64,000 nucleotides of DNA from a virus (IMGVR_UViG_3300044878_000087:130432-194431); one strand, 5' to 3'. Positions 1-64,000 are shown, counted from the first letter of the stretch. Notes: generated by a model from the letters alone, not told the origin. Numbers and translations are program-made.

Positions 1-2
1 CG

Positions 3-755
3 GTATTTACTGCGCCAGTTAAAGCAACCGCTGTGTCATATAACGGCCCAGGTCCACAGACACTGATTGACGGCGACCTTGACCTAGGTTATTACGGTAC
101 ATTGACGCAGGCCCAGTTATACACGATCGCTGGATTGTTCAGTGCTTCTGGGTTGGGTACTGGTGGTACAATGAACCCTACGAACACTGCCTTGACCTGG
201 CATAAGTTTTCCCGTAATGGGAAAACACTGTTCGTTCCAAGTACATTCATTGCATCCACAACCTGCTGGACTAACCTGTATAACAAAGGTTTAGTTTATG
301 GCGTCGATGGTAATGGTCCACAGAACCCAGGCACTGGTGTAAATCAGAAAGTTGTTTTACAAGTGGGTAATGACAGATTCTTAATCCGGTTACCTACCAA
401 TTATGATGATCGCGCTAACCCTAACCGTACAACCCCTGCTGGCGTAACTACAGCTGATACCAGCTCTGGTCGCAAATACAGTGAAGCAGCTGACCTGCTC
501 TGGTCATTGCTTCCATATGCACCCGCATTCCAACGGTTCGCAAGAAAGTCCCCATACTACACCACTGCCTCTATGGAATGGTTATCGGCCGGTCAAGGCT
601 ATCGATTGATCGGCCAAGAGCAAAGTAGCGGGAACGTAATAATGAACACAAACATCGATTCCATCGGTGGTATGTCTGCCGGTGTATCGCTAGCAATTGG
701 TGTATCGGGTGGCGCTAATGGATGGCGTCCAATATTGGAACTCATCGACGATTAA
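3..755 (+). CDS. paralog-family protein 1 (5' partial; open to window start); GPGP..GYYG..W.KF..GK.LF.P motif shared with 770 and 1927 genes; putative virion/host-recognition protein
   Basis: ORF open upstream of the GTG listed at 33; ~120-aa core homologous to the two downstream genes. Confidence 0.6.
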   Translation, partial: VFTAPVKATAVSYNGPGPQTLIDGDLDLGYYGTLTQAQLYTIAGLFSASGLGTGGTMNPTNTALTWHKFSRNGKTLFVPSTFIASTTCWTNLYNKGLVYGVDGNGPQNPGTGVNQKVVLQVGNDRFLIRLPTNYDDRANPNRTTPAGVTTADTSSGRKYSEAADLLWSLLPYAPAFQRFARKSPYYTTASMEWLSAGQGYRLIGQEQSSGNVIMNTNIDSIGGMSAGVSLAIGVSGGANGWRPILELIDD

Positions 756-769
756 TCATGGAGCATTAA

Positions 770-1657
770 ATGACCATTCGTTTAACCTGGACGAATCCGA
801 ACACTGCGTCCGATTCAGTAACAATCTATCGCGATACCAACCCCATCAACCCTGCTAGTCTGCCTGCACCATTGGCAACAATCACTGATGGGTCAACAAC
901 GTATGACGATAGCAATAACCTAGTGCGTAATACGTTGTATTACTATGCCTTTAGTGTCAATAAAAATGGAGACGCTTCTCTTTCGGCACAAAAGGTCATT
1001 TGTAATATGCCCAACACTGGACCTGGGCCAACCTCGTTTGTCCGAGGGGATTGGCTATTGGGTTATTTTGGTGACCTAACCACAGCCGAATTATTCACTG
1101 CCACGCAATTGCAATCGTTGGTTGGATTAAACGCCGCAACTGGCTTGGACTCCTTTACTTGGAGTAAGTTTGCATACAAAGGGAAAGTACTATACTTCCC
1201 TTCGCAGCATCTGCACAACTCCGTTGGATGGAACCTGCTGTATAGCAAAGGCTTGGTATTTGGAACGACGGACACTGGCCCAACTGGTCATAGCAACACA
1301 CCAGTAAACCAACAAATAAAAGTTACTAAAGGTAGTGATGAGTTCATTGTGCGATTACCACGCACTAACTTAACACCTGGTTATGTACAGGGCACTATTG
1401 ATACAGCCAGCGAATGGTACCAATGTGTGGTGGCTCAATGGTCAGCATATAACAGCGGTCTATTGGCACTAAACCAATTAGCGCCAACATGGACTGGTTC
1501 GCCTGCACCCATGGCTGAATTTGTAGCCGGTGTCACAACCCTGGGATGTGCCTATGTCACGGGTAGCCCAGTACCGAATACAGCCACCCCAGGAACATGT
1601 GCACGCAGTTCATCGTCATATCTGTGGCGCCCTGTATTGGAATACGTTCCATCGTAA
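770..1657 (+). CDS. paralog-family protein 2; FN3-like N-terminus (W.NP....Y.V.R......YYYA.S.NKNG) followed by the GPGP core; contains an RGD tripeptide
   Basis: ATG 15 nt after the previous stop; shared core motif with 33 and 1927 genes. Confidence 0.65.
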   Translation: MTIRLTWTNPNTASDSVTIYRDTNPINPASLPAPLATITDGSTTYDDSNNLVRNTLYYYAFSVNKNGDASLSAQKVICNMPNTGPGPTSFVRGDWLLGYFGDLTTAELFTATQLQSLVGLNAATGLDSFTWSKFAYKGKVLYFPSQHLHNSVGWNLLYSKGLVFGTTDTGPTGHSNTPVNQQIKVTKGSDEFIVRLPRTNLTPGYVQGTIDTASEWYQCVVAQWSAYNSGLLALNQLAPTWTGSPAPMAEFVAGVTTLGCAYVTGSPVPNTATPGTCARSSSSYLWRPVLEYVPS

Positions 1658-1671
1658 AAGGTAATCGGTCT

Positions 1672-1866
1672 ATGAGCCTACACAAGTTGTTGGAAGCTGT
1701 AGAGCGCTTGGAGAACCTTACTCCAGAAGAGAAGCGCGCACTACACGAGCGTGCAGCCGAACGCATGCGTAAGTTTGATGAAGAATGTGCTGAACGTATT
1801 CGTAAGAGTATTCCATCACAAGAACTGTTGAACAAAGTTTGCAACTGGGGTACCCTATATGGCTGA
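1672..1866 (+). CDS. small helical hypothetical protein (64 aa, MSLHKLLEAVERL...)
   Basis: RBS AAAGGTAA upstream of the ATG at 1672; the ORF track start at 1597 probably lies too far upstream. Confidence 0.45.
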   Translation: MSLHKLLEAVERLENLTPEEKRALHERAAERMRKFDEECAERIRKSIPSQELLNKVCNWGTLYG

Positions 1867-1882
1867 GCAGCTACGGCTGCTC
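1865..1882 (+). terminator. hairpin GAGCAGC-TACG-GCTGCTC followed by the TTATGCCGCTATCCTAT box
   Basis: perfect 7-bp stem directly after the stop at 1866; same box as at 3938. Confidence 0.4.
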
Positions 1883-1926
1883 TTATGCCGCTATCCTATG
1901 TTAAAAATATATTAAAATAAAGGGAT

Positions 1927-2676
1927 ATGAGGAAGAGCATGTTTGAGGTACTATTAAGTGGTGGGGCACCCGCTACAAAAACAGTTTATCCCAATAGTGG
2001 CCCAGGCCCACAGACACTATTGTTAGGGGATGAGAATATCGGTTACTTTGGAGAGTTATCGGCCGGCGAAGTAATCACCAATGCTGACTTGAAGGCCTTC
2101 CTTAATCCATCGATGCAAAGTAGCGTTATGGTCGATAAAGGATGGTTTAAATGTTTCCACAAAGGCAAAGTAAAGTTTATCTCTAAAGGGGGTACATTTA
2201 CTAACACTGCATGGACTGCACTATATGCTTCCGGTGGCGTCTATGGTACCAATGACAATGGCTTATATCCAATCGGCACAGCTACAAACCAGTATAAGCC
2301 GTTTAACATCACTAATGGTCCTGTGACATGGAAATTGATTCCTAAGCTTATGTCAGGTGGTCAGAATGATCCTAGTAGTAGTTCCCCAGGGGATGATGGT
2401 AGCGAATATACCGATCTAATGTACCGTATGTTTACAGGCACCCATCCGAATGGAGGTGCATTCTTAAAGTATCTTAAAGCAGATGTTGCAATGAACTCGG
2501 CACATGCCTGCGTAGAATCGAAAGACACATTAACAACCAGCACCATTGTTCGTGGTTATACTGGCGTTATTAGTAACTCGGCACAGGTATTGACTAAAGG
2601 CGACAGATCCGGCTATGGGCAAATCTGTCGAATGGTTCTAGTAGTTGAGGGTGATCCAAAAGTCTTACCCGTATAA
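1927..2676 (+). CDS. paralog-family protein 3 (GPGPQTLLLGDENIGYFGEL...)
   Basis: RBS AAGGGA; homologous core to the 33 and 770 genes. Confidence 0.65.
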   Translation: MRKSMFEVLLSGGAPATKTVYPNSGPGPQTLLLGDENIGYFGELSAGEVITNADLKAFLNPSMQSSVMVDKGWFKCFHKGKVKFISKGGTFTNTAWTALYASGGVYGTNDNGLYPIGTATNQYKPFNITNGPVTWKLIPKLMSGGQNDPSSSSPGDDGSEYTDLMYRMFTGTHPNGGAFLKYLKADVAMNSAHACVESKDTLTTSTIVRGYTGVISNSAQVLTKGDRSGYGQICRMVLVVEGDPKVLPV

Positions 2677-2680
2677 GAAA

Positions 2681-2710
2681 TAAAGAAATACTGAGAGTGT
2701 AATAGTATAC
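2681..2710 (+). promoter_or_regulatory. plus-strand promoter-like motif TAAAGAAATAC-N14-TATAC
   Basis: one of five copies (2681, 4885, 6239, 6581, 7037); begins at or next to the upstream stop codon and precedes the tRNA cluster. Confidence 0.4.
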
Positions 2711-2827
2711 GAGAGACTGCCGTTAAAGTCTCCAAACGAGCGTAAGAGTAGGAATCCCCTATAGCCTACTCGACAGGGACCAGGGATATCGGTTAGCCTG
2801 GTTTAACAAAAACCCGACCAAGTTTCA

Positions 2828-2903
2828 GGGTGTGTAGTTCAATTGGCAGAGTAGCGCGCTCCAAACGCGTTGGTTCCAGGTTCGAGTCCAGCCATGCCCG
2901 CCA
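2828..2903 (+). tRNA. tRNA-Trp: tRNA-Trp (anticodon CCA), 76 nt; T-stem carries two mismatches
   Basis: acceptor GGGTGTG/CATGCCC (2 GU pairs), D arm GTTC/GAGT, anticodon arm GCGCG-CTCCAAA-CGCGT, T-loop GGTTCGAGTCC, 3' GCCA. Confidence 0.55.
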
Positions 2904-3623
2904 AACACCACAGACGTCAGTCTGCAAGTCCCCTGGCCTAACCCGCCTTGGGCACCTAAGTTAGTAGTTGAGATATCAGGAGGGTGGGTGTTGCGATTGC
3001 CTCCACTGGTCTGAATAGATCGCGTCAATCGGAATCTATAGTACTTAAAGCCGATTGAGGTAAAGTGGTAAGATCGTCATATCTCCGCTACAAACCCATT
3101 CTCCCTTGAGAGTGGTAAGACCCTCGCAATGGCGTGGGCAGGTCATACACCGATGCCTGATTAATCCTCAGACTAGGGCACCGAGCTGCATGGTGTGTGA
3201 TTATCGAACCCTAAGACGGTTGGCAAAAGATCAGAATAGCCGACTAGCAGGGAAGCTCAAAGCCCGATCCGACAAATACCCCAAAGACCTGATGATCCAG
3301 GTTACTAAGGCGTCATACCGAAGACACGTGAAGACTCGGCTGCAACGGATCAGATGTCCGTCACAGGTTGGCATGGAACAATAGTTCTGTGCGCAACCAC
3401 ATATTCTCAATTACTTGCCCTCCATCGTACTGAAGCTTTGCATGGCGAGTAAGTAGATAGACCTAACGAAACGGTTCGACCTCTAGCGGAATGCCGCGAC
3501 CAGCCCGTGCTGTACATTAGGATAAAAAGCTCGCCCAGCGGCGATCTACACCATACCCGCAATCTGCAGGAATGGATAACCAAGGCTTGAATCTTGGATG
3601 CTGGGAACGAATTTTAGAAACAC
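2904..3623 (+). ncRNA. ORF-poor ~700 bp spacer inside the tRNA cluster; candidate stable structured RNA(s), or degenerate intron/homing-endonuclease remnant
   Basis: no ORF >=60 aa except an Arg-rich 92-aa frame without an RBS; flanked by tRNAs; T4-type tRNA clusters are known to carry stable small RNAs. Confidence 0.3.
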
Positions 3624-3711
3624 GCGGGGATGGTGGAGCGGTATACGCAGCGGCCTTAAAAGCCGCCGCCCTTTACGGGCTCGCTGGGTTCGAATCCCGC
3701 TCCCCGCACCA
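3624..3711 (+). tRNA. tRNA-Leu: tRNA-Leu (anticodon TAA), class II with long variable arm
   Basis: acceptor GCGGGGA/TCCCCGC+ACCA; anticodon arm GCGGC-CTTAAAA-GCCGC; T-loop GGTTCGAATCC. Confidence 0.9.
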
Positions 3712-3717
3712 TATACA

Positions 3718-3805
3718 GGAAGCATGGCCGAGTGGCTCAAGGCAACGGTCTTGAAAACCGTCGGGTGTAATAGCCCCTAGAGTTCGAATCTCTATGCTTC
3801 CGCCA
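3718..3805 (+). tRNA. tRNA-Ser: tRNA-Ser (anticodon TGA), class II
   Basis: acceptor GGAAGCA/TGCTTCC+GCCA; anticodon arm ACGGT-CTTGAAA-ACCGT; T arm TAGAG-TTCGAAT-CTCTA. Confidence 0.9.
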
Positions 3806-3809
3806 GATC

Positions 3810-3885
3810 GCCGACATAGCTCAGATGGCAGAGCAACTGACTTGTAATCAGTAGGTCTTCGGTTCGATTCCGAATGTCGGCACCA
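3810..3885 (+). tRNA. tRNA-Thr: tRNA-Thr (anticodon TGT)
   Basis: acceptor GCCGACA/TGTCGGC+ACCA; anticodon arm ACTGA-CTTGTAA-TCAGT; T-loop GGTTCGATTCC. Confidence 0.9.
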
Positions 3886-3918
3886 GTTATTGTTATTGGC
3901 CTATAGAGCCCCTCGCTT

Positions 3919-3938
3919 GGCCTACCTTTGGGTAGGCT
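3919..3938 (+). terminator. hairpin GGCCTACC-TTTG-GGTAGGCT followed by TTTATGCCGTTATCCTATAC; likely terminator of the tRNA cluster
   Basis: GC stem followed by a T-rich tract immediately after the last tRNA. Confidence 0.5.
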
Positions 3939-3981
3939 TTATGCCGTTATCCTATACATTCTTTTAAGATGGATAACGGTA

Positions 3982-4887
3982 ATGTTTGAAGCACTATTAC
4001 TGGGTAAAGGTTCAAGTGCCCCAATTGGTGGTGCATGGTTAAAATTAGGCGGTTCATTTCCAGGCCGTTATGCTGGCGCCGGAGCAGTATCTGGCGGAAA
4101 GATATATTTATTCGGTGGATACAATGCCGGTGGCCCCACTTATTACAATGACATGCAGTGTTATGATCCTGCATTACAGACATGGTCAGCAAAAGCCACT
4201 GGACCAGCAGGGCGATACAACCACGTAATGGTAGAATGTAATGGATACCTATATCTCCATGGCGGTGTTAACGGTGGTGGCTATTTATCAGACATGTGGC
4301 GTTATGATCCTGTAGGTAATACATGGTTAGCTAGGGCTTCTACAGGTAGTGGTGGCCGTGATGGTGGTGCAATGGCGGCAGTCGGGACTAAGATCTATGC
4401 TGTTTGTGGATATGTTCCTAACGTCTATAGTACCGAAATGCGCATATATGACACGGTAGCAAACACCTGGTCATTAGGAACACCACTACCAGCAACAGGG
4501 CGTTCGAATGCCACAATGGTGGCGATTGGTACAAAGCTTTACTTGTATGCTGGTCAAGCGCCATCAATGAATGATTTGTGGTGTTTCGATACGGTGGCTG
4601 GAACATGGACACAACTGGCCGATGGTCCAAGTGCACGTACCAACCATACTGCTACGGTATTGAATGGCAAGATGTATATGCATGGTGGTTCAGGCACAGT
4701 GGAAGGTACATCTGCAAAATTCTATAGCTATGACCCTAACACAAATCTATGGACTACGCTAACGGCCAGTCCTACAGGTAGTCAACGTTCCGATGCTTGC
4801 CTAGTTGCGATGGATGGAAAGATTTATCTTACCGGTGGCTACAACCCACCAACGTACCCTACAGACATTTATCAGTTCACGCCATAA
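3982..4887 (+). CDS. Kelch-repeat beta-propeller protein (about 6 repeats: GG..G...ND...YDP..N.W)
   Basis: repeated Kelch motifs; ATG at 3982 preferred over the TTG at 3928 that falls inside the hairpin box. Confidence 0.75.
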   Translation: MFEALLLGKGSSAPIGGAWLKLGGSFPGRYAGAGAVSGGKIYLFGGYNAGGPTYYNDMQCYDPALQTWSAKATGPAGRYNHVMVECNGYLYLHGGVNGGGYLSDMWRYDPVGNTWLARASTGSGGRDGGAMAAVGTKIYAVCGYVPNVYSTEMRIYDTVANTWSLGTPLPATGRSNATMVAIGTKLYLYAGQAPSMNDLWCFDTVAGTWTQLADGPSARTNHTATVLNGKMYMHGGSGTVEGTSAKFYSYDPNTNLWTTLTASPTGSQRSDACLVAMDGKIYLTGGYNPPTYPTDIYQFTP

Positions 4888-4914
4888 AGAAATACCCTCA
4901 ACAAAAACTATATA
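4885..4914 (+). promoter_or_regulatory. plus-strand promoter-like motif TAAAGAAATAC-N13-TATAT (contains the Kelch stop codon)
   Basis: family member; about 50 nt upstream of the 4965 ATG. Confidence 0.4.
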
Positions 4915-4964
4915 GGGGACCTCCGGGTTTCCTTTATAGCCCAATACCCCAATAGGACTTTCCA

Positions 4965-5354
4965 ATGTATACAAGATTCATGTACCCCCCACGTAGGAAA
5001 ACGCCAACTGACCGTATTCGTGAAGGCGAAGCTCACCGTGCACGTCTAGCTATACGAGAAGCCATTGAAGCCGAAAATACTCGGTTCAAAGGACCAGAAC
5101 CAATTGGTGAGGCAGTAGTAGCTTACGGTGCCGGAATGCATACTGTGTTTCAGCGTATGCGTGGTGATGCCGTGTACAGTAGTGACCAGACGCGTGCGTT
5201 ACTTGAAGATGCGATGTGTAACATACGCAAAGAGTTCACGGAACGACAACGTGAATATCATCGGTATGAACCAACTGTAGTCATCATGACAGACGGCAAA
5301 AGAGATTATTTCTCTCTTCGTTTGGATGGATGGGAAATAATGAGGATCAGCTAA
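4965..5354 (+). CDS. hypothetical protein (129 aa)
   Basis: ORF; its stop TAA overlaps the next start (TAATG). Confidence 0.55.
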   Translation: MYTRFMYPPRRKTPTDRIREGEAHRARLAIREAIEAENTRFKGPEPIGEAVVAYGAGMHTVFQRMRGDAVYSSDQTRALLEDAMCNIRKEFTERQREYHRYEPTVVIMTDGKRDYFSLRLDGWEIMRIS

Positions 5355-6241
5355 TGGAAACACTACCATTGATATACAAAGAACACCTATCTGAACTGGA
5401 TCAATCCGTTAACTTCGAACATCGCATGACCGATCACAAAGGAATGTTAGAAGCACGTTACGTACGACGTAGCGATGATTACTTCATTGTTTATTTGTCG
5501 TCTCAAACAGGATGTAAACAAGCCTGTCGTATGTGTCATCTAACAGCTACGGGTCAAACAGATCTTCGCGACACTACTATCGAAGAATACTGGGATCAAG
5601 CTGATCGTGTACTGAGGTACTATGCTAACAAAACTCCTGCCCGGATGGTGCACTTTAACTTCATGGCTCGTGGTGAACCATTGGCTAATAAGATCTTCCT
5701 AGAGAATGCCGACTTGATTCTGCGTGGTCTAGCTAATCGGGCAAAAGCATTAGGGTTGGAATATAAATTCCTCATATCCACAATCTTCCCAAAAGAGTTT
5801 GATGTCTATGAACTCACCGATGTTTTTAAAGACCCTGCTTTAAGACCGGAACTTTATTACTCGTTGTATTCAACGGATCGTGACTTCCGTAGAAAGTGGC
5901 TAGGTAAAGCAATTGAACCTGGTATTGCACTTACCCTGCTCGGACGTTGGAATCGATCTACTGGTAAAGTACCTAAGATCCATTATGCATTCATTGATAA
6001 TGAAAACGATTCACTCGGTGATGTAAAGCGTTGCATTGATCTGATCCAGCATTATAACGTTCCCGTCAATTGGAACATTGTTCGATATAATCCACCTAAC
6101 GATAAATCGAAAGAGACCATCGAAGGACAAATCAATTACCTGGCTGGTTACATTCGTAGTCGTCTACCGAAGGCACGAGTGAAAGTAATCCCACGGGTCG
6201 GTACAGATGTAAAAGCCAGCTGTGGTACGTTCTTGAAATAA
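5354..6241 (+). CDS. radical SAM enzyme, RlmN/Cfr-like RNA methyltransferase core (SSQTGCKQACRMC...; C-terminal ASCG), lacking the usual N-terminal domain
   Basis: CxxxCxxC preceded by the RlmN/Cfr SSQ.GC hallmark and a C-terminal Cys in an (A/S)CG context; RBS GAGGA; alternative start at 5330. Confidence 0.7.
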   Translation: METLPLIYKEHLSELDQSVNFEHRMTDHKGMLEARYVRRSDDYFIVYLSSQTGCKQACRMCHLTATGQTDLRDTTIEEYWDQADRVLRYYANKTPARMVHFNFMARGEPLANKIFLENADLILRGLANRAKALGLEYKFLISTIFPKEFDVYELTDVFKDPALRPELYYSLYSTDRDFRRKWLGKAIEPGIALTLLGRWNRSTGKVPKIHYAFIDNENDSLGDVKRCIDLIQHYNVPVNWNIVRYNPPNDKSKETIEGQINYLAGYIRSRLPKARVKVIPRVGTDVKASCGTFLK

Positions 6242-6268
6242 AGAAATACTACAGTCGGTATCATATAC
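6239..6268 (+). promoter_or_regulatory. plus-strand promoter-like motif TAAAGAAATAC-N14-TATAC (overlaps the radical-SAM stop)
   Basis: family member. Confidence 0.35.
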
Positions 6269-6277
6269 GACCAGAGC

Positions 6278-6400
6278 ATGTGTTGTAAGCGGTTTGCATG
6301 CGCATGGTGGAAGAGACACATACAAACGACGGCTGTCAACTGTCGAACCGAATGCCTTATTTACGCATGTGACAATGTGTCTATTAAGGAAGTCGTGTAG
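6278..6400 (+). CDS. possible 40-aa Cys-rich peptide (MCCKRFACAWWKRHIQTTAVNCRTECLIYACDNVSIKEVV), immediately downstream of the radical SAM gene
   Basis: ATG about 10 nt after the TATAC element (would be near-leaderless); weak RBS; 6 Cys in 40 aa. Confidence 0.25.
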   Translation: MCCKRFACAWWKRHIQTTAVNCRTECLIYACDNVSIKEVV

Positions 6401-6551
6401 CCAAGCACTACGGAGATGACCTATCCTGCTGATTGCAGGGGCTTTGAAGTAGTACCACTGGAACGCGGCGCCGGATAACACCGTGATCCCTGATTACTTG
6501 GGGAAAAGCTGGCCGGCCATGGAGATATCTGGTTTAACTTACGCAACGAGT

Positions 6552-6567
6552 CTCACCTGCGGGTGGG
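6552..6567 (+). terminator. hairpin CTCACC-TGCG-GGTGGG followed by ACTTTATGCAGCGTAAAG
   Basis: hairpin plus TTTATGC box family. Confidence 0.45.
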
Positions 6568-6580
6568 ACTTTATGCAGCG

Positions 6581-6610
6581 TAAAGAAATACTCGCGGTAA
6601 TACAATATAC
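6581..6610 (+). promoter_or_regulatory. plus-strand promoter-like motif TAAAGAAATAC-N14-TATAC
   Basis: family member; upstream of the 6677 gene. Confidence 0.4.
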
Positions 6611-6676
6611 AGGACTATACGTTCAAGCACTTAGAAGATGAAGAGCATCTTTATCAAAGCTTGAAAGGTATAAAAC

Positions 6677-6988
6677 ATGTTTTACAATGATTGGTCCGAA
6701 AGTGGTATTGAAGGTTTGATGTGTGACTTCCGCATTAGCGAAAGCGAAATGGATGGGGTAACAATCATTTACGCTACTTATACTTACGAAGATTACAGTG
6801 GGTCCGCCTACGTACTATTCGTCAAGCATGGGAAGTATTATGAAGTCCATGGTTCTCACTGCTCCTGTATGGGACTGGAAGAACAATGGGACCCAGAGGA
6901 ATGTACCTACGTGGAATTGGCAGAGATGCTGACAAGGCGAGGTGATACTGAAGTCGCTCAGGCTCTCAATACTTACTTGGATAAATGA
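6677..6988 (+). CDS. hypothetical protein (103 aa) with a possible metal-binding HGSHCSC motif
   Basis: RBS AAAGG. Confidence 0.55.
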   Translation: MFYNDWSESGIEGLMCDFRISESEMDGVTIIYATYTYEDYSGSAYVLFVKHGKYYEVHGSHCSCMGLEEQWDPEECTYVELAEMLTRRGDTEVAQALNTYLDK

Positions 6989-7007
6989 ACTGTAGTTCTG
7001 TAGGTAG

Positions 7008-7027
7008 GAGTTCCCTTCGGGGAGCTC
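7008..7027 (+). terminator. hairpin GAGTTCCC-TTCG-GGGAGCTC (UUCG loop) followed by TTATGCCGTTAAAAG
   Basis: family member. Confidence 0.5.
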
Positions 7028-7036
7028 TTATGCCGT

Positions 7037-7066
7037 TAAAAGAATACTGGCGGTGTCAGTGTATGT
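7037..7066 (+). promoter_or_regulatory. plus-strand promoter-like motif TTAAAAGAATAC-N14-TATGT (variant), upstream of rtcB
   Basis: extended similarity to the 6581 copy over about 40 nt. Confidence 0.35.
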
Positions 7067-7100
7067 AACACTCCCTCTTTCCACTCGCGTGAGGCTTTAT

Positions 7101-8366
7101 ATGAAACAACAAACTCGTACATTCGAAATTCTCGGTGGTGAACCAGAACCAGGTTCTAAACCAATCAAAGGTTGGACCGTTGGTGTTCCCGTAGAACCCG
7201 ATGCAATCAAGCAACTCAAGAACTTGGCAGCTCTGCCATTCATCCAATCCCACCTGGCGGTAATGCCAGACGTGCATGTGGGTAAAGGTGCGACTATCGG
7301 TTCTGTGATCGCTACCAAAGGCGCAATCATTCCAGCAGCCGTAGGCGTTGACATCGGTTGTGGTATGGCGGCTTATCGCCTGAACGCTTCTGCTAAAGAT
7401 CTGCCTGATTCGTTGGGTCACGTTCGTGCAGCTATCGAAGCGGTAATCCCTCATGGCCGTACAGATAACGGCGGGAAGAACGACCGTGGTGCCTTCGGTA
7501 CTGTAAAAGTATTCAACCACCCAGTCAAGGCTGTCCGTGAAGAAGCTGAAAAGCTCAAGCGTGAACTGGAAGTCATCGTTCAGAAATATCCGAAGCTCTC
7601 TAAGGCTGCTGAGCGTGCATGGATGCATATCGGTACTCTCGGCACAGGTAATCACTTCGTAGAGCTGTGCTTGGACGAAGCGGACCGTGTATGGGTAATG
7701 CTGCACTCTGGTTCCCGTGGGATCGGTAACGCAATCGGTACACTGTTCATCAACCTGGCCAAAGAAGAGATGCGCCGCTTCTTTATCAACCTGCCAGATC
7801 AAGAACTCGGCTACTTGCCGTACGGTTCCAAGTACTACGCCGACTACCTGCATGCAGTACAGTGGGCACAACGTTTCGCTGCTCTGAATCGTTCTGTGAT
7901 GATGCATGCTACTTTGGATGCAATTCATCGTACCCTCGGTCTGCCAATCGATTCCGATATGGAAGCGATCAACTGCCACCACAACTACGTATCGGAAGAG
8001 CGTCACTTCGGTGATAACGTTCTGGTAACACGTAAAGGTGCAGTAGCGGCCTATGAAGGTAAGCTCGGGATCATTCCAGGTTCGATGGGCGCTAAGTCTT
8101 TCATCGTTCGTGGTAAAGGCCATCGTGATTCGTTCTGTTCATGTTCGCATGGTGCAGGTCGTGTAATGTCACGTAAGGCAGCAGAGCGTGTGTTCACGCT
8201 AGAGGACCACATTCGTGATACGGCTGGAGTTGAGTGCCGTAAAGACGAAGGCGTCCTAGATGAGACACCAAAGGCTTACAAGAATATCGATGATGTGATG
8301 GCAGCCCAAGCTGAACTGGTTGACATCGTCCATACCCTGAAACAAGTTCTTTGCGTTAAGGGTTGA
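7101..8366 (+). CDS. rtcB: RtcB 3'-phosphate/5'-OH RNA ligase
   Basis: hallmark GTGNHF, CHHNY and SCSHGAGR motifs; RBS GTGAGG before the ATG at 7101 (track start at 7053 is probably too early). Confidence 0.9.
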   Translation: MKQQTRTFEILGGEPEPGSKPIKGWTVGVPVEPDAIKQLKNLAALPFIQSHLAVMPDVHVGKGATIGSVIATKGAIIPAAVGVDIGCGMAAYRLNASAKDLPDSLGHVRAAIEAVIPHGRTDNGGKNDRGAFGTVKVFNHPVKAVREEAEKLKRELEVIVQKYPKLSKAAERAWMHIGTLGTGNHFVELCLDEADRVWVMLHSGSRGIGNAIGTLFINLAKEEMRRFFINLPDQELGYLPYGSKYYADYLHAVQWAQRFAALNRSVMMHATLDAIHRTLGLPIDSDMEAINCHHNYVSEERHFGDNVLVTRKGAVAAYEGKLGIIPGSMGAKSFIVRGKGHRDSFCSCSHGAGRVMSRKAAERVFTLEDHIRDTAGVECRKDEGVLDETPKAYKNIDDVMAAQAELVDIVHTLKQVLCVKG

Positions 8367-8367
8367 T

Positions 8368-9318
8368 ATGGACTACATCGGTTTCTGTGATGCAGTCGAT
8401 AAGTCTGCACTGAAACACGTGAGTGATATATCGAAACGACATTATCTGACAGCAGCCCAAGCCCCGGTGTACATCATCGGGCGTATCAATGAGGAACTGT
8501 TAGCGCAGTTCCCTGGGGCTAAGATTGCTACGGATTATTCCACGTATTATGATCCTCACGAATGGGGCGGCTGGTATTACTACGTCACCTCTACAATCAT
8601 TCAAAAAGAAATCACCTTCCAGTACTGTGCAGAGATTCATAATGCAATCGGTAAGAAAGAGTTTACCCTCGTAAATAAGGAAAGACCACCAGTGACTAAA
8701 TTTCAAGAACGTGTACAGAAATACTCTGCGGAAGTATTTGCTTCTCTGGTAGCAGATTCGACTCTGTCCTCCAGTCAGTTCATTACAGCATTCGAACGTG
8801 ACCTGATCGCCCGGTTGGAAGAGACTTACGACCGTAAAGGTTTCGAAGTATCACTGACCATCAGTCACGGAGCCTGTATCAGTTACAGTGCTGTCGTAGA
8901 AGACACTGTCGATGGGACAGAAGTAAAGTTGGATATCGGACGTGAAGATTACGTCACTGAAGATGAAACTGTTAAAGGGCTAAAGTGGTCAAAAGACTTC
9001 AGTCTGAAAACTGTCTATGCGAACGATCCAGAGTTCTTTACTAAGCTGTCGAAAGTTCGTGCAACCATCGAGTTCACTCGCATTGCAACCAATGCCTTGT
9101 CTGATGCTTTCCTGAGCCATGAAGACAGGCTCGATACACTGGATGGCGCTTTGGCTGTTCATGGACACGTCATGAGTGTTCTGCAAGAAGCTGCACCTCC
9201 ATGCAAGTTCACCATCAATGTAACTATCGAAAACCGTACTGCAACTTTGAACGTGGAAGAAGCCGTCACCAAAGTTAAGTTCCGTCTTCGTGCAACTCGT
9301 CAACCGGATGCCGTATAA
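8368..9318 (+). CDS. hypothetical protein (316 aa), translationally coupled to rtcB
   Basis: ATG 1 nt after the rtcB stop. Confidence 0.6.
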   Translation: MDYIGFCDAVDKSALKHVSDISKRHYLTAAQAPVYIIGRINEELLAQFPGAKIATDYSTYYDPHEWGGWYYYVTSTIIQKEITFQYCAEIHNAIGKKEFTLVNKERPPVTKFQERVQKYSAEVFASLVADSTLSSSQFITAFERDLIARLEETYDRKGFEVSLTISHGACISYSAVVEDTVDGTEVKLDIGREDYVTEDETVKGLKWSKDFSLKTVYANDPEFFTKLSKVRATIEFTRIATNALSDAFLSHEDRLDTLDGALAVHGHVMSVLQEAAPPCKFTINVTIENRTATLNVEEAVTKVKFRLRATRQPDAV

Positions 9319-9729
9319 ATGAAGAAGATCGTAATTGCTTTAAGCCTCGCTCTGGCGATGGCTGTTCCAGCTCATGCTGCTTCTGTGGTGCGCCAACACT
9401 CAGCGTGGGTCGAGTCTGCTAACTGCGTGTTGGTAGATCGTAAAGAATCCGTATCGGGTGGCCTGGTAGGCGGTGCGCTCGGTGGTGTTGGTGGTGCTCT
9501 GGTAGGTAGCCTGTTCGGTAAGAAAGGGCGCACAATCGGTGCCATCGGCGGTGCATTGGGTGGAGCCGCTTACGGTTCCTCCGGTGACAAAGTCTACAAC
9601 TGTTCAGTACTCGCCAGTCTGAATGATGGCTCCAAGCATCTGATCACCAAGATCACGAATACTCAAATCACAACCCAAGACAAGATCGGTGTAGTCGAAT
9701 TGTCTGATGGTACATTCCAAGCCTTGTAA
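9319..9729 (+). CDS. secreted glycine-zipper protein (signal peptide ...AHA/AS; GxxxG-rich segment)
   Basis: N-terminal signal peptide; Gly-zipper; ATG abuts the previous stop. Confidence 0.65.
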   Translation: MKKIVIALSLALAMAVPAHAASVVRQHSAWVESANCVLVDRKESVSGGLVGGALGGVGGALVGSLFGKKGRTIGAIGGALGGAAYGSSGDKVYNCSVLASLNDGSKHLITKITNTQITTQDKIGVVELSDGTFQAL

Positions 9730-9738
9730 GGAAGCATA

Positions 9739-11625
9739 ATGAAAACTGCATCTGAAATTCTCTCAGCTATCACGTTCGCCATTCAAGAAGTCGCTAGCCC
9801 TCTGGCGAAAGTTCCACCAGACTTCGGCTTGCGTGTAGCGCGTCACCTGCAAGGCACACCGTTCAACTACTCAACCAGTACTTCGACTCAAGGTCCTGAT
9901 GAGTTCATCATCTTCCTGGATGACTTCAAACAGAAAGACTGGATGGTAACGATCAAAATCCAAGGTGACTTCCAGTATACACTGGATGGCCCACATGAAG
10001 TAGGTCGCGATATCCCGGACACTGAAGAACTAAAAGCTCCAGAGGGACCTATCGTTCCTGGTGAACCAGAGATCACTGTAGCTCAAGCCATGGCCCGTAT
10101 CCGTGCTGCAATCGCAAGTGACGAAGGTTATGCATGGGGTTGGCAGTCTAATCTGGCGATGCCAATCTTGGATGACCTGGGTGTTAATCACAAACTGGCT
10201 AATCGTGCTGGTGCCCGCCTGCTGCAACACTTGTTCGGTTACGATATTACCAAGCAAAAAGAATACACTGATATCCAAAACCGTGTTGAAACCACCACGG
10301 TAGAAGATGATGTCGCTGACAGTATGCTCCACATCACTGTGACAGGTTACAAAGCCAATTCTGGCGCAGAAGAACTGTCACGTCGTTTGGCCGAGTATCT
10401 GAAGATGGGTGGTTATGAGGCACTGATCAATATCGCAGATACCACACTGGCCGGGGAAGAACGCTCAGTGGCACTGCCGCCAGAAGGTGTACGTATTCAT
10501 GTAACTGGCGTTGAATCTCGCTGGCATTCTGATCGTGTTGCTGAACCGGAAGATGTAGATATCCCATGTGGTGAAGGTGATGACTTCGGTGGCGACGATC
10601 CTTTAGATAGCGCTGATTCAGATGGTCCATGGGAAGTAGAAAGTGGTGCATTCGAATCTCAACCTAAACTTACACTACATGTAACCATCCCGAAGTATGA
10701 GTGTAACCCAACTCAAATCATCGATGCGTTGCGTGATCAGTATCCTGATGCTGACATCAGTGCCAAGATCAAACTTGATAACTTCGGTTGCGACTCGATC
10801 AAGGCTAACGCTGCCCTCAAGAAAGCTGTACGGTTCACTATCCATCCAGATGATCCAAATCCAGCAGCTACTATTGGGTACCTGCAGAACGAGTTCCGTA
10901 AAGCCTACGGCCTGGAACCAGTTATTCCAACCGTAGCTGAGCACCGCATTGGTTATGTAGAACCAATGGTGACGGATAGTGGTGAAGATACCGTCGAGTC
11001 TACGATTCAACCTACACTGACTATGGTCAAGGAAAAGATGATGCTATCTAATCCTGAGGATCGTGCCAATGCTTATCTCTTCGAACGTCGTGAAGGGGAT
11101 ACCTATCGGAACGTGTTGTTCCATGTTGACGTAGATGCAGAAGGTTTCGATGTTGAGCAGATCACTGGTGAAGGCTGGGGTATCGTAGAAGCATCACCTG
11201 GAGTATTCAATACCCTCCTGGAAAAAGTATCTCCGGAAGTTGTTCGATACTCGTTGGACTTGTACGAGAACAATGCTCGTTGGTTGAACCGTTTCGGCGA
11301 CGGTAAAGAGATCGCTACTCGTACACATGAAGGTCCATTCACACTGTACACTATCGGACAAGGAGCAATCCCAAAAGCGATCTATGGTGAAGTGGAAGAA
11401 TGCTGGACTGCTTTCCAAAACATCGATCGTCTACAGGAGCTCTCTGAGGAACTACGCGATCCATCTATTGTTATCGGGGCAGAAGACTACCTCAAGATAA
11501 CTCATGGTGGTTGCATGACAGTACGCGAACACCCGCGGTTGGAAGAACTGTTCTTGAAGTATATTCACTACAAGGCAACGTTCAACCCACTGATCGATCG
11601 TTGGATTAAATCTTTCGGTCTGTAA
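9739..11625 (+). CDS. large acidic hypothetical protein (628 aa)
   Basis: RBS AAGGAAG; long ORF. Confidence 0.6.
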   Translation: MKTASEILSAITFAIQEVASPLAKVPPDFGLRVARHLQGTPFNYSTSTSTQGPDEFIIFLDDFKQKDWMVTIKIQGDFQYTLDGPHEVGRDIPDTEELKAPEGPIVPGEPEITVAQAMARIRAAIASDEGYAWGWQSNLAMPILDDLGVNHKLANRAGARLLQHLFGYDITKQKEYTDIQNRVETTTVEDDVADSMLHITVTGYKANSGAEELSRRLAEYLKMGGYEALINIADTTLAGEERSVALPPEGVRIHVTGVESRWHSDRVAEPEDVDIPCGEGDDFGGDDPLDSADSDGPWEVESGAFESQPKLTLHVTIPKYECNPTQIIDALRDQYPDADISAKIKLDNFGCDSIKANAALKKAVRFTIHPDDPNPAATIGYLQNEFRKAYGLEPVIPTVAEHRIGYVEPMVTDSGEDTVESTIQPTLTMVKEKMMLSNPEDRANAYLFERREGDTYRNVLFHVDVDAEGFDVEQITGEGWGIVEASPGVFNTLLEKVSPEVVRYSLDLYENNARWLNRFGDGKEIATRTHEGPFTLYTIGQGAIPKAIYGEVEECWTAFQNIDRLQELSEELRDPSIVIGAEDYLKITHGGCMTVREHPRLEELFLKYIHYKATFNPLIDRWIKSFGL

Positions 11626-11646
11626 CAAAAAAAAATAAGGCATATT

Positions 11647-11666
11647 GGCTCTCCTCGAGGAGAGCC
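11647..11666. terminator. bidirectional palindromic hairpin GGCTCTCC-TCGA-GGAGAGCC at the convergence point of the + and - blocks; flanks CATATT / TTTATGCC
   Basis: perfect 8-bp stem between convergent stops (11625 and 11684); near-identical copy at 60020. Confidence 0.5.
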
Positions 11667-11683
11667 TTTATGCCGTAACAAAG

Positions 11684-12193
11684 TTACATTGGGGTAATCG
11701 ATACACCTTCTGGCAATTCATGAATGTAGCGAACTTGTCCACTCATCATTACCAGGAAGCCTGCAATCGGAGTACCGGCGGCATGAATGTTCAGAGACAC
11801 GAAACCAGCAACATCTTCAGTCAGTGCACCTGGCCACCGTTGAATGAAATGGAAACAGACATCGTCACCATTCTTCAACAGTTCACCAAATGCATCAATG
11901 ATCAGAGTTCTACGAGCTTGAGACATATCCACTCGGCCAGTGGATTCAATCTCGGTGTAACGAAGGAATGCTTCACGCGTCAAGCACCATTCTTGTGGAT
12001 TCGCTGCGCCAGCCGTACCACGGGTTTGAATCTTTACACGTATCACGTTTGCATCACCCATAGTCACGACAGCCACATCGCCATCGAGTCTTTGGATAGA
12101 ACCACGTAACAGGTTACCAGTTGCCGAGTAATACTCAACTGGTACCGATTGATCTTTTTGGGCGTAGAATGCTGCCAGAGCTTTCAGGTGCGA
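11684..12193 (-). CDS. hypothetical protein (about 170 aa from MSHLKALAAF)
   Basis: RBS AAGAGG before the internal ATG; the track start at 12259 probably lies too far upstream. Confidence 0.55.
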   Translation of the reverse strand, partial: SHLKALAAFYAQKDQSVPVEYYSATGNLLRGSIQRLDGDVAVVTMGDANVIRVKIQTRGTAGAANPQEWCLTREAFLRYTEIESTGRVDMSQARRTLIIDAFGELLKNGDDVCFHFIQRWPGALTEDVAGFVSLNIHAAGTPIAGFLVMMSGQVRYIHELPEGVSITPM

Positions 12194-12206
12194 CATGGTC
12201 AGCCTC

Positions 12207-12375
12207 TTAGCACATTGGGGTAACGATGAACATCTGCCAGTCACGCACATGTTGGCCAACGGTCAGGAATGGATAGTTAGCCTTGAGGTTCAAGCCAGTA
12301 TCGCTGACCATGGTAACTTCATTACCGTTCAGGTCTTTAACTTGCAGATTGTACATGCTAGTGTTTTGCAGTTCC
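12207..12375 (-). CDS. small hypothetical protein (56 aa, MELQNTSMYNLQVKDL...)
   Basis: RBS AAGAGGA; below the 60-aa cutoff of the ORF track. Confidence 0.4.
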
Positions 12376-12416
12376 ATTATAACGTCCTCTTGAATTCTTG
12401 GGGTGGTTGCAATAAA

Positions 12417-12435
12417 GTAATATAGATCTGAGATT
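12417..12435 (-). promoter_or_regulatory. minus-strand promoter-like motif AATCTCAGATCTATATTAC
   Basis: 19-nt element repeated at 36427 and 63897 (variants at 55677, 41612, 29186, 60384); about 45 nt upstream of a start codon. Confidence 0.4.
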
Positions 12436-12444
12436 GCTTACAAC

Positions 12445-12717
12445 TTAGCTATACACGCAGCCACAGATAAACCATGCAAAGATCCAGGCGAAGCAAAGCA
12501 GTATCGACCACTTAAACCAGAGCTTCGTTGTGTAGTAGCGGTGGACCTTATGCTTGGCCACAGCCTTAGCAAAGTTCCACTCAGTTAAGATATGGTCGAA
12601 TTGCCAGTCTGACCAGTACGTCTGAGTAATGGCAAAGGCGTAAGCACCGAAGTGCAACACAGCCATCAAACCAATACCCCAATAAGCAATACCGAAGTAA
12701 TCCATAGTCACACCCAT
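12445..12717 (-). CDS. small membrane protein (90 aa)
   Basis: hydrophobic ORF in a co-directional array. Confidence 0.5.
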   Translation of the reverse strand: MGVTMDYFGIAYWGIGLMAVLHFGAYAFAITQTYWSDWQFDHILTEWNFAKAVAKHKVHRYYTTKLWFKWSILLCFAWIFAWFICGCVYS

Positions 12718-13052
12718 TTAGGTAGATGGTAAATGTTAGTTACGTCCAGCATGACAATGATTACCCAATAAACCATCAGGAGTAGTATAGCCACACTCAG
12801 GGACAAGGTAATCCACGAAAGCCTGCCCTCGAACATTACTTCTCGGAACAGCTTGTTGAACAGCATCGCACGAGCTTCTTGATAAGGATCTACAGAAGAA
12901 TCCCAACCAGGTTTCAGTGGACACATTACTCGACGGATCTCATCGTCACTTGGACGGAACTTCTGTTTGATTACTAACCGGCACAGATGGAACCAACCAA
13001 TCCAAACCAGTATAAGTCCTATGCCACCACCTACGGTTATTTGTGTGATCAT
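12708..13052 (-). CDS. membrane protein (114 aa)
   Basis: ORF with TM segments; overlaps its neighbours. Confidence 0.5.
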   Translation of the reverse strand: MITQITVGGGIGLILVWIGWFHLCRLVIKQKFRPSDDEIRRVMCPLKPGWDSSVDPYQEARAMLFNKLFREVMFEGRLSWITLSLSVAILLLMVYWVIIVMLDVTNIYHLPKWV

Positions 13053-13205
13053 CTATCCAACCATCGCCTTAATTAATTCAAATGTCGCTATGACGATTAC
13101 AGAGCCTATAAAGACCATCATCGCCATACGTTGTATGATATCAAGTCGGTTTGCTTTCTGCCGACGGCGCATCCTGTCTAATAGAGGGGTTTGCACAATA
13201 CATCC

Positions 13206-13394
13206 TTATTTGCGAATGACTCCGCCTTGAATAGCACAAATGCCGAACCAGATCAATGCACTACCAATCCAGTAATCCCAGGTATGCATATCGAAATGCA
13301 AACCGTAGCGTTGTTCCAAACCGGTTTCAATGCACAGCACACACAGAACCAATAATGCAAACTTACCAAGCGTCATAACAGCTCCAGACGGCAT
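13206..13394 (-). CDS. small membrane protein (62 aa)
   Basis: hydrophobic ORF. Confidence 0.4.
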   Translation of the reverse strand: MPSGAVMTLGKFALLVLCVLCIETGLEQRYGLHFDMHTWDYWIGSALIWFGICAIQGGVIRK

Positions 13395-13525
13395 AAAGCC
13401 AGCACAGCGGCTGGCTTTATAAATAGGTGGGAGTCGCGTGGCACCAACACACCGACGGGTAGGTGATAAGTTGGGAGATGTTCCACGGATTCCCGGTTCG
13501 TCTATATATAGTTGTACATAGACTA

Positions 13526-13861
13526 CTAATCATCCAAGCTCCAGGCTTGCGATTCGGGGACCGGTTCTTCAACAGTTGGTTTACAACGGAACAGACGGTA
13601 ATGATAGCTGTCATCATCGCCATTAGTCTCGATCAACCAGCCTGCCTTTTGGTACTGCTTCTTCAACCACTCGGTTATTTCACTGTGAACGTACAGGCCA
13701 TTGTTAATGTGCACGTACAAGTATTCAAACCGACCACACTGCCAATCCCCATTGAGGATAGACGTGTTAATGGCTTCGCTGAGTTCTTTAATCTGATCGC
13801 CATACAGGTTAGCGATCCGATCATCTTCTGTTGGGATATTGAGTGTAATCATAGCTTCCAT
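13526..13861 (-). CDS. hypothetical protein (111 aa)
   Basis: ORF in the array. Confidence 0.5.
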   Translation of the reverse strand: MEAMITLNIPTEDDRIANLYGDQIKELSEAINTSILNGDWQCGRFEYLYVHINNGLYVHSEITEWLKKQYQKAGWLIETNGDDDSYHYRLFRCKPTVEEPVPESQAWSLDD

Positions 13862-14070
13862 CTTTTCTTGGTGTGACGATACAATACGGTACCGAGCCTA
13901 GCGAAGACAACAACCCCCGCTAGGGCTACGGGTGGCAACCACATGACAGCATTAGACATCCCTGCCATTAGTGCACAGAAAGAAACAAGAGCAATGGCCC
14001 ATGAGAAAGCCATTGCTAATGCAATCCCTATCGTCTTCGTTTCTTTTATTAGAAGTGCTTTAGTACTCAC
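13849..14070 (-). CDS. small membrane protein (73 aa)
   Basis: hydrophobic ORF. Confidence 0.45.
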   Translation of the reverse strand: MSTKALLIKETKTIGIALAMAFSWAIALVSFCALMAGMSNAVMWLPPVALAGVVVFARLGTVLYRHTKKRWKL

Positions 14071-14078
14071 GTTTAACC

Positions 14079-14528
14079 TTAGTTGTATTCCGCATGGAAA
14101 TTGAAGGTGTGGAAAGTACTGATCCTGTATTTGTATTTACGGATAAGCTCCTGGAAGAACTCTTTGGTGTAGTGCTTACGTGGACCAAATCGTTCTACGT
14201 TGTGGAGGTCCCGCTCGGTCACGCTGACAGCTTCGTTGCACAGAGTGCGACGTAGGTATGCCACCGCATCGTTACGGTCTTCCAGTGTACGCTCAGGCAG
14301 CACTTCGATGTTGATATGCAGACCACTGCCGTGTTCTGGGCAAGTAGCTACCAGGTAAGGCTGGATGGTTTTATCAGATGGTACAACCATGCGAACAACG
14401 GTGGACTCAGAGAAGTTCACGTGTTCATCGGCTTCGAACTGACGGCGCATTACTGTGGCTTTGCAAAGAAAGCGCAACAGGGTTGCTTTTTGGAACGGCA
14501 GTTCTTCTTCAGTAAATGTGTAATACAT
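14079..14528 (-). CDS. hypothetical protein (149 aa from MYYTFTEE)
   Basis: strong RBS AAAGAGGAA before the second ATG; the first ATG lies inside the terminator box. Confidence 0.55.
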   Translation of the reverse strand: MYYTFTEEELPFQKATLLRFLCKATVMRRQFEADEHVNFSESTVVRMVVPSDKTIQPYLVATCPEHGSGLHINIEVLPERTLEDRNDAVAYLRRTLCNEAVSVTERDLHNVERFGPRKHYTKEFFQELIRKYKYRISTFHTFNFHAEYN

Positions 14529-14567
14529 AGCGTTCCTCTTTTCGTTCAATGGTCTTAACAACATAAA

Positions 14568-14585
14568 GCCTACCCGAAGGTAGGC
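14568..14585 (-). terminator. hairpin GCCTACC-UUCG-GGTAGGC followed by TTTATGTTGTTAAG
   Basis: family member on the - strand. Confidence 0.45.
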
Positions 14586-14759
14586 CGATGATTGTGTCTG
14601 GCAACCCAGACCACTGGCAACAGTCGATGACCGATGCCGAGTAGGTGAAGGGAATCTAACCCTACTAGTCGTTTTGCACTAAATTGTTAAAGAGCAGATC
14701 AAGAGAAAGGAAACAACACATGCAGTATCACCACATATATAGTTGTGCACTTTTCTCAA

Positions 14760-15194
14760 TCAAACGAGTTCTCGTGATGGAGGGTCTTCGAGCGTCCAGT
14801 CTAAATTTGTCGGGGGTTCCAGATATTCACCTTTCGGTTTGAATATGCACCTGGTAATCCGGCCCTCGTGGCGCACGACCTGACAGTTCGCTTCTAAGAC
14901 AACCTCATACTGTCGTGACAGTTTCATCAGAGCCTTATCCAGTACAGTCCGCTCTAGGATCTCACCCAGCCCACCATCTCGACGGACTGGAACATTATTA
15001 GGGTCTCCCCAATCAATGATGATCTCAAAGAGCGTTGCACCGTATTCAGGATGATACCCGTATTGACGGATCTTAAATAGTTCCATGTCTTTGTCGGCGT
15101 AGGACGCTAGACATGTTAACGGTTCCCCTGAAACACGGGGGAACGTAAGGGAAACAGGGGTGGGTATTATTTCAACCAGCACCAAGTGAGACAT
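14760..15194 (-). CDS. hypothetical protein (144 aa)
   Basis: ORF. Confidence 0.5.
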   Translation of the reverse strand: MSHLVLVEIIPTPVSLTFPRVSGEPLTCLASYADKDMELFKIRQYGYHPEYGATLFEIIIDWGDPNNVPVRRDGGLGEILERTVLDKALMKLSRQYEVVLEANCQVVRHEGRITRCIFKPKGEYLEPPTNLDWTLEDPPSRELV

Positions 15195-15844
15195 TACGCC
15201 TCCCGACGCTTATTCCGTGTGCGTTCGACGTGACGATCAACTTGCACGAAGTCCTCTTCGTTCTCATCGAAGATCTCTGGGAATTGACGGATCAATGCAC
15301 GAGAGATAATGGATTTGGCTACTTCTGTGTCGATGTAGTTGTAGAGGATCACACCACGGTGATACAGGAAGAAGTGATACCACCGATTGTTAATCACGAG
15401 TTCCCCTTCGAAGCCACCATAAGAAAGCGTGTCAGCGTTAGGGTGATCGCGGTAAACATCCAATTGAACGTTACCGTCAGTGTGCAGTTGCAATAGATCA
15501 TTGCCTAACCCACCGAACAACGTTGGACGCTTACGTGAACTCACCACGTCAGAGATGGAATCCATCAGACGCGGCATGTCGGTAACCAGTTCCTGAATAT
15601 CGCAGATCTTCTCCAGACCATCGCGAATTTCTTTTTCGATCTGATCGCGAATCTCGACTGACCAGTTCTGGGCCGGTGCTTCCAGGATGTGAACACCGAA
15701 CCATGCGAAACCATTGTTGTGTTTTACTTTGATGCAAAGATGAGGAATGTTCCCCTCACCGTACTGCCGATTTACCGTATAGTTTTCTATACGCTTTAAG
15801 AGGATCTTGATTTGGTCAGGGACTTCGACAATGTGGGCACTCAC
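15194..15844 (-). CDS. hypothetical protein (216 aa)
   Basis: ORF; coupled to its downstream neighbour. Confidence 0.55.
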   Translation of the reverse strand: MSAHIVEVPDQIKILLKRIENYTVNRQYGEGNIPHLCIKVKHNNGFAWFGVHILEAPAQNWSVEIRDQIEKEIRDGLEKICDIQELVTDMPRLMDSISDVVSSRKRPTLFGGLGNDLLQLHTDGNVQLDVYRDHPNADTLSYGGFEGELVINNRWYHFFLYHRGVILYNYIDTEVAKSIISRALIRQFPEIFDENEEDFVQVDRHVERTRNKRREA

Positions 15845-15920
15845 GATACATAAACCTTTTGGACATTTGAGAATTCATTGATTGTGGCATTTTTTGCTCA
15901 CTAAATAATAAAGCTGCGTA

Positions 15921-16592
15921 TTAATCTACAGCTTTGAAATTGAGGTTAACGCCATACTTCGACGAATCGATATACTCCTGCCGTTTGGCGTACTCTTCAT
16001 CACGATCTTTGAACGTGCCGATAAACGTGATATCGAACCCACGTTGGTTCAGAATATCAGAAGCTTGATCTGTTACGAAGTCGCACAGCTTCTCGTTACG
16101 GGAACCACCAGCCATGTTCATGAGACGAATATAGAAGCTGCTGAGCAACGTAGACGGTAAAGTATTCTCTTGGCGGTTGGTCACCACGAAGTAAGCATGT
16201 GTCGCACGATGTCGAACAACATACAGCGAACCAGCACCAGTCTTATCGATCTGTTTACGGGAAGCCAACAGGTTAGCTTCGTACAGCTCGTTCTCAAGCT
16301 CTTGAGCCGAGAAACGTTCTGGCTGGGTCAAGAACCACAGTTCCAGTTCCGCCCCACGTTGCTTAGCCTTCTTCACGACGTCAGCAGTAGTTTGGGTCTT
16401 ACTGTGGAACGAGGTAATAACACCAGCAAAGTTCTTGGACTCACCCAGCCATACTTCGCCAGTATCACTGATGAGTACAGCAAAGAAACCACCCTTCACA
16501 GATTTTGGTGCAGTACGCTGTTTGGTGTAGTCCGCCATGTAACGACGCAGAATGCCACGGGAAATATCACGATTCGACTTAACTTGGGACAT
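15921..16592 (-). CDS. hypothetical protein (223 aa); weak GIY-YIG-like N-terminal resemblance
   Basis: RBS TAGGAG; the motif resemblance is weak. Confidence 0.55.
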   Translation of the reverse strand: MSQVKSNRDISRGILRRYMADYTKQRTAPKSVKGGFFAVLISDTGEVWLGESKNFAGVITSFHSKTQTTADVVKKAKQRGAELELWFLTQPERFSAQELENELYEANLLASRKQIDKTGAGSLYVVRHRATHAYFVVTNRQENTLPSTLLSSFYIRLMNMAGGSRNEKLCDFVTDQASDILNQRGFDITFIGTFKDRDEEYAKRQEYIDSSKYGVNLNFKAVD

Positions 16593-16649
16593 CTTTAAAA
16601 ACTCCTAATGTGTTTGATTCTATTGTTGTGATATAGCCTTCAGATGCTT

Positions 16650-16943
16650 TTAAACATCTTTAGGCATTGGGTATACCTGGGTGGCAATCGATGCACAGTC
16701 ATAGACCATTTTACCGGTTTGATGATCCAGTACCCGTTCATCGCGTTCGCATTCGGCTTTGTAACGCAAACGTAGCTCGATGGTTCCTTCACGAACCATT
16801 CGCTTAGCCATGTCAATTGCAGGGCGTGGATCAGGCTGTGCTGCTTGATACTGCTGGATACCTAGAGCTGCGGTACCCAAGACAAAACAAGCCATGAAGA
16901 AAGCACCGGTGTTATTCAACATGTTCGGCTTTCCACTCAGCAA
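16650..16943 (-). CDS. hypothetical secreted or membrane protein (97 aa)
   Basis: ORF with a hydrophobic N-terminus. Confidence 0.45.
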   Translation of the reverse strand: MLSGKPNMLNNTGAFFMACFVLGTAALGIQQYQAAQPDPRPAIDMAKRMVREGTIELRLRYKAECERDERVLDHQTGKMVYDCASIATQVYPMPKDV

Positions 16944-17229
16944 ATTCTTTCAGTGGGTGTTGTGCTACGGAAGCATTGTAGCAGGCTTGCTCATCCAGTG
17001 GGGTCAGTTCAGCACCACTATGATTAACCGTCAGCTGTGCGATACAGTCAGCCCGCAGGTATTGGCGAGCAGCCATAGTCGGCTGGACTTCTTCTTGCAA
17101 CCACTGTGCGATCAGATGATCATCAGGATGTACCCGCAGGGCCTTGACGATCAAGCAAGTAGCCACGACCGCAACCAATGCGAACACAGCGAGTACTGGG
17201 ATAAACAGTTTTGCTCTGGGCTTCTTCAT
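16912..17229 (-). CDS. membrane-anchored protein (105 aa, MKKPRAKLFIPVLAVFALVAVV...)
   Basis: ORF with an N-terminal TM helix. Confidence 0.5.
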   Translation of the reverse strand: MKKPRAKLFIPVLAVFALVAVVATCLIVKALRVHPDDHLIAQWLQEEVQPTMAARQYLRADCIAQLTVNHSGAELTPLDEQACYNASVAQHPLKEFAEWKAEHVE

Positions 17230-17257
17230 TCTTAGTTTCTCATTAGACGAAATAAAT

Positions 17258-17275
17258 GCAGCCCCGAAGGGCTGC
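17258..17275 (-). terminator. hairpin GCAGCCC-UUCG-GGGCTGC followed by ATTTATTTCG
   Basis: located 3 nt after the stop of the 17278 gene. Confidence 0.45.
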
Positions 17276-17277
17276 GC

Positions 17278-17484
17278 TTATGCAACTTCTGTAAAATGCA
17301 ACACCGACATTGGTGGGCATTCTGGATTAGTGCCACGCATGTAGTAATAACCAGTCAAGTTCTCATGCGGTGCAACTACACGGAACTCATCGTTTGCACG
17401 GCCCAAAACAATATGCGAACGACCACGACGGGCACGGACAGCAATATCTTGTTTCAGACGAACGACTTGTCTTTTTTGCAGCAT
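17278..17484 (-). CDS. small hypothetical protein (68 aa)
   Basis: ORF. Confidence 0.4.
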   Translation of the reverse strand: MLQKRQVVRLKQDIAVRARRGRSHIVLGRANDEFRVVAPHENLTGYYYMRGTNPECPPMSVLHFTEVA

Positions 17485-17533
17485 TGGTATTACCTGTTAT
17501 CGGATTGAAGGGTCATCTAATAGACAACCCTAG

Positions 17534-18454
17534 TTATTCTTTCTCGAACATCTTTTTGACAGTGCTACGGAATTCGAGCCACTCGTCATCCCATACACCA
17601 GTACGAGCATCTGGCAGACGCCACATCTCATCATTATAATGCAGATCAGCATGACGCATTTCTTTCTTCCAGCCATTACGCATTTTGCGCAGTTCGGCTG
17701 CCATTGAGAAACGAACCACCCGGCCGTTCTCTTTGGTGTCATCGAAGCAGATACCTGGGCCCCCGTCCAACCGTACATTCAAAGCTTGTGCAGCTTCTAC
17801 CAAACGGTTCGTAACGTTATGCCAACGAATAGCACGTTGTTGGATATCCAGATAGGTATCCATCTGATAGTTCAAGCCACCAGGTGTGTGTGACATCCAC
17901 TCTGGGAACAACACCGTCATGTAGTGAATCCAATCCGGGTTGCTCGTTAGTTCCTTATATCGATCGAACATTTGTTCTTTCTTGATAGTTTTCGCAACAA
18001 CGTTACGTTCGGCTGGTGTTTTCTTCTCATACGTCAGAGATTGGTCACGGTTCCCTTTTGCCAGTAGGAATGCTTTCATTGCAACACGGAACTCTTCCCA
18101 GAGCTTGGTATCTTCTTTGCTTTCGCCAACGGACCATTCGTCTACAGCAGACCAGATCTTCATGCCGTCACAGAGCGCACGCCATTTCTTACGGTCCGTA
18201 CTGAACGTACCATGTTCGAGATAGCGTTGCAGTAACCCAACAGGTGTATAACGCACAGGCTTGCCCAATTGGCCAACATGTGATACACCAGTCATCTCAG
18301 CTATCATGAGGAATGACTTACATGCTTTATAGGTTTCTTCTACCCGTTCTTCTACAGAGCGAGTCAGGTCATAACTTACCCCAGTAGGAAAGAAGGACTG
18401 GAACCATGGCTGGGTTTTTGTCAGGAATGTTACGTGATTATTTTGCACAGTCAT
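17534..18454 (-). CDS. hypothetical protein (306 aa)
   Basis: long ORF. Confidence 0.6.
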   Translation of the reverse strand: MTVQNNHVTFLTKTQPWFQSFFPTGVSYDLTRSVEERVEETYKACKSFLMIAEMTGVSHVGQLGKPVRYTPVGLLQRYLEHGTFSTDRKKWRALCDGMKIWSAVDEWSVGESKEDTKLWEEFRVAMKAFLLAKGNRDQSLTYEKKTPAERNVVAKTIKKEQMFDRYKELTSNPDWIHYMTVLFPEWMSHTPGGLNYQMDTYLDIQQRAIRWHNVTNRLVEAAQALNVRLDGGPGICFDDTKENGRVVRFSMAAELRKMRNGWKKEMRHADLHYNDEMWRLPDARTGVWDDEWLEFRSTVKKMFEKE

Positions 18455-18804
18455 TACAGATAGCCTTTCAAAAATTCGATGATGGTATTAACAGATTCTT
18501 GGTTCACATTCTCGGGAGTAGGTTCCCGGTAATAAATAGGCATCTGCTTTTCTTTCAAGTACTCATTGATCATTGCAACATCGATCTTGCCTAAGTGCTT
18601 TACTCGAATGATATCTTCAACCGTTTCGCCTTTCTTGTTCAACGACGTATAGACCGTGATGATGTAGCCATGGTCTTTCACGCCATCAAACATATCCACT
18701 TGGGAAACGAATGTATTTTTGCTTGCCTTATACCACGGGACATAAGCCTTGCCTTGCATGATTACCCCTAGTACAGAATGCCATGGTTCATGAAATAAAC
18801 ACAC
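18454..18804 (-). CDS. hypothetical protein (116 aa)
   Basis: ORF, coupled. Confidence 0.5.
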   Translation of the reverse strand: MCLFHEPWHSVLGVIMQGKAYVPWYKASKNTFVSQVDMFDGVKDHGYIITVYTSLNKKGETVEDIIRVKHLGKIDVAMINEYLKEKQMPIYYREPTPENVNQESVNTIIEFLKGYL

Positions 18805-18962
18805 ACCGAGATCAGCGCCAGTGTGAACGCGGTGTATCCGAACGTTGCAGCCAACACCTTACCAGCCAAGTGGTTGTAGCGATGGTTAGTCAGCATCACA
18901 AGCCAGGTTATCCAGAACCCGAAGGTCATAAAGATCGACCCTATCGTAAAACCAGAAAGCAT
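18768..18962 (-). CDS. small membrane protein (64 aa)
   Basis: hydrophobic ORF. Confidence 0.4.
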   Translation of the reverse strand: MLSGFTIGSIFMTFGFWITWLVMLTNHRYNHLAGKVLAATFGYTAFTLALISVCVYFMNHGILY

Positions 18963-18983
18963 AAAACCCCCAAACGAAATAAG

Positions 18984-19001
18984 GCGAGCCCGAAGGCCCG
19001 C
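18984..19001 (-). terminator. hairpin GCGGGCC-UUCG-GGCTCGC followed by a U-rich tract
   Basis: after the stop of the 19005 gene. Confidence 0.45.
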
Positions 19002-19004
19002 TCT

Positions 19005-19394
19005 TTATGCAGCTTTAGCTTGACGATCTAGCAGATAGTTGTCACGCACAATGCGCCACTGATCTGCTAGATTAATTCGGTTGTAGTTCGACTTCAGATG
19101 CTTCAGGAAATCCTTCGATGGACGTGCAGCTAGTCCTTCGAGATCTTCCGGGTCCCAAGGATGACCGGTAACTGAGACTTGTGCAGCTTTACCCAGTTCC
19201 AGCATCTCCAGGGCTTTCTGCTCCAGGATAGCCTCGCCACGATGGCCAGGCATACCCGGAAACAGATCCAGGAACTTCGGCCATTGTTCCAGGATGTACT
19301 CTTTACGCAAACGCGCCAACTTTTGTTCTTTAGTTTCGACAACGGTCGATTGAATGGTTGTGTTACCCACGACTATATCCTTGTTTGATTGCAC
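19005..19394 (-). CDS. hypothetical protein (129 aa)
   Basis: ORF. Confidence 0.5.
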   Translation of the reverse strand: MQSNKDIVVGNTTIQSTVVETKEQKLARLRKEYILEQWPKFLDLFPGMPGHRGEAILEQKALEMLELGKAAQVSVTGHPWDPEDLEGLAARPSKDFLKHLKSNYNRINLADQWRIVRDNYLLDRQAKAA

Positions 19395-19815
19395 CTACGA
19401 ATGGTTCACCAGATAAATGGAAGTTCTGGCACACCATTGGCTTGAAACGTAGATTTAAACTGGCCCGCAGATCTACTTTGTATACGTTCAGGAAATGCGT
19501 ACCCGAACGATAACCTTCCGGGTGGTCGTTAGCATCGAGTGGATACCGCTCACCTAGCTTCCGCATCTCAGGGATAACGAAATCAACGATCCATTGGTTA
19601 TGGTCCATGTGATCGCCGAAGCGCGTGATGGTTGGCAAGCGAGCCCATTGGGCCAGTTCACTACCGCCACGCAAATCGAAATACCAACTATCGTTAGGAT
19701 CTTCAGAGTGATGGCCAAACAACATAAACGTCTTGTTGTCGGCTTTGCGGATTACTTCGACAACATAGAACGTTTCGTTAACCATTCTTTTGCTCCTTAG
19801 AGACAGACCAAACAA
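19363..19815 (-). CDS. hypothetical protein (150 aa)
   Basis: ORF. Confidence 0.5.
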   Translation of the reverse strand: MFGLSLRSKRMVNETFYVVEVIRKADNKTFMLFGHHSEDPNDSWYFDLRGGSELAQWARLPTITRFGDHMDHNQWIVDFVIPEMRKLGERYPLDANDHPEGYRSGTHFLNVYKVDLRASLNLRFKPMVCQNFHLSGEPFVGAIKQGYSRG

Positions 19816-20323
19816 TTTCGGCGTTGGTTACATTAGCATCTTTACCGATGTATTCAACCGACACAAAACCAGTCTTATCGATCTTCACATGTAGTAGATC
19901 AGAACGACAATGGATATCAGTCGTGGTCAAATTGGCCACATACTTAGGACGGCATTCATACAGCACACCAGCCTGAGTGGGAACACCTTCGTCAAGATCT
20001 TCAAGATCCACAAAGAATTCTTTGGTAATGCGGAAGATATCATGAGTAGCAAAACGTTCATTGATATCCAGGCATTCGACCATGCGACCAAAACCATCGC
20101 CATTGGTCAGGAATACTTTCTCCAGCGTGAACACACGTTTGTACTGGGTATCCCCTTTGCACCACCAGATGAAGATGCCCATCGTTGGGATGAGCCAGAG
20201 TGGTACCCACAAGCCTAATCGCAGAGCAACTTGACTACTGTCCGTGACCAGTACGTTCAGTACCAGGTTAAAGGAACACCAGTACCAAACGATCATTGCG
20301 ACTACAGCTATCAAACCACGCAT
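19778..20323 (-). CDS. membrane-anchored protein (181 aa)
   Basis: ORF with an N-terminal TM segment. Confidence 0.5.
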   Translation of the reverse strand: MRGLIAVVAMIVWYWCSFNLVLNVLVTDSSQVALRLGLWVPLWLIPTMGIFIWWCKGDTQYKRVFTLEKVFLTNGDGFGRMVECLDINERFATHDIFRITKEFFVDLEDLDEGVPTQAGVLYECRPKYVANLTTTDIHCRSDLLHVKIDKTGFVSVEYIGKDANVTNAEIVWSVSKEQKNG

Positions 20324-20333
20324 AACTTTCCCC

Positions 20334-20498
20334 TTAAACTGCCGAAGCAGTACCGATCAGAACAACAGTGGCGAAGACCATCAACAGAGCACTGTACTTA
20401 GTATTCTCGTGCTTTGGGCCATATTCCATTAATGTGCCTCCTGTGATACAGAATGCAACAGCGGTAAGAATACCAAACAGAACTGCAACGAAACCCAT
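20334..20498 (-). CDS. small membrane protein (54 aa, MGFVAVLFGILTAVAF...)
   Basis: RBS GGAG; below the track cutoff. Confidence 0.4.
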   Translation of the reverse strand: MGFVAVLFGILTAVAFCITGGTLMEYGPKHENTKYSALLMVFATVVLIGTASAV

Positions 20499-20525
20499 AG
20501 CTTACTCCATAAGACGACATAAAGA

Positions 20526-20541
20526 TGAGCCCGAAGGCTCA
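20526..20541 (-). terminator. hairpin TGAGCC-UUCG-GGCTCA (overlaps the stop of the 20539 gene) followed by CTTTATGTCGTCTTATGG
   Basis: family member. Confidence 0.4.
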
Positions 20542-20835
20542 CCCTGCAAAATCAAACTCGAACACAGCATCCGAGCTTTGGCGTGAAACGTTCCACAGCA
20601 TCACGTAGTATTCCCCAGCTGGTTGTTTCAGCTTCTTGAGGAACTTGGTGAGTTCAGCAGGCTCATTCACATAGCCTGATGCCATCATCATACCCACGTG
20701 ATAGTCTGCGGTATCAGCGATCGTATTGCTGGTGCCCTTAGGACACCACAACAACCGCTTAACCTTGGACGCTTCACATACTTGACCGATTGGGTCTTTA
20801 CCCGCCCGGTCACGACACACGCGGACTACGTGCAT
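20539..20835 (-). CDS. hypothetical protein (98 aa)
   Basis: ORF. Confidence 0.5.
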   Translation of the reverse strand: MHVVRVCRDRAGKDPIGQVCEASKVKRLLWCPKGTSNTIADTADYHVGMMMASGYVNEPAELTKFLKKLKQPAGEYYVMLWNVSRQSSDAVFEFDFAG

Positions 20836-21233
20836 TATTTCTGCCCGCGAGTGATGTCGAAACCTTCTTCACGGGTACGACGGGTGATGTCACCATTGAT
20901 AGCCAGGATAGCTTCATCTTTGGTGATGACCACGAAGTCGCCGATAGTGAACATCGAGTACTCGGCCAGAGTAGTCTGATCGATATTCTTACCGCTACGC
21001 AGGATCTTGATCAGATCACGCACGGTAGCGCCAGCATGTTGGTTACCCAGGCATGCTACAGCTTCCACCACTTTGCCTTCGAACTTGGCATCGTCTGGAG
21101 TCCGAAAGTGTTCATTGAACTCACTCGACTCTTCGTTGGAACTTACGGTGTAAGAACCGACGTTTACCTGCAAACGGTAATAGTGGGTCGATTGGTTGAA
21201 CAGCTTCAGATTCGTTGGTTGCAACTCAGACAT
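20835..21233 (-). CDS. hypothetical protein (132 aa)
   Basis: ORF, coupled. Confidence 0.5.
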   Translation of the reverse strand: MSELQPTNLKLFNQSTHYYRLQVNVGSYTVSSNEESSEFNEHFRTPDDAKFEGKVVEAVACLGNQHAGATVRDLIKILRSGKNIDQTTLAEYSMFTIGDFVVITKDEAILAINGDITRRTREEGFDITRGQK

Positions 21234-21594
21234 CTTTTACTTCCTTCTTGACGTAATACGGCAAACATGCCACAGGTTCATTTTCAAAGGTTTGAACGAT
21301 AAGCAAATTATATCTGCCAACCGGTACATTACAGACTGACGTACGGCCAATCTGTATCATTGCATCGCGAGCTTGTTGGTACTCCACGAAATAGACACGT
21401 TCAGTCTTTTCACCAAGCTTCACAAAATGGGCTTTACGTGTAGATTTAACCCGAGAGTAAACCTTACCGACAACGCGAGCATATTCATAAAGCGGATTAC
21501 TCGATTCATCCGCTAGTACGATGTAATACTTACGTCCCCAGTTTACGTTCCGCCGTTGGTCATCCCGGTAGTCCCACGGGCTCGACATACACAT
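21226..21594 (-). CDS. hypothetical protein (122 aa)
   Basis: ORF. Confidence 0.5.
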   Translation of the reverse strand: MCMSSPWDYRDDQRRNVNWGRKYYIVLADESSNPLYEYARVVGKVYSRVKSTRKAHFVKLGEKTERVYFVEYQQARDAMIQIGRTSVCNVPVGRYNLLIVQTFENEPVACLPYYVKKEVKDV

Positions 21595-21820
21595 AACCCT
21601 CAGGCATCTTTTCCATCATCGCTTCTGTTACTGGTGCATTGCGATATGGTTCACCATGAACACGAATACCGTAAGGTTCTTCTTTGGATGGGTCATACGA
21701 CATGATCCGAACCACGGTATCTTTAGGTGCATACAGGACTTGTCCCACACCTGGCTTGTTGATGAACACGTCCACATTTAACTGAACATATTCACAAACT
21801 CCGAATTTACGATCTACCAT
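21560..21820 (-). CDS. hypothetical protein (86 aa)
   Basis: ORF. Confidence 0.45.
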   Translation of the reverse strand: MVDRKFGVCEYVQLNVDVFINKPGVGQVLYAPKDTVVRIMSYDPSKEEPYGIRVHGEPYRNAPVTEAMMEKMPEGYVYVEPVGLPG

Positions 21821-21827
21821 TTTTACC

Positions 21828-22451
21828 TCAGTGCAGATATTTTGCCAAAGCTTGACGCGCTGGATGTTGATCGAATTCGACAGTAGCTCCGAATGGTTCT
21901 ACATCGAGTAGTACTTGCGGAACGTTGTTGTAACCTTCTTCGTTCGGCAAGCGACCTTGTTCATCTGGGAATACCAGTTGGATTACTTGAGCACTAGCTC
22001 GTTCGTCTTCAGTATAGAAAGCTGCGTGCTGCCAGCCTTGTCCAGCGAACCAACGATCTTTATCAATCCGACGAAGATGCAAACGATCAGTCGGTTTGAT
22101 TGGGGGCACAGTGGTATAGCCACGATGCTGCACTACGAAGGCGTAGTAGTCTTCGATATCGAGATCACCATCGACTGGTTCTTTATGCCACTCGAGGTAA
22201 GCCAACAAATTACCGATGGTTTCCCGAACGATCCCGAGTTGTTTATCGGTCAGGTTAACCCCCAGCACGATATCTGGTTGCCCATGACGAGCATTACCGA
22301 TCGTGGCCATTACCGGCGCCAGATCAGTATCACGACCGCTCTCGATGAATTCCCATTTGGCGTCACCCAGGTTCTCACGAATCTGTTCAACAGCCATCAG
22401 ACGAACTTCAGCAATACCAGCCTTACTGTGAAACTGGGTATACGACAGCAT
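21828..22451 (-). CDS. hypothetical protein (207 aa)
   Basis: ORF. Confidence 0.55.
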   Translation of the reverse strand: MLSYTQFHSKAGIAEVRLMAVEQIRENLGDAKWEFIESGRDTDLAPVMATIGNARHGQPDIVLGVNLTDKQLGIVRETIGNLLAYLEWHKEPVDGDLDIEDYYAFVVQHRGYTTVPPIKPTDRLHLRRIDKDRWFAGQGWQHAAFYTEDERASAQVIQLVFPDEQGRLPNEEGYNNVPQVLLDVEPFGATVEFDQHPARQALAKYLH

Positions 22452-22460
22452 TACATGTCC

Positions 22461-22838
22461 TCAGTTAGTCATATTTGATTCGCAACCGTGTTCTTTCATA
22501 CTACAGCGCAACCGTGCTTCTAATGCTTTTGCATCTTTGACAGACTTGGTAGGAAACTCCATGATCTTAATGTCAATAGCTTTTGGATCTCTTTCGGGAT
22601 CTACTAGGTATTGACTCAGGAATCTCTTATTTGGATGTCTGCCATTTTGAAACAGTTCGATTTGCTTATCCACTTCGGCGCTGACAGTACGCGAATGACC
22701 GATGATGCACCAACCAGTGTTGATGTGATCGATTATGTACGCACCGCTTGTTACCAGTTCAGCTCGTGCACCTCTACCAGCTCGGGTTGAGGACCACGTA
22801 TAAAACTTGTCATCTACTTTAAACATCACGCACTCCAA
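22461..22838 (-). CDS. hypothetical protein (125 aa)
   Basis: ORF. Confidence 0.5.
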   Translation of the reverse strand: MECVMFKVDDKFYTWSSTRAGRGARAELVTSGAYIIDHINTGWCIIGHSRTVSAEVDKQIELFQNGRHPNKRFLSQYLVDPERDPKAIDIKIMEFPTKSVKDAKALEARLRCSMKEHGCESNMTN

Positions 22839-22866
22839 TAATCACATTGGATTTAGGGTGCGAGTA

Positions 22867-23295
22867 TTACTTACCCACCAATACACCACGGCCAGACCAC
22901 AGTGCTTTAGCCCAGTCCAGGAAAGCAGTCACAAGTGGCACACTGGCCTCTAGACGCTCTTCTAACAGACGATCTGCATCAACAGCAGTGATGGGTTGAT
23001 CGATCGGTTGAATCGTCTCTGTTGCAGGCTGGAGAGCTTTCAAGTATTCGATCAGGCTCAGACGCATGTCCAGATAGATAATCCGGGTGCGACTACCTTT
23101 CGCTTCGAATGCCCACAGATACAGTTCTTCCAGATTCTTTACGGCAGGGAAGTCCTTAACGAATTCCTCGCGGTATGTGTCCAGGTCCAACAACTTGACC
23201 AACGTGGATTGACCCGCATTGGTTGGGATGTACGGATGTGGGATCAGATGTTTCTTGCAGACTTGACGAACGCGATCATTAAGAGCAGTAGCCAT
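22867..23295 (-). CDS. hypothetical protein (142 aa)
   Basis: ORF. Confidence 0.5.
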   Translation of the reverse strand: MATALNDRVRQVCKKHLIPHPYIPTNAGQSTLVKLLDLDTYREEFVKDFPAVKNLEELYLWAFEAKGSRTRIIYLDMRLSLIEYLKALQPATETIQPIDQPITAVDADRLLEERLEASVPLVTAFLDWAKALWSGRGVLVGK

Positions 23296-23506
23296 TTACT
23301 TGTTCCTTAGTAACGTAGAAATCGATTCCGTCTTTACCCTTGACGTTTAGGGTATTGCCGAGGTCTTCGATGAGTTCTAACTCATCACCTTTACTAGCGG
23401 CTGTTACGCCACCTTCAACTTCCCCGAAGGAAAGCTTGATGTCTTCTTTAGCTGTTAATGCCATCGACCCATACATCCTTACTGAAACCACGAGAAGCAC
23501 TGGCAC
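23279..23506 (-). CDS. small hypothetical protein (75 aa or shorter from an internal ATG)
   Basis: ORF; start uncertain. Confidence 0.4.
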   Translation of the reverse strand: MPVLLVVSVRMYGSMALTAKEDIKLSFGEVEGGVTAASKGDELELIEDLGNTLNVKGKDGIDFYVTKEQVNGYCS

Positions 23507-23792
23507 CGGATTTGGAGATCAGCATTTCGATTTCCGCATGGATGTCAGCGAGTTGGTAAATCAAATCAGCCCGACGCAAACGGTTAGCATCAGTACCAGC
23601 AGCCCGCTCAGCCTGGAATGCCATTTGGAACAGCATCTCGGCAGTTTGGCCAGCTGGTTGAATGCCCGTCTTGGAAAGGCAACGTACGACTTTCAGGTAA
23701 ACGATGCCGTGGATGTTCTTGTTCAGAAAATCCGTTTCCAGATCGTAACCGTAGGTCTGGCTGATGTAATCTTGAATGTTGTCAAATTCCAT
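23448..23792 (-). CDS. hypothetical protein (114 aa)
   Basis: ORF. Confidence 0.5.
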   Translation of the reverse strand: MEFDNIQDYISQTYGYDLETDFLNKNIHGIVYLKVVRCLSKTGIQPAGQTAEMLFQMAFQAERAAGTDANRLRRADLIYQLADIHAEIEMLISKSGASASRGFSKDVWVDGINS

Positions 23793-24076
23793 TATTTATA
23801 CTCGTTGAATGTATCGTCAAGGTCATGTGGGTTTACGGAGCCGACTTCACCGAAGTTGTCGACGTTAGTACAAACGAACATTTCGCCAGGGCGAAGATCG
23901 TCCGAATGTTCGATCTTGATCTGGTCCCCTTCATGGGCATACGGAATGTCGTGTTGGTTACCGTTACGATCGAGGATGGTAACGAAGATATCACGGGCTG
24001 CGGTCAGAACCATGCCCGGCTCTACCTTGGCCGCCGCAATTCCACACACAGCAAAGCGCAGTAGATTACCGATCAT
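23792..24076 (-). CDS. hypothetical protein (94 aa)
   Basis: RBS AGGAG. Confidence 0.5.
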   Translation of the reverse strand: MIGNLLRFAVCGIAAAKVEPGMVLTAARDIFVTILDRNGNQHDIPYAHEGDQIKIEHSDDLRPGEMFVCTNVDNFGEVGSVNPHDLDDTFNEYK

Positions 24077-24156
24077 GTTGATACTCCTAGATTGTCAATA
24101 ATGTCGCTCTCGTTACCAATCAGTAATGTAGAGCTGTAATTTTTTGCAACATAAAA

Positions 24157-24174
24157 GAGTCCCCGAAGGGACTC
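24157..24174 (-). terminator. hairpin GAGTCCC-UUCG-GGGACTC followed by TTTTATGTTGCAAAAAATTAC
   Basis: located 3 nt after the stop of the 24178 gene. Confidence 0.45.
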
Positions 24175-24177
24175 CAT

Positions 24178-24639
24178 TTAATCGAACTGTAGCTTCAAGC
24201 CTACGATCGGAGATTCACGATCAACATGGATCGTGCATTGACCATTCTTCGGGTCGAGTGTGAGATGGAAGCCCCAGCGTAGGCCAACCAGTTTGGTTAC
24301 GTGACCGATATCAATCTTGGCCACACCTTTACTTACATAAGCTGGATCTTGCAATACCACTGGTGCCATCCGCGTAACGGAATGGACCTGCAGGTTATCC
24401 CCTTTGTCGATATAAGCGATTGCTTTAATAGACATCGTTTTGCTACGACCATCGTTCTGGCACAGAGCGTACAGATCGATTGATTCTTCACCAGTTACTT
24501 TTACGAAACCGGTTTCAACAATATCACCACTCGGCAGACTTACCCGCTGAGGCATGGATTGCTGGTGTTGAACGAACAGCTGCGCATTGCTGTTTCGTTG
24601 GAATACTGGGAACTGCCCAGGACTGAGTTTTTCTGACAT
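24178..24639 (-). CDS. hypothetical protein (153 aa)
   Basis: ORF. Confidence 0.5.
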   Translation of the reverse strand: MSEKLSPGQFPVFQRNSNAQLFVQHQQSMPQRVSLPSGDIVETGFVKVTGEESIDLYALCQNDGRSKTMSIKAIAYIDKGDNLQVHSVTRMAPVVLQDPAYVSKGVAKIDIGHVTKLVGLRWGFHLTLDPKNGQCTIHVDRESPIVGLKLQFD

Positions 24640-24739
24640 GCTTTGTTCCTCACGAACGTTGACGTTACTACGATACCGAGTGCAGCTACAAGGCTTAGAA
24701 GAAACGTGATCTCGCCAAATGACGGACTGCTCACTTTTC

Positions 24740-25156
24740 TCACTGGGCTTTGCTCCACTTAAGCGATGCTATCGGCTTAGAAAGATTGGTCTGATCAAAC
24801 CGGACAATACGTTGTCCAACCAATCTGATTTGTAGCCGGAAGAACAGGATGTCTTCGGAGCTTCGTAGGATTGGGTTCAGCAATGCTGCTGACCCAGGAG
24901 TATGGTATCGTACAACACGATCCGTGATCGTTACATAGAAGTCATTCAACCCAGCGTTAAGCTTCTTACCGCCTTCTTCTGAGGTAAGCTTGTGGTTCTC
25001 AATAACTCGCTGATTACCATACAGCGTGGTAACGTCTACAGAATCGAAGTTCATTACCATTACAGGTTTGCTAACCCAATTAATCAGCCAATACACAGCT
25101 GCCATCGCCCCAAGTACAATCAGGGCCAATTTTGTTGCATCTACCTCAAACATCAT
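24740..25156 (-). CDS. membrane-anchored protein (138 aa)
   Basis: ORF with an N-terminal TM segment. Confidence 0.5.
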   Translation of the reverse strand: MMFEVDATKLALIVLGAMAAVYWLINWVSKPVMVMNFDSVDVTTLYGNQRVIENHKLTSEEGGKKLNAGLNDFYVTITDRVVRYHTPGSAALLNPILRSSEDILFFRLQIRLVGQRIVRFDQTNLSKPIASLKWSKAQ

Positions 25157-25425
25157 GCCTCCTCAACGTACGCCTTAGTTGCCTTTATCGTGTTCGCCAC
25201 AGAGTGACCTTTCGGGATCTCCAGTTCCGTGAGATCATCTCCCGTAGCTAGACTTCGTACGTTTTCCAACGTACCATCCAAACCGATATTAAACTCAACG
25301 GCCCCAGATGGGTGAATCCCAAGTGAGCGCCAGTTAACCAAATCCGAATCAATAATGAAGTGCCGCAATTTACCCAGAAACTCAGTAACCCACACATTGC
25401 CACATTTGATCAACTTGACGCTCAC
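25153..25425 (-). CDS. hypothetical protein (90 aa)
   Basis: ORF, coupled. Confidence 0.45.
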   Translation of the reverse strand: MSVKLIKCGNVWVTEFLGKLRHFIIDSDLVNWRSLGIHPSGAVEFNIGLDGTLENVRSLATGDDLTELEIPKGHSVANTIKATKAYVEEA

Positions 25426-25437
25426 AATCGCTGCTCC

Positions 25438-25869
25438 TTATGCTTCTTGTTTTGCCATTTCTGTACGCAACAGATCACCGATAGTGCGTGCTGGCTTTTT
25501 CTTCACTATAAGATCACCGAACTCAAGTTCTTTTGCCGTATCTGCTAACAACCGCAGATCAGCCAGAATTGTTTCGAACATCTGCTTACGACCAGTCACG
25601 ATAGAGATAGGGCCAGGTGCAGAACCGCCTTTCTCCAAAATGACCATCGCATTGATGTAATCATCGATCTCTTGTTGGATCATTTTGATGGTGTAACCAC
25701 TAGCCCAACGGAAACGCAGGTGCATGCCGCCAACCCGAGTTTCTGGAAAACGATCCAGGATAGTGCGGAAGTGTTCTTGTGGTACGAAGAAGCCCCAGCT
25801 ACGATACAGCGTGATAATGCTTTTGCGATCGGCCTTATCTGGGAAGCTATAGTTTTGCAGATCCATCAT
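25438..25869 (-). CDS. hypothetical protein (143 aa)
   Basis: ORF. Confidence 0.5.
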   Translation of the reverse strand: MMDLQNYSFPDKADRKSIITLYRSWGFFVPQEHFRTILDRFPETRVGGMHLRFRWASGYTIKMIQQEIDDYINAMVILEKGGSAPGPISIVTGRKQMFETILADLRLLADTAKELEFGDLIVKKKPARTIGDLLRTEMAKQEA

Positions 25870-26309
25870 TAGTCCTTAGGCAAGAATGCTTCGTAATGTT
25901 TCATCTTGTACAACATCGGTGTGAACATGCGACCGAACCGATGTGTGTAACGTTCGTTCTTCAAATCACGATTATCCATGAGCCACTTAAGTGCACGCTC
26001 TTGAATATCCTGGATATGCTTACCCATGACCAATACATGTGCCGTCTTGAATTGGTACTTGAGTGCCGAGTCCCAACGATTATCTTTAACGCACACAGCA
26101 ACTTCGAATACACCGTAACCACCGAACTTGTCGTACTGGCAGGTTTGCCAAGTCAAGTCTTCTGGTTCGATAATCAACAGATCCTGATAGCAGTATGATT
26201 CACGGATGCGAATATCGGACATCTCGGTTTTGCTTTCGATCTCATCTAAGTGGTATTCTTGTGAGATCACAAACTGCCGTAGATCACGCAGCTCCAACAT
26301 TAGCTTCAT
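25869..26309 (-). CDS. hypothetical protein (about 146 aa from MKLMLELRDL)
   Basis: RBS AAAGGA before the internal ATG; avoids the 164-bp overlap implied by the track start. Confidence 0.5.
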   Translation of the reverse strand: MKLMLELRDLRQFVISQEYHLDEIESKTEMSDIRIRESYCYQDLLIIEPEDLTWQTCQYDKFGGYGVFEVAVCVKDNRWDSALKYQFKTAHVLVMGKHIQDIQERALKWLMDNRDLKNERYTHRFGRMFTPMLYKMKHYEAFLPKD

Positions 26310-27012
26310 TCCTTTTGCGAAGGTCTTTGAGCATGGCGATACCCGCAGCATCCCACAGGTTGAATGCACAGAGCGTGGCGCAGTAATGCAATATTTCCGT
26401 AGTATGTTCACTTGCACGAGAAGCATGAATATCAACGCTTTCTTCATGTTCCTCGATAGCAGTAATCTGGAACTCTGCGGCTTTCAACCGTGCCAGCCCG
26501 ATAAGGGCCTGTTCACGTTCTTCATCAACCATGTTATCGAGCCAATGGGAGACCTGTCCCATCATGTCATCCCATTCGATATTGCCCACACGACCAATCG
26601 AAACCTGAGTAACATTGATTGGCCATGGCAGGAAGCAATTCGAGTAAGCCTCATGCAACACTTGGTATTTGTGAGCAGCAATCATTCGTGCAACAATGTT
26701 ATCTGGTTCTGCTGTCCGTACAACTTTGAATGGCGCACAAGCATTGCCATTTTCAGTGATACCATGATAACCGTAAGTATCACGGGAATTACCAACCATG
26801 TTTGCATTTGCCAACAGTTGGGCGTAATGTTCCGCTTCTTTCGGACTAGCGAAAACGATAACCCGAGAATCCATGGTAAACATGCGATGCAGATGGCGAT
26901 CCGCCTCATAGAACGTTTCCCACATGCCGAGAGAACCAGCTTCGTTGACATACGAACGGCGAGGAGCTTCACCACGGATTGGGGTATCGATGTAAACTAC
27001 GCATTGAGTCAT
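26284..27012 (-). CDS. hypothetical protein (242 aa)
   Basis: ORF. Confidence 0.55.
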   Translation of the reverse strand: MTQCVVYIDTPIRGEAPRRSYVNEAGSLGMWETFYEADRHLHRMFTMDSRVIVFASPKEAEHYAQLLANANMVGNSRDTYGYHGITENGNACAPFKVVRTAEPDNIVARMIAAHKYQVLHEAYSNCFLPWPINVTQVSIGRVGNIEWDDMMGQVSHWLDNMVDEEREQALIGLARLKAAEFQITAIEEHEESVDIHASRASEHTTEILHYCATLCAFNLWDAAGIAMLKDLRKRNEANVGAA

Positions 27013-27014
27013 TC

Positions 27015-27239
27015 TTAAATTACCTTGTTCTTTTCTTTATCAAAGATTACGTTAACGGAGAAGAAGCTGGCTACCGAAAACCGGTGAGGCCAGCCCATGG
27101 GTTTTGGATCAGGGATAACGATGTCATCGACGACAAAGCTAACCACATTGTTGTTGACCCGTACCAGACGATCTGGCATGTAAACTTTGGGTCCGTGCAG
27201 CGGGCATGTATCGTACACGCCATCAGCTAGTTTATTCAT
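27015..27239 (-). CDS. small hypothetical protein (74 aa)
   Basis: ORF. Confidence 0.4.
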   Translation of the reverse strand: MNKLADGVYDTCPLHGPKVYMPDRLVRVNNNVVSFVVDDIVIPDPKPMGWPHRFSVASFFSVNVIFDKEKNKVI

Positions 27240-27933
27240 AGCCGAAGCTCTTCGTAACGAATGGGATTTTGAAGTCCATCAAGTGATCCATGACCTTGTG
27301 GAATTCTTCTTCGTTAGTTGGGAGGAAGCGCAGCTCTTCACCGAGATTCCAGATGTACGGAACACCGGTATCTTCTTCGATCATCTCACAAACAGTCAGA
27401 GAACCTTTCTCTTTCCATTCGTAAGGATCTAGTGAGATCTCTTTACGTTGATGGACCATGAACTCTTTCTTGAGTTCGATCATCTCGATCACATACAACG
27501 CGTCATTACCGTCTTTCGGCAGATAGGTCATGTAACCTTCGGCCTTCTGGCATGGTTGGTAATGCCCTTCCATGTAGTTGTGGATCAGATCGACTTCTTG
27601 TGCAGCTTTGGTGTCGTACTGATTGAATCGCACGGTGATCGGTAGAGGATTACCCGCATTGTCCAACAGGTTCAGACGACGCTTAAGCAACTGGCGGAAG
27701 TGAATCCAGTTCCCTTGCCAGAGTTCAATGAACACGAACTCACCTTTCGGATCATGAGAACCACCCTGAAAGAATGCACCTGAACCTTCACGAGCTTTGT
27801 AGTACTCGCAATTGTAACGATTGGCATTCATGAATCGAGAGAAGATCTGATGGACCGACTCGGTAACATGTTTACCATGAATAAAGATACCTGGCCCTTT
27901 GCCCTGTACTGGACGAACTGGAATGGCGATCAT
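27232..27933 (-). CDS. hypothetical protein (233 aa)
   Basis: ORF. Confidence 0.55.
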   Translation of the reverse strand: MIAIPVRPVQGKGPGIFIHGKHVTESVHQIFSRFMNANRYNCEYYKAREGSGAFFQGGSHDPKGEFVFIELWQGNWIHFRQLLKRRLNLLDNAGNPLPITVRFNQYDTKAAQEVDLIHNYMEGHYQPCQKAEGYMTYLPKDGNDALYVIEMIELKKEFMVHQRKEISLDPYEWKEKGSLTVCEMIEEDTGVPYIWNLGEELRFLPTNEEEFHKVMDHLMDFKIPFVTKSFGYE

Positions 27934-28229
27934 GCTGCTTTCTCCGTAAATTGATACAGCCGAGAGTTAACCGTGGTATTAGCGCTACCCAGACGCTTAC
28001 GCGCCAACAGATGGACAGAGCGTTCCCATTGTTCATCTACTTTCAACAGCTTACGCATATCGGCCACAGGCATGCCCATCAACGAATCGATGACCTGCTT
28101 AGCTTCGGTACACGTATTGAACGTAATCGCATTACGCTCTTGTGGAGTTACTTTGATGCGACCACTTTCTTTACGGCCCAGATACATGTGATCTTTGCCG
28201 CGAACGATTTCGAGTACATATTCAGACAT
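27930..28229 (-). CDS. hypothetical protein (about 99 aa from MSEYVLEIVRGK)
   Basis: internal ATG forms a TGATG overlap with the upstream stop; the track start would overlap by 160 bp. Confidence 0.45.
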   Translation of the reverse strand: MSEYVLEIVRGKDHMYLGRKESGRIKVTPQERNAITFNTCTEAKQVIDSLMGMPVADMRKLLKVDEQWERSVHLLARKRLGSANTTVNSRLYQFTEKAA

Positions 28230-28735
28230 CAAGACATCTCCACAGAATGCAACACATACCAACCAGTAAACCAGCGGTAGTACCGCCGTTCTTCGATGAG
28301 TTCTACTACAACAGGACCTTGTTTCCAGTTGTGTGCAGTTTCCATCCATGCCAGCTTCTTGCATTCGTAATGAATGAATGCATCCCATGCACTACGATAA
28401 GTATCGAATACCCAGGCAAACCGAGGATACTTATTCAACCCACGAGTTAGGTGGGATACATCGGCAGGTGACATGACAGCCGAGTTTATAATAGCATGCC
28501 GCTCTTCTATATTCTCACATTGCTGTGCCAGATACGTGCACTTCCAACGCTTTTCATAACCGCTCCAGTCTTGGTAACGGAATCGTATCATGTAACGACG
28601 ATCGCCACCACTACCGGGCTTGTTGTTCATGCGTTCATCTTGCCAGTGTGCACCGATTGCCAACAAGGCAGTGCAAACACAGAAAAGTGCCATCGCACCA
28701 ATGAATATCCAGATCGGTTGGATGTTAGAAAACAT
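28229..28735 (-). CDS. membrane-anchored protein (168 aa)
   Basis: ORF with an N-terminal TM segment. Confidence 0.5.
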   Translation of the reverse strand: MFSNIQPIWIFIGAMALFCVCTALLAIGAHWQDERMNNKPGSGGDRRYMIRFRYQDWSGYEKRWKCTYLAQQCENIEERHAIINSAVMSPADVSHLTRGLNKYPRFAWVFDTYRSAWDAFIHYECKKLAWMETAHNWKQGPVVVELIEERRYYRWFTGWYVLHSVEMS

Positions 28736-28788
28736 TGCTTTTCCTTAATTTCACACAAAAAGAAAATGGGCCCCTGGTGGCCCACCTT

Positions 28789-29151
28789 TCAAGACTGAGT
28801 GTCTACCACAAGCTTCCGAAAACGCACGGAGGCTTTGTGATGGACATTGTCAGTCTTAAAGATGATGTGGTTGAAGCGGTTTGCAGCGAACCGTTTGGTT
28901 TCAGTGTCGAGGGTGTAGGTGAGGTTATCAAAACCTTCCTTCGCCCAAACTACACGAAAATTCAAATGGCCTTCTTTCACTTCCATGGTAATGCTGGAAA
29001 CATTGCGGCCTGGGTTTGCAGCGAAGAGTTCAAACAGCGGGGACTCTACGCCAAAAGATTCGTGGTATTGAGCTACCGATGCAGTCAGTTCTTTTTCAAA
29101 CTTTGCAATGTGCTTCGGCAGAGCTGCCGCAATCTGTTCTTTCGTAGGCAT
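28789..29151 (-). CDS. hypothetical protein (120 aa)
   Basis: RBS AGGAAG. Confidence 0.5.
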   Translation of the reverse strand: MPTKEQIAAALPKHIAKFEKELTASVAQYHESFGVESPLFELFAANPGRNVSSITMEVKEGHLNFRVVWAKEGFDNLTYTLDTETKRFAANRFNHIIFKTDNVHHKASVRFRKLVVDTQS

Positions 29152-29185
29152 AATGTTTTGCTTCCTAGTGTGTTAATCCATAAAA

Positions 29186-29205
29186 GTAATATAGGCCTTT
29201 AAAAG
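29186..29205 (-). promoter_or_regulatory. minus-strand sigma70-like promoter TTGATT-N17-TATATT (core CCTATATTAC)
   Basis: between terminator 29249 and the ATG at 29151. Confidence 0.45.
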
Positions 29206-29248
29206 TTTTAAATCAAGCTTTATTTGCAATAAAAAAAGACAGCATAAG

Positions 29249-29266
29249 GCCTCCCCGAAGGGAGGC
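29249..29266 (-). terminator. hairpin GCCTCCC-UUCG-GGGAGGC followed by TTATGCTGTCTTTTTTTATTGC
   Basis: GC stem plus a U-run, 7 nt after the stop of the 29274 gene. Confidence 0.5.
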
Positions 29267-29273
29267 ACTTATG

Positions 29274-29813
29274 TTAGGCTGTAACGTTAACAGTCTTGGT
29301 GACGCTGTACTTGCCAGCTTCAGAGACAGTGATAACGGAGCTACCGGTAGCAACACCAGTAACCAGACCACTACCCGATACAGTGGCCTTAGCCGGAGTA
29401 CCAGAACTGAAGGTTGGGCTAGGAGTGTACGGCGCGCCGTTCTTGGTAACAGTCACGACCAGTTGTACTGTTCCGCCAGTAGCCACAGATGGGTTAGTTG
29501 GGGTAACAGTTGCTACATAGACGTCAACCTTCGGATTAACCTGGAAGGAAACGACCACGCGCTTAGGTTCTTGTGCAACGATAACTTCATTCCAGCCAGC
29601 AGCTTCGATAGCAGCTTTCAGAGAAGCTTGAGCAGCTACGGTCAGTTGAACACCATCAACAATAACGCGCAGAGCAGGGTTATCGATTTCGTCATTGGTG
29701 ACGTAGTCGACAGTACGCTGAGCAGTCAGGTGTTCGTTGATCGCAGCTTCGATCGGAGTAAGGTCAAGTGCAACACGTGCAGCAATAGCGGCAGCTTTAT
29801 TCAGAATAGCCAT
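29274..29813 (-). CDS. Ig-like (Big_2-type) domain protein; possible virion decoration protein
   Basis: C-terminal TVTPTNPSV..G.TVQL...V......VT..SS....A.V...G..TGVA.G...ITV pattern; RBS AAGGAG before MAILNK. Confidence 0.6.
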   Translation of the reverse strand: MAILNKAAAIAARVALDLTPIEAAINEHLTAQRTVDYVTNDEIDNPALRVIVDGVQLTVAAQASLKAAIEAAGWNEVIVAQEPKRVVVSFQVNPKVDVYVATVTPTNPSVATGGTVQLVVTVTKNGAPYTPSPTFSSGTPAKATVSGSGLVTGVATGSSVITVSEAGKYSVTKTVNVTA

Positions 29814-29872
29814 ATCGGGCTCCTTGTAATCACAGCACCTACGGATGTAGATACATAAGATCACACAGATCC

Positions 29873-30241
29873 TTAGCTATTAATGTAGCCTACCCAGCGG
29901 TCAGTCATCGAAATCATGTCTGGCCCGTGGTCAGTGATCTGAACGTTGAGCATTCGATCGTCACCATCGATCAACAACACGTTCTTGGTATCAATGGCAT
30001 TGAATACACATTCAACACCACGATTCAGTCCAGACCGAAAAGCCTGTGACATGGTTGAACCTTTATCAAACTTCGGTGGGTTCTGATCCAGCACATTCGC
30101 TTGAACCTCAGCAAAGAAGAATCCACGTGCCATCTCAGATTCTTCTTCGAGTTCTTTTTCCATCTCGGCAACCATGGCGTAAGCTTTTTCAAGCTCTTCC
30201 TTGGTTACCTTTGAACGACTATTCACAGGCAGAGTCCTCAA
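29873..30241 (-). CDS. hypothetical protein (122 aa)
   Basis: ORF. Confidence 0.5.
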   Translation of the reverse strand: MRTLPVNSRSKVTKEELEKAYAMVAEMEKELEEESEMARGFFFAEVQANVLDQNPPKFDKGSTMSQAFRSGLNRGVECVFNAIDTKNVLLIDGDDRMLNVQITDHGPDMISMTDRWVGYINS

Positions 30242-30680
30242 TGATCGGTTCGATCTCAGTGATGCTGATGCGGTTGTAGACTACTTGCAACGCAATCTGT
30301 CCGCCTTCGAGTTGCTCCAGATCCATACCGAAATCATAAGCAACCAAATCCTTTTCATGGGATTCATCTTTACCATCCAGCGAATTAGCTGAACGAGCAA
30401 AGGTATCGACTACGGAGAAACGACCGAGATTTTCAGCATGGTCATATTCTAGGCAGATCGGTGTTTCTAGCTTAGCTACGGTGTCAATGCCATGACGTTT
30501 GTAGCGGAACCCTGTCAACCAAGTGGGTTTAGGAGTGTGAACAATATCGGGGAAATCATTATCAACCCACTCCTTCAGGCCAGCGCCGGTAGCACTGATA
30601 AAACCTACCCAGGTATAGTAGGCGGCGATTCCAACGATTACGATTGCAGCAAGGGTAAGTACGGGAGCAGCGGTCAACAT
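30219..30680 (-). CDS. membrane-anchored protein (153 aa)
   Basis: ORF with an N-terminal TM segment. Confidence 0.5.
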   Translation of the reverse strand: MLTAAPVLTLAAIVIVGIAAYYTWVGFISATGAGLKEWVDNDFPDIVHTPKPTWLTGFRYKRHGIDTVAKLETPICLEYDHAENLGRFSVVDTFARSANSLDGKDESHEKDLVAYDFGMDLEQLEGGQIALQVVYNRISITEIEPIIEDSACE

Positions 30681-30847
30681 TGTTTTTCCTTGGGGTCAGC
30701 TGAGACCAGTAGTAGTGGCGATTGCGATGTACAGTGCTCCAATTAGAGCTAACCCGAGTGGGTTACGATACTCATAGAAGAAGGCGATAAGCTTTTGTTT
30801 CATGTTGGTGTTCCGATGGTTGTTACATACGAGTAGCCGGCAAGTAT

Positions 30848-31129
30848 TTATTCCTCAGAACGTTTACGCATGATTACATCTCGAAGAGTCTGAGGATCAT
30901 CCATTTCAGCCGAGTAGGCAAACTCATGCCACTTCTCATAGATTTCCATGGGGATATGACCAGCTTCAGCCATGGTGCGATACCCAAGAGTAATCCCTAA
31001 GATAGTACCGTGTCGTGTGCCATCATTGTAAGCTGCTGAGATGGGATTTGTTTGTCCCGATCGATCCGCATAGGCTACCCCTTGCGATTCTATGATCATG
31101 TCATGGAACAGGTCTCTGTAATCGGTCAT
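30848..31129 (-). CDS. hypothetical protein (93 aa)
   Basis: ORF. Confidence 0.45.
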   Translation of the reverse strand: MTDYRDLFHDMIIESQGVAYADRSGQTNPISAAYNDGTRHGTILGITLGYRTMAEAGHIPMEIYEKWHEFAYSAEMDDPQTLRDVIMRKRSEE

Positions 31130-31157
31130 GCAACCTCACAAAAGAAAACAACAGAAA

Positions 31158-31177
31158 GCCTACCCCGAAGGGTAGGC
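31158..31177 (-). terminator. hairpin GCCTACCC-UUCG-GGGTAGGC followed by TTTCTGTTGTTTTC
   Basis: after the stop of the 31186 gene. Confidence 0.45.
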
Positions 31178-31185
31178 AGTCTATG

Positions 31186-31542
31186 TTACGAGTTGATCGA
31201 TGCTGCGAATGCTTCAGCAAGACTGACGCTACTGTACGTATCGTCTTCATGACCGGTAAGGTTGATGCAGGAATCGTCAGCGAAGACCGCTAGGTCAAAC
31301 TTGTCGATAGTCTGCATCACAACAGCCGCACCTTCACGCAACCCAACCCGATGAGCTGTGCCAGCCTCTGGATTGTCTGCAAAGAACGTGCCGCTATTAC
31401 CTTTAGCCATCAAGCCTTCAACCACAGCACCCATGAAGAGATTGCGGTTGGTAGTTCGATCATGTTCATCTTGCTTTCGGCGATCCGACAACATGCCGAT
31501 AGCTTTTTCAAGACTATCTGACATCTTGATTAGATCACTCAT
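31186..31542 (-). CDS. hypothetical protein (118 aa)
   Basis: ORF. Confidence 0.5.
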   Translation of the reverse strand: MSDLIKMSDSLEKAIGMLSDRRKQDEHDRTTNRNLFMGAVVEGLMAKGNSGTFFADNPEAGTAHRVGLREGAAVVMQTIDKFDLAVFADDSCINLTGHEDDTYSSVSLAEAFAASINS

Positions 31543-32405
31543 TACTTGTTGAAGATGCGCTGGGACAGACCGGTGTTGCCCAGAGCCTCGTAAGGCACGA
31601 ACACAGCAGCTTTGTTCTCAGCCATTTGTGCTTGGACGTCCAGAGCTTTGTAAGCCAGCAGCATTGGGCTCAGGCCATCGGCAGTGATGGCGTTCGAGTC
31701 ACGCAGGGTACGAGCTTTGGTCAGTTCGATATCGCGATCCAGTTGTGCCAGGGCCAGTTGGTTGGTACGCTTGGTGGTCTCGATGGCTTGCTGGTTGGTT
31801 TCGGTTTCGATAGCCAGACGACGTTCCGATTGCTTCTCGATAGCCGAGGTGATCACTTCTGGGTAACGCAGGCCACCCAGAGTAATGTTGGAAACTTCCA
31901 GTGGAGAGTTCACCATTGCTTTGGTCAGACGTTCAGCCAGTTCGGAAGTGATGGTATCGAAGTTAGCGCCAACTTCTTCGGTCTTGTATTTGCCGACAAC
32001 CGAACGAGCAGTGGATTGCACTACGTCCAGACCATACACGCCATAGACTTGTTGCAGGGTGACACGCTTGTCCTTGACTTGAATGTCGTTGAACATGGCG
32101 TTCAGGACTTTCTCGTTACCGCCGATGCGAGTACGGAACTTCACATCGAAGGTCAGGTCGAGCTTGTCTTCCATCTTCACGGTGATGGTTTCAGCAACGG
32201 TACGAGTACCGGTTTCCAGCAGGACCAGTTCATCACGACCCCACAGAGTCGTTTTGCCTGGTTCCAGAATTTCTTTGTTGTAGCCAGTGGTGGTCAGCAC
32301 CTTACCTTTGAAAGCAGGAGGGATGACTTCGAACGAGCAGCCTTGCAGTGCAATGACAGCGACCATAGCGAGTGCAGCGGATTTGATTACAGACAACAGT
32401 TTCAT
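31542..32405 (-). CDS. SPFH/Band-7 (prohibitin/HflKC-like) domain lipoprotein
   Basis: signal peptide with lipobox LQGC; SPFH-like core followed by a coiled-coil tail. Confidence 0.7.
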   Translation of the reverse strand: MKLLSVIKSAALAMVAVIALQGCSFEVIPPAFKGKVLTTTGYNKEILEPGKTTLWGRDELVLLETGTRTVAETITVKMEDKLDLTFDVKFRTRIGGNEKVLNAMFNDIQVKDKRVTLQQVYGVYGLDVVQSTARSVVGKYKTEEVGANFDTITSELAERLTKAMVNSPLEVSNITLGGLRYPEVITSAIEKQSERRLAIETETNQQAIETTKRTNQLALAQLDRDIELTKARTLRDSNAITADGLSPMLLAYKALDVQAQMAENKAAVFVPYEALGNTGLSQRIFNK

Positions 32406-32443
32406 GCAGCTTTTCCTTTTGAATTCGATTTGTGTGCAGCTAA

Positions 32444-32788
32444 TTACTTGTTGAGGTTACCAGCGTCAATTTCTTTACGCAGTGCAGCGGCAGCATCTTT
32501 TGCAGATTGTGGGGAGGCAGCTTCTACCTTCACCCGTTCAGTCTTTTCGGTCAGTGTACCAACCTGATCGAAACGAGCGCGGTCACCTTCGACGTTGTGG
32601 ATACCAACGTTAACAAACGTGAGCAGCCAGATCAACGGCAGGAAGAACGCAGCCAGCCAACGATTGCGTCGAGTGAACCATTTCATCCATTCCGCTTTGG
32701 TGCGGATCAACCAGGTACAGAGTACGATGAGGAACACAACGCCCATGATCGCACCGATAACGCTACCTTGCCAGTATACTGGAAACAT
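32444..32788 (-). CDS. small two-TM membrane protein (114 aa) upstream of the SPFH gene; possible NfeD-like partner
   Basis: hydrophobic N-terminal half; adjacent to the SPFH gene. Confidence 0.5.
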   Translation of the reverse strand: MFPVYWQGSVIGAIMGVVFLIVLCTWLIRTKAEWMKWFTRRNRWLAAFFLPLIWLLTFVNVGIHNVEGDRARFDQVGTLTEKTERVKVEAASPQSAKDAAAALRKEIDAGNLNK

Positions 32789-32797
32789 CTTGAGTCC

Positions 32798-33067
32798 TTA
32801 CGAGTTGATTGCAACAGCCCATTGTTCACCGAGATCACTTACGATCGGACCAGCTAGACCATCATCCATTTTCAGATGCCAGTAGCCAGCCATGTCAATA
32901 GTGACAAGCGTTTGATGTGTTGCCCGATTAGCGATATTGTCCATTGCAGCGAGAACTGTTTCTTTGGTATAATTACCATCGAGTTCTTTCAGTTCATCAC
33001 AAACAATCTCATCGCGATTGTTCTTGAGGGATTGGAGTATGTTCGCTACAGTTCCGTTAACATCCAT
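32798..33067 (-). CDS. hypothetical protein (89 aa)
   Basis: ORF. Confidence 0.45.
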   Translation of the reverse strand: MDVNGTVANILQSLKNNRDEIVCDELKELDGNYTKETVLAAMDNIANRATHQTLVTIDMAGYWHLKMDDGLAGPIVSDLGEQWAVAINS

Positions 33068-33597
33068 CAGGAGTTAACTGCTTCGGCCCAGGACTCGGAC
33101 AGAGCGGTCGACAGACCTTGAACAGTTGCAATGCCACCGGAAGCGAAAGCTTCTTCCAGAACGACGACAGTGCCGATGATGGCAGTGTTGACTGCTTCTG
33201 TTTTGTCTTCTACAGCGAGAGCTTCATTACGCAGATCGTTGATAGCGATAACTACGATTGCGTTGTTGGTTTCGGTGGTGTTGGTGGCTTGAGCTTCGTT
33301 CACGACATGATTCCTTGTTTGGGTATCCCAGAGGTTCAGATGAACACCCCAGAGTTCGGTATGGCTTGCGACCATAGCTACGTGGTTGTTGATTGTGCAT
33401 GCTGCATCGGTAATGGCGTCTTGGACGGCACCACGGATTACTGCATGGTATTGCATGGGCAAGTGATTTTTTGCACGAGCAACAATTACATCTCGTTGTC
33501 GTTGCAAGCTTTCACGGAGTGGTTGCAGTGCGTATGACGGTTCTTCATATGCAGTCCATGAGATGCTACCGTCACGAGGAGGATGAGGGATACCCAT
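33067..33597 (-). CDS. hypothetical protein (about 176 aa from MGIPHPP)
   Basis: the track start is a GTG that overlaps its neighbour by 77 bp; the internal ATG has an AAAGAG RBS. Confidence 0.5.
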   Translation of the reverse strand: MGIPHPPRDGSISWTAYEEPSYALQPLRESLQRQRDVIVARAKNHLPMQYHAVIRGAVQDAITDAACTINNHVAMVASHTELWGVHLNLWDTQTRNHVVNEAQATNTTETNNAIVVIAINDLRNEALAVEDKTEAVNTAIIGTVVVLEEAFASGGIATVQGLSTALSESWAEAVNS

Positions 33598-33667
33598 GTC
33601 GACAAGCTCTTTGGCAATGTCGTATTCAAGAGCATCTTCATCATCGTCCTTTAACTGATCCCACCAT

Positions 33668-33922
33668 TCAGACTTGCTTGGTAGGGGTTGTAAAGGCAAG
33701 GATGTCCTCCAGGGATCGTTTCTCTTCAGCCCGATTGATCGCACCCATAGCTTCTTCGATGCGACCTTTGGTACCGATGAAAATAATCCCAGCTTTGGTC
33801 AAGGCATCCAGCGTAGCTTCTACACCAGGTGCCAACCTTTCGAATTCATCTTCATCCAAAGATCTTGCCCACTCGATTAGTTCACGAGCAGCAATATCGA
33901 TCTCTGATTGACGATGACCCAT
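33668..33922 (-). CDS. hypothetical protein (84 aa)
   Basis: ORF. Confidence 0.45.
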   Translation of the reverse strand: MGHRQSEIDIAARELIEWARSLDEDEFERLAPGVEATLDALTKAGIIFIGTKGRIEEAMGAINRAEEKRSLEDILAFTTPTKQV

Positions 33923-34182
33923 TACGAGTTCACTTCTTCGATGAAACGATCAGCAGCACCCATGAACTCGGTAGCGCAACCACCTGCAGATACTTCCAGG
34001 CAGAAGGCGTTCTCGTAAGTACGAGCGGTTTCAGCGATAGCGTGAATCACAGCTTGTTGCTGAGGCATTGCTTCTGCCTCGATGCGAATGCCGATCAGGC
34101 TATCCAGAATTTCTTTTTGCTTGTTGTCATTGGCTTCAGCTACACCAGTGATCAGTTCTTCAGCGTTGTCGATAGTGCTCAT
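33922..34182 (-). CDS. hypothetical protein (86 aa)
   Basis: ORF, coupled. Confidence 0.45.
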   Translation of the reverse strand: MSTIDNAEELITGVAEANDNKQKEILDSLIGIRIEAEAMPQQQAVIHAIAETARTYENAFCLEVSAGGCATEFMGAADRFIEEVNS

Positions 34183-34191
34183 TGCAGTTCC

Positions 34192-34485
34192 TTACGAATT
34201 GATTGCATCGATGTAAGCTTCCGATAACTCTTCATTATCGAAAAATGGTTGACAACCCAGTTCTACTCCCGGTGGTGAGTGCGGGAAGATCTGAGCTTGA
34301 GATTCGATGACTTGCAGCGTCAGTAAGGTAGCATCTTGCAATGCGCCCTTGACAGCTACGGCTTGCTCGATAGTGAAAGCGAGGTCTTGGTCATCAAGTC
34401 TTTCTTGAACTTGTTGGTTTGCATCTAACAGATCACCAAGCAGCTTTTCGCGTGCATTGATCATCCCGGTGCTACGTGCGGTCAT
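34192..34485 (-). CDS. hypothetical protein (97 aa)
   Basis: ORF. Confidence 0.45.
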   Translation of the reverse strand: MTARSTGMINAREKLLGDLLDANQQVQERLDDQDLAFTIEQAVAVKGALQDATLLTLQVIESQAQIFPHSPPGVELGCQPFFDNEELSEAYIDAINS

Positions 34486-34664
34486 ACGCGTACATCCACG
34501 AGGTATTCAGGGTTAGGCTTGAGTTCCAGGCGATCCTTCTGTTGGATGGGTTCAGGTAGTTCCTTCGTTTCAGGTAGGTGACGGTTGGCAATCAACGCGC
34601 CGCCCATCACACTAGCTAAGACTTCTTCAAACGACAGGTTCTCTGGGAACTGGTCTTTTGCCAT
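34482..34664 (-). CDS. small hypothetical protein (60 aa)
   Basis: ORF. Confidence 0.35.
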   Translation of the reverse strand: MAKDQFPENLSFEEVLASVMGGALIANRHLPETKELPEPIQQKDRLELKPNPEYLVDVRV

Positions 34665-34965
34665 GTTCTATGTCCTCTCCATGTAGCCAACTGAGAACGA
34701 TTTCGTCCTCATCTGTTAGCGAACCCACGTATAAAATTCTTGCTTCACCATCGAAACAGAATTGATACGGGGTGGTTCCTTCCTTTTTGATGAGCCATTT
34801 GCGACGTTTGGTTACATGCTCTTCACAGGACTCATAGAAGCGCCCACAAGCTTGTGTAACGATGTATTCACCCGGTAGGGGTATATGGTTCGGCGTTAGC
34901 CACCAGAACTCGTTACGCAGTCTTTTGAGTTGTTTCTCTAATACATCGCAAATGTCTATCGTCAT
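34627..34965 (-). CDS. hypothetical protein (112 aa)
   Basis: ORF. Confidence 0.45.
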   Translation of the reverse strand: MTIDICDVLEKQLKRLRNEFWWLTPNHIPLPGEYIVTQACGRFYESCEEHVTKRRKWLIKKEGTTPYQFCFDGEARILYVGSLTDEDEIVLSWLHGEDIEHGKRPVPREPVV

Positions 34966-35261
34966 ACTACCATTTCAGTAGGAGTAGGGACAGCAGGGAG
35001 ATTACCGATTGCAACCCAACCCAACGAATTACGATCAGAGTTCAGTGCCACGATACGACGTGCTTCAGCATCCGGTACCAACAGGTACTGGAAGTAATCA
35101 CCGCGATCAGAGAATGCCCATACTTCCATGCCCTGAGCTTTCATCAGCTCCATGAACTTGGTTTCGGTTTCTTTGTCGTCTTTGCGGAACGAACACAATA
35201 CATCACCAGGACGGAATGTGTCATTAGTAGCCAAATCAATCACGGAGACGCGCCTCTTCAT
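34962..35261 (-). CDS. hypothetical protein (about 99 aa from MKRRVSVIDL)
   Basis: the track start would overlap by 233 bp; the internal ATG is more plausible. Confidence 0.45.
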   Translation of the reverse strand: MKRRVSVIDLATNDTFRPGDVLCSFRKDDKETETKFMELMKAQGMEVWAFSDRGDYFQYLLVPDAEARRIVALNSDRNSLGWVAIGNLPAVPTPTEMVV

Positions 35262-35601
35262 CTTTATCAACTTGTGCCCAGTATGCTTCATAAAGAGCAA
35301 CTGGTGGCAGAGTGTACTCGATAGCAGTCGTGCGGTTGTCGGTACCGGGACCATCGAATAGTTCGATGTCAATAAAGCCCAGTGCCCGAAGTTCTCGAAC
35401 GATCTTCTCACCGGCCATGGATGAGCTACGGATGTCAACTGGATGGTAAACGATGAACACCAGGCCATCGTGGGTAATGCGGTCAGGTTGCGGAACAGGC
35501 TTCTGGTAGTGCTTATCCATCACCAGCTTCACTACTTCATTAGCGACTGATTCCTGGATATCGTTAACCAGTTTATCTGCATCGGGATACATGTGGCACA
35601 T
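35236..35601 (-). CDS. hypothetical protein (121 aa)
   Basis: ORF. Confidence 0.5.
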   Translation of the reverse strand: MCHMYPDADKLVNDIQESVANEVVKLVMDKHYQKPVPQPDRITHDGLVFIVYHPVDIRSSSMAGEKIVRELRALGFIDIELFDGPGTDNRTTAIEYTLPPVALYEAYWAQVDKDEEARLRD

Positions 35602-35927
35602 TACAAATCACCTTTGCGTACAGTGATAGACATACGTGTTTCACCAGGCTCGAAACTGCTGTATGGGTTAAAGTGCACTTGATCGAAACTTTTCTCAACC
35701 AAGGCATCTCGAACTGCGTGCTGCAGAATTTCCGGCACTTCCATCTTCAGTTCCATGAACCACTGCCAATGGGTACCTTTATCAACGGCCTTAGCCATGA
35801 TGTTATCAGAAGGGAACTCATCAACAACTTGTTCGAGGATCGATGTTACTTGTGCTTCAAGCCCTTTCTTCACAAGTTCATCCTTGTGAGGAATCCGACT
35901 CAATGCTACTTCCAGCTTGTTGCTCAT
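35601..35927 (-). CDS. hypothetical protein (108 aa)
   Basis: ORF. Confidence 0.45.
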   Translation of the reverse strand: MSNKLEVALSRIPHKDELVKKGLEAQVTSILEQVVDEFPSDNIMAKAVDKGTHWQWFMELKMEVPEILQHAVRDALVEKSFDQVHFNPYSSFEPGETRMSITVRKGDL

Positions 35928-36396
35928 TACCCACCTTCATGTATTTCAGCTTCTCGATGAACTGCCCATCGAATTGATTCGTCTCAACCGCATCTTTAAT
36001 GCATACCAGATCCGGTTCCATGTCTTGCCACACTAACGCGCTACGTAAAACCAATGCCGCCATAATCGGAGAACTGTCATTAGACAACTCTCCAAGTATG
36101 TGAAAATTCTGTTTCGGTGTTAGCGCTTCCAACCAGCCTCTGCTAACTGACTCGCTGAAAGATTGCCCTTGGTACCCAGTCGTGCTACTAACTGAGGTGG
36201 GGGCGCAAACGAAAGTACTCGACGATTTGCCGCATGTTGAGTCTGTTCTTCCGTCAGTTGTTGCGAATGCTGATACATGTAGCGTCTCTCCGTTACGTCC
36301 TATTATTTCAAGTGTGGGATGCAAATAGAGTCGGAACGTATGATCGTGATCAAGGCGCCATTCCCCATGGGCAATAGCTAATTTTGCAAAAGCCAT
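35878..36396 (-). CDS. hypothetical protein (172 aa)
   Basis: RBS AGGAG; first gene after the promoter at 36427. Confidence 0.5.
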   Translation of the reverse strand: MAFAKLAIAHGEWRLDHDHTFRLYLHPTLEIIGRNGETLHVSAFATTDGRTDSTCGKSSSTFVCAPTSVSSTTGYQGQSFSESVSRGWLEALTPKQNFHILGELSNDSSPIMAALVLRSALVWQDMEPDLVCIKDAVETNQFDGQFIEKLKYMKVGNEQQAGSSIESDSSQG

Positions 36397-36426
36397 TGCT
36401 TTGCTCCTATAACAGATGCAATCAAG

Positions 36427-36445
36427 TAATATAGATCTGAGATTT
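36427..36445 (-). promoter_or_regulatory. minus-strand promoter-like motif AATCTCAGATCTATATTAC
   Basis: identical 19-mer to the 12417 copy; lies between terminator 36477 and the ATG at 36396. Confidence 0.45.
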
Positions 36446-36476
36446 TTTGCAGTAGAAAAAAAAAGAGGGGCAGAAT

Positions 36477-36494
36477 GCCTCCCCGAAGGGAGGC
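36477..36494 (-). terminator. hairpin GCCTCCC-UUCG-GGGAGGC followed by a T9 run
   Basis: 7 nt after the stop of the 36502 gene; GC stem plus U tract. Confidence 0.5.
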
Positions 36495-36501
36495 AGACTA
36501 C

Positions 36502-36720
36502 TTACTGGAGAGAGGCCCGATGCGCGAGCGTCTTCTTCAGATCCTCTCGACAGGCCACGTCGAAGCTAAAGATATACCACTCCGCCGAACAGACCACCAC
36601 TGTATCACCGATGATGTGTTCTTCACGCGTCATGACTGGAATTATCGCCCCACACAGCATCCAGATGATCAGACCTTTGAACAGCCACTCACCAACAAAC
36701 TCTAAAGTTTTGCTCCACAT
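36502..36720 (-). CDS. small membrane protein (72 aa)
   Basis: hydrophobic ORF. Confidence 0.4.
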   Translation of the reverse strand: MWSKTLEFVGEWLFKGLIIWMLCGAIIPVMTREEHIIGDTVVVCSAEWYIFSFDVACREDLKKTLAHRASLQ

Positions 36721-37160
36721 TACGAATCGAATCCTTTTGTCGTGAGTTCTTTAGGTACTTTGTAAATCGTACCTTTAGCTTCATTAGCTGCACAGAGCTG
36801 TTTCATACGAATCCCAACGAGTTCCACTTTGGTGTACTTAGGCAATGCCTTAGCCATCTTAGCGATTTCATCAGACTCGTACTGTTTGCGGATAAAGGCC
36901 GTAGCTTCACGAACCATAGACCACGCCACATACAGTTCTTTGTTATTGAAGCTTTCAGCGATCTCATGATCTGCCCATGCATTGACTGAATCATCAGTAT
37001 GTCCGAGTGAGATCTTCACCAGAGATACATCAGATGCAGTCTCGACATAGTTGCAGATTTGTGGTGTAATGCGGACACTATCAAAGTCTTCCGCTTTAGC
37101 ACCACAAGAAGCCACCATTACCAGGGACAAGCACAATGCAACCCAATGAGCAAGCTTCAT
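36720..37160 (-). CDS. putative lipoprotein (146 aa; ...VMVASCGAKAE)
   Basis: signal peptide with a Cys lipobox. Confidence 0.55.
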   Translation of the reverse strand: MKLAHWVALCLSLVMVASCGAKAEDFDSVRITPQICNYVETASDVSLVKISLGHTDDSVNAWADHEIAESFNNKELYVAWSMVREATAFIRKQYESDEIAKMAKALPKYTKVELVGIRMKQLCAANEAKGTIYKVPKELTTKGFDS

Positions 37161-37624
37161 TCTACAATCCCATCAATCTTGAGTGGTTCGACTTTCGGTT
37201 CGTCTGGCATCACGCGGTTTTCCAGGTTGTAGCAAACCATCTGCACATCGAAGTGCTTAGCCTGTAGCTCAGCGTGTTTCAGTTCGATGTACTTGGCTTT
37301 CTTATCGAAGTCAGCCGGCAATACCGTGAGTTCGATCTGATACTGTTGTTGCATCAGACGGATGGCCAGTTCACGAGGACCACCATACGGATCGATTGGT
37401 TGTTCCTGACCTGAGGTTTCTTTATCGAAACCCAGCATGGCTTCATAGTGACGGCGAGCAATGTCTTCACCACGAGCATTGTCCACGATGATCCACAGAA
37501 CCGCTTTGTCACTACCCATGGCAGGCACAGCAACAGTGCACAGGGATTTGCGGAACAGGTCTTGTGCAGCGACGTAACGATCACCGAAGACATCGCGCAG
37601 TTGACGAATCAGAGTCATATCCAT
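37157..37624 (-). CDS. hypothetical protein (155 aa)
   Basis: ORF, coupled. Confidence 0.5.
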   Translation of the reverse strand: MDMTLIRQLRDVFGDRYVAAQDLFRKSLCTVAVPAMGSDKAVLWIIVDNARGEDIARRHYEAMLGFDKETSGQEQPIDPYGGPRELAIRLMQQQYQIELTVLPADFDKKAKYIELKHAELQAKHFDVQMVCYNLENRVMPDEPKVEPLKIDGIVE

Positions 37625-37629
37625 AGTTT

Positions 37630-38049
37630 TTACTCGAAGGTAGCGTATTGTTTTCCGTCTGCTTCAACGCAGTCAGAGATTTGTTTTTGCCGTATGGTGG
37701 ATTCTTTAAACGACTTGCTTAGAGCAACTCGAATCGCACCAACGTTTAGCTTTACGATCATCACACCCACATAAGCCTGTGGTTGCTTTTTCGGATCTGG
37801 TGTTTCTTTATCGAGGTACGACATGATCTCGAGGTTTTGCCGCCCCTCTTGAATCATGTGGATTGTTTCAGCAACGTACCGGTCAGCCGTGGTACAACTG
37901 GTTGTGCCCAAGCTAACATTGATAGTCGGCTCAGGCAGAGCCATAACGGGATGACATGACATCATCCCGAATGCGAATACAGAACTAAGCAACAGTTTTA
38001 AGAATCGCATGGATCTCTCCAGAAGTGATTCATCGGATCGTGCAGCCAT
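37630..38049 (-). CDS. secreted hypothetical protein (139 aa)
   Basis: N-terminal signal peptide. Confidence 0.5.
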   Translation of the reverse strand: MAARSDESLLERSMRFLKLLLSSVFAFGMMSCHPVMALPEPTINVSLGTTSCTTADRYVAETIHMIQEGRQNLEIMSYLDKETPDPKKQPQAYVGVMIVKLNVGAIRVALSKSFKESTIRQKQISDCVEADGKQYATFE

Positions 38050-38435
38050 ACCTGCTGACCATCAACATCAAGCAGATAAATGTCGGGGATTTTATCCAGT
38101 GGGATATCCAAGAGGTTTGCAATATCCGGCAGATCACCATGCCGAATATCTGTAATTATCGACCATCCTTCCTTATTGTGTTTTATCACACGAGAAAGAA
38201 GTGTTTGTAATCCCTCTGGTTTATTGCCATCCCACAACGTTACGACTTGACCTACCCATTCCTGAGTAGAATACATCATGGGTGGATTAGGTTTCAACAT
38301 CCACTCACTACGCGCTTGTTTCCACAATGCGAGCAATTCATTTTCCATCCGATAGCGGCGACGGATCTGGCCCTGCAAGATGTTAGACAACACCTTTACA
38401 TAACCGACTTCAAGATGCTCCATTGCTTCCCCCAA
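37998..38435 (-). CDS. hypothetical protein (145 aa)
   Basis: ORF. Confidence 0.5.
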   Translation of the reverse strand: MGEAMEHLEVGYVKVLSNILQGQIRRRYRMENELLALWKQARSEWMLKPNPPMMYSTQEWVGQVVTLWDGNKPEGLQTLLSRVIKHNKEGWSIITDIRHGDLPDIANLLDIPLDKIPDIYLLDVDGQQVWLHDPMNHFWRDPCDS

Positions 38436-38679
38436 AATAACCAGTTAATGCAATTGCAATAAATGCTGCCCAGATAAAGACTGACACCGCACAGATCAGT
38501 TTAAAGTATTCAAACTTCTTCCGACCTTGTTCGATGTAGTCACTCCCATGAATGCTTGGTTTGTATCGTGCTGCATGGCGCTTGGTTTCTAAGTACAGAC
38601 TAATCATCCGATACAGAAACCAAACACCAGAAATTCCCAACGGGATAAGAAAAGCTAGTAGGTGGGTTACGGCGGTCAC
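38410..38679 (-). CDS. membrane protein (89 aa)
   Basis: hydrophobic ORF. Confidence 0.45.
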   Translation of the reverse strand: MTAVTHLLAFLIPLGISGVWFLYRMISLYLETKRHAARYKPSIHGSDYIEQGRKKFEYFKLICAVSVFIWAAFIAIALTGYFGGSNGAS

Positions 38680-39161
38680 GCTACCGCACCACGTACAGCT
38701 TGGTTACGCATGTTCTGGAATGCATCTGCTACGTCTTCACTGGCAATAGCCGAAAAGCCAGTACCACCGAGGGACATCTCACGCTTCTCACCCAACACGG
38801 TGTATTCCGTGGAGAGTTGGATCAAAGCCATCGCCAGTTCATTGGCAATCCACAGATAGTTCTTTGGCCAAGGTTTCTGGGTTTTGGTTTCCACACGAGT
38901 TTCACCAACGTCACCACGCCGAGTGATGTGGTGAACTTCCTCCCACTTACCAGTCAGAGGTTTCTCAATACGCAGTATCAATACCTCTGCGTTACCTTCA
39001 CGCACTTTGCCCACGATCAAATTCGTTTGTGGGTTCAGTTGGAACAGCTTGGACTTAGTGTCCTTATTGAAAATGGCCATGTAACCACTTTCAATGAAAT
39101 CGCGAGTTGCAGCGTCGATCATTGCCATGCCGATACGTTTAGTGCTAGTAGCTGGGTTCAT
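38676..39161 (-). CDS. hypothetical protein (161 aa)
   Basis: ORF. Confidence 0.5.
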   Translation of the reverse strand: MNPATSTKRIGMAMIDAATRDFIESGYMAIFNKDTKSKLFQLNPQTNLIVGKVREGNAEVLILRIEKPLTGKWEEVHHITRRGDVGETRVETKTQKPWPKNYLWIANELAMALIQLSTEYTVLGEKREMSLGGTGFSAIASEDVADAFQNMRNQAVRGAVA

Positions 39162-39172
39162 TATTCTTAGCC

Positions 39173-39622
39173 TTAAATATTGCAGAGAGTTCGTGCAGCG
39201 GTGATTTCTTGAATAGAACGGCGTTGGCCATCCCAGTTATAACCACACATCGTGCTAGTGATAACACCATGTAGGTTCTTAGCGACATCGAGGACAGTGT
39301 AGCCAGCAGATTCAATCTCTACGCCCTGCACCCGATAGTGGTAGTCCATGCGTACTCGCACTTTATACCACTTGTCGGTGTCATGATTACGACGGATAAT
39401 CGAGAAGATATATTCCGGTACATCCCTGTTGAGTTCTTCAGTCTCAACTGTCACACGGTCTACTTTGTCGCCATCATGACGATTGTAGAATGCCATACCG
39501 GACTTAGCAAAATGACTCAAGAGAGTCACATAGCCGTATTCTAGCCAGCGATCGATTAAGCCGATCACCATGCCGTTAGCCAGATCTTTCGATACATCAA
39601 AATCAAATGGTGCCTTATCCAT
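39173..39622 (-). CDS. hypothetical protein (149 aa)
   Basis: ORF. Confidence 0.5.
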   Translation of the reverse strand: MDKAPFDFDVSKDLANGMVIGLIDRWLEYGYVTLLSHFAKSGMAFYNRHDGDKVDRVTVETEELNRDVPEYIFSIIRRNHDTDKWYKVRVRMDYHYRVQGVEIESAGYTVLDVAKNLHGVITSTMCGYNWDGQRRSIQEITAARTLCNI

Positions 39623-40335
39623 TACTTCCCTTCCATTTCCTGAAGTTGCTTCTGGATATCCGCCAGATGATCCTTCGCATAATTTTCGTTATGCTGTTTG
39701 GCCAAGACACGTTTCTCTTCTTGAGCAGGCGACGCAGTAGGATTCACAGGGAAGTTGAATGTCTTCATGTCCATACCGAATGGTTGCGGATAATCCGATT
39801 CCATGCCGAGCGGTTTAGCCAGTTCATCAGCATCCCAATCTTTCATATGAAAGGTTGAGTATTCTGGAATCTCTTTGCGGGCCATCGCAGACGACCACTT
39901 GTCGGTTGGTGCATCATAGCCGAATTGTTGTGCTTTCCGCTTACGGATCAGCGTATCGGTAGGATCAGCCCAGAAGATGTAAGACCAGGTCTCTTGCTCT
40001 TCGTAGATGGTCCGAGCCAGTACTTCGCCTTCACGCATGTTAAGCCATGGCTGGATTTCATGCAAGAAGAATGCGAGTTTTGTTTCATCGTGTTTCCAGC
40101 TACTGTTTACTTTCAGATGCCAGTAACTACCATTGATTGGATCACCATCAACCCAACGCAGCGCACCACCTTTCCAATCTTCGAAGTCACCAGTCGTACC
40201 ACGACCAGTCAGCATCGAGTTCATGTCTTCGATGTTGCCTTCGCCCATGCAATGCTTGGCCAGCCAGGTTGCGATCTGTGGAGGTAGGTTACCACCCAAA
40301 CGCAGATCGATTTGTACACCAGTGTAATGACCCAT
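39622..40335 (-). CDS. hypothetical protein (237 aa)
   Basis: ORF. Confidence 0.55.
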   Translation of the reverse strand: MGHYTGVQIDLRLGGNLPPQIATWLAKHCMGEGNIEDMNSMLTGRGTTGDFEDWKGGALRWVDGDPINGSYWHLKVNSSWKHDETKLAFFLHEIQPWLNMREGEVLARTIYEEQETWSYIFWADPTDTLIRKRKAQQFGYDAPTDKWSSAMARKEIPEYSTFHMKDWDADELAKPLGMESDYPQPFGMDMKTFNFPVNPTASPAQEEKRVLAKQHNENYAKDHLADIQKQLQEMEGK

Positions 40336-40344
40336 CTTGTTTCC

Positions 40345-40713
40345 TTATGCGTAAAGTTTATCGTAAAACTCATCAAGCGTCAATGGCTTTTTACTGATGA
40401 GGTTTTTTATATCGAATCGGCACTGCTTCCGACCACGTTCAATTTCTGACACTTCCACTTCAACAATCACACCACCTTTGGCGTAGATGTCTTCAGGGTT
40501 AATATCGTCCATCCAGTTAATAAGTTGACTGGTGGTAGAGAACCCATAGTGGTCGCGTGTGTCTATAAGTCCCCACAAGCCATCATTATCAGGCGCAGGA
40601 CGATGTGGATAACAACCCATGTCCATACCCAACCGAAAGGCTAGTGAGTCCTTATAGTTACCATAACCATAGAGACCTTCTCCAGTTATGGATTCAATTC
40701 GCAGGACGCGCAT
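40345..40713 (-). CDS. hypothetical protein (122 aa)
   Basis: ORF. Confidence 0.5.
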   Translation of the reverse strand: MRVLRIESITGEGLYGYGNYKDSLAFRLGMDMGCYPHRPAPDNDGLWGLIDTRDHYGFSTTSQLINWMDDINPEDIYAKGGVIVEVEVSEIERGRKQCRFDIKNLISKKPLTLDEFYDKLYA

Positions 40714-40987
40714 CGATCAGCTCCGCTTTATCAGGTTGCATGGCCAGATCCTTTTCGTAACGGATCTCAGCGGTATGTATCTGACGCAGGGCAAACGAGT
40801 TCAAGTTCCAGATGGTACTGAACAAGTTCCACCACAGCATGATAATAACCCACTTAGGCCATTTGCCGTTCTCTTGCTGGATGCTTTGCAGTGCGGCAAT
40901 TGCACCCAATCCGCACAACACCCAAACCAAAGACAACCACGCCTGTGTATAAATACCAAACCACATCTTTTCATTCCTTGTAAACAA
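40694..40987 (-). CDS. membrane protein (97 aa)
   Basis: hydrophobic ORF. Confidence 0.45.
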   Translation of the reverse strand: MFTRNEKMWFGIYTQAWLSLVWVLCGLGAIAALQSIQQENGKWPKWVIIMLWWNLFSTIWNLNSFALRQIHTAEIRYEKDLAMQPDKAELIDARPAN

Positions 40988-41016
40988 GTGAGCCCTCTTT
41001 CGAGGGCCCTTGTTAG

Positions 41017-41223
41017 TTAAGCTGTGTGAAGTCTTTCAATCGCTTCACGTTGGAGTGCTTGGCGTTCCGTATCAGAGAGGCTGAATACCGACAGCGTTTC
41101 TGATACTGCGATCCCTTGCGGCTTGTGGGATTCGCGGCCCTCTGCGATTGCAGCTCGCAGTACATCGGACAGGTAACCAGCGCGAAGCTGGGTGGAGCGG
41201 TGCAGCAGTTCCTCGTACTTCAT
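41017..41223 (-). CDS. small hypothetical protein (68 aa)
   Basis: ORF. Confidence 0.4.
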   Translation of the reverse strand: MKYEELLHRSTQLRAGYLSDVLRAAIAEGRESHKPQGIAVSETLSVFSLSDTERQALQREAIERLHTA

Positions 41224-41320
41224 TTTACTTCCTTACTGTTGGTTTGTGCTTACATTCTACCATAAGCACACCTAGTGTCAACACTTAGTTTGGTAAAACA
41301 TGCATCTTTTTTTTGCAGCT

Positions 41321-41578
41321 CTACAGCGTGATTTGCCTGCAGGTGGATTCACGACGCACTATATCGTTTCCGGTAGTACCATACTTTTCAGTAGATATCT
41401 TCCGCTCACCATCAACGGTGACTGCGCCGATATGGAAGGACGCTTCTAATGCCCGACAAACAGACATCGAACTCGACCCTTCAATAATCGTGGTTTCTTT
41501 TACTGGGACGGGTGGACGAGAATTACTGCCGCTGATCCCGATCATCACAGTCATTAATACTGCTGCAACAGAAGCCAT
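41321..41578 (-). CDS. small secreted protein (85 aa)
   Basis: signal-peptide-like N-terminus. Confidence 0.45.
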   Translation of the reverse strand: MASVAAVLMTVMIGISGSNSRPPVPVKETTIIEGSSSMSVCRALEASFHIGAVTVDGERKISTEKYGTTGNDIVRRESTCRQITL

Positions 41579-41611
41579 AAGTCAAATCCTTTTTGTGGTA
41601 ATATTAAAAAT

Positions 41612-41630
41612 GTAATATAGGCTTAAAAAT
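41612..41630 (-). promoter_or_regulatory. minus-strand promoter-like element CCTATATTAC (tandem TAATAT copies), upstream of the 41578 gene
   Basis: -10-like core shared with the other copies. Confidence 0.4.
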
Positions 41631-41653
41631 GATTTAAATAAAAAACGACATAA

Positions 41654-41673
41654 GGCTTCCCACAGGGGAAGCC
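41654..41673 (-). terminator. hairpin GGCTTCCC-CUGU-GGGAAGCC followed by TTATGTCGTTTTTTATTT
   Basis: perfect 8-bp stem plus a U-run after the stop of the 41680 gene. Confidence 0.5.
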
Positions 41674-41679
41674 AATATG

Positions 41680-41925
41680 TTATTCTGTTCCATCCATCCA
41701 CTTAGTGACTTCAGGACGCCATGTACTGAAACCATTCTTACCTGTCACTGAATCATCTTCAGTATGGTAAACACCAACGTACCATTGGTTGAATGGTTCA
41801 AAGTAATACAAAACCCGCTGTTGATCAGCAGGACGATCTTCGCCATCATAGATAGCTTTTGTACCAATAGGCTCAGCCATGTTTTCCTCAGATGTCGGGA
41901 CGTTCATCGAACAGATCCCAATCAA
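41680..41925 (-). CDS. hypothetical protein (81 aa)
   Basis: ORF. Confidence 0.45.
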   Translation of the reverse strand: MIGICSMNVPTSEENMAEPIGTKAIYDGEDRPADQQRVLYYFEPFNQWYVGVYHTEDDSVTGKNGFSTWRPEVTKWMDGTE

Positions 41926-41946
41926 GTTCGTGCTGCATATAAACTC

Positions 41947-42216
41947 CTAGATGTCTGGACGGACATCCCATTGCGATTCACGTTTCATACCGGATTTCTC
42001 CAATTGGTAGTCGTAGCGGAATTGTTTAGCATCACGTGCCCAACCGCGGCAAGTCTTGCAGCTGCAGTTCATAGACTTGCGTTTACGGAAACCAGACTGC
42101 TTGTTAGCAGACAACCAATTACGGCTGTTGTACAACAAGAAGATTGCGGTCTGATTACGAACTGCGCGATAATCTTCGTAGCGGTTTTGAGCACGTGTTA
42201 CTTTGTTTGCGGACAT
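41947..42216 (-). CDS. hypothetical basic protein (89 aa)
   Basis: ORF. Confidence 0.45.
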   Translation of the reverse strand: MSANKVTRAQNRYEDYRAVRNQTAIFLLYNSRNWLSANKQSGFRKRKSMNCSCKTCRGWARDAKQFRYDYQLEKSGMKRESQWDVRPDI

Positions 42217-42275
42217 TGCGAATTCTCACACTGCGGTGCCCGCCTCGGATTGAGACGGGCTACCGTATGCTTAAA

Positions 42276-42473
42276 TTAGCCATGGATTAGCCCTCTTGCT
42301 ATTTCTGCAGCACTGTATCCCGATGGGGCATCAAGTGCTTTGTGATCACGTAAGAACTGACGCAATTGCTTAGCGCCAGCTAACCCACGTGGGATTCGTA
42401 ATGAAGGACCGGCAACGGCTTTCTTCATACGGTCTAGATCAAAGTTAAATGGTACTTCCGTGGTGGACACCAT
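42276..42473 (-). CDS. small hypothetical protein (65 aa)
   Basis: ORF. Confidence 0.35.
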   Translation of the reverse strand: MVSTTEVPFNFDLDRMKKAVAGPSLRIPRGLAGAKQLRQFLRDHKALDAPSGYSAAEIARGLIHG

Positions 42474-42699
42474 TCGACTCCTTTAACATTGCTGGATTCC
42501 ATGGGAGACGACCTTCCAACATCAGCTCACGTGGGGTGAGTTCTGACACGGGTTTGCGGCCTTCCATCTTACGCCACGTTTTATCCAGTTCATCCATGTG
42601 CTTATCGAGTTCTTTGTGTTTACCGGCCAAAGCCAGTTCATGTCCACCAGTACCCGGTTGCATCAACACACCGCTTTTGTGTCGGATTGGATTAGCCAT
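42445..42699 (-). CDS. hypothetical protein (84 aa)
   Basis: ORF. Confidence 0.4.
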   Translation of the reverse strand: MANPIRHKSGVLMQPGTGGHELALAGKHKELDKHMDELDKTWRKMEGRKPVSELTPRELMLEGRLPWNPAMLKESNGVHHGSTI

Positions 42700-43108
42700 T
42701 CTTCACGATCTCGAAAAGTGATTGCATGTATTCAACAGTTCCGCTATCATAGCCGTCACTGTCATCCCAGATGTAGTAACCAGGTTTGAGCTTCAGTGTA
42801 CCATAGCCAACTGTGACATGTGCTTCGCCATTAGGCCAGAACATGTAGTGCGCGTAAGGTCCAACGAATTGTTGCAAGCCGATCTGGCTGATACCGTCCC
42901 AGCGATAAGCCAAGCGAGCGTCATCAGAGCTCCGCGACTTTATTACAGTGTTCCCCTTCGTCCGGTTCGATTGGAACTTCGACTTGGTTGAGGGTAACAT
43001 CAAAAAGGAGTTTGACTTGTTCACCGATGATCGGTATAGTTTTGCCATCGACGAAAAGAATGAGATCACCGGGATATACCAGGGATTTGTATTGGTTGTT
43101 GTCGCCAT
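42692..43108 (-). CDS. hypothetical protein; the start is unresolved and 185 bp overlap the 42924 gene (possible frameshift or alternative start)
   Basis: the C-terminal half looks protein-like; the N-terminal part overlaps its neighbour. Confidence 0.35.
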   Translation of the reverse strand: MATTTNTNPWYIPVISFFSSMAKLYRSSVNKSNSFLMLPSTKSKFQSNRTKGNTVIKSRSSDDARLAYRWDGISQIGLQQFVGPYAHYMFWPNGEAHVTVGYGTLKLKPGYYIWDDSDGYDSGTVEYMQSLFEIVKNG

Positions 43109-43349
43109 GTGTTATCTCCCAAACTGCGTAATCGACGGATACATCAGCCCTGCGAAGTGTGTGACCAAACAAAGCCAATTGGTCTTCAGGCCAGAGTTCT
43201 AATGCAGTAGTCAAATAGAATGGCTGACCATCCAATTCGTTGTTCCCACAGCATTCAGCTAAACCAGCCTGTAGCCCTTCGTAAACATTACCGGCCTTGT
43301 CTGTAATCTTTGCAACTGTTCTGATTTTACGAATTACTGGCTGATCCAT
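42924..43349 (-). CDS. hypothetical protein (141 aa)
   Basis: ORF. Confidence 0.5.
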   Translation of the reverse strand: MDQPVIRKIRTVAKITDKAGNVYEGLQAGLAECCGNNELDGQPFYLTTALELWPEDQLALFGHTLRRADVSVDYAVWEITHGDNNQYKSLVYPGDLILFVDGKTIPIIGEQVKLLFDVTLNQVEVPIEPDEGEHCNKVAEL

Positions 43350-43636
43350 TACTCGTCTCCTACGATACGATATTCATTTTGTCCTGTCTTAACAACAGAT
43401 ACTTCTTTACCGATCAGACGAGAATAACCACGGTCAACCGGAAAAGAAGTCCCTTTACCATCGGCACTGAATACCACAGCAACACAATCGCCTTCGATCA
43501 TGGCAGCAGGTATACCACGACCAGCACTGAGTTTGCAGGAAGCTCCTTTGAGTACACCTGTCGTAACAAATTCAGCTTGACGCGGGGTACACCCCATCAG
43601 CAATAATGGTAACAAGCATAATGCAAGTCGTTTCAT
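43349..43636 (-). CDS. putative lipoprotein (95 aa; LLMGCTPRQ)
   Basis: signal peptide plus lipobox. Confidence 0.5.
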   Translation of the reverse strand: MKRLALCLLPLLLMGCTPRQAEFVTTGVLKGASCKLSAGRGIPAAMIEGDCVAVVFSADGKGTSFPVDRGYSRLIGKEVSVVKTGQNEYRIVGDE

Positions 43637-43797
43637 TTAATCTGTTCCAGTTGATGACGCTCAACAATAACTTGATTCATTTTGTAATAGGTGCCACATG
43701 CTAGGGCAATACCGATTACAATCCCCAGTATCCATTTCGGCCATGGCGAAGGCTTGATCATCCTCCATTCATTTAGCCAGTAGTTGCTCGTAGGCAT
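43633..43797 (-). CDS. small membrane protein (54 aa, MPTSNYWLNEW...)
   Basis: RBS AAGGAAA; ATGA overlap with the lipoprotein gene. Confidence 0.35.
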   Translation of the reverse strand: MPTSNYWLNEWRMIKPSPWPKWILGIVIGIALACGTYYKMNQVIVERHQLEQIK

Positions 43798-43809
43798 TTC
43801 TTTTCCTTA

Positions 43810-44169
43810 TTAGCCGATGACAGAGGCTATATTGAATGGCTTGGGGTTTGGCTCAACCCGTCGATGGGATTCAAACACGCGGTTTTCCAGATGATCGTAA
43901 ACGTAAGCATGTTCGTAGATACGGCGAGTAAAGAATGATTTCTTTAGTTCCATCGATACTTTGTAGGTATGATGGCTACCTCTTCTGATAGAGGCGACGG
44001 CTTCATTGATGCATGAGAACTTATCAGTTGGTAAAGCTCTCAAGACAGCGATTACGTCATCACTGTACCCGCTGGTGTAAAATTCAGTCACGTTATTTCC
44101 TTCTATGTGCTTTACTTCTAATTGTTGCGGTGCAGAATGAACTTGATTGCCGATCATGTCGTAGATCAT
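43810..44169 (-). CDS. hypothetical protein (119 aa)
   Basis: ORF. Confidence 0.5.
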   Translation of the reverse strand: MIYDMIGNQVHSAPQQLEVKHIEGNNVTEFYTSGYSDDVIAVLRALPTDKFSCINEAVASIRRGSHHTYKVSMELKKSFFTRRIYEHAYVYDHLENRVFESHRRVEPNPKPFNIASVIG

Positions 44170-44188
44170 CTTATCCCCATGGCATAAA

Positions 44189-44204
44189 CGGACCCGAAGG
44201 TCCG
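44189..44204 (-). terminator. hairpin CGGACC-UUCG-GGTCCG followed by TTTATGCCATGGGG
   Basis: 8 nt after the stop of the RNA ligase gene. Confidence 0.45.
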
Positions 44205-44211
44205 CGTATGG

Positions 44212-45567
44212 TTATTCATCAGCCTTCTTTAGCAAATAGCTATTGCTGATGCACTTGAACGACAGGATCTTGTTACGAGCTTTGAACACGAAGCCTTCGC
44301 GGTAGGTACCTTTCTTCTGGTTGAAAGCACGTTGACCTTCAGCCATAGCCAGGATATCTTTCACGGTAGCATCTTTCGGGATCACGAACGACTCGTGTGC
44401 AACAGGAACGTAGGTCAGACCCAGTTCAGCTACGATGACACGAGCTTCATCCGGCAGCAGTTCTTCGTTACCATTGCGGAACACCGAGAACACGTAGAAC
44501 TCATGTTTCTCAACGCCTTCGAAGTTCGACTGGATGTCAGGACCGATCAGCTCACCTTGAACGGTGATGTACTGACCAGTACGAGCTTGGTATGCTTTCA
44601 GCTTCTGGACGACTTCATGTTCTTTCACGTAGCGGGTGAAGTTGTTCTCAGTAACCAAAGCCCCCTTACGCCATTCAGGCCAGTGGATGCGTTTGACTTT
44701 GAACATCTTACGGTTACGTGCCAGGAAAGAACCAGTCCAGTAACGAATCTGATCTAGCAGCGACCACGGTGCAGCATCCCCCAGCGACAGCTCGAAGTTA
44801 CGCGAGCAGACACCGGTACGAACACCACTATCGTCGAGGCAGAACACAGTCATCGAAGAACCATCCAGCTTATAGGTAACTTCGAATTCAGTTCCGTCTT
44901 CTTGAGCCAGAGTGAACGCAACAGTTTTGTTCTGTACGCGATCTTGGTCGGACTTGATCAGTTGACCAGGCCATGGCATCAGCGAACCATCCAGACCTTT
45001 CAGGATGCGACGAACCAACCGACCATACCAATCCGAAGCTGCTACCGCGCCATTACCGTCACGTTCAGTTTGTGGCTTTGGCTCGTACTTCAGGATACCG
45101 AGCTCCAGAGTCAGGTTGGTATCTACTGGCAGATCCTTGTACTTGTCAGGGACCGGAACCAACAGACCTTGCGACAGTTCTTTACGCAGCTTGATGGTAG
45201 ACAGGCGATGGTAGTTCTCACCGTTTACACGACGGTTCGACGAACGACGTTCTTCCAGGAAACCGAAGAGTTCCACGTTCGACAGTGGAAGCAGAGAGTC
45301 GATCTCACAATAAACTGCGCGTTCGCCTTTCTTGTACTCACCGATCTTGACACACAGTTGCCAGCCACCTACAACTGCCAGTTCCAGTGCATCGGCATTA
45401 GGGTGCTTAACCACATCATTGATTTCCACGATACGGGCAAGCTTACGATCTTTTTCTACAACACCGAAACCATCACGGATCGGCTTTTCTTCAACTACAG
45501 GTGCTACAACTGCTTCGGTCATTGCAAGTTCCTCGTGTGATATTGAAACAGATTCCTCTGTAATCAA
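44212..45567 (-). CDS. ATP-dependent RNA ligase fused to an N-terminal tRNA-binding OB-fold (Myf/EMAP-like, KHPNADALELAVVGGWQ) domain
   Basis: nucleotidyltransferase motif I YKLDGSS, motif IV REGFVFK, motif V LSFKCISNSYLLKK; N-terminal KHPNAD tRNA-binding signature. Confidence 0.75.
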   Translation of the reverse strand: MITEESVSISHEELAMTEAVVAPVVEEKPIRDGFGVVEKDRKLARIVEINDVVKHPNADALELAVVGGWQLCVKIGEYKKGERAVYCEIDSLLPLSNVELFGFLEERRSSNRRVNGENYHRLSTIKLRKELSQGLLVPVPDKYKDLPVDTNLTLELGILKYEPKPQTERDGNGAVAASDWYGRLVRRILKGLDGSLMPWPGQLIKSDQDRVQNKTVAFTLAQEDGTEFEVTYKLDGSSMTVFCLDDSGVRTGVCSRNFELSLGDAAPWSLLDQIRYWTGSFLARNRKMFKVKRIHWPEWRKGALVTENNFTRYVKEHEVVQKLKAYQARTGQYITVQGELIGPDIQSNFEGVEKHEFYVFSVFRNGNEELLPDEARVIVAELGLTYVPVAHESFVIPKDATVKDILAMAEGQRAFNQKKGTYREGFVFKARNKILSFKCISNSYLLKKADE

Positions 45568-45586
45568 TAATCAACACGAGTACTTT

Positions 45587-45970
45587 TTAGCAGATCACTG
45601 TAATAGTAGTGACCTTGTTGTTGCTAACGCCAGACTCGACACGGAATGTCCATGCGTCTGTGCCGACACGCCAATGCGGATAACGCATTACCGTTACAGC
45701 CATGTCTGGTGTATATTGAACCTGCAACGTTTTGATGACTTGATCTACGCTGTATGGCTTATCTACCAAAGTGTCAAGCGTAGCGATGGTAACGCGTTTG
45801 TAAGACCATGGGCGAGTAAACAATGTGAGTATCCAGAACACCCACACGATACATGCAATCAGACTATCGATGATGCTGTTCTGAATATACCAGTACCATG
45901 CCTCATCTTTAGGCTTACGACGTTTCAGTTCACCTGTGGCCAAAGAAAACAAATACATCAACTTTTCCAT
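45587..45970 (-). CDS. membrane protein (127 aa)
   Basis: ORF with a TM segment. Confidence 0.45.
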   Translation of the reverse strand: MEKLMYLFSLATGELKRRKPKDEAWYWYIQNSIIDSLIACIVWVFWILTLFTRPWSYKRVTIATLDTLVDKPYSVDQVIKTLQVQYTPDMAVTVMRYPHWRVGTDAWTFRVESGVSNNKVTTITVIC

Positions 45971-46197
45971 TACACGATCTCCTCAAGGTATTGCAAATCA
46001 GCTTTAGTAAAGAATGCCGTGTCACTAACAGGTTTGCCTTCATGCATGATGAACCACCATTTCTCACCATACGCTGGCATGAGTTCAATGTCAACGCCAG
46101 TGGTCAGAATGCCGGGATAATTATTACAGAAGCATTCTCCACCGAAAACATTGTTCTCGAACTCACTTCTTTCTTTTACCTTTACTCGCTTCTTCAT
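45970..46197 (-). CDS. small hypothetical protein (75 aa)
   Basis: ORF, coupled. Confidence 0.4.
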   Translation of the reverse strand: MKKRVKVKERSEFENNVFGGECFCNNYPGILTTGVDIELMPAYGEKWWFIMHEGKPVSDTAFFTKADLQYLEEIV

Positions 46198-46588
46198 GTG
46201 CGGTATCCTGTTGGTTTTCGGTCAGGATGAAATCAAGTTGCATGATTTCGGTTACGTTACCATTAGAGTCACGCATCATACGTGCACCCAAAGTAACTTT
46301 GCCACGATGGCGTTCCAGTGCATCACGTCGACCACCATGGAAGTGGGCAACGAAAGAATAGGAGTTTTCTCCAGCGTCGTATACAGGCTCTTTGAGCACA
46401 GCGCATACGTTGGATGGGTTGATCTGCTGCAAGCGCCACAGGCGACGCTTAGGTTCCTTGTATGGAGTCAGATCAGGAATACCATACTCGGTCTGCATAC
46501 CGATGACTTTGTGTTTGGCGATATACGCTTCGAGAGCTTCTTTATAGCCTTCTGGTTTTGTATTGAGGTCAATCTTTGTTCGAAACAC
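46163..46588 (-). CDS. hypothetical protein (141 aa)
   Basis: ORF. Confidence 0.5.
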   Translation of the reverse strand: MFRTKIDLNTKPEGYKEALEAYIAKHKVIGMQTEYGIPDLTPYKEPKRRLWRLQQINPSNVCAVLKEPVYDAGENSYSFVAHFHGGRRDALERHRGKVTLGARMMRDSNGNVTEIMQLDFILTENQQDTAHEEASKGKRKK

Positions 46589-46601
46589 TTGTTCTTCCTT
46601 T

Positions 46602-46814
46602 TTACATCAAGTTGTGGTAGTATTGTTTTTCTGCTCCGCCAACCAGGCAGACCATCAGCATTAATAACAGAAAGGCAATGGCTACACCGAAACACCAGTC
46701 TACTCGATCCCTGGCATCGATGCGATCCGTATAGCATCCCCAGAATACAAACAGGGCCATTAACATACCCAAGCCCAGAGTTACCAGTGCTGAAATGAGT
46801 GTAATCATAATCAT
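46602..46814 (-). CDS. small membrane protein (70 aa)
   Basis: hydrophobic ORF. Confidence 0.4.
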   Translation of the reverse strand: MIMITLISALVTLGLGMLMALFVFWGCYTDRIDARDRVDWCFGVAIAFLLLMLMVCLVGGAEKQYYHNLM

Positions 46815-46824
46815 CCAGAATAAA

Positions 46825-46843
46825 GCCTCCCCATAAGGGAGGC
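46825..46843 (-). terminator. hairpin GCCTCCC-UUAUG-GGGAGGC followed by TTTATTCTGG
   Basis: after the stop of the thymidylate synthase gene. Confidence 0.45.
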
Positions 46844-46852
46844 AGTATGTCG

Positions 46853-48313
46853 TTATACAGCCACAGGTGCTTCAATGGCAGGCTGTGGATTGTAGCCCAC
46901 AACTTCCAAGTCATGATAAGTCATGTCGAGGATCGAAGTACCGATTGGGAGTTTGATGTTCAACCGAGGTAGCTCATTATGCGGTGTGCGCTCTTGTTGT
47001 TCTCTTACCTGATCTAGATGGTTCAGATAAATGTGAGCATCGCCGACCATGTGCACGAGTTCTTCACCGTACATGTTGAATTGATGTGCCAGCTTGTGCG
47101 TCAAAGACGAATAGAACGTCAGGTTGTATGGTGCACCCAAGAACACGTCATTAGAACGCATATAGAAGATGCAAGTCAAGCCACGACGTGGAACATTCAG
47201 TTCATCGAGATAAGCATGGAGTTTATGCTCATCCCGTTTATAAGAACCATCTTCCACATGCATGAACACACCCAATGGATACGGTTCATGTGTCGTATAG
47301 ATGTCAGCACGACTACGCTTTGCGATGTCACTATGCAGCTCATCACGTTCACGCATCCAACGCTTCACGTAAATGTCATAGCGTTTTTCAGCAGACAGCT
47401 CACGCGTCCAGAACTGAATGAACGAGTGGCATGGAGGTAAAGCTTGTTCATCTACATACGCTGGGTTCCATGGGCACAGAATCAAGCGACGGGAATCTGG
47501 ATTGTTTTCCAGATCACGCAATAAGTTAGCTACCTGATCGATCTTACGAGTCATGCAGCGCTCATAACCTGAATCCATTGCAATCGTAAACCCGCGAGCT
47601 TTCATCTTCTCAGTAAGGGCTTCAAATTCTGCAATGGCGATATCTTGCTCTTCTGGATTACTCCACGAACCACACTTGATGTGACGGGTGTCTTCGATGT
47701 TACGGAACATCTCACCGTAGACTTTACCGAGTTCACCATCAACTACTTCTTGATCAGAGATACCCAGAGCTACGAAGAACTTGAACCAGATTGGATCTTC
47801 TTGATCCATCCAACTCATCCAGTTCTTGGCATCCTCGGTTTTGTCGAAAATGCCGTGGTGCTTCTTGATCCCTGGGGTTCCTACGTATTCGTAGATATTA
47901 AAGTCATCGCTTTCATAGACAAGTGTCCATACTGGTACAACGTCAGGCGTAGCACCAATGTCTAATACTACTGGCCGATCCCAACCGAAATGGTTACGCT
48001 TGTAGACACGACGCATTTCTTTCAGCAAACGTGGGCGATAGGTACCCGTACCTTCCAGTACCCATTCATCCCAGATGTTACAGTTGTTCTCTTTCAAGAA
48101 CTTCAGGCGGGTATCACCGGAGATCATCCAGTCTTCTTCGACCTGACCAGTTTTCAGATGAATCTTTTTGGTCGACACTGCAGCCAAGCGATAATCACTG
48201 ATGTCATAACGACGCATAACACCAGGTGCAGAAATTGTACCCGTTTTGGTGCGGTCTTCTTTTTGTGTACCACGATGCAGAACTTCCGTCTGCATAGTCA
48301 AGTAGTCTTTCAC
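46853..48313 (-). CDS. thymidylate synthase family enzyme (ThyA or dUMP hydroxymethylase-like) with a ~110-aa insertion after the NIWDEW motif
   Basis: N-terminal MKDYL..VL..GT.K.DRT.TGT; LPPCHSFIQFW active-site Cys; RSNDVFLGAPYN (Asn suggests uracil specificity). Confidence 0.8.
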   Translation of the reverse strand: MKDYLTMQTEVLHRGTQKEDRTKTGTISAPGVMRRYDISDYRLAAVSTKKIHLKTGQVEEDWMISGDTRLKFLKENNCNIWDEWVLEGTGTYRPRLLKEMRRVYKRNHFGWDRPVVLDIGATPDVVPVWTLVYESDDFNIYEYVGTPGIKKHHGIFDKTEDAKNWMSWMDQEDPIWFKFFVALGISDQEVVDGELGKVYGEMFRNIEDTRHIKCGSWSNPEEQDIAIAEFEALTEKMKARGFTIAMDSGYERCMTRKIDQVANLLRDLENNPDSRRLILCPWNPAYVDEQALPPCHSFIQFWTRELSAEKRYDIYVKRWMRERDELHSDIAKRSRADIYTTHEPYPLGVFMHVEDGSYKRDEHKLHAYLDELNVPRRGLTCIFYMRSNDVFLGAPYNLTFYSSLTHKLAHQFNMYGEELVHMVGDAHIYLNHLDQVREQQERTPHNELPRLNIKLPIGTSILDMTYHDLEVVGYNPQPAIEAPVAV

Positions 48314-48336
48314 ATCTAACTCCTATTGGTTATACA

Positions 48337-48921
48337 TCATTGCCACAGTGCGTCATTTTTCCAGGTTGGGTGTTCTGGATTGAATACCACACAGAGATCA
48401 CGATTATGATGCAGTACCAATCGTGGCCAATCAGTAACTTTGTTCAGCGCTATTTGTAACTGTGTCAAGGTATAGTCGTAGATATCCAGATGACCACTGA
48501 GTTGGATACCTGCGGACAAATTCGGTACACGGTATACTCCATCACCTAATTCTAGATAGAGTGGTTTTTCCATGTGGTCTTTTGTCAGCGTCAGTCGAAC
48601 TTTCTCAAATTCAATCCGAGCCAAGTTCTGAATACGGATCTCACCCGTCGTGGTGTTGAACTGAATGGTGGAGATCAGTTCATCGAATGGTAAGCGATTA
48701 CGATAGATGTTCACATGCTTACGTTCACCATAGCTGGAGTACTGTACGGTAAACCCACCTTTAGGCATAGCGCCTTCTTTCGTCAACAATGTACCGCTAA
48801 CGAAATCTACGTTATTACCGATCAGTTCTGCCATGACCATTGCAGCACTGGTAAAGTGGATATCCACATCGAACTCAGTACGTTCACCTGTTGGTTTTTC
48901 ACAACCTGCACAGCAACCCAT
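48337..48921 (-). CDS. hypothetical protein (194 aa)
   Basis: RBS TAGGAG. Confidence 0.5.
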   Translation of the reverse strand: MGCCAGCEKPTGERTEFDVDIHFTSAAMVMAELIGNNVDFVSGTLLTKEGAMPKGGFTVQYSSYGERKHVNIYRNRLPFDELISTIQFNTTTGEIRIQNLARIEFEKVRLTLTKDHMEKPLYLELGDGVYRVPNLSAGIQLSGHLDIYDYTLTQLQIALNKVTDWPRLVLHHNRDLCVVFNPEHPTWKNDALWQ

Positions 48922-48955
48922 TTAATGCTCCTAATGACAAAAAAGAAAATAGGAT

Positions 48956-48973
48956 GGGGACCCGAAGGTCCCC
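48956..48973 (-). terminator. hairpin GGGGACC-UUCG-GGTCCCC followed by ATCCTATTTTCTTTTTTG
   Basis: GC stem plus a U-run after the stop of the NAMPT-like gene. Confidence 0.5.
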
Positions 48974-48979
48974 GTCCGA

Positions 48980-50812
48980 TTATGCGGCTTCTTTGAGTTC
49001 TGTGAAGAACGATTCGCGTGCGATCGACGCTTCGATACGTTCACGCATCTCAGACAACTTCACTTGACGCAGGAACTTACCATTACGGAACAACGGTTTC
49101 AGTTCACCCGATCCTTCCATCAGATTATCCCAGGTCATTTCGACTTCCTGTTCGAGACGGTAGTTGTGATCAGCATCCCGTACTACGCGCAGGAAGCCTT
49201 TAGCAGACTTCTTGGACAGTGCGGTCTTCGGATCTTTGTACAGCTCGATCAGTTCATCGTTCACTTCACAAGCAGTGGCCTTCATCGCCATGCCGAAAGT
49301 ATCACGGGTGTTCATCTGGTAGGTATAGGAACCGATACCCAGTACAACGTTCGACGATGCGAAGCCTTTCTCCGCCAGACGACGGAAGATTTCTTCAGTA
49401 CGTTCTACAGTGATCGAGTCACCATAGATCAGACCGATGTATTCATTCAGGACTTTGTAGCCCTTGGTGTTTACATGGCCACCGAAAGAAGCCCACAGCG
49501 ATTCGATAGCACCACGAGCTTCCACTTCACGCATTTCACGACCGAGGAATTCCTCAGCAGTGGAGTTGCTGAACTGGTGCGGGTTGCGGTGATTCTGGAG
49601 TTCGTAGTATTTGTCACCGATACGGATAGCTTCACCGTTGACAGCTTCCCAACCGAAGTCGTGCAACGCGGTCTTGAATGCTTCCATCGAGCCGAATTCG
49701 ACAAGATAGAAACCGCAGATCACGTGAACTGGATTACCCGAGTCTGGACGCACAACAACTTTGGCCAGACCGATCTCGTTCTTGATACGGCTTTCGATCT
49801 CAGCACGGATCGAAGGCAGCAGGTCTGCGATCACCGACCAGAAGTCGAACGAGTCACATACCAACGAGATGATACCGGTCTTCACTTTCTGCAGGATGAT
49901 TTCCAGAATGTATTCACGCTCACATTCCAGTTTCAGCTTGTCGACGAAAGCAGCCCAGTTCTCAGGAGCCACGGAATCCAGCTTGGAATCTTTGTCCAGC
50001 CATTTCAGCTTTTGTTTCAGGCGGGTCAGGATATTCGCAGTAGCCACGGCGTGTTCGGTAGCAGTAACAGAACCAGCAATGAGTTCCACGTCCGAATTCG
50101 CGTGATACAGTGCTTCCAGGTAATCGATAGCCGGGATGGTATCGGTACCAGCGAAAGGTAGCATGTGGCCAGCATTGGAACGACCAGCAGCTTCTGGACC
50201 AGGCATACCACGGAACGAGAAGTCGTGACCTTGCCAGATGATGTGATCACGGTTATCACAGGTACGCTCAGCCCAGTCTTCCATAACCCGACGATATTCG
50301 TAGGCGATGGTAGCGTTGGTGATCGACTGCCAGTTATACGAACTGGTGATGGTTTCCAGGTAGTTAACCAACCAGTAGTGTTCTTTATTATCATCGGAAC
50401 TGTAGACAACCCACAGCGGGATACCGATGTTAACACGTTCACCTTCTTCCAGTGCCAACACCGTGACAGGCAGGTAACCCAGGTCGTGCAGCTTAGCGAT
50501 CTGTTTGGTGGAGATGACGTCTTTACCACAAGCGTTATCGAAACGACGCTTGGTTTCTTTGATTGCTTTCTTCTTCTCTACTTGGAAGAAGGTACGATCC
50601 CACAGCTCAACCAGTTCTTGCCAGGTGCCATAGAGACCGAAGTTCACGACTTTGTTATCGTAGTGAACGGAGCAGGATTTCGAGTTCAGGAAGTTCTTCG
50701 CCGAACGCGGGGTGAAGTTTGAATACTTCCGGGTCGTGCCTTCCGGATACAGAGGACCGTGACCAGGTTTGTAGAAGTCGGTACCAGTTGCTGCTTTAAG
50801 CCATTGTGCCAT
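48980..50812 (-). CDS. NAMPT/PBEF-family phosphoribosyltransferase (610 aa); candidate Namat (nicotinamide ADPR transferase) or NadV
   Basis: matches to NAMPT motifs: HDFSFRG...AGTDT, RPDSGNP, IYGDS, LGIGSYTYQ; sits next to the Prs-like gene. Confidence 0.85.
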   Translation of the reverse strand: MAQWLKAATGTDFYKPGHGPLYPEGTTRKYSNFTPRSAKNFLNSKSCSVHYDNKVVNFGLYGTWQELVELWDRTFFQVEKKKAIKETKRRFDNACGKDVISTKQIAKLHDLGYLPVTVLALEEGERVNIGIPLWVVYSSDDNKEHYWLVNYLETITSSYNWQSITNATIAYEYRRVMEDWAERTCDNRDHIIWQGHDFSFRGMPGPEAAGRSNAGHMLPFAGTDTIPAIDYLEALYHANSDVELIAGSVTATEHAVATANILTRLKQKLKWLDKDSKLDSVAPENWAAFVDKLKLECEREYILEIILQKVKTGIISLVCDSFDFWSVIADLLPSIRAEIESRIKNEIGLAKVVVRPDSGNPVHVICGFYLVEFGSMEAFKTALHDFGWEAVNGEAIRIGDKYYELQNHRNPHQFSNSTAEEFLGREMREVEARGAIESLWASFGGHVNTKGYKVLNEYIGLIYGDSITVERTEEIFRRLAEKGFASSNVVLGIGSYTYQMNTRDTFGMAMKATACEVNDELIELYKDPKTALSKKSAKGFLRVVRDADHNYRLEQEVEMTWDNLMEGSGELKPLFRNGKFLRQVKLSEMRERIEASIARESFFTELKEAA

Positions 50813-50830
50813 GTTGAATCAATTCCTTGT

Positions 50831-51775
50831 TTACAGGTGCGTAAATGCGATCAGGTTTTCAGGATTGGTTTCACGTTCTGGAAGATCAACGTGATAGGTG
50901 TTCATGGTGTAGACTTTGTCGAAGACGTCAGTCAGGACCTGGACACCAGCAGAGAAGATGCCGTGAGTTACATACAGCGACAACGAACCCAGATCGTAGT
51001 CCTTCAGAACTTTTGCCAGTTCAGTAAAGGTACGGCCACCATCACAGATGTCGTCAACGATCAACAGGTCTTCACCAGCCAGATCAGTCAACTCCATAAC
51101 TTCATTGCCAGCAACGAAGCTATCGACGGTAGTACGCAGGATCTTGCCGTCACGAGTATTACGAACTTTGTTGGCGTATACTACACCTTTAAAGCCGAAC
51201 TCTTTGGCTAGCGATTCTACTTTCTTGCGTGCCCCAGCATCAGGCGCTACCAGAATGGTATTCGAAGGATCGATGCGATGATCACTCGCCCAGTCCAGCA
51301 TGTGCTTACGGAACAGATCGTTCAGCGAGAACACGCGTGCATTGTTCAGTACCGAGCCGATTACGTCTGAGTGTGGATCGGTCAGAATCACACGTTCTAC
51401 GTCCAGGCTGTTGATGACATGAGCAAATGCCTTAGCCGAGTTCGCTTCACCTGGATTGCACACACGGTCTTGACGAGCGTATGGCATGTAACCGATGTCC
51501 AACGTGATCGATGGGTTGGCCACAACGGCGTTCTCACGGATAGCGTTCACAGCCATGATCAGAGACCATGCTGCAGCAGCGTCGGGTAATGCGGCAACGA
51601 TACGATAGCTTTCGCCTTTGTACCACTGACCTTCACGACCCAGGCCATCTTCACGAGGGATCGATACGTTTACTTCACCTGCAGGAAACATCCGACCGTC
51701 ACGAATTTTGGATGGGAATGTATGTGTCACCCCCAAACCTTCTTGCGAAACGATCAACTTCAAATTCTGACTCAT
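50831..51775 (-). CDS. ribose-phosphate pyrophosphokinase family protein (Prs/Adps-like)
   Basis: IGYMPYARQDR and the PRPP-binding motif LLIVDDICDGGRTF; 314 aa. Confidence 0.85.
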   Translation of the reverse strand: MSQNLKLIVSQEGLGVTHTFPSKIRDGRMFPAGEVNVSIPREDGLGREGQWYKGESYRIVAALPDAAAAWSLIMAVNAIRENAVVANPSITLDIGYMPYARQDRVCNPGEANSAKAFAHVINSLDVERVILTDPHSDVIGSVLNNARVFSLNDLFRKHMLDWASDHRIDPSNTILVAPDAGARKKVESLAKEFGFKGVVYANKVRNTRDGKILRTTVDSFVAGNEVMELTDLAGEDLLIVDDICDGGRTFTELAKVLKDYDLGSLSLYVTHGIFSAGVQVLTDVFDKVYTMNTYHVDLPERETNPENLIAFTHL

Positions 51776-52113
51776 GCAGCTTCCTTTTCTTCCGCTTTGT
51801 GAATTGCAGTGAACACCAGGACAACATCACCCAGTTTTGTTTTGATATTGCTTTCAGCTTCATACCGGCAAGTGGTCAGGTCCATGTCGAGATGGGTTTC
51901 CTGATCACCACAACGTACCAGGAATCGTGCAACCTTCCCGAGTTCTACACCGCGTGCAATCACTTCGACTTCATTCGTCAGAATGTTATCGCCATGGAAA
52001 GCACCAACGAACGTAACTACATCGCACCCAGCATCACGTTGCAGGAAACGATCTTTGTGATAGGTCATTTCTTCTGGGTAAACACTGAAGTCATGACGTA
52101 CGAAATTGTCCAT
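51772..52113 (-). CDS. hypothetical protein (113 aa), coupled between the AAA+ ATPase and the Prs-like gene
   Basis: ATGA overlap with the Prs-like start. Confidence 0.5.
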   Translation of the reverse strand: MDNFVRHDFSVYPEEMTYHKDRFLQRDAGCDVVTFVGAFHGDNILTNEVEVIARGVELGKVARFLVRCGDQETHLDMDLTTCRYEAESNIKTKLGDVVLVFTAIHKAEEKEAA

Positions 52114-52122
52114 GTTATCCTC

Positions 52123-53490
52123 TTATGCAGCCGATACTAACTCCTGTGTGGGAGCAGTGCTTTTGTTCTTGAGTGGGCGCGGTGGCTCTGGTTGTATAGC
52201 GTAGTTCTCCGCGACGTATTTGTCGTCCAACGTTCCCAGCTTATCAATGAAAGCCAGGTGATCGTTAGGATGCTCCATGAAGATCCCTGCCAAAGTAGAA
52301 GCGGGAGTATCTGGGTACATTACATTACGATCGTAAGTAGGATTATCATACATCGTATCGATATAGCGCTTGATCTCAGGATCTTTAAGCGGCAGCACTT
52401 CGATCAGCTTGTTCACACGAGACGGACGGTAGACCGCTGGGTCGATCAGTTCCAGGTGGTTAGTAGTCAGTACGATAATAATGTCATCGAGCTCTACAAC
52501 ACCTTGCAGGACGTTGAGGAAGGTACTGAGCTGGATCTCACAGTCCATCAACAACGCTTCTGGTTTCTTATCAGCTCCACCGCCATCGAAGTCGGAGATC
52601 TCCATCTTCTTCGGACCGGTACGACGATGCAATGTCTTCACATCATCGAAGTCTTCAATGACCAGCATATCACCCGGCGAGAGCTTACCCATTAGTTCAA
52701 CGAGTTGTCTGCCATGGGACGCCAGGTTCAAGAAGTGGATGTCACGTTTGTACTTACGGGCACCACGTTTGATAAGCGACGTTTTACCAGTACCCGGAGG
52801 ACCGTGGAGAACGATGGTGTGCTTGTAAGCCAAACCACGTTTACGATACCAGGATTCATTGTTGATGTACCAGTCAATAGAACCGAAGAAGTCTTTCTCT
52901 ACTTCGGGATCGATAACTAGCGTTTCATCAACATCTAAACGCAAACGACCCTGATAACTCCAGCCCTCGTTATGAGGACCGTAGATACGGATGGAATCTT
53001 TGCATGGTTTGATTCGGAACTCTTCCACTAGTTCTTCGAATGGTTGTGTGGTTCGACCGAAAGTGTAGAGGGTGAACTCTTCCTTCTCGATATCGGTACC
53101 AGACGAATCCAAACGACGTACGTTGAACCAGAAGTAACGACCTTTCCAGATAAACCAGTGGAAGCCACCACCCGGACCGAATGCAGGATTATCACGATCG
53201 AAGGTTACCCGACGATTGCGATCGTACTTAGCCCATTTCGAATTGGAGAACCAACGCATGAACTCAGCGTAGTTCTGCAAGTCCATGGAGTACGTACCAG
53301 CACGCGTGAACGTCATCGATGAAATCGTGTTACGCTTGACGAAGTTCCACGCCGAAGTGGGGATAGTCCGCCCCAAATAACCCAACAGACCCATGAGACC
53401 TAACGTCATGAAACCTTTGACGGTAGAGTCCCCTGAGCTGAGCATTTCAAGCGTCTTGTGAAAGAACGCCAAGATGTCCGTGATTAACAT
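52123..53490 (-). CDS. BCS1-like membrane-anchored AAA+ ATPase
   Basis: N-terminal TM helix; Walker A LHGPPGTGKTS; Walker B MLVIEDFDD; BCS1-type architecture. Confidence 0.8.
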   Translation of the reverse strand: MLITDILAFFHKTLEMLSSGDSTVKGFMTLGLMGLLGYLGRTIPTSAWNFVKRNTISSMTFTRAGTYSMDLQNYAEFMRWFSNSKWAKYDRNRRVTFDRDNPAFGPGGGFHWFIWKGRYFWFNVRRLDSSGTDIEKEEFTLYTFGRTTQPFEELVEEFRIKPCKDSIRIYGPHNEGWSYQGRLRLDVDETLVIDPEVEKDFFGSIDWYINNESWYRKRGLAYKHTIVLHGPPGTGKTSLIKRGARKYKRDIHFLNLASHGRQLVELMGKLSPGDMLVIEDFDDVKTLHRRTGPKKMEISDFDGGGADKKPEALLMDCEIQLSTFLNVLQGVVELDDIIIVLTTNHLELIDPAVYRPSRVNKLIEVLPLKDPEIKRYIDTMYDNPTYDRNVMYPDTPASTLAGIFMEHPNDHLAFIDKLGTLDDKYVAENYAIQPEPPRPLKNKSTAPTQELVSAA

Positions 53491-54206
53491 TATTCCATCC
53501 CAGGCATTAGTAGTACGGTTGTGTCGAAACCATCAGCACGAATGAAGTCAAAGAATGCACCTTCCATATCAGCTTCTTCTTCTTCTTCTGGTGCCCCGAG
53601 TTCTTTCAGGTGGTTATCGCAATAAGCAACAACCGCTTCTGTTTGGCGTCTCACCAGTCTTAGCATTTCTGCCGTAAGTAATAGCACTACAGTGATGGTC
53701 AAGTGCGTGGTGGTACGTGGGTTATCGTAATGATGATCTTCCCGCGTATCCAGCCCTGCACCAGCTACCACCATATCGAAGTTCTCACGGAGCTGATCAT
53801 AATGCATCAACGGCTGCGAGCGAAGCCCAGCTGTTTCTACTCTGATCCCCCAGGACATGACGTGATTAATCGTTGCGGCATTTACCATGTCATGTACAGC
53901 GCCGTACGAATTGGAGATCTCGTTCAGATCGGGCCAATACGTTTTGATGTCTTCTGGTAATACCCACAGGTTACCATCACCCATACGAGCAACAGGAATA
54001 GTGTGGATATTAACCTGGATCAGTTCTTTTGAATCGATCGATAGCTTTTCTGGTAGCCATGCCAATTGATCATACAGCAGATCATTCAAGTCGTACTTGT
54101 TGATCTGTGTGAATTCTGGTTTGTTGCTCAACTCACGAAAGATCTGGCCATCACGCTGAAAGAGATCACGCTTGACGATGTGGGCCTTTTGTTCCACCAG
54201 GTTCAC
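53490..54206 (-). CDS. hypothetical protein (238 aa), coupled upstream of the AAA+ ATPase
   Basis: 1-nt stop/start overlap. Confidence 0.55.
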   Translation of the reverse strand: MNLVEQKAHIVKRDLFQRDGQIFRELSNKPEFTQINKYDLNDLLYDQLAWLPEKLSIDSKELIQVNIHTIPVARMGDGNLWVLPEDIKTYWPDLNEISNSYGAVHDMVNAATINHVMSWGIRVETAGLRSQPLMHYDQLRENFDMVVAGAGLDTREDHHYDNPRTTTHLTITVVLLLTAEMLRLVRRQTEAVVAYCDNHLKELGAPEEEEEADMEGAFFDFIRADGFDTTVLLMPGME

Positions 54207-54919
54207 GCTTTACCTCCTTGGTGTACTTGCCAGCCAGCTGGCAGACTACGACGGGTTTTAGGTGCGGGCAATGCGGTACCACTTACATTGCCGAAGTTCA
54301 GCAATGGGGCAGCCTGTTCTTTAGCAGCAGGTTTTTCAGCACGCTGTGCAATGGTCGGACGGCGCATGAGTTCAACGTTGGTTGGCAGTTTATTACCTTC
54401 CTCATCATGGGTCTGTAGTTCGATACCGTGGACAGCGTAAGGTGCAGCTTCAATTGGTTTAGCGGCAGAGAAGGTTGGCGGCATGGTGTCTTGTGCAGAA
54501 CCGGGCCATACCACACCACTTTCATTCAGCATTTTGTGCAGATCTTGAACTTGCTGAATGGCGTACAGTTCACGCTCGTAGTTCGGAATCTGGAGAATGC
54601 TTTCATGTTGGTCACAGGTCGGCACAACGAAAGCCAGTACAGCTTCGTATGGAACTTCCAGAGAAACGTCTGCACCATTGAAGCCACACATGAAACTGAA
54701 GTTGTCTTCATTGTAGCGGAAGTTGCGTGTTGCTTGTGCAGCGATGTTCAAACGAATCTGATACAACCCGTTCACTTGTGGTTCCAACAAACCGACATCA
54801 AACATCCGAGCATCTGCGATGATGTGGATGCGACTGGAAATACCCATGTCGACGAACCATTGGATCATCGCGTTCATAATTACACGGCACATGTTGGTAT
54901 CATTTTGTACTTGATTCAC
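54203..54919 (-). CDS. hypothetical protein (238 aa), first gene of the AAA+ operon
   Basis: ATGA overlap. Confidence 0.55.
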   Translation of the reverse strand: MNQVQNDTNMCRVIMNAMIQWFVDMGISSRIHIIADARMFDVGLLEPQVNGLYQIRLNIAAQATRNFRYNEDNFSFMCGFNGADVSLEVPYEAVLAFVVPTCDQHESILQIPNYERELYAIQQVQDLHKMLNESGVVWPGSAQDTMPPTFSAAKPIEAAPYAVHGIELQTHDEEGNKLPTNVELMRRPTIAQRAEKPAAKEQAAPLLNFGNVSGTALPAPKTRRSLPAGWQVHQGGKA

Positions 54920-54929
54920 TTTTTATTCC

Positions 54930-55640
54930 TTAGTTGAATTGCCAGTTGGGATATTTGGAACTTTTTGCACGTCTTTTAGCTGATGACTTTGAAATACCAA
55001 ATGCCTTAGCTGCAAAGGAGGCACTTGGATAAACAATCCCATCAACGCTAATTGGATAACCTAACTTTTCTGTCGGTGCTGTACGTTGCCGATCTGTTAC
55101 TTCTACAAGTGCAGCTTTCGCTTTTCTCTCAGGTGTCCATGATTTAAGACTTGCCTTAGACATAGCTTCACGTCTTTCTGGTGACCATTGTTCTTTAACA
55201 GCTATACTTTTCTTAGCTCGTTCTTCATCAGTCCAGCGTTCTGATGATACCGCACTATGGGCTAATCTTTTATCGTCAGTCCACGCGATTGCCATTGCTG
55301 TCGCATGTTCTGCTTTTCTTTCAATCGTCCACGATGCAGATATTGCTTCTTTAACTACATCAGTGCGTGGCCGCCCCACTTGGTTCATCATGGCGATATT
55401 GTCGACATTATCATGGATCAAATGTAATTCGTGGGCGCGTGCATCTTCTATAGTCGCTTGCTCAGTAAACTCCCAGATTAGTTTCTTATCCAGATTAAAG
55501 TTGTACTGTAGCATTTCGTTAACATGTACTCCTCGCCGAAGATCGGACAAGTGGTAATGTCGACGTTTGATAAAGTTTTCAGTGCTGCCGATATAAAACA
55601 TCCCGGTAAAGGGATGGGTGATTCTGTATGTACCGATCAT
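54930..55640 (-). CDS. Seg-like GIY-YIG homing endonuclease with C-terminal repeated W(T/S)xER(K/R) NUMOD-like DNA-binding motifs
   Basis: GTYRITHPFTGMFYIGSTENF... GIY-YIG signature; four or more W.xER repeats; RBS AAGGAG; own promoter copy at 55677. Confidence 0.75.
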   Translation of the reverse strand: MIGTYRITHPFTGMFYIGSTENFIKRRHYHLSDLRRGVHVNEMLQYNFNLDKKLIWEFTEQATIEDARAHELHLIHDNVDNIAMMNQVGRPRTDVVKEAISASWTIERKAEHATAMAIAWTDDKRLAHSAVSSERWTDEERAKKSIAVKEQWSPERREAMSKASLKSWTPERKAKAALVEVTDRQRTAPTEKLGYPISVDGIVYPSASFAAKAFGISKSSAKRRAKSSKYPNWQFN

Positions 55641-55676
55641 ACATGGTCCTAAAATTCTCCTTTGGTATCAAGTTAG

Positions 55677-55695
55677 TTATATAGATTTCAGATTT
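55677..55695 (-). promoter_or_regulatory. minus-strand promoter-like motif AAATCTGAAATCTATATAAC (variant of the 19-mer family), upstream of the homing endonuclease gene
   Basis: family resemblance. Confidence 0.4.
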
Positions 55696-55701
55696 GTTGC
55701 A

Positions 55702-55917
55702 CTAAGCCCGCAGCACACCAAATATACAAAGCGCATCCACCACGCAGGCGACGAGCAAAATATACTTAAAGCGTCTTTTTGTTTTGGGTAGGTAGAAGGA
55801 CCACCACGTGTAGGCTGATCCACACCCAACCAAGATACCGATAGACAGGGTCTGAGCAATCGCCCAGAAGACGATAAACAGAATCGTGTGCTCGTTCATC
55901 GTTTCCAGATCTTCCAC
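55702..55917 (-). CDS. small membrane protein (71 aa or 65 aa from the second ATG)
   Basis: hydrophobic ORF. Confidence 0.4.
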   Translation of the reverse strand: MEDLETMNEHTILFIVFWAIAQTLSIGILVGCGSAYTWWSFYLPKTKRRFKYILLVACVVDALCIFGVLRA

Positions 55918-56019
55918 AGTGTACTGCCAAGTTCATAAAGGCCATAGCAAACTAATCCTACAGCTACAACCATCATGCCCAGTTCGATATACATGTCTTG
56001 CGCATTGAATAGAATCATT
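55897..56019 (-). CDS. possible 40-aa membrane peptide (MILFNAQDMYIELGMMVVAVGLVCYGLYELG...)
   Basis: ATGA/AATGA overlaps with both neighbours; no clear RBS. Confidence 0.25.
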
Positions 56020-56191
56020 TTATTAGCATCGCTATTAATACACCGATTAACATTAACACCAGTCCAGCAAACCCTTGGTCAGCAGCTGCTCGACCGGTGT
56101 CGTGTGCATCTGCCTGTGATTCCCGACGCTCGAAGAAGATACTACATCCAGTCGAGAATATTACAATTGCTACTACCCACAACACCCACAT
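56016..56191 (-). CDS. possible 58-aa two-TM peptide (MWVLWVVAIVIFSTGC...)
   Basis: TAATG overlap with the upstream gene. Confidence 0.3.
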
Positions 56192-56373
56192 TACTTCGCT
56201 CCCAGTACCAACAAGCCAATACCAACAAAGAACATAAACCAGAAGATCGCTTTAGCTACTCCTGTGTGAATGTCTTTGGAAGTAGCCAGCATAAAACCAA
56301 AGAACATCAGTATCGAACCGATGACTTGGGTGAGTGTAGCGGGGTTCGTATATGCCAACATGTTAAACTCCAA
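56191..56373 (-). CDS. small membrane protein (60 aa)
   Basis: hydrophobic ORF. Confidence 0.4.
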   Translation of the reverse strand: MEFNMLAYTNPATLTQVIGSILMFFGFMLATSKDIHTGVAKAIFWFMFFVGIGLLVLGAK

Positions 56374-56572
56374 TGAGATGAATTAGAGCACCTGCAATGA
56401 TTGCCACCACACTACCAGCAACAACCGGTTTGTTAGTTCCCAACATATCGCCAAAGCCGAAAAAGAATCCCATGAATCCCAGGGTAATTAAGGTTGTTCC
56501 GAATGTTTCCATATAAATCTCGATACATGAAAAGGGACATAAAGCCTTCCGCGAGGGAAGGCTAAATATCAA
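56363..56572 (-). CDS. small membrane protein (69 aa)
   Basis: hydrophobic ORF. Confidence 0.4.
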   Translation of the reverse strand: MIFSLPSRKALCPFSCIEIYMETFGTTLITLGFMGFFFGFGDMLGTNKPVVAGSVVAIIAGALIHLIGV

Positions 56573-56943
56573 TACGCTAATGTTACGGTATGCCCGTAAT
56601 CATTCTGCATGCAGCTGACGTACGAAGTCTGATACGTGTCAATAGGATTTTTCTTTTCCCGATAGACTGTATCCACTTCTGTTACCGCTTTAGGAAGAAT
56701 GCTGTAAAGAACGTTATCTTTATTCTTCACAACGTATCCCTTTAGGGAGAGAAGGTTAGAGCGCCATTGTTGCTTGGACTCCCCGCGTGATTTCGCTTCT
56801 GCTCCAGCCTTGGCCATTTCGGCTAGACTTTCACAGTAGGTACCATTCACGACAACCGTCTCTGTTGCCATTGAATTACTCGCAGCCGCTAATGCGGTTA
56901 CAAGAACCAACGACCTCAGTACGTGTGTTAAACATTGCATCAC
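56569..56943 (-). CDS. secreted hypothetical protein (124 aa)
   Basis: N-terminal signal peptide. Confidence 0.5.
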   Translation of the reverse strand: MMQCLTHVLRSLVLVTALAAASNSMATETVVVNGTYCESLAEMAKAGAEAKSRGESKQQWRSNLLSLKGYVVKNKDNVLYSILPKAVTEVDTVYREKKNPIDTYQTSYVSCMQNDYGHTVTLAY

Positions 56944-56988
56944 GTTGCCTCATGGTTGATGGGTCAGAATATAATGACACTCAAGTCA

Positions 56989-57435
56989 TTATTCGTAGAG
57001 CCCATTGATCCGCAATGCGTAATAGCCATTGGCATTATCCAGCGTGAATCCGGTACGTGTGGTGCCTTTTACGCGCTTGTCTTTAGGAACCAGGACATTG
57101 CCCAGATCACGGCGCAGACACAGCAAACTGGTCAATGGATTGTGATCACTGGTGTGATATGGGAACAAATCGCTATTACACCCAACGATCTTTTCCCCGT
57201 CCATGTAACCAACACCGACACCAACAACGAACTTACCTTCTGGGATAACCAGAGGGTTTACTTTGAGGTCTTGCTCAGACGTCGTAGGGATTGCTTTGTT
57301 GATCAAATCATCCATTGTGTATGAATCATCTAAATCTTCATTCCATACCCAGAGGTCTTTATCTGGCTCTTTCTGCATGAAGCCTTTGAGCGTTGCCAGG
57401 TGTTCGTTGTCCAATAGGTAAAAGGTGGTCGACAT
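56989..57435 (-). CDS. hypothetical protein (148 aa)
   Basis: ORF. Confidence 0.5.
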   Translation of the reverse strand: MSTTFYLLDNEHLATLKGFMQKEPDKDLWVWNEDLDDSYTMDDLINKAIPTTSEQDLKVNPLVIPEGKFVVGVGVGYMDGEKIVGCNSDLFPYHTSDHNPLTSLLCLRRDLGNVLVPKDKRVKGTTRTGFTLDNANGYYALRINGLYE

Positions 57436-57897
57436 TTATACGTTCCGATCAATTTGAGTAACAGCTGCGATATGGTTACGACACAAGGCAACACTCTCGC
57501 CTTCTTCGTCCCAACCCATACCCCAGCCACGAATTTCCATACCCACCATCATAAAGCCATGGGTGGTACGAGCATGTGCGATTACTGCATCTTTGCTATC
57601 TGCCAGGACCACTTGTAACGAAGTATCGGTATCACCCGATAGATTCGTCCACACAACGTCCTGAGCATGTACTGTACCATTGTGGTTCAGCACCAAACGT
57701 GTACCGATTTGGAGTTCCGTTTCCGGATCATACCCAACCAGTTCACCAGAGCGATTCTTTCGCAGCCAACGCGCTTCCCGCATCAGCAGCTTTTCTACGA
57801 GTGCAGCTTGCAACGAGCCTTCAGGTAAGTAGGTATTAGCAGTGATGTTAATCCCCACGTCTTCGAAAGCCTTTCTGGCAATTACGGGATGCAGCAT
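57436..57897 (-). CDS. hypothetical protein (153 aa)
   Basis: ORF. Confidence 0.5.
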   Translation of the reverse strand: MLHPVIARKAFEDVGINITANTYLPEGSLQAALVEKLLMREARWLRKNRSGELVGYDPETELQIGTRLVLNHNGTVHAQDVVWTNLSGDTDTSLQVVLADSKDAVIAHARTTHGFMMVGMEIRGWGMGWDEEGESVALCRNHIAAVTQIDRNV

Positions 57898-57900
57898 AGT

Positions 57901-58113
57901 CTACCTTTTCTTTTTCTCTAACTCTTCCACGCGGGCTTCGAGTTCTGCATTCTTCTTAACCAACCCACTCATCTGTTTAACCAGCTTAAGGTTATCATCA
58001 ATGAGTGTTTGCATCTGGTCCTGAAGTGCATGTATCATCTCAGTCTTTGTCTTCATGATTAGATCGTTATCGAAAACCCAATCATGGCGATGGGTCTTGT
58101 TGTGGAATGCCAC
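57901..58113 (-). CDS. small coiled-coil protein (70 aa)
   Basis: heptad-like KLVKQMSGLVKKNAELEARVEELEKKK. Confidence 0.4.
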   Translation of the reverse strand: MAFHNKTHRHDWVFDNDLIMKTKTEMIHALQDQMQTLIDDNLKLVKQMSGLVKKNAELEARVEELEKKKR

Positions 58114-58129
58114 AGATACCTAACCTTCT

Positions 58130-58507
58130 TCATACTGCTATACTCCACAGGTGTGAAGATATTGCAGGATCTTGAGAAAACTCCACTACAGTTTGGAATG
58201 GGGTTAACCGACGCATGCTAACAGGTTTGATCCAACGGAATCGCTTGAGCTGTAATTCAACTTCCAGTTCAGCAATCATCTCGTTTTGAATGCGATCGAA
58301 GAATGTAAAGATAATCCGATTAGGGAATTCGAGTTGGGGCTCTTTATAGAATCCCAATTCTGATTCGTAAATCTGTGGCCCTTGTGTTACGGACAGTACA
58401 TTGGCATCAATGAACGTGTGGTCCTTTGAGCCAACGTGTACTAACGAGTGCGACCTGCCTGATACTACTCCGGGATTGGAATAGTCAAGCGTAAGTTGCG
58501 TCTTCAT
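58130..58507 (-). CDS. hypothetical protein (125 aa)
   Basis: ORF. Confidence 0.5.
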   Translation of the reverse strand: MKTQLTLDYSNPGVVSGRSHSLVHVGSKDHTFIDANVLSVTQGPQIYESELGFYKEPQLEFPNRIIFTFFDRIQNEMIAELEVELQLKRFRWIKPVSMRRLTPFQTVVEFSQDPAISSHLWSIAV

Positions 58508-58916
58508 GAATATCCTCGTATTGAACGAGGAAAGCTACTGTCACTTGCTGCGCAGCTTGAACAATCTCTTCCGGGATGTTGCCACTTAACAATTCAGAAC
58601 CGATGACGATCCGATTATGTGGACCACCTACCAGTATGGCAGCTACCCGATGCAGGTTGCTCCAAACATCAACCCATTGCCCACTGAAATCATCAATGTG
58701 GCCTGGACGAATGGTGAATGTAAAGCCTGGAGCTGGAACACCGGTGTACTGTGCAGAAATTTGAACTGGGGTAATCCAATGGAACTTGGCATTATCAACA
58801 CCTAAGACATTAGGCAATTGATGACAATCTTGTCCTTGGATTGGAACCTGAACAATAACTTGCTTTACGCCGCTGCTTTCATCGACTGGCATTCTGCGGA
58901 TGGACAGTTCTGACAT
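58485..58916 (-). CDS. hypothetical protein (143 aa)
   Basis: ORF. Confidence 0.5.
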   Translation of the reverse strand: MSELSIRRMPVDESSGVKQVIVQVPIQGQDCHQLPNVLGVDNAKFHWITPVQISAQYTGVPAPGFTFTIRPGHIDDFSGQWVDVWSNLHRVAAILVGGPHNRIVIGSELLSGNIPEEIVQAAQQVTVAFLVQYEDIHEDATYA

Positions 58917-59299
58917 TTGCTTTCCTCGGTGGGTTGAACGGTAACGTGTAGATCCAGACCAGCTGGACGGTGCAACGGGTTACTGAGTCTCAGAGTATAA
59001 ACTCCGGCTTTCAGGTCAATGAACAGTGTACCAAGTTTGGTAGACTCGCTCGGACCCTTCTCGTAAATCGTGCGCTGATACACCCCAGGGATGAGTGCTT
59101 CATTCGCAATGAAATAATCTTTAGTTTCTACGCCTTGTGCATCGAGCAGCTTGCAGCAGATGATCTTTTCAATTTTAGTGCCATCTTTGAAAAGTGTACG
59201 GCTATCATCAGAGCCAATATCGAGTACGGGAATCAGTGCAACTTTAGTCAACGTCTTAACTCCGGTTATTGTATTTAAGGATAAGGATGTTGCATGCAA
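58865..59299 (-). CDS. hypothetical protein (144 aa)
   Basis: ORF; 52-bp overlap with the downstream gene. Confidence 0.5.
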   Translation of the reverse strand: MHATSLSLNTITGVKTLTKVALIPVLDIGSDDSRTLFKDGTKIEKIICCKLLDAQGVETKDYFIANEALIPGVYQRTIYEKGPSESTKLGTLFIDLKAGVYTLRLSNPLHRPAGLDLHVTVQPTEESKCQNCPSAECQSMKAAA

Positions 59300-59464
59300 C
59301 CATGTTACAGAATAAAAGCCTCCCTCCTTTGCTCTTAGTGGGACTGTTCACCTATACTAAGAGGAGGCTGAGTATAAAAAAGAAAAAATGAGTAGTATGG
59401 ACTCCCCTAACCCGAAGGCCAGAGGAGTCCATTCCGAATAGGAAGAACTATGCTGATGAAACCC

Positions 59465-59659
59465 TTAAAGCATAGTTGTATCACCGATGCCGTGCATTGC
59501 TACGGTTGAGACGTCTGCACTCCGATAGTGAGAGTCAGTAGCAGTAACAGCTGTCTGGTGGTGTGTGAATTGGGGTATGAAGCGATCAACCATGCGATAC
59601 GCTGGGATCAGGTCTTCAAAGGAAATAATGGTATTATTTAGATTAAGATGTGCAAGCAT
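59465..59659 (-). CDS. small hypothetical protein (64 aa)
   Basis: ORF. Confidence 0.35.
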   Translation of the reverse strand: MLAHLNLNNTIISFEDLIPAYRMVDRFIPQFTHHQTAVTATDSHYRSADVSTVAMHGIGDTTML

Positions 59660-59706
59660 GAGAACCTTCCTCCTGGAAGTAAATCATCCTGGCTACAGTA
59701 ATTAGA

Positions 59707-59994
59707 TTACGGTAGTCGGAACAACTGCAGCTGTAACTGTACGATTTGCAACCGATACTCGCCGGTGTAGCGTTCAGTATTGTAGTAATGGTCGTAGATT
59801 GCATTCACTCTGGTTGTGATGCTTTCTAATACCTCCATTGCCCTGCTGATATCGCGTTGAAAAATCAACTCGGTATTTAACAGGATGTTTAGGTGTTTCA
59901 CGATCTTACGAATATCTTCTGGTGGAGCACCATGTAGGTAAAGACGGGCTGTCTCTAGTACACAAAGCTTCCAGACTTCTGGGCTTATCATCAT
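59707..59994 (-). CDS. hypothetical protein (95 aa)
   Basis: RBS AAGGAG. Confidence 0.45.
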   Translation of the reverse strand: MMISPEVWKLCVLETARLYLHGAPPEDIRKIVKHLNILLNTELIFQRDISRAMEVLESITTRVNAIYDHYYNTERYTGEYRLQIVQLQLQLFRLP

Positions 59995-60019
59995 AGCTTA
60001 CTCCTTGCTGGGACATATT

Positions 60020-60039
60020 GGCTCTCCCGGAGGAGAGCC
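60020..60039. terminator. palindromic hairpin GGCTCTCC-CGGA-GGAGAGCC with flanks CATATT / TTTATGCG; near-identical to the element at 11647
   Basis: about 32-nt match (CATATTGGCTCTCC..GGAGAGCCTTTATGC) to the convergence-point element. Confidence 0.45.
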
Positions 60040-60053
60040 TTTATGCGATGGGT

Positions 60054-60344
60054 TTATACAACGTAGTCTTCGTAGCGGGGGAGATCGATCACTTGTCCGA
60101 TGGCTTGCTGATCGTCACGGCATTCCAGCACGAAGGCATAGAACTCCGCATTAGACGATTCACGGAACCACTGCATTACATCATGGTATTCGCCGATCTT
60201 CTTGCGCTGCTCCAACAACAAGCGTCGTACTTCTGACAGCTTCGCTGGATACCGACTACCATTGCAATTGATCGCGAAATCAATTACGGAATAAGACATC
60301 TTCTTCACAGTGCGTGCACGATGAAACTCAAAATCGATTTCCAT
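60054..60344 (-). CDS. hypothetical protein (96 aa)
   Basis: RBS AAGGA. Confidence 0.45.
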   Translation of the reverse strand: MEIDFEFHRARTVKKMSYSVIDFAINCNGSRYPAKLSEVRRLLLEQRKKIGEYHDVMQWFRESSNAEFYAFVLECRDDQQAIGQVIDLPRYEDYVV

Positions 60345-60383
60345 GATGTAATCCTTACTAATTTGAGGGCTAGCTTCAAGACC

Positions 60384-60400
60384 GTAATATAGTCCCCAGA
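60384..60400 (-). promoter_or_regulatory. minus-strand sigma70-like promoter CTGATT-N17-TATATT (core GACTATATTACG)
   Basis: lies in the 66-bp gap between the 60411 stop and the 60344 start. Confidence 0.4.
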
Positions 60401-60410
60401 TAGTTTTAAA

Positions 60411-61685
60411 TCAGTAGGTCGGTGCTTCCGGATACAGCTCGTTGGTAATGATGAATGGACCACTTGGAACATCGTGATCACTACGTGGTGCACGTGTAAA
60501 ATATACCCGTTCCCACTTCGGCAAGAATGGCTCAGCTCCAATGTCAGAGAATCCTGCCGGGCTAGAGCTATGCTCCGATCCATCCTTCAGCAAGTAGCGG
60601 ATGTTATCCACATACAGCCGACCATTCATCTCACAGCGTTCGAGTGCCAACCGATTCGATGCAGCTTGGTACAACTTACCGAGGTTGACGATCATGCCCT
60701 TGTAGAGTACCTCTGAGTCGACTTCGATACGGAACCGTTGACGAGTGAAGGTATCTTTCATCTTGCCTTCTACGAGGGCTACGTAAGCTTCAGAGCCTAC
60801 GTCTTCATCGTCCTTCAACCGGATTACTCGGATAGGATCAAATAGCGTTACGATCTTTTTGTCATCCCCACAGTACAGTTCAAACGTCCCAGCCTTTTTC
60901 ATCATCTCTTCCATCACCCACAACAACATGTCGGTATGTGGAAGAACAGCTTCATCTGTAGCTTCATTGTAGAGCATGATCGAAACTGAGCGCGACAAAG
61001 ACTTGTATTCGATTTTGTCATAGCTATCGAATGGCGTGAGTACGAGGGAACCATTGTCCAACTTACCCAACACAATCAACTTGGTTTTATTCCATTCCTC
61101 AGCAACTTTGAATCGAACGAGCAATTGCGACACGCCAGGAAAGATCGTGTTGTCTATGTAAGCATCGGTATTCTTATAATGACGGTGCATGAGATGATGA
61201 TGACTAGGACGCTTCTTATAATGCACCTGGTTAGTAAACCGTGGCATTACTTGGTACGTCTGTGGATCGATTTCATGTCGTTCAGGATCACGATGACGAT
61301 AGTCTTCTTCATCACCGTGATACACAGATGTGGTATGGAGATACTTGCCACACTCTACACCCTGCTCGTAGATATCCGACAGCGATACTGGCAGCAACGT
61401 ATTGCAGTCAAAGAGCGTGATGGATTTTTCCATGGCATCAACGATGTCAGCACCATAGCCAATCGAGCACACCCCACGATAGATCGTATCGTTGTTGTAG
61501 CACTTGATTTCGATCCGCGTGGCTTGGGTATGCTTGATGTCTTTGTTCAGCGCAGTCAACCAATCATTGTAACGATTGGAACGACAGAAAGTCTCTGGTG
61601 GTTTTTCTTCTGGTGCAGCTGGTGTTACTTCAACAGTCTTACCGAACAGCTTACTCGAAACCCAATCACAAAATGACATCTTCAA
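60411..61685 (-). CDS. hypothetical protein (424 aa)
   Basis: long ORF. Confidence 0.6.
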   Translation of the reverse strand: MKMSFCDWVSSKLFGKTVEVTPAAPEEKPPETFCRSNRYNDWLTALNKDIKHTQATRIEIKCYNNDTIYRGVCSIGYGADIVDAMEKSITLFDCNTLLPVSLSDIYEQGVECGKYLHTTSVYHGDEEDYRHRDPERHEIDPQTYQVMPRFTNQVHYKKRPSHHHLMHRHYKNTDAYIDNTIFPGVSQLLVRFKVAEEWNKTKLIVLGKLDNGSLVLTPFDSYDKIEYKSLSRSVSIMLYNEATDEAVLPHTDMLLWVMEEMMKKAGTFELYCGDDKKIVTLFDPIRVIRLKDDEDVGSEAYVALVEGKMKDTFTRQRFRIEVDSEVLYKGMIVNLGKLYQAASNRLALERCEMNGRLYVDNIRYLLKDGSEHSSSPAGFSDIGAEPFLPKWERVYFTRAPRSDHDVPSGPFIITNELYPEAPTY

Positions 61686-61688
61686 TCC

Positions 61689-62603
61689 TTAAGGAAAACC
61701 AACTGGAAGTTTTGCTGCGTATTTGTAATCACAGGTACCATGGAATCCGGCACTCGTTGTTTCCTTCAGAAAGAAACGATTATCGGGGTGTTCATTCTTG
61801 AGCCACTTGATACGCTGTGGCTTAGGGTTCATACCAAACTTGACATTGATCATATCAACATCAAGAGACCAGCTACCTTCACCATGATCGTAACCATCCT
61901 TTACAGACTTGACGAACACACCTAGATCCACGACTGGGAAGGCACTGTTGTCGAGCAAGTCAATATTGAATATTACGTCATAGGAAATGAATTCTTTTAT
62001 TCCAGGGCAACCTTCGATATCACGCAGTTGTGTATACGCACCCATCTTGTCATCGGTAACAGGGACAATCTCAACAATCGGCTTCCAACGCGCTACGAGT
62101 TCATTTGTCATCAGATCCCATAGTTTTACGGTATATGGGTCACCAACAATTCGAGAACTCCCACCCAAGTTATCGAGCAACATACTGGGGAATCGGACTA
62201 CTTCTGCGCCGGCAGTGTAGAATTGCATCCAGTCGCCTTGCACGCTATCGATGGTAAGGTACATTTCCTCATCACCGATACACATGAAACGTATCCCCTC
62301 GAAAGGGAGTGCTCCACGCATTTTCATGAAGGCGACCAATGCAACTGCCGCATGATGAAGGTAACCGTAATTTTCACGATCCCGCGAATACCAACTGCAC
62401 GAACCTGGGCAGGGGATAGTCAGCAACAACGGATCGATCGGACGAAGAGAATTGGTAAGATAGGCTTTAAGATCGCCATTCTTATCTCTTGCCAGAGTAG
62501 CATTTGTTTTAGCATCAACTCGCCATAATGGAGCATACGTGGCGATATCTTCATGCTTAAGCATTTTCTGGAGACGGCGTTCATTGCGGTACGACTCAAA
62601 CAT
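61689..62603 (-). CDS. hypothetical protein (304 aa)
   Basis: long ORF. Confidence 0.6.
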   Translation of the reverse strand: MFESYRNERRLQKMLKHEDIATYAPLWRVDAKTNATLARDKNGDLKAYLTNSLRPIDPLLLTIPCPGSCSWYSRDRENYGYLHHAAVALVAFMKMRGALPFEGIRFMCIGDEEMYLTIDSVQGDWMQFYTAGAEVVRFPSMLLDNLGGSSRIVGDPYTVKLWDLMTNELVARWKPIVEIVPVTDDKMGAYTQLRDIEGCPGIKEFISYDVIFNIDLLDNSAFPVVDLGVFVKSVKDGYDHGEGSWSLDVDMINVKFGMNPKPQRIKWLKNEHPDNRFFLKETTSAGFHGTCDYKYAAKLPVGFP

Positions 62604-62612
62604 TACAACTCC

Positions 62613-63587
62613 TTAGTAGGTACGAGGGAACAGCCCATTGTCGCGAGTGTGGAAAGTCTTACGACCTTCTGGGCGATTGAAGAAATATTTGTTGCCATAG
62701 ACACCATGCATCAACATACCGTGATTTTGTTCACCATCAATGACGAACTCAATCCGATCAAGATCCAGTGTGACTTTCCGGTTAGGGAACTCAGCCTGGA
62801 CGATGTCGTTCAAGATATAGTAGATGTTCAGCACCTGGTTTTCCTCTAACATTCCTGTTAGATCCAACGTCAAACGGTACGACTTCTTTTCATGCAACCC
62901 CTGACCTTTATCGATCAGTACGACTATGGAATCATCATGATCCATTTCGCTAAGGGTGTATATCTCACGCAGACCTTTCCGAACAGGAACAGAAGACACA
63001 GCGGTTAATGCGACACTACTATCGATAACCTCGCGGTTATCCAGTGTCAACCGATGTATGAACCACTGACCGCCGTATTGGTCCAACAGGTCCATCATAA
63101 CCCAACCGTAGCGACCTATGTCACTGGTAATAGCCCGTTTGGTCCATAACCTTAGTTGGTCACCGGCATTGCTATTTATTGTGGCATACCACTTAACACC
63201 GTCAGGATCAGTGTAAATGTGGATACCTTCATGTGTCGCCAGCTGACGGAGCACATGGATTTGATCCTTCAACAAAGCAACATTCCCCATCACATCTGGT
63301 GAATGCTCCAGGTACTTCACGTGGGACGCGCCATTGCGGGTATGGAACACGAAGCTATACTGAGATATATCGGCATCCTCATTCATCGATACCCGGCCAA
63401 TCTCTAGACCTTCGCCCATACGGTGCAAACCAATGTATGGTGCATAACCGTAGGACACGGATTCCAGAAAAACCAACCATTGGTTCTTATTAGAATCGGT
63501 AGCGATTGCGAAGTCAACATCGTGTAGGTGCAGTACACGATTTAACCAAGCATGTTTCCCTTCAAAGAAACGCCTGCGAATACTCAT
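62613..63587 (-). CDS. hypothetical protein (324 aa)
   Basis: long ORF. Confidence 0.6.
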   Translation of the reverse strand: MSIRRRFFEGKHAWLNRVLHLHDVDFAIATDSNKNQWLVFLESVSYGYAPYIGLHRMGEGLEIGRVSMNEDADISQYSFVFHTRNGASHVKYLEHSPDVMGNVALLKDQIHVLRQLATHEGIHIYTDPDGVKWYATINSNAGDQLRLWTKRAITSDIGRYGWVMMDLLDQYGGQWFIHRLTLDNREVIDSSVALTAVSSVPVRKGLREIYTLSEMDHDDSIVVLIDKGQGLHEKKSYRLTLDLTGMLEENQVLNIYYILNDIVQAEFPNRKVTLDLDRIEFVIDGEQNHGMLMHGVYGNKYFFNRPEGRKTFHTRDNGLFPRTY

Positions 63588-63590
63588 TAG

Positions 63591-63860
63591 TCAAAACCCC
63601 TTAAGTGTTAGACCTAGTTCGAAACGCTTTTCGATTACCCGAATACGATCAGTTAGGAAATCTAACTCATCATTCAGGAGCACTACGGCGGAGAGGAACT
63701 CTTTACTACGTCCCACAAACCGTTCCGATTCTTTATCGAATTCGATTGTGTAACGCGCTGCCTTTGCATGCAGGAGTTCCAGTTCTTTCCTTAATTGTGC
63801 TAGACGGGTTGTTCTCCGACGCATATTAAGGCGAAGCTTTATAAATGCGCGAATGCCCAT
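63591..63860 (-). CDS. hypothetical protein (89 aa); first gene after the promoter at 63897
   Basis: ORF. Confidence 0.45.
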   Translation of the reverse strand: MGIRAFIKLRLNMRRRTTRLAQLRKELELLHAKAARYTIEFDKESERFVGRSKEFLSAVVLLNDELDFLTDRIRVIEKRFELGLTLKGF

Positions 63861-63896
63861 CTTTTTATTTTCCTTTATTGAATTAATGCCAAGAGG

Positions 63897-63915
63897 ATAA
63901 TATAGATCTGAGTTT
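63897..63915 (-). promoter_or_regulatory. minus-strand promoter-like motif AAACTCAGATCTATATTATC
   Basis: third copy of the CTCAGATCTATATTA core; lies between terminator 63947 and the ATG at 63860. Confidence 0.45.
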
Positions 63916-63946
63916 CTTTCGAGTACAAAAAAAAATACAACATAGA

Positions 63947-63964
63947 GCCTCCCCGAAGGGAGGC
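63947..63964 (-). terminator. hairpin GCCTCCC-UUCG-GGGAGGC followed by an A9/T9 run
   Basis: same stem sequence as the 29249 and 36477 copies; follows a stop near 63968. Confidence 0.5.
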
Positions 63965-64000
63965 CTTATGCTTTATTCTTGCAGAGCAGTTATCTGGTCA

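Follow-up and report, generated by a model that had tools for sequence, protein, structure and literature searches.

An early-type gene block of a Tepukevirus-like phage sets an SspB-like gene pair, a BCS1-family AAA+ ATPase and probable NARP1 genes side by side

Results

The locus lies on the minus strand of a 64,000-nt stretch of viral DNA (IMGVR_UViG_3300044878_000087:130432-194431; hereafter the window) and comprises, from 5' to 3' on the coding strand (window coordinates; basis in brackets):

55668..55700, minus strand: phiKZ-type early (virion RNA polymerase) promoter-like motif GCAACAAATCTGAAATCTATATAACTAACTTGA (motif match)
54930..55640, minus strand: GIY-YIG / I-TevI-like homing endonuclease (Pfam GIY-YIG and I-TevI_DNA-bd)
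54203..54919, minus strand: SspB-like putative adaptor, 238 aa, predicted phiKZ gp232 orthologue (Pfam SspB, PDB SspB, hhalign)
53490..54206, minus strand: gp233-like partner, 238 aa, acidic, pI 4.75 (family HMM, hhalign, synteny)
52123..53490, minus strand: BCS1-family AAA+ ATPase, 455 aa, predicted phiKZ gp286 orthologue (Pfam, phrog_7485, PDB)
51772..52113, minus strand: lineage-specific 113-aa all-beta (sandwich-like) protein
50831..51775, minus strand: Prs-like protein, probable Adps of NARP1 (Pfam, phrog_619, gene order)
48980..50812, minus strand: NAMPT-like protein, 610 aa, probable Namat of NARP1 (Pfam, phrog_448)
48956..48973, minus strand: terminator-like GC-rich hairpin GGGGACCTTCGGGTCCCC, followed by a T-rich tail (hairpin match)

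An earlier note on this DNA had joined the four genes from the SspB-like to the 113-aa gene into an operon in which all junctions overlap by 1-4 nt and the last gene overlaps the Prs-like start. All four open reading frames are present on the minus strand with the boundaries listed above, and overlaps are found between the SspB-like and partner genes (GTGA at 54203-54206, 4 nt), between the partner and ATPase genes (TAATG at 53490, 1 nt) and, as the note had it, between the stop of the 113-aa gene and the start of the Adps-like gene (ATGA, 4 nt), but the ATPase and 113-aa genes are separated by a 9-nt spacer with a GAGGA Shine-Dalgarno sequence. Close packing and overlaps are usual along the entire co-directional stretch (e.g. 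56569/56572, 56363/56373 and 56191), and overlap alone therefore sets off no four-gene unit. The homing endonuclease gene, inserted between the promoter motif and the SspB-like gene, is a passenger outside the conserved unit; it is absent from the equivalent position in Psa21, D6, RVTF4 and the contigs L011, L013 and L015.

The promoter-like motif fits the phiKZ TATATTAC and the 201phi2-1 consensus (PMC7058600 Table 2; PMC7598289), and a motif of this type also lies 35-45 nt 5' of the SspB-like start codon in all six of these relatives. The window holds about eight early-promoter-like sites, each placed before a Shine-Dalgarno sequence and an ATG on the coding strand, and no second such motif was found from 55668-55700 down to 41.6 kb. 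The hairpin, the first strong one on the minus strand 3' of the promoter motif, lies 7 nt past the NAMPT-like stop codon and probably closes the unit at its 3' side. The four genes and the Prs-like and NAMPT-like genes are thus very likely co-transcribed, as one probable early unit. TATATTAC motifs also precede phiKZ gp230.2 (leading to gp232) and gp283.1 (leading to gp286), as well as the upstream gene that is coupled to the ATPase gene of PA1C.

Both 238-aa proteins, which the note had left as unknown, could be assigned to families. The SspB-like protein matches Pfam SspB (PF04386) above the gathering score (31.4 bits, cut-off 27), PDB SspB structures 1zsz/1ou8 (E 7e-4) and phiKZ gp232 (hhalign probability 96.8%, E 2e-10), and is accordingly classed here as an SspB-like putative ClpX adaptor orthologous to gp232. 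It is not an equivalog, as its 35 bits fall far short of every NCBIfam equivalog cut-off (at least 135). The substrate-binding domain (residues ~14-108) leads into a long linker, in which the short motifs PYAVHG, LPT..ELM.R and PLLNFG are conserved, and the protein ends in the tail ...PAGWQVHQGGKA. The C-terminal motif is kept in 13 homologues, with the family consensus [LW]x[VL]IQGGKA and LRVIQGGKA in the D6 group; aligned with RPALRVVK of E. coli SspB, KPTLTVVK of RAY and PKLTVIKGGKK of phiKZ gp232, the window tail (WQVHQGGKA) is seen to carry a degenerate form, WQVH, of the LRVI/LTVI motif. The family tail, P-x-[L/W]-x-V-[I/V], resembles the ClpX-tethering motif of SspB. Close SspB-like relatives were found in 53 phage records, all from Pseudomonas phages.

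The predicted phiKZ orthologue of the second protein is gp233, which is encoded next to gp232. An HMM of 21 partner-family members matches gp233 over nearly its full length (34.3 bits, E 9e-13; HMM positions 29-231 on gp233 residues 23-230), hhalign of the partner with gp233 gives E 7.6e-5, and the order SspB-like gene, partner gene and, further downstream, ThyA is common to the window and phiKZ. A search of 1.8 billion cluster representatives returned matches at E <= 0.001 of which about 17 of 19 belong to the partner family itself (~224-244 aa), and the AF2 model of the partner reached a pLDDT of only 50.6.

The assignment of the third protein as a BCS1-type AAA+ ATPase stands: by its domains and motifs it is a genuine member of the family. 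The BCS1 N-domain, whose absence would have refuted the assignment according to the note, is present, as Pfam BCS1_N (PF08740) matches residues 34-161 with 46.6 bits against a cut-off of 28.1, and Pfam AAA marks a single AAA cassette (residues 226-365) that carries Walker A (GPPGTGKT, 230-237), Walker B (MLVIEDFDD, 275-283) and a TTNH...RPSRV arginine-finger region aligning with TTNH...RPGRI of Bcs1. Its best PDB sequence match is yeast Bcs1 (6sh3; phmmer E 7e-22), over ATPase residues 73-365 and including the Bcs1-specific N-domain (query 73 and Bcs1 95 at the start). The N-terminus consists of an amphipathic helix and a hydrophobic, glycine-rich segment (residues 22-40), and the C-terminus of a low-complexity tail. 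Where an N-terminal transmembrane helix had been proposed, this segment is only moderately hydrophobic, with a 19-residue Kyte-Doolittle mean of 1.07, below the rule-of-thumb threshold of 1.6; its position is kept in 13 phage homologues (Kyte-Doolittle 1.0-2.0), and a role as transmembrane anchor is plausible.

The view that BCS1-type translocases are unusual in phages has to be given up, as these ATPases are already known and common in jumbo phages and had been described there by Iyer et al. 2021 (PMC7824862). The window protein matches phrog_7485 with E 1.9e-108 (residues 13-423 on profile positions 11-417 of 430) and phiKZ gp286 with 31% identity over 77% of its length (tblastn). Homologues were detected by tblastn in 173 phage records, 72 of which cover at least 80% of the protein, and the family is present in unrelated jumbo-phage groups and in the 142-kb phage phiTE. 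PADLOC models gave no significant full-length match to the ATPase (short matches to IetA and TRIP13 in the P-loop region only), and the PADLOC defence models gave none to the SspB-like, partner or 113-aa proteins. The phiKZ orthologue gp286 cross-links with the ribosomal L7/L12 stalk, a link that a simple membrane-translocase picture does not predict. Antisense knock-down of gp286 lowers ChmA levels and leaves plaque counts the same.

The two genes at the 3' end probably encode the Adps and Namat enzymes of NARP1. The Prs-like protein matches Pfam Pribosyltran, Pribosyl_synth and Pribosyltran_N as well as phrog_619 (E 9e-73), the NAMPT-like protein matches Pfam NAPRTase (E 3e-32), NAMPT_N and phrog_448 (E 3e-172), and their order agrees with the description of NARP1, which is a self-sufficient two-gene operon and functional after knock-in into another phage (10.1101/2024.02.11.579819).

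The DNA of the block is 72-74% identical to that of Psa21, D6 and RVTF4, and we assign the window by this similarity to a Tepukevirus-like relative of phiKZ, a nucleus-forming jumbo phage; Psa21 belongs to the phiKZ-like phages and encodes homologues of the shell protein and of PhuZ (PMC6544186). The complete block (gp232/233-like pair, ATPase, 113-aa protein and NARP1) is syntenic in this Tepukevirus-like (Psa21/D6/RVTF4) group only. Within it, the partner and ATPase genes show a stop-start overlap or a gap of at most 3 nt in seven of seven relatives examined, for which selection for co-expression could be the cause, and L015 carries an additional 94-aa gene between its 111-aa gene and its Prs-like gene. 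In phiKZ, gp232 and gp233 stand next to each other 5' of ThyA; no ATPase gene is close to them, and gp286 lies 30 kb away among other neighbours. In seven other phages, no Prs, NAMPT or SspB gene was found next to the ATPase gene, nor anything else in common with the window locus. The genes just 3' of the phiKZ (gp287) and PA1C ATPase genes have their window homologues at 15.2-16.6 kb, about 36 kb from the window ATPase gene. In Xanthomonas phage RTH11 the SspB-like gene is about 164 kb from the ATPase gene, and RAY has an SspB-like gene too, around which the annotated genes include no ATPase. By TnSeq, phiKZ gp232, gp233, gp285 and gp286 carry 13-55 insertion sites (10,000-26,000 reads), and all four lie in the non-essential region orf184-304, which the TnSeq authors suggest to encode host-interaction or defence-related adaptations.

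Discussion

We favour, as reasonably probable, the reading that a single early unit strings together independent accessory host-interaction units that were rearranged in this lineage and form no physical complex. The SspB-like protein would dimerise as SspB does and dock with its tail on the N-domain of host ClpX, either delivering a chosen target to host ClpXP or blocking host adaptors, with the gp233-like partner as cargo or specificity subunit. The ATPase would assemble into a ring anchored in the membrane and, at the inner membrane or the early-infection vesicle, would remodel folded proteins or move them; it would act early and not in virion assembly. The lineage-specific small beta-sandwich protein would be a separate unit, and NARP1 (Adps and Namat) would rebuild NAD+ from ADP-ribose and nicotinamide. 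The juxtaposition of these units would stem from rearrangement in the lineage and reflect shared early timing and accessory status. An anti-defence role, as the note had suggested, or a host-interaction role is plausible as a general class.

The SspB-like and gp233-like proteins might instead be substrate adaptors of the phage's own BCS1-like ATPase and not of host ClpX, feeding selected, possibly folded, proteins to the membrane-anchored ring. Functionally, an adaptor would pair naturally with an AAA+ motor, the tight partner/ATPase junction recurs in every Tepukevirus-like relative, and the SspB-like-bearing Pseudomonas jumbo phages in these comparisons all encode the ATPase too. We nevertheless consider such a pairing unlikely, since the phiKZ loci are far apart and behind different early-promoter motifs, the ATPase is spread far more widely than the close SspB-like relatives (173 versus 53 records), and the tail is like the ClpX-binding tail of E. 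coli SspB, to which RAY PTLTVVK is nearly identical. BCS1-type ATPases are not known to have a ClpX-like zinc-binding N-domain on which such a tail could dock. In a specific version, which is a speculation that we hold to be improbable, the Tepukevirus-like pair is recruited to the phage's own membrane-anchored BCS1-like ring to make an adaptor-guided translocase or extractase of folded proteins, which would work early, at the inner membrane or the early-infection vesicle and beside membrane-proximal ribosomes. If true, no adaptor-assisted machine of the BCS1 type would have been known before, and this one could be a candidate for carrying proteins across the lipid compartment in which the chimallivirus genome is first enclosed.

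That the ATPase acts late, in membrane-proximal prohead or virion assembly by translocating folded head-destined proteins, is a published inference from BCS1 biology (Iyer et al. 2021, PMC7824862) and agrees with the spread of the family across unrelated jumbo-phage groups and phiTE. We regard it as quite unlikely here, as 20-55 transposon insertions are tolerated in phiKZ gp286, and knock-down of this gene leaves plaques unreduced and lowers ChmA, an early product. The window ATPase, phiKZ gp286 and the PA1C orthologue all lie behind early-promoter motifs, a placement that speaks for an early role in host interaction and against the virion-assembly proposal. More improbable still, in our judgement, is the proposal of the note that tight coupling makes the four genes and the NAD+ genes one module, for instance for membrane remodelling or translocation serving or protecting NAD+ reconstitution. 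Likely co-transcription, the ATGA overlap of the 113-aa and Adps-like genes and the block order kept within the Tepukevirus-like group speak for it, but the two-gene NARP1 suffices in unrelated phages and after knock-in (10.1101/2024.02.11.579819), the ATPase gene stands beside Prs or NAMPT genes in none of the seven other contexts, the gp232/233 and gp286 loci are separate in phiKZ, and L015 interrupts the junction with its 94-aa gene. When a phage genome is densely packed, translational coupling lends only weak support to a functional module.

BCS1-like ATPases are among the most widespread uncharacterised jumbo-phage enzymes. SspB mimics are carried by chimalliviruses of at least three genera, and those of Tepukevirus-like phages, phiKZ and RAY retain a ClpX-tether-like tail; from this we predict that host ClpXP is reprogrammed or blocked by nucleus-forming phages. 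On this evidence, the SspB-like pair, the ATPase and NARP1, side by side in one lineage, are more probably separate accessory units than one new machine.

Compared with bacterial SspB, a specificity-enhancing ClpXP adaptor for ssrA-tagged proteins, the phage protein shares the substrate-binding domain (PF04386), a long acidic or flexible linker and a basic, proline-preceded L-x-V-[VI] C-terminal tail that resembles the one of E. coli, whereas its linker is longer and carries conserved motifs, its tail has a GGKA extension and in the window itself is degenerate (WQVH), and bacterial SspB has no counterpart of its conserved partner of ~236 aa. Mitochondrial Bcs1 (yeast 6sh3, mouse 6uko), an AAA+ heptamer that translocates the folded Rieske protein, has in common with the phage ATPase a hydrophobic segment near the N-terminus with basic residues after it, the Bcs1-specific N-domain ahead of the single AAA cassette, and the Walker A, Walker B and arginine-finger regions (RPSRV in the phage sequence); the phage protein differs in being without mitochondrial targeting, in its weak hydrophobic segment (1.07) and in its additional low-complexity C-terminal tail. 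The phiKZ gp286 / PHROG 7485 proteins have the same N-terminal architecture as the window ATPase, and gp286 likewise stands behind an early-type promoter motif. gp286 is coupled to the unrelated gp285 and has gp287 after it, whereas in the window the ATPase gene is coupled to the gp233-like gene, and the 113-aa gene and NARP1 come next; at 508 aa, gp286 apparently contains additional sequence, as its match to the 455-aa window protein splits in two. The probable NARP1 pair of the window has the same Pfam families and the same Prs-like then Nampt-like gene order as the described NARP1 and, unlike it, is embedded in a longer early unit, at its 3' end.

Gene order at the locus and its lineage

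All four minus-strand ORFs described in the earlier note are present, and they lie upstream of the NARP1 pair and downstream of a promoter-like motif:

55668-55700 (-), early-promoter-like motif GCAACAAATCTGAAATCTATATAACTAACTTGA, 33 nt (motif match)
54930-55640 (-), GIY-YIG / I-TevI-like homing endonuclease, between the promoter motif and the SspB-like gene
54203-54919 (-), SspB-like protein, 238 aa
53490-54206 (-), gp233-like partner, 238 aa
52123-53490 (-), BCS1-like ATPase
51772-52113 (-), 113-aa protein
50831-51775 (-), Prs-like protein (NARP1)
48980-50812 (-), NAMPT-like protein (NARP1)
48337-48921 (-), 194-aa protein
46853-48313 (-), thymidylate synthase (ThyA), 486 aa

The claim that all junctions overlap held for three of them (GTGA at 54203-54206 between the SspB-like and partner genes, TAATG at 53490 between partner and ATPase, and ATGA at 51772-51775 between the 113-aa and Prs-like genes), but not for the ATPase/113-aa junction, where a 9-nt spacer contains a GAGGA ribosome-binding site. 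Since overlaps and tight spacing are common along the whole co-directional stretch of the window, they do not set four genes apart as a unit. The region shares 72-74% DNA identity with the Pseudomonas jumbo phages Psa21 (Tepukevirus), D6 and RVTF4, which, together with metagenomic relatives, keep the order SspB-like, 238 aa, ATPase, 113 aa, Prs-like, NAMPT-like, 194 aa and ThyA. Psa21 has been described as phiKZ-like and encodes shell-protein and PhuZ homologues (PMC6544186), and two of the proteins recur in identical form on a JGI contig of 310,743 bp. Apparent natural deletions in the ATPase and Prs-like genes of one metagenomic contig (L014) were rejected as assembly artefacts: they are scaffold gaps (7792-7891 and 9039-9138), with 100 N read directly in one and the other of the same size.

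The locus is probably transcribed early as one unit

To judge from its sequence signals, the locus is probably expressed as one transcript. Downstream of the motif at 55668-55700 no further promoter motif occurs before 41.6 kb, and the first strong minus-strand hairpin with a T-rich tail lies 7 nt past the NAMPT-like stop codon. In six relatives, a GCAACAAATCTGAAATCTATATAACTAACTTGA-type motif precedes the start codon of the SspB-like gene by 35-45 nt. Psa21, D6, RVTF4 and three metagenomic relatives lack the homing endonuclease at this position, so it looks like a recent free-standing insertion into the 5' leader. About eight such motifs were found in the window, each on the coding strand and 30-45 nt before a Shine-Dalgarno sequence and ATG:

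12417, 24123, 29186, 36426, 41612, 55676, 60384, 63897 (all -), motif sites with the extended consensus ~CAAAAAATCTCAGATCTATATTACTT.ATTG

The 10-mer motif core (at most one mismatch) occurs 13 times in the window versus 5.4 expected, and it is identical to the promoter consensus of phiKZ (TATATTAC) and 201phi2-1 (consensus from PMC7058600); the virion RNA polymerase uses motifs of this type as its early promoters (PMC7598289). The CAAAAAATCTCAGATCTATATTACTT-type sites probably make up this phage's set of early promoters. In phiKZ, TATATTAC motifs are likewise found ahead of the gp230.2-232 and gp283.1-286 gene strings, and in PA1C ahead of the gene coupled to its ATPase. Expression at an early stage is more in keeping with host take-over or counter-defence than with virion assembly. 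Immediately upstream of the promoter motif (55702-56943, -) lies a run of genes, three of them mutually overlapping, for very small hydrophobic proteins (71, 58, 60 and 69 aa), in each of which one or two membrane helices are predicted, and for a protein of 124 aa whose N-terminus resembles a signal peptide.

A BCS1-family ATPase that is common in phages

The ATPase motifs cited previously proved correct on the sequence, as did the BCS1 assignment: the protein scores above threshold for Pfam BCS1_N and AAA, and its closest solved structure by sequence is yeast Bcs1 (E 7e-22), with the Bcs1-specific N-domain inside the alignment, so that membership of the BCS1 family is solid. Membrane anchoring is probable. 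The N-terminal glycine-rich hydrophobic segment reaches a Kyte-Doolittle 19-residue window score of only 1.07; its position, followed by R/K-x-x-P, is kept across 13 phage homologues. The notion that such ATPases are unusual in phages did not survive database searches. The protein matches PHROG 7485 (E 2e-108), and tblastn retrieved 173 phage records, including phiKZ gp286, PA1C, Noxifer, RSL2, Munch, Moabite, CR5, Miami, CcrColossus and the 142-kb phage phiTE; the family is thus common in phages. BCS1 orthologues had been reported from all three jumbo-phage groups, with a proposed role in membrane-proximal assembly (Iyer et al. 2021, PMC7824862). Among one genome per bacterial or archaeal species, we recovered a single weak match, to AAA only.

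Experimental data on the ATPase family are confined to phiKZ gp286, and our literature search for functional studies of phiKZ gp232, gp233 and gp286 returned screens only. The gp286 protein is found in the 70S ribosome fraction and can be cross-linked to the L7/L12 stalk (PMC10449902), its antisense knock-down lowers ChmA with plaque counts unchanged (PMC12571901), and its gene accepts transposon insertions at 20-55 sites, with high read counts (PMC12676376 supplement), within a region that the authors of the transposon screen regard as host-interaction or defence related.

Probably independent accessory units rather than one module

Several lines of evidence speak against the proposal that the locus forms a single functional module. 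The ATPase neighbours are unrelated in phiKZ, PA1C, Noxifer, Derbicus, Munch, phiTE and RSL2, and an all-against-all BLASTP of the proteins encoded around it (23 in total, eight phages) revealed no shared ATPase partner. In phiKZ the ATPase gene gp286 is separated from gp232/233 by 30 kb, and in Xanthomonas phage RTH11 about 164 kb lie between the ATPase gene and the SspB-like gene. In phiKZ gp287 adjoins the ATPase gene on its downstream side; in the window, homologues of gp287 (49% identity) and of the PA1C gene immediately downstream of the ATPase (37%) are retained at 15194-16592 (-), about 36 kb from the ATPase. This is a synteny break, which implies that one of the lineages has relocated the ATPase with respect to these genes. 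NARP1 is itself a self-sufficient two-gene operon (10.1101/2024.02.11.579819). A PADLOC scan of the locus returned P-loop noise only, and membership in a captured defence system was therefore rejected. The locus is probably an early operon, specific to this lineage, that joins independent accessory units: a ClpX-adaptor mimic with its partner, the AAA+ ATPase of BCS1 type, the small beta protein and NARP1.

The 113-aa protein is restricted to the Tepukevirus-like lineage and has a confidently predicted seven-stranded beta fold. No informative structural neighbour of the model was found; a BFVD search gave only weak matches to other small phiKZ-like proteins. The BFVD search hit a 194-aa Psa21 protein (E 4e-4, TM 0.53), a length shared by the window product encoded between the NAMPT-like gene and ThyA, and NARP1 may therefore lie between small proteins of related structure. 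An hhalign comparison of the 113-aa protein with Noxifer gp316 and the window's 194-aa protein was negative. The thymidylate synthase much exceeds a typical ThyA in length, as do those of Psa21, D6 and phiKZ (gp235), and therefore appears to carry an extra domain or large insertions.

A conserved pair: an SspB-like protein, with a possible ClpX-tethering tail, and its partner

Both 238-aa proteins, previously listed as unknown, could be assigned. Single-sequence searches with the second detected no relatives beyond Tepukevirus-like phages, and when 1.8 billion cluster representatives were searched with a profile, 19 matched at E <= 0.001, about 17 of them proteins of ~224-244 aa. An HMM from 21 family members matched phiKZ gp233 over almost its whole length (34.3 bits; E 9e-13, calculated for this one comparison), and hhalign agreed, more weakly; the protein is the gp233 orthologue. 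As phiKZ carries gp232, two tiny ORFs, gp233 and then ThyA gp235, the SspB-like protein and its partner are a conserved pair that exists without an adjacent ATPase. The AF2 model of the partner is poor (pLDDT 50.6) and retrieved from BFVD the Psa21 orthologue and scattered Nudix hydrolases (TM <= 0.3); a Nudix identity was rejected because the sequence has no Nudix box. Neither phiKZ gp285 nor the PA1C gene upstream of the ATPase is related to this protein.

The first 238-aa protein exceeds the Pfam SspB gathering score, matches PDB SspB domains and PHROG "SspB-like", and belongs to a family that hhalign links to phiKZ gp232 (probability 96.8%); its orthologues in RVTF4 and JGI data carry the annotation stringent starvation protein B. 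Other chimalliviruses also have SspB-like genes, namely Erwinia phage RAY (gp39, 2501-2953 of sequence L019) and Xanthomonas phage RTH11 (2495-3034 of sequence L020, ending differently in RAPRKPKS), neither with a gp233-like neighbour. The most interesting alternative, though a less likely one, is that the pair serves the phage's own BCS1-like ATPase. Aligned with one another, 13 homologues run from a substrate-binding domain through a long linker with conserved short motifs to a nearly invariant C-terminus, [LW]x[VL]IQGGKA (LRVIQGGKA in the D6 group), of which the window's WQVHQGGKA is a degenerate variant. In SspB, the peptide LRVVK is the tether to the ClpX N-domain. The phage tails resemble that of E. 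coli SspB (RPALRVVK), phiKZ gp232 ending in PKLTVIKGGKK and RAY gp39 in KPTLTVVK, which comes close to the ClpX-tethering tail of E. coli. This suggests that these phage SspB-like proteins may dock on host ClpX.
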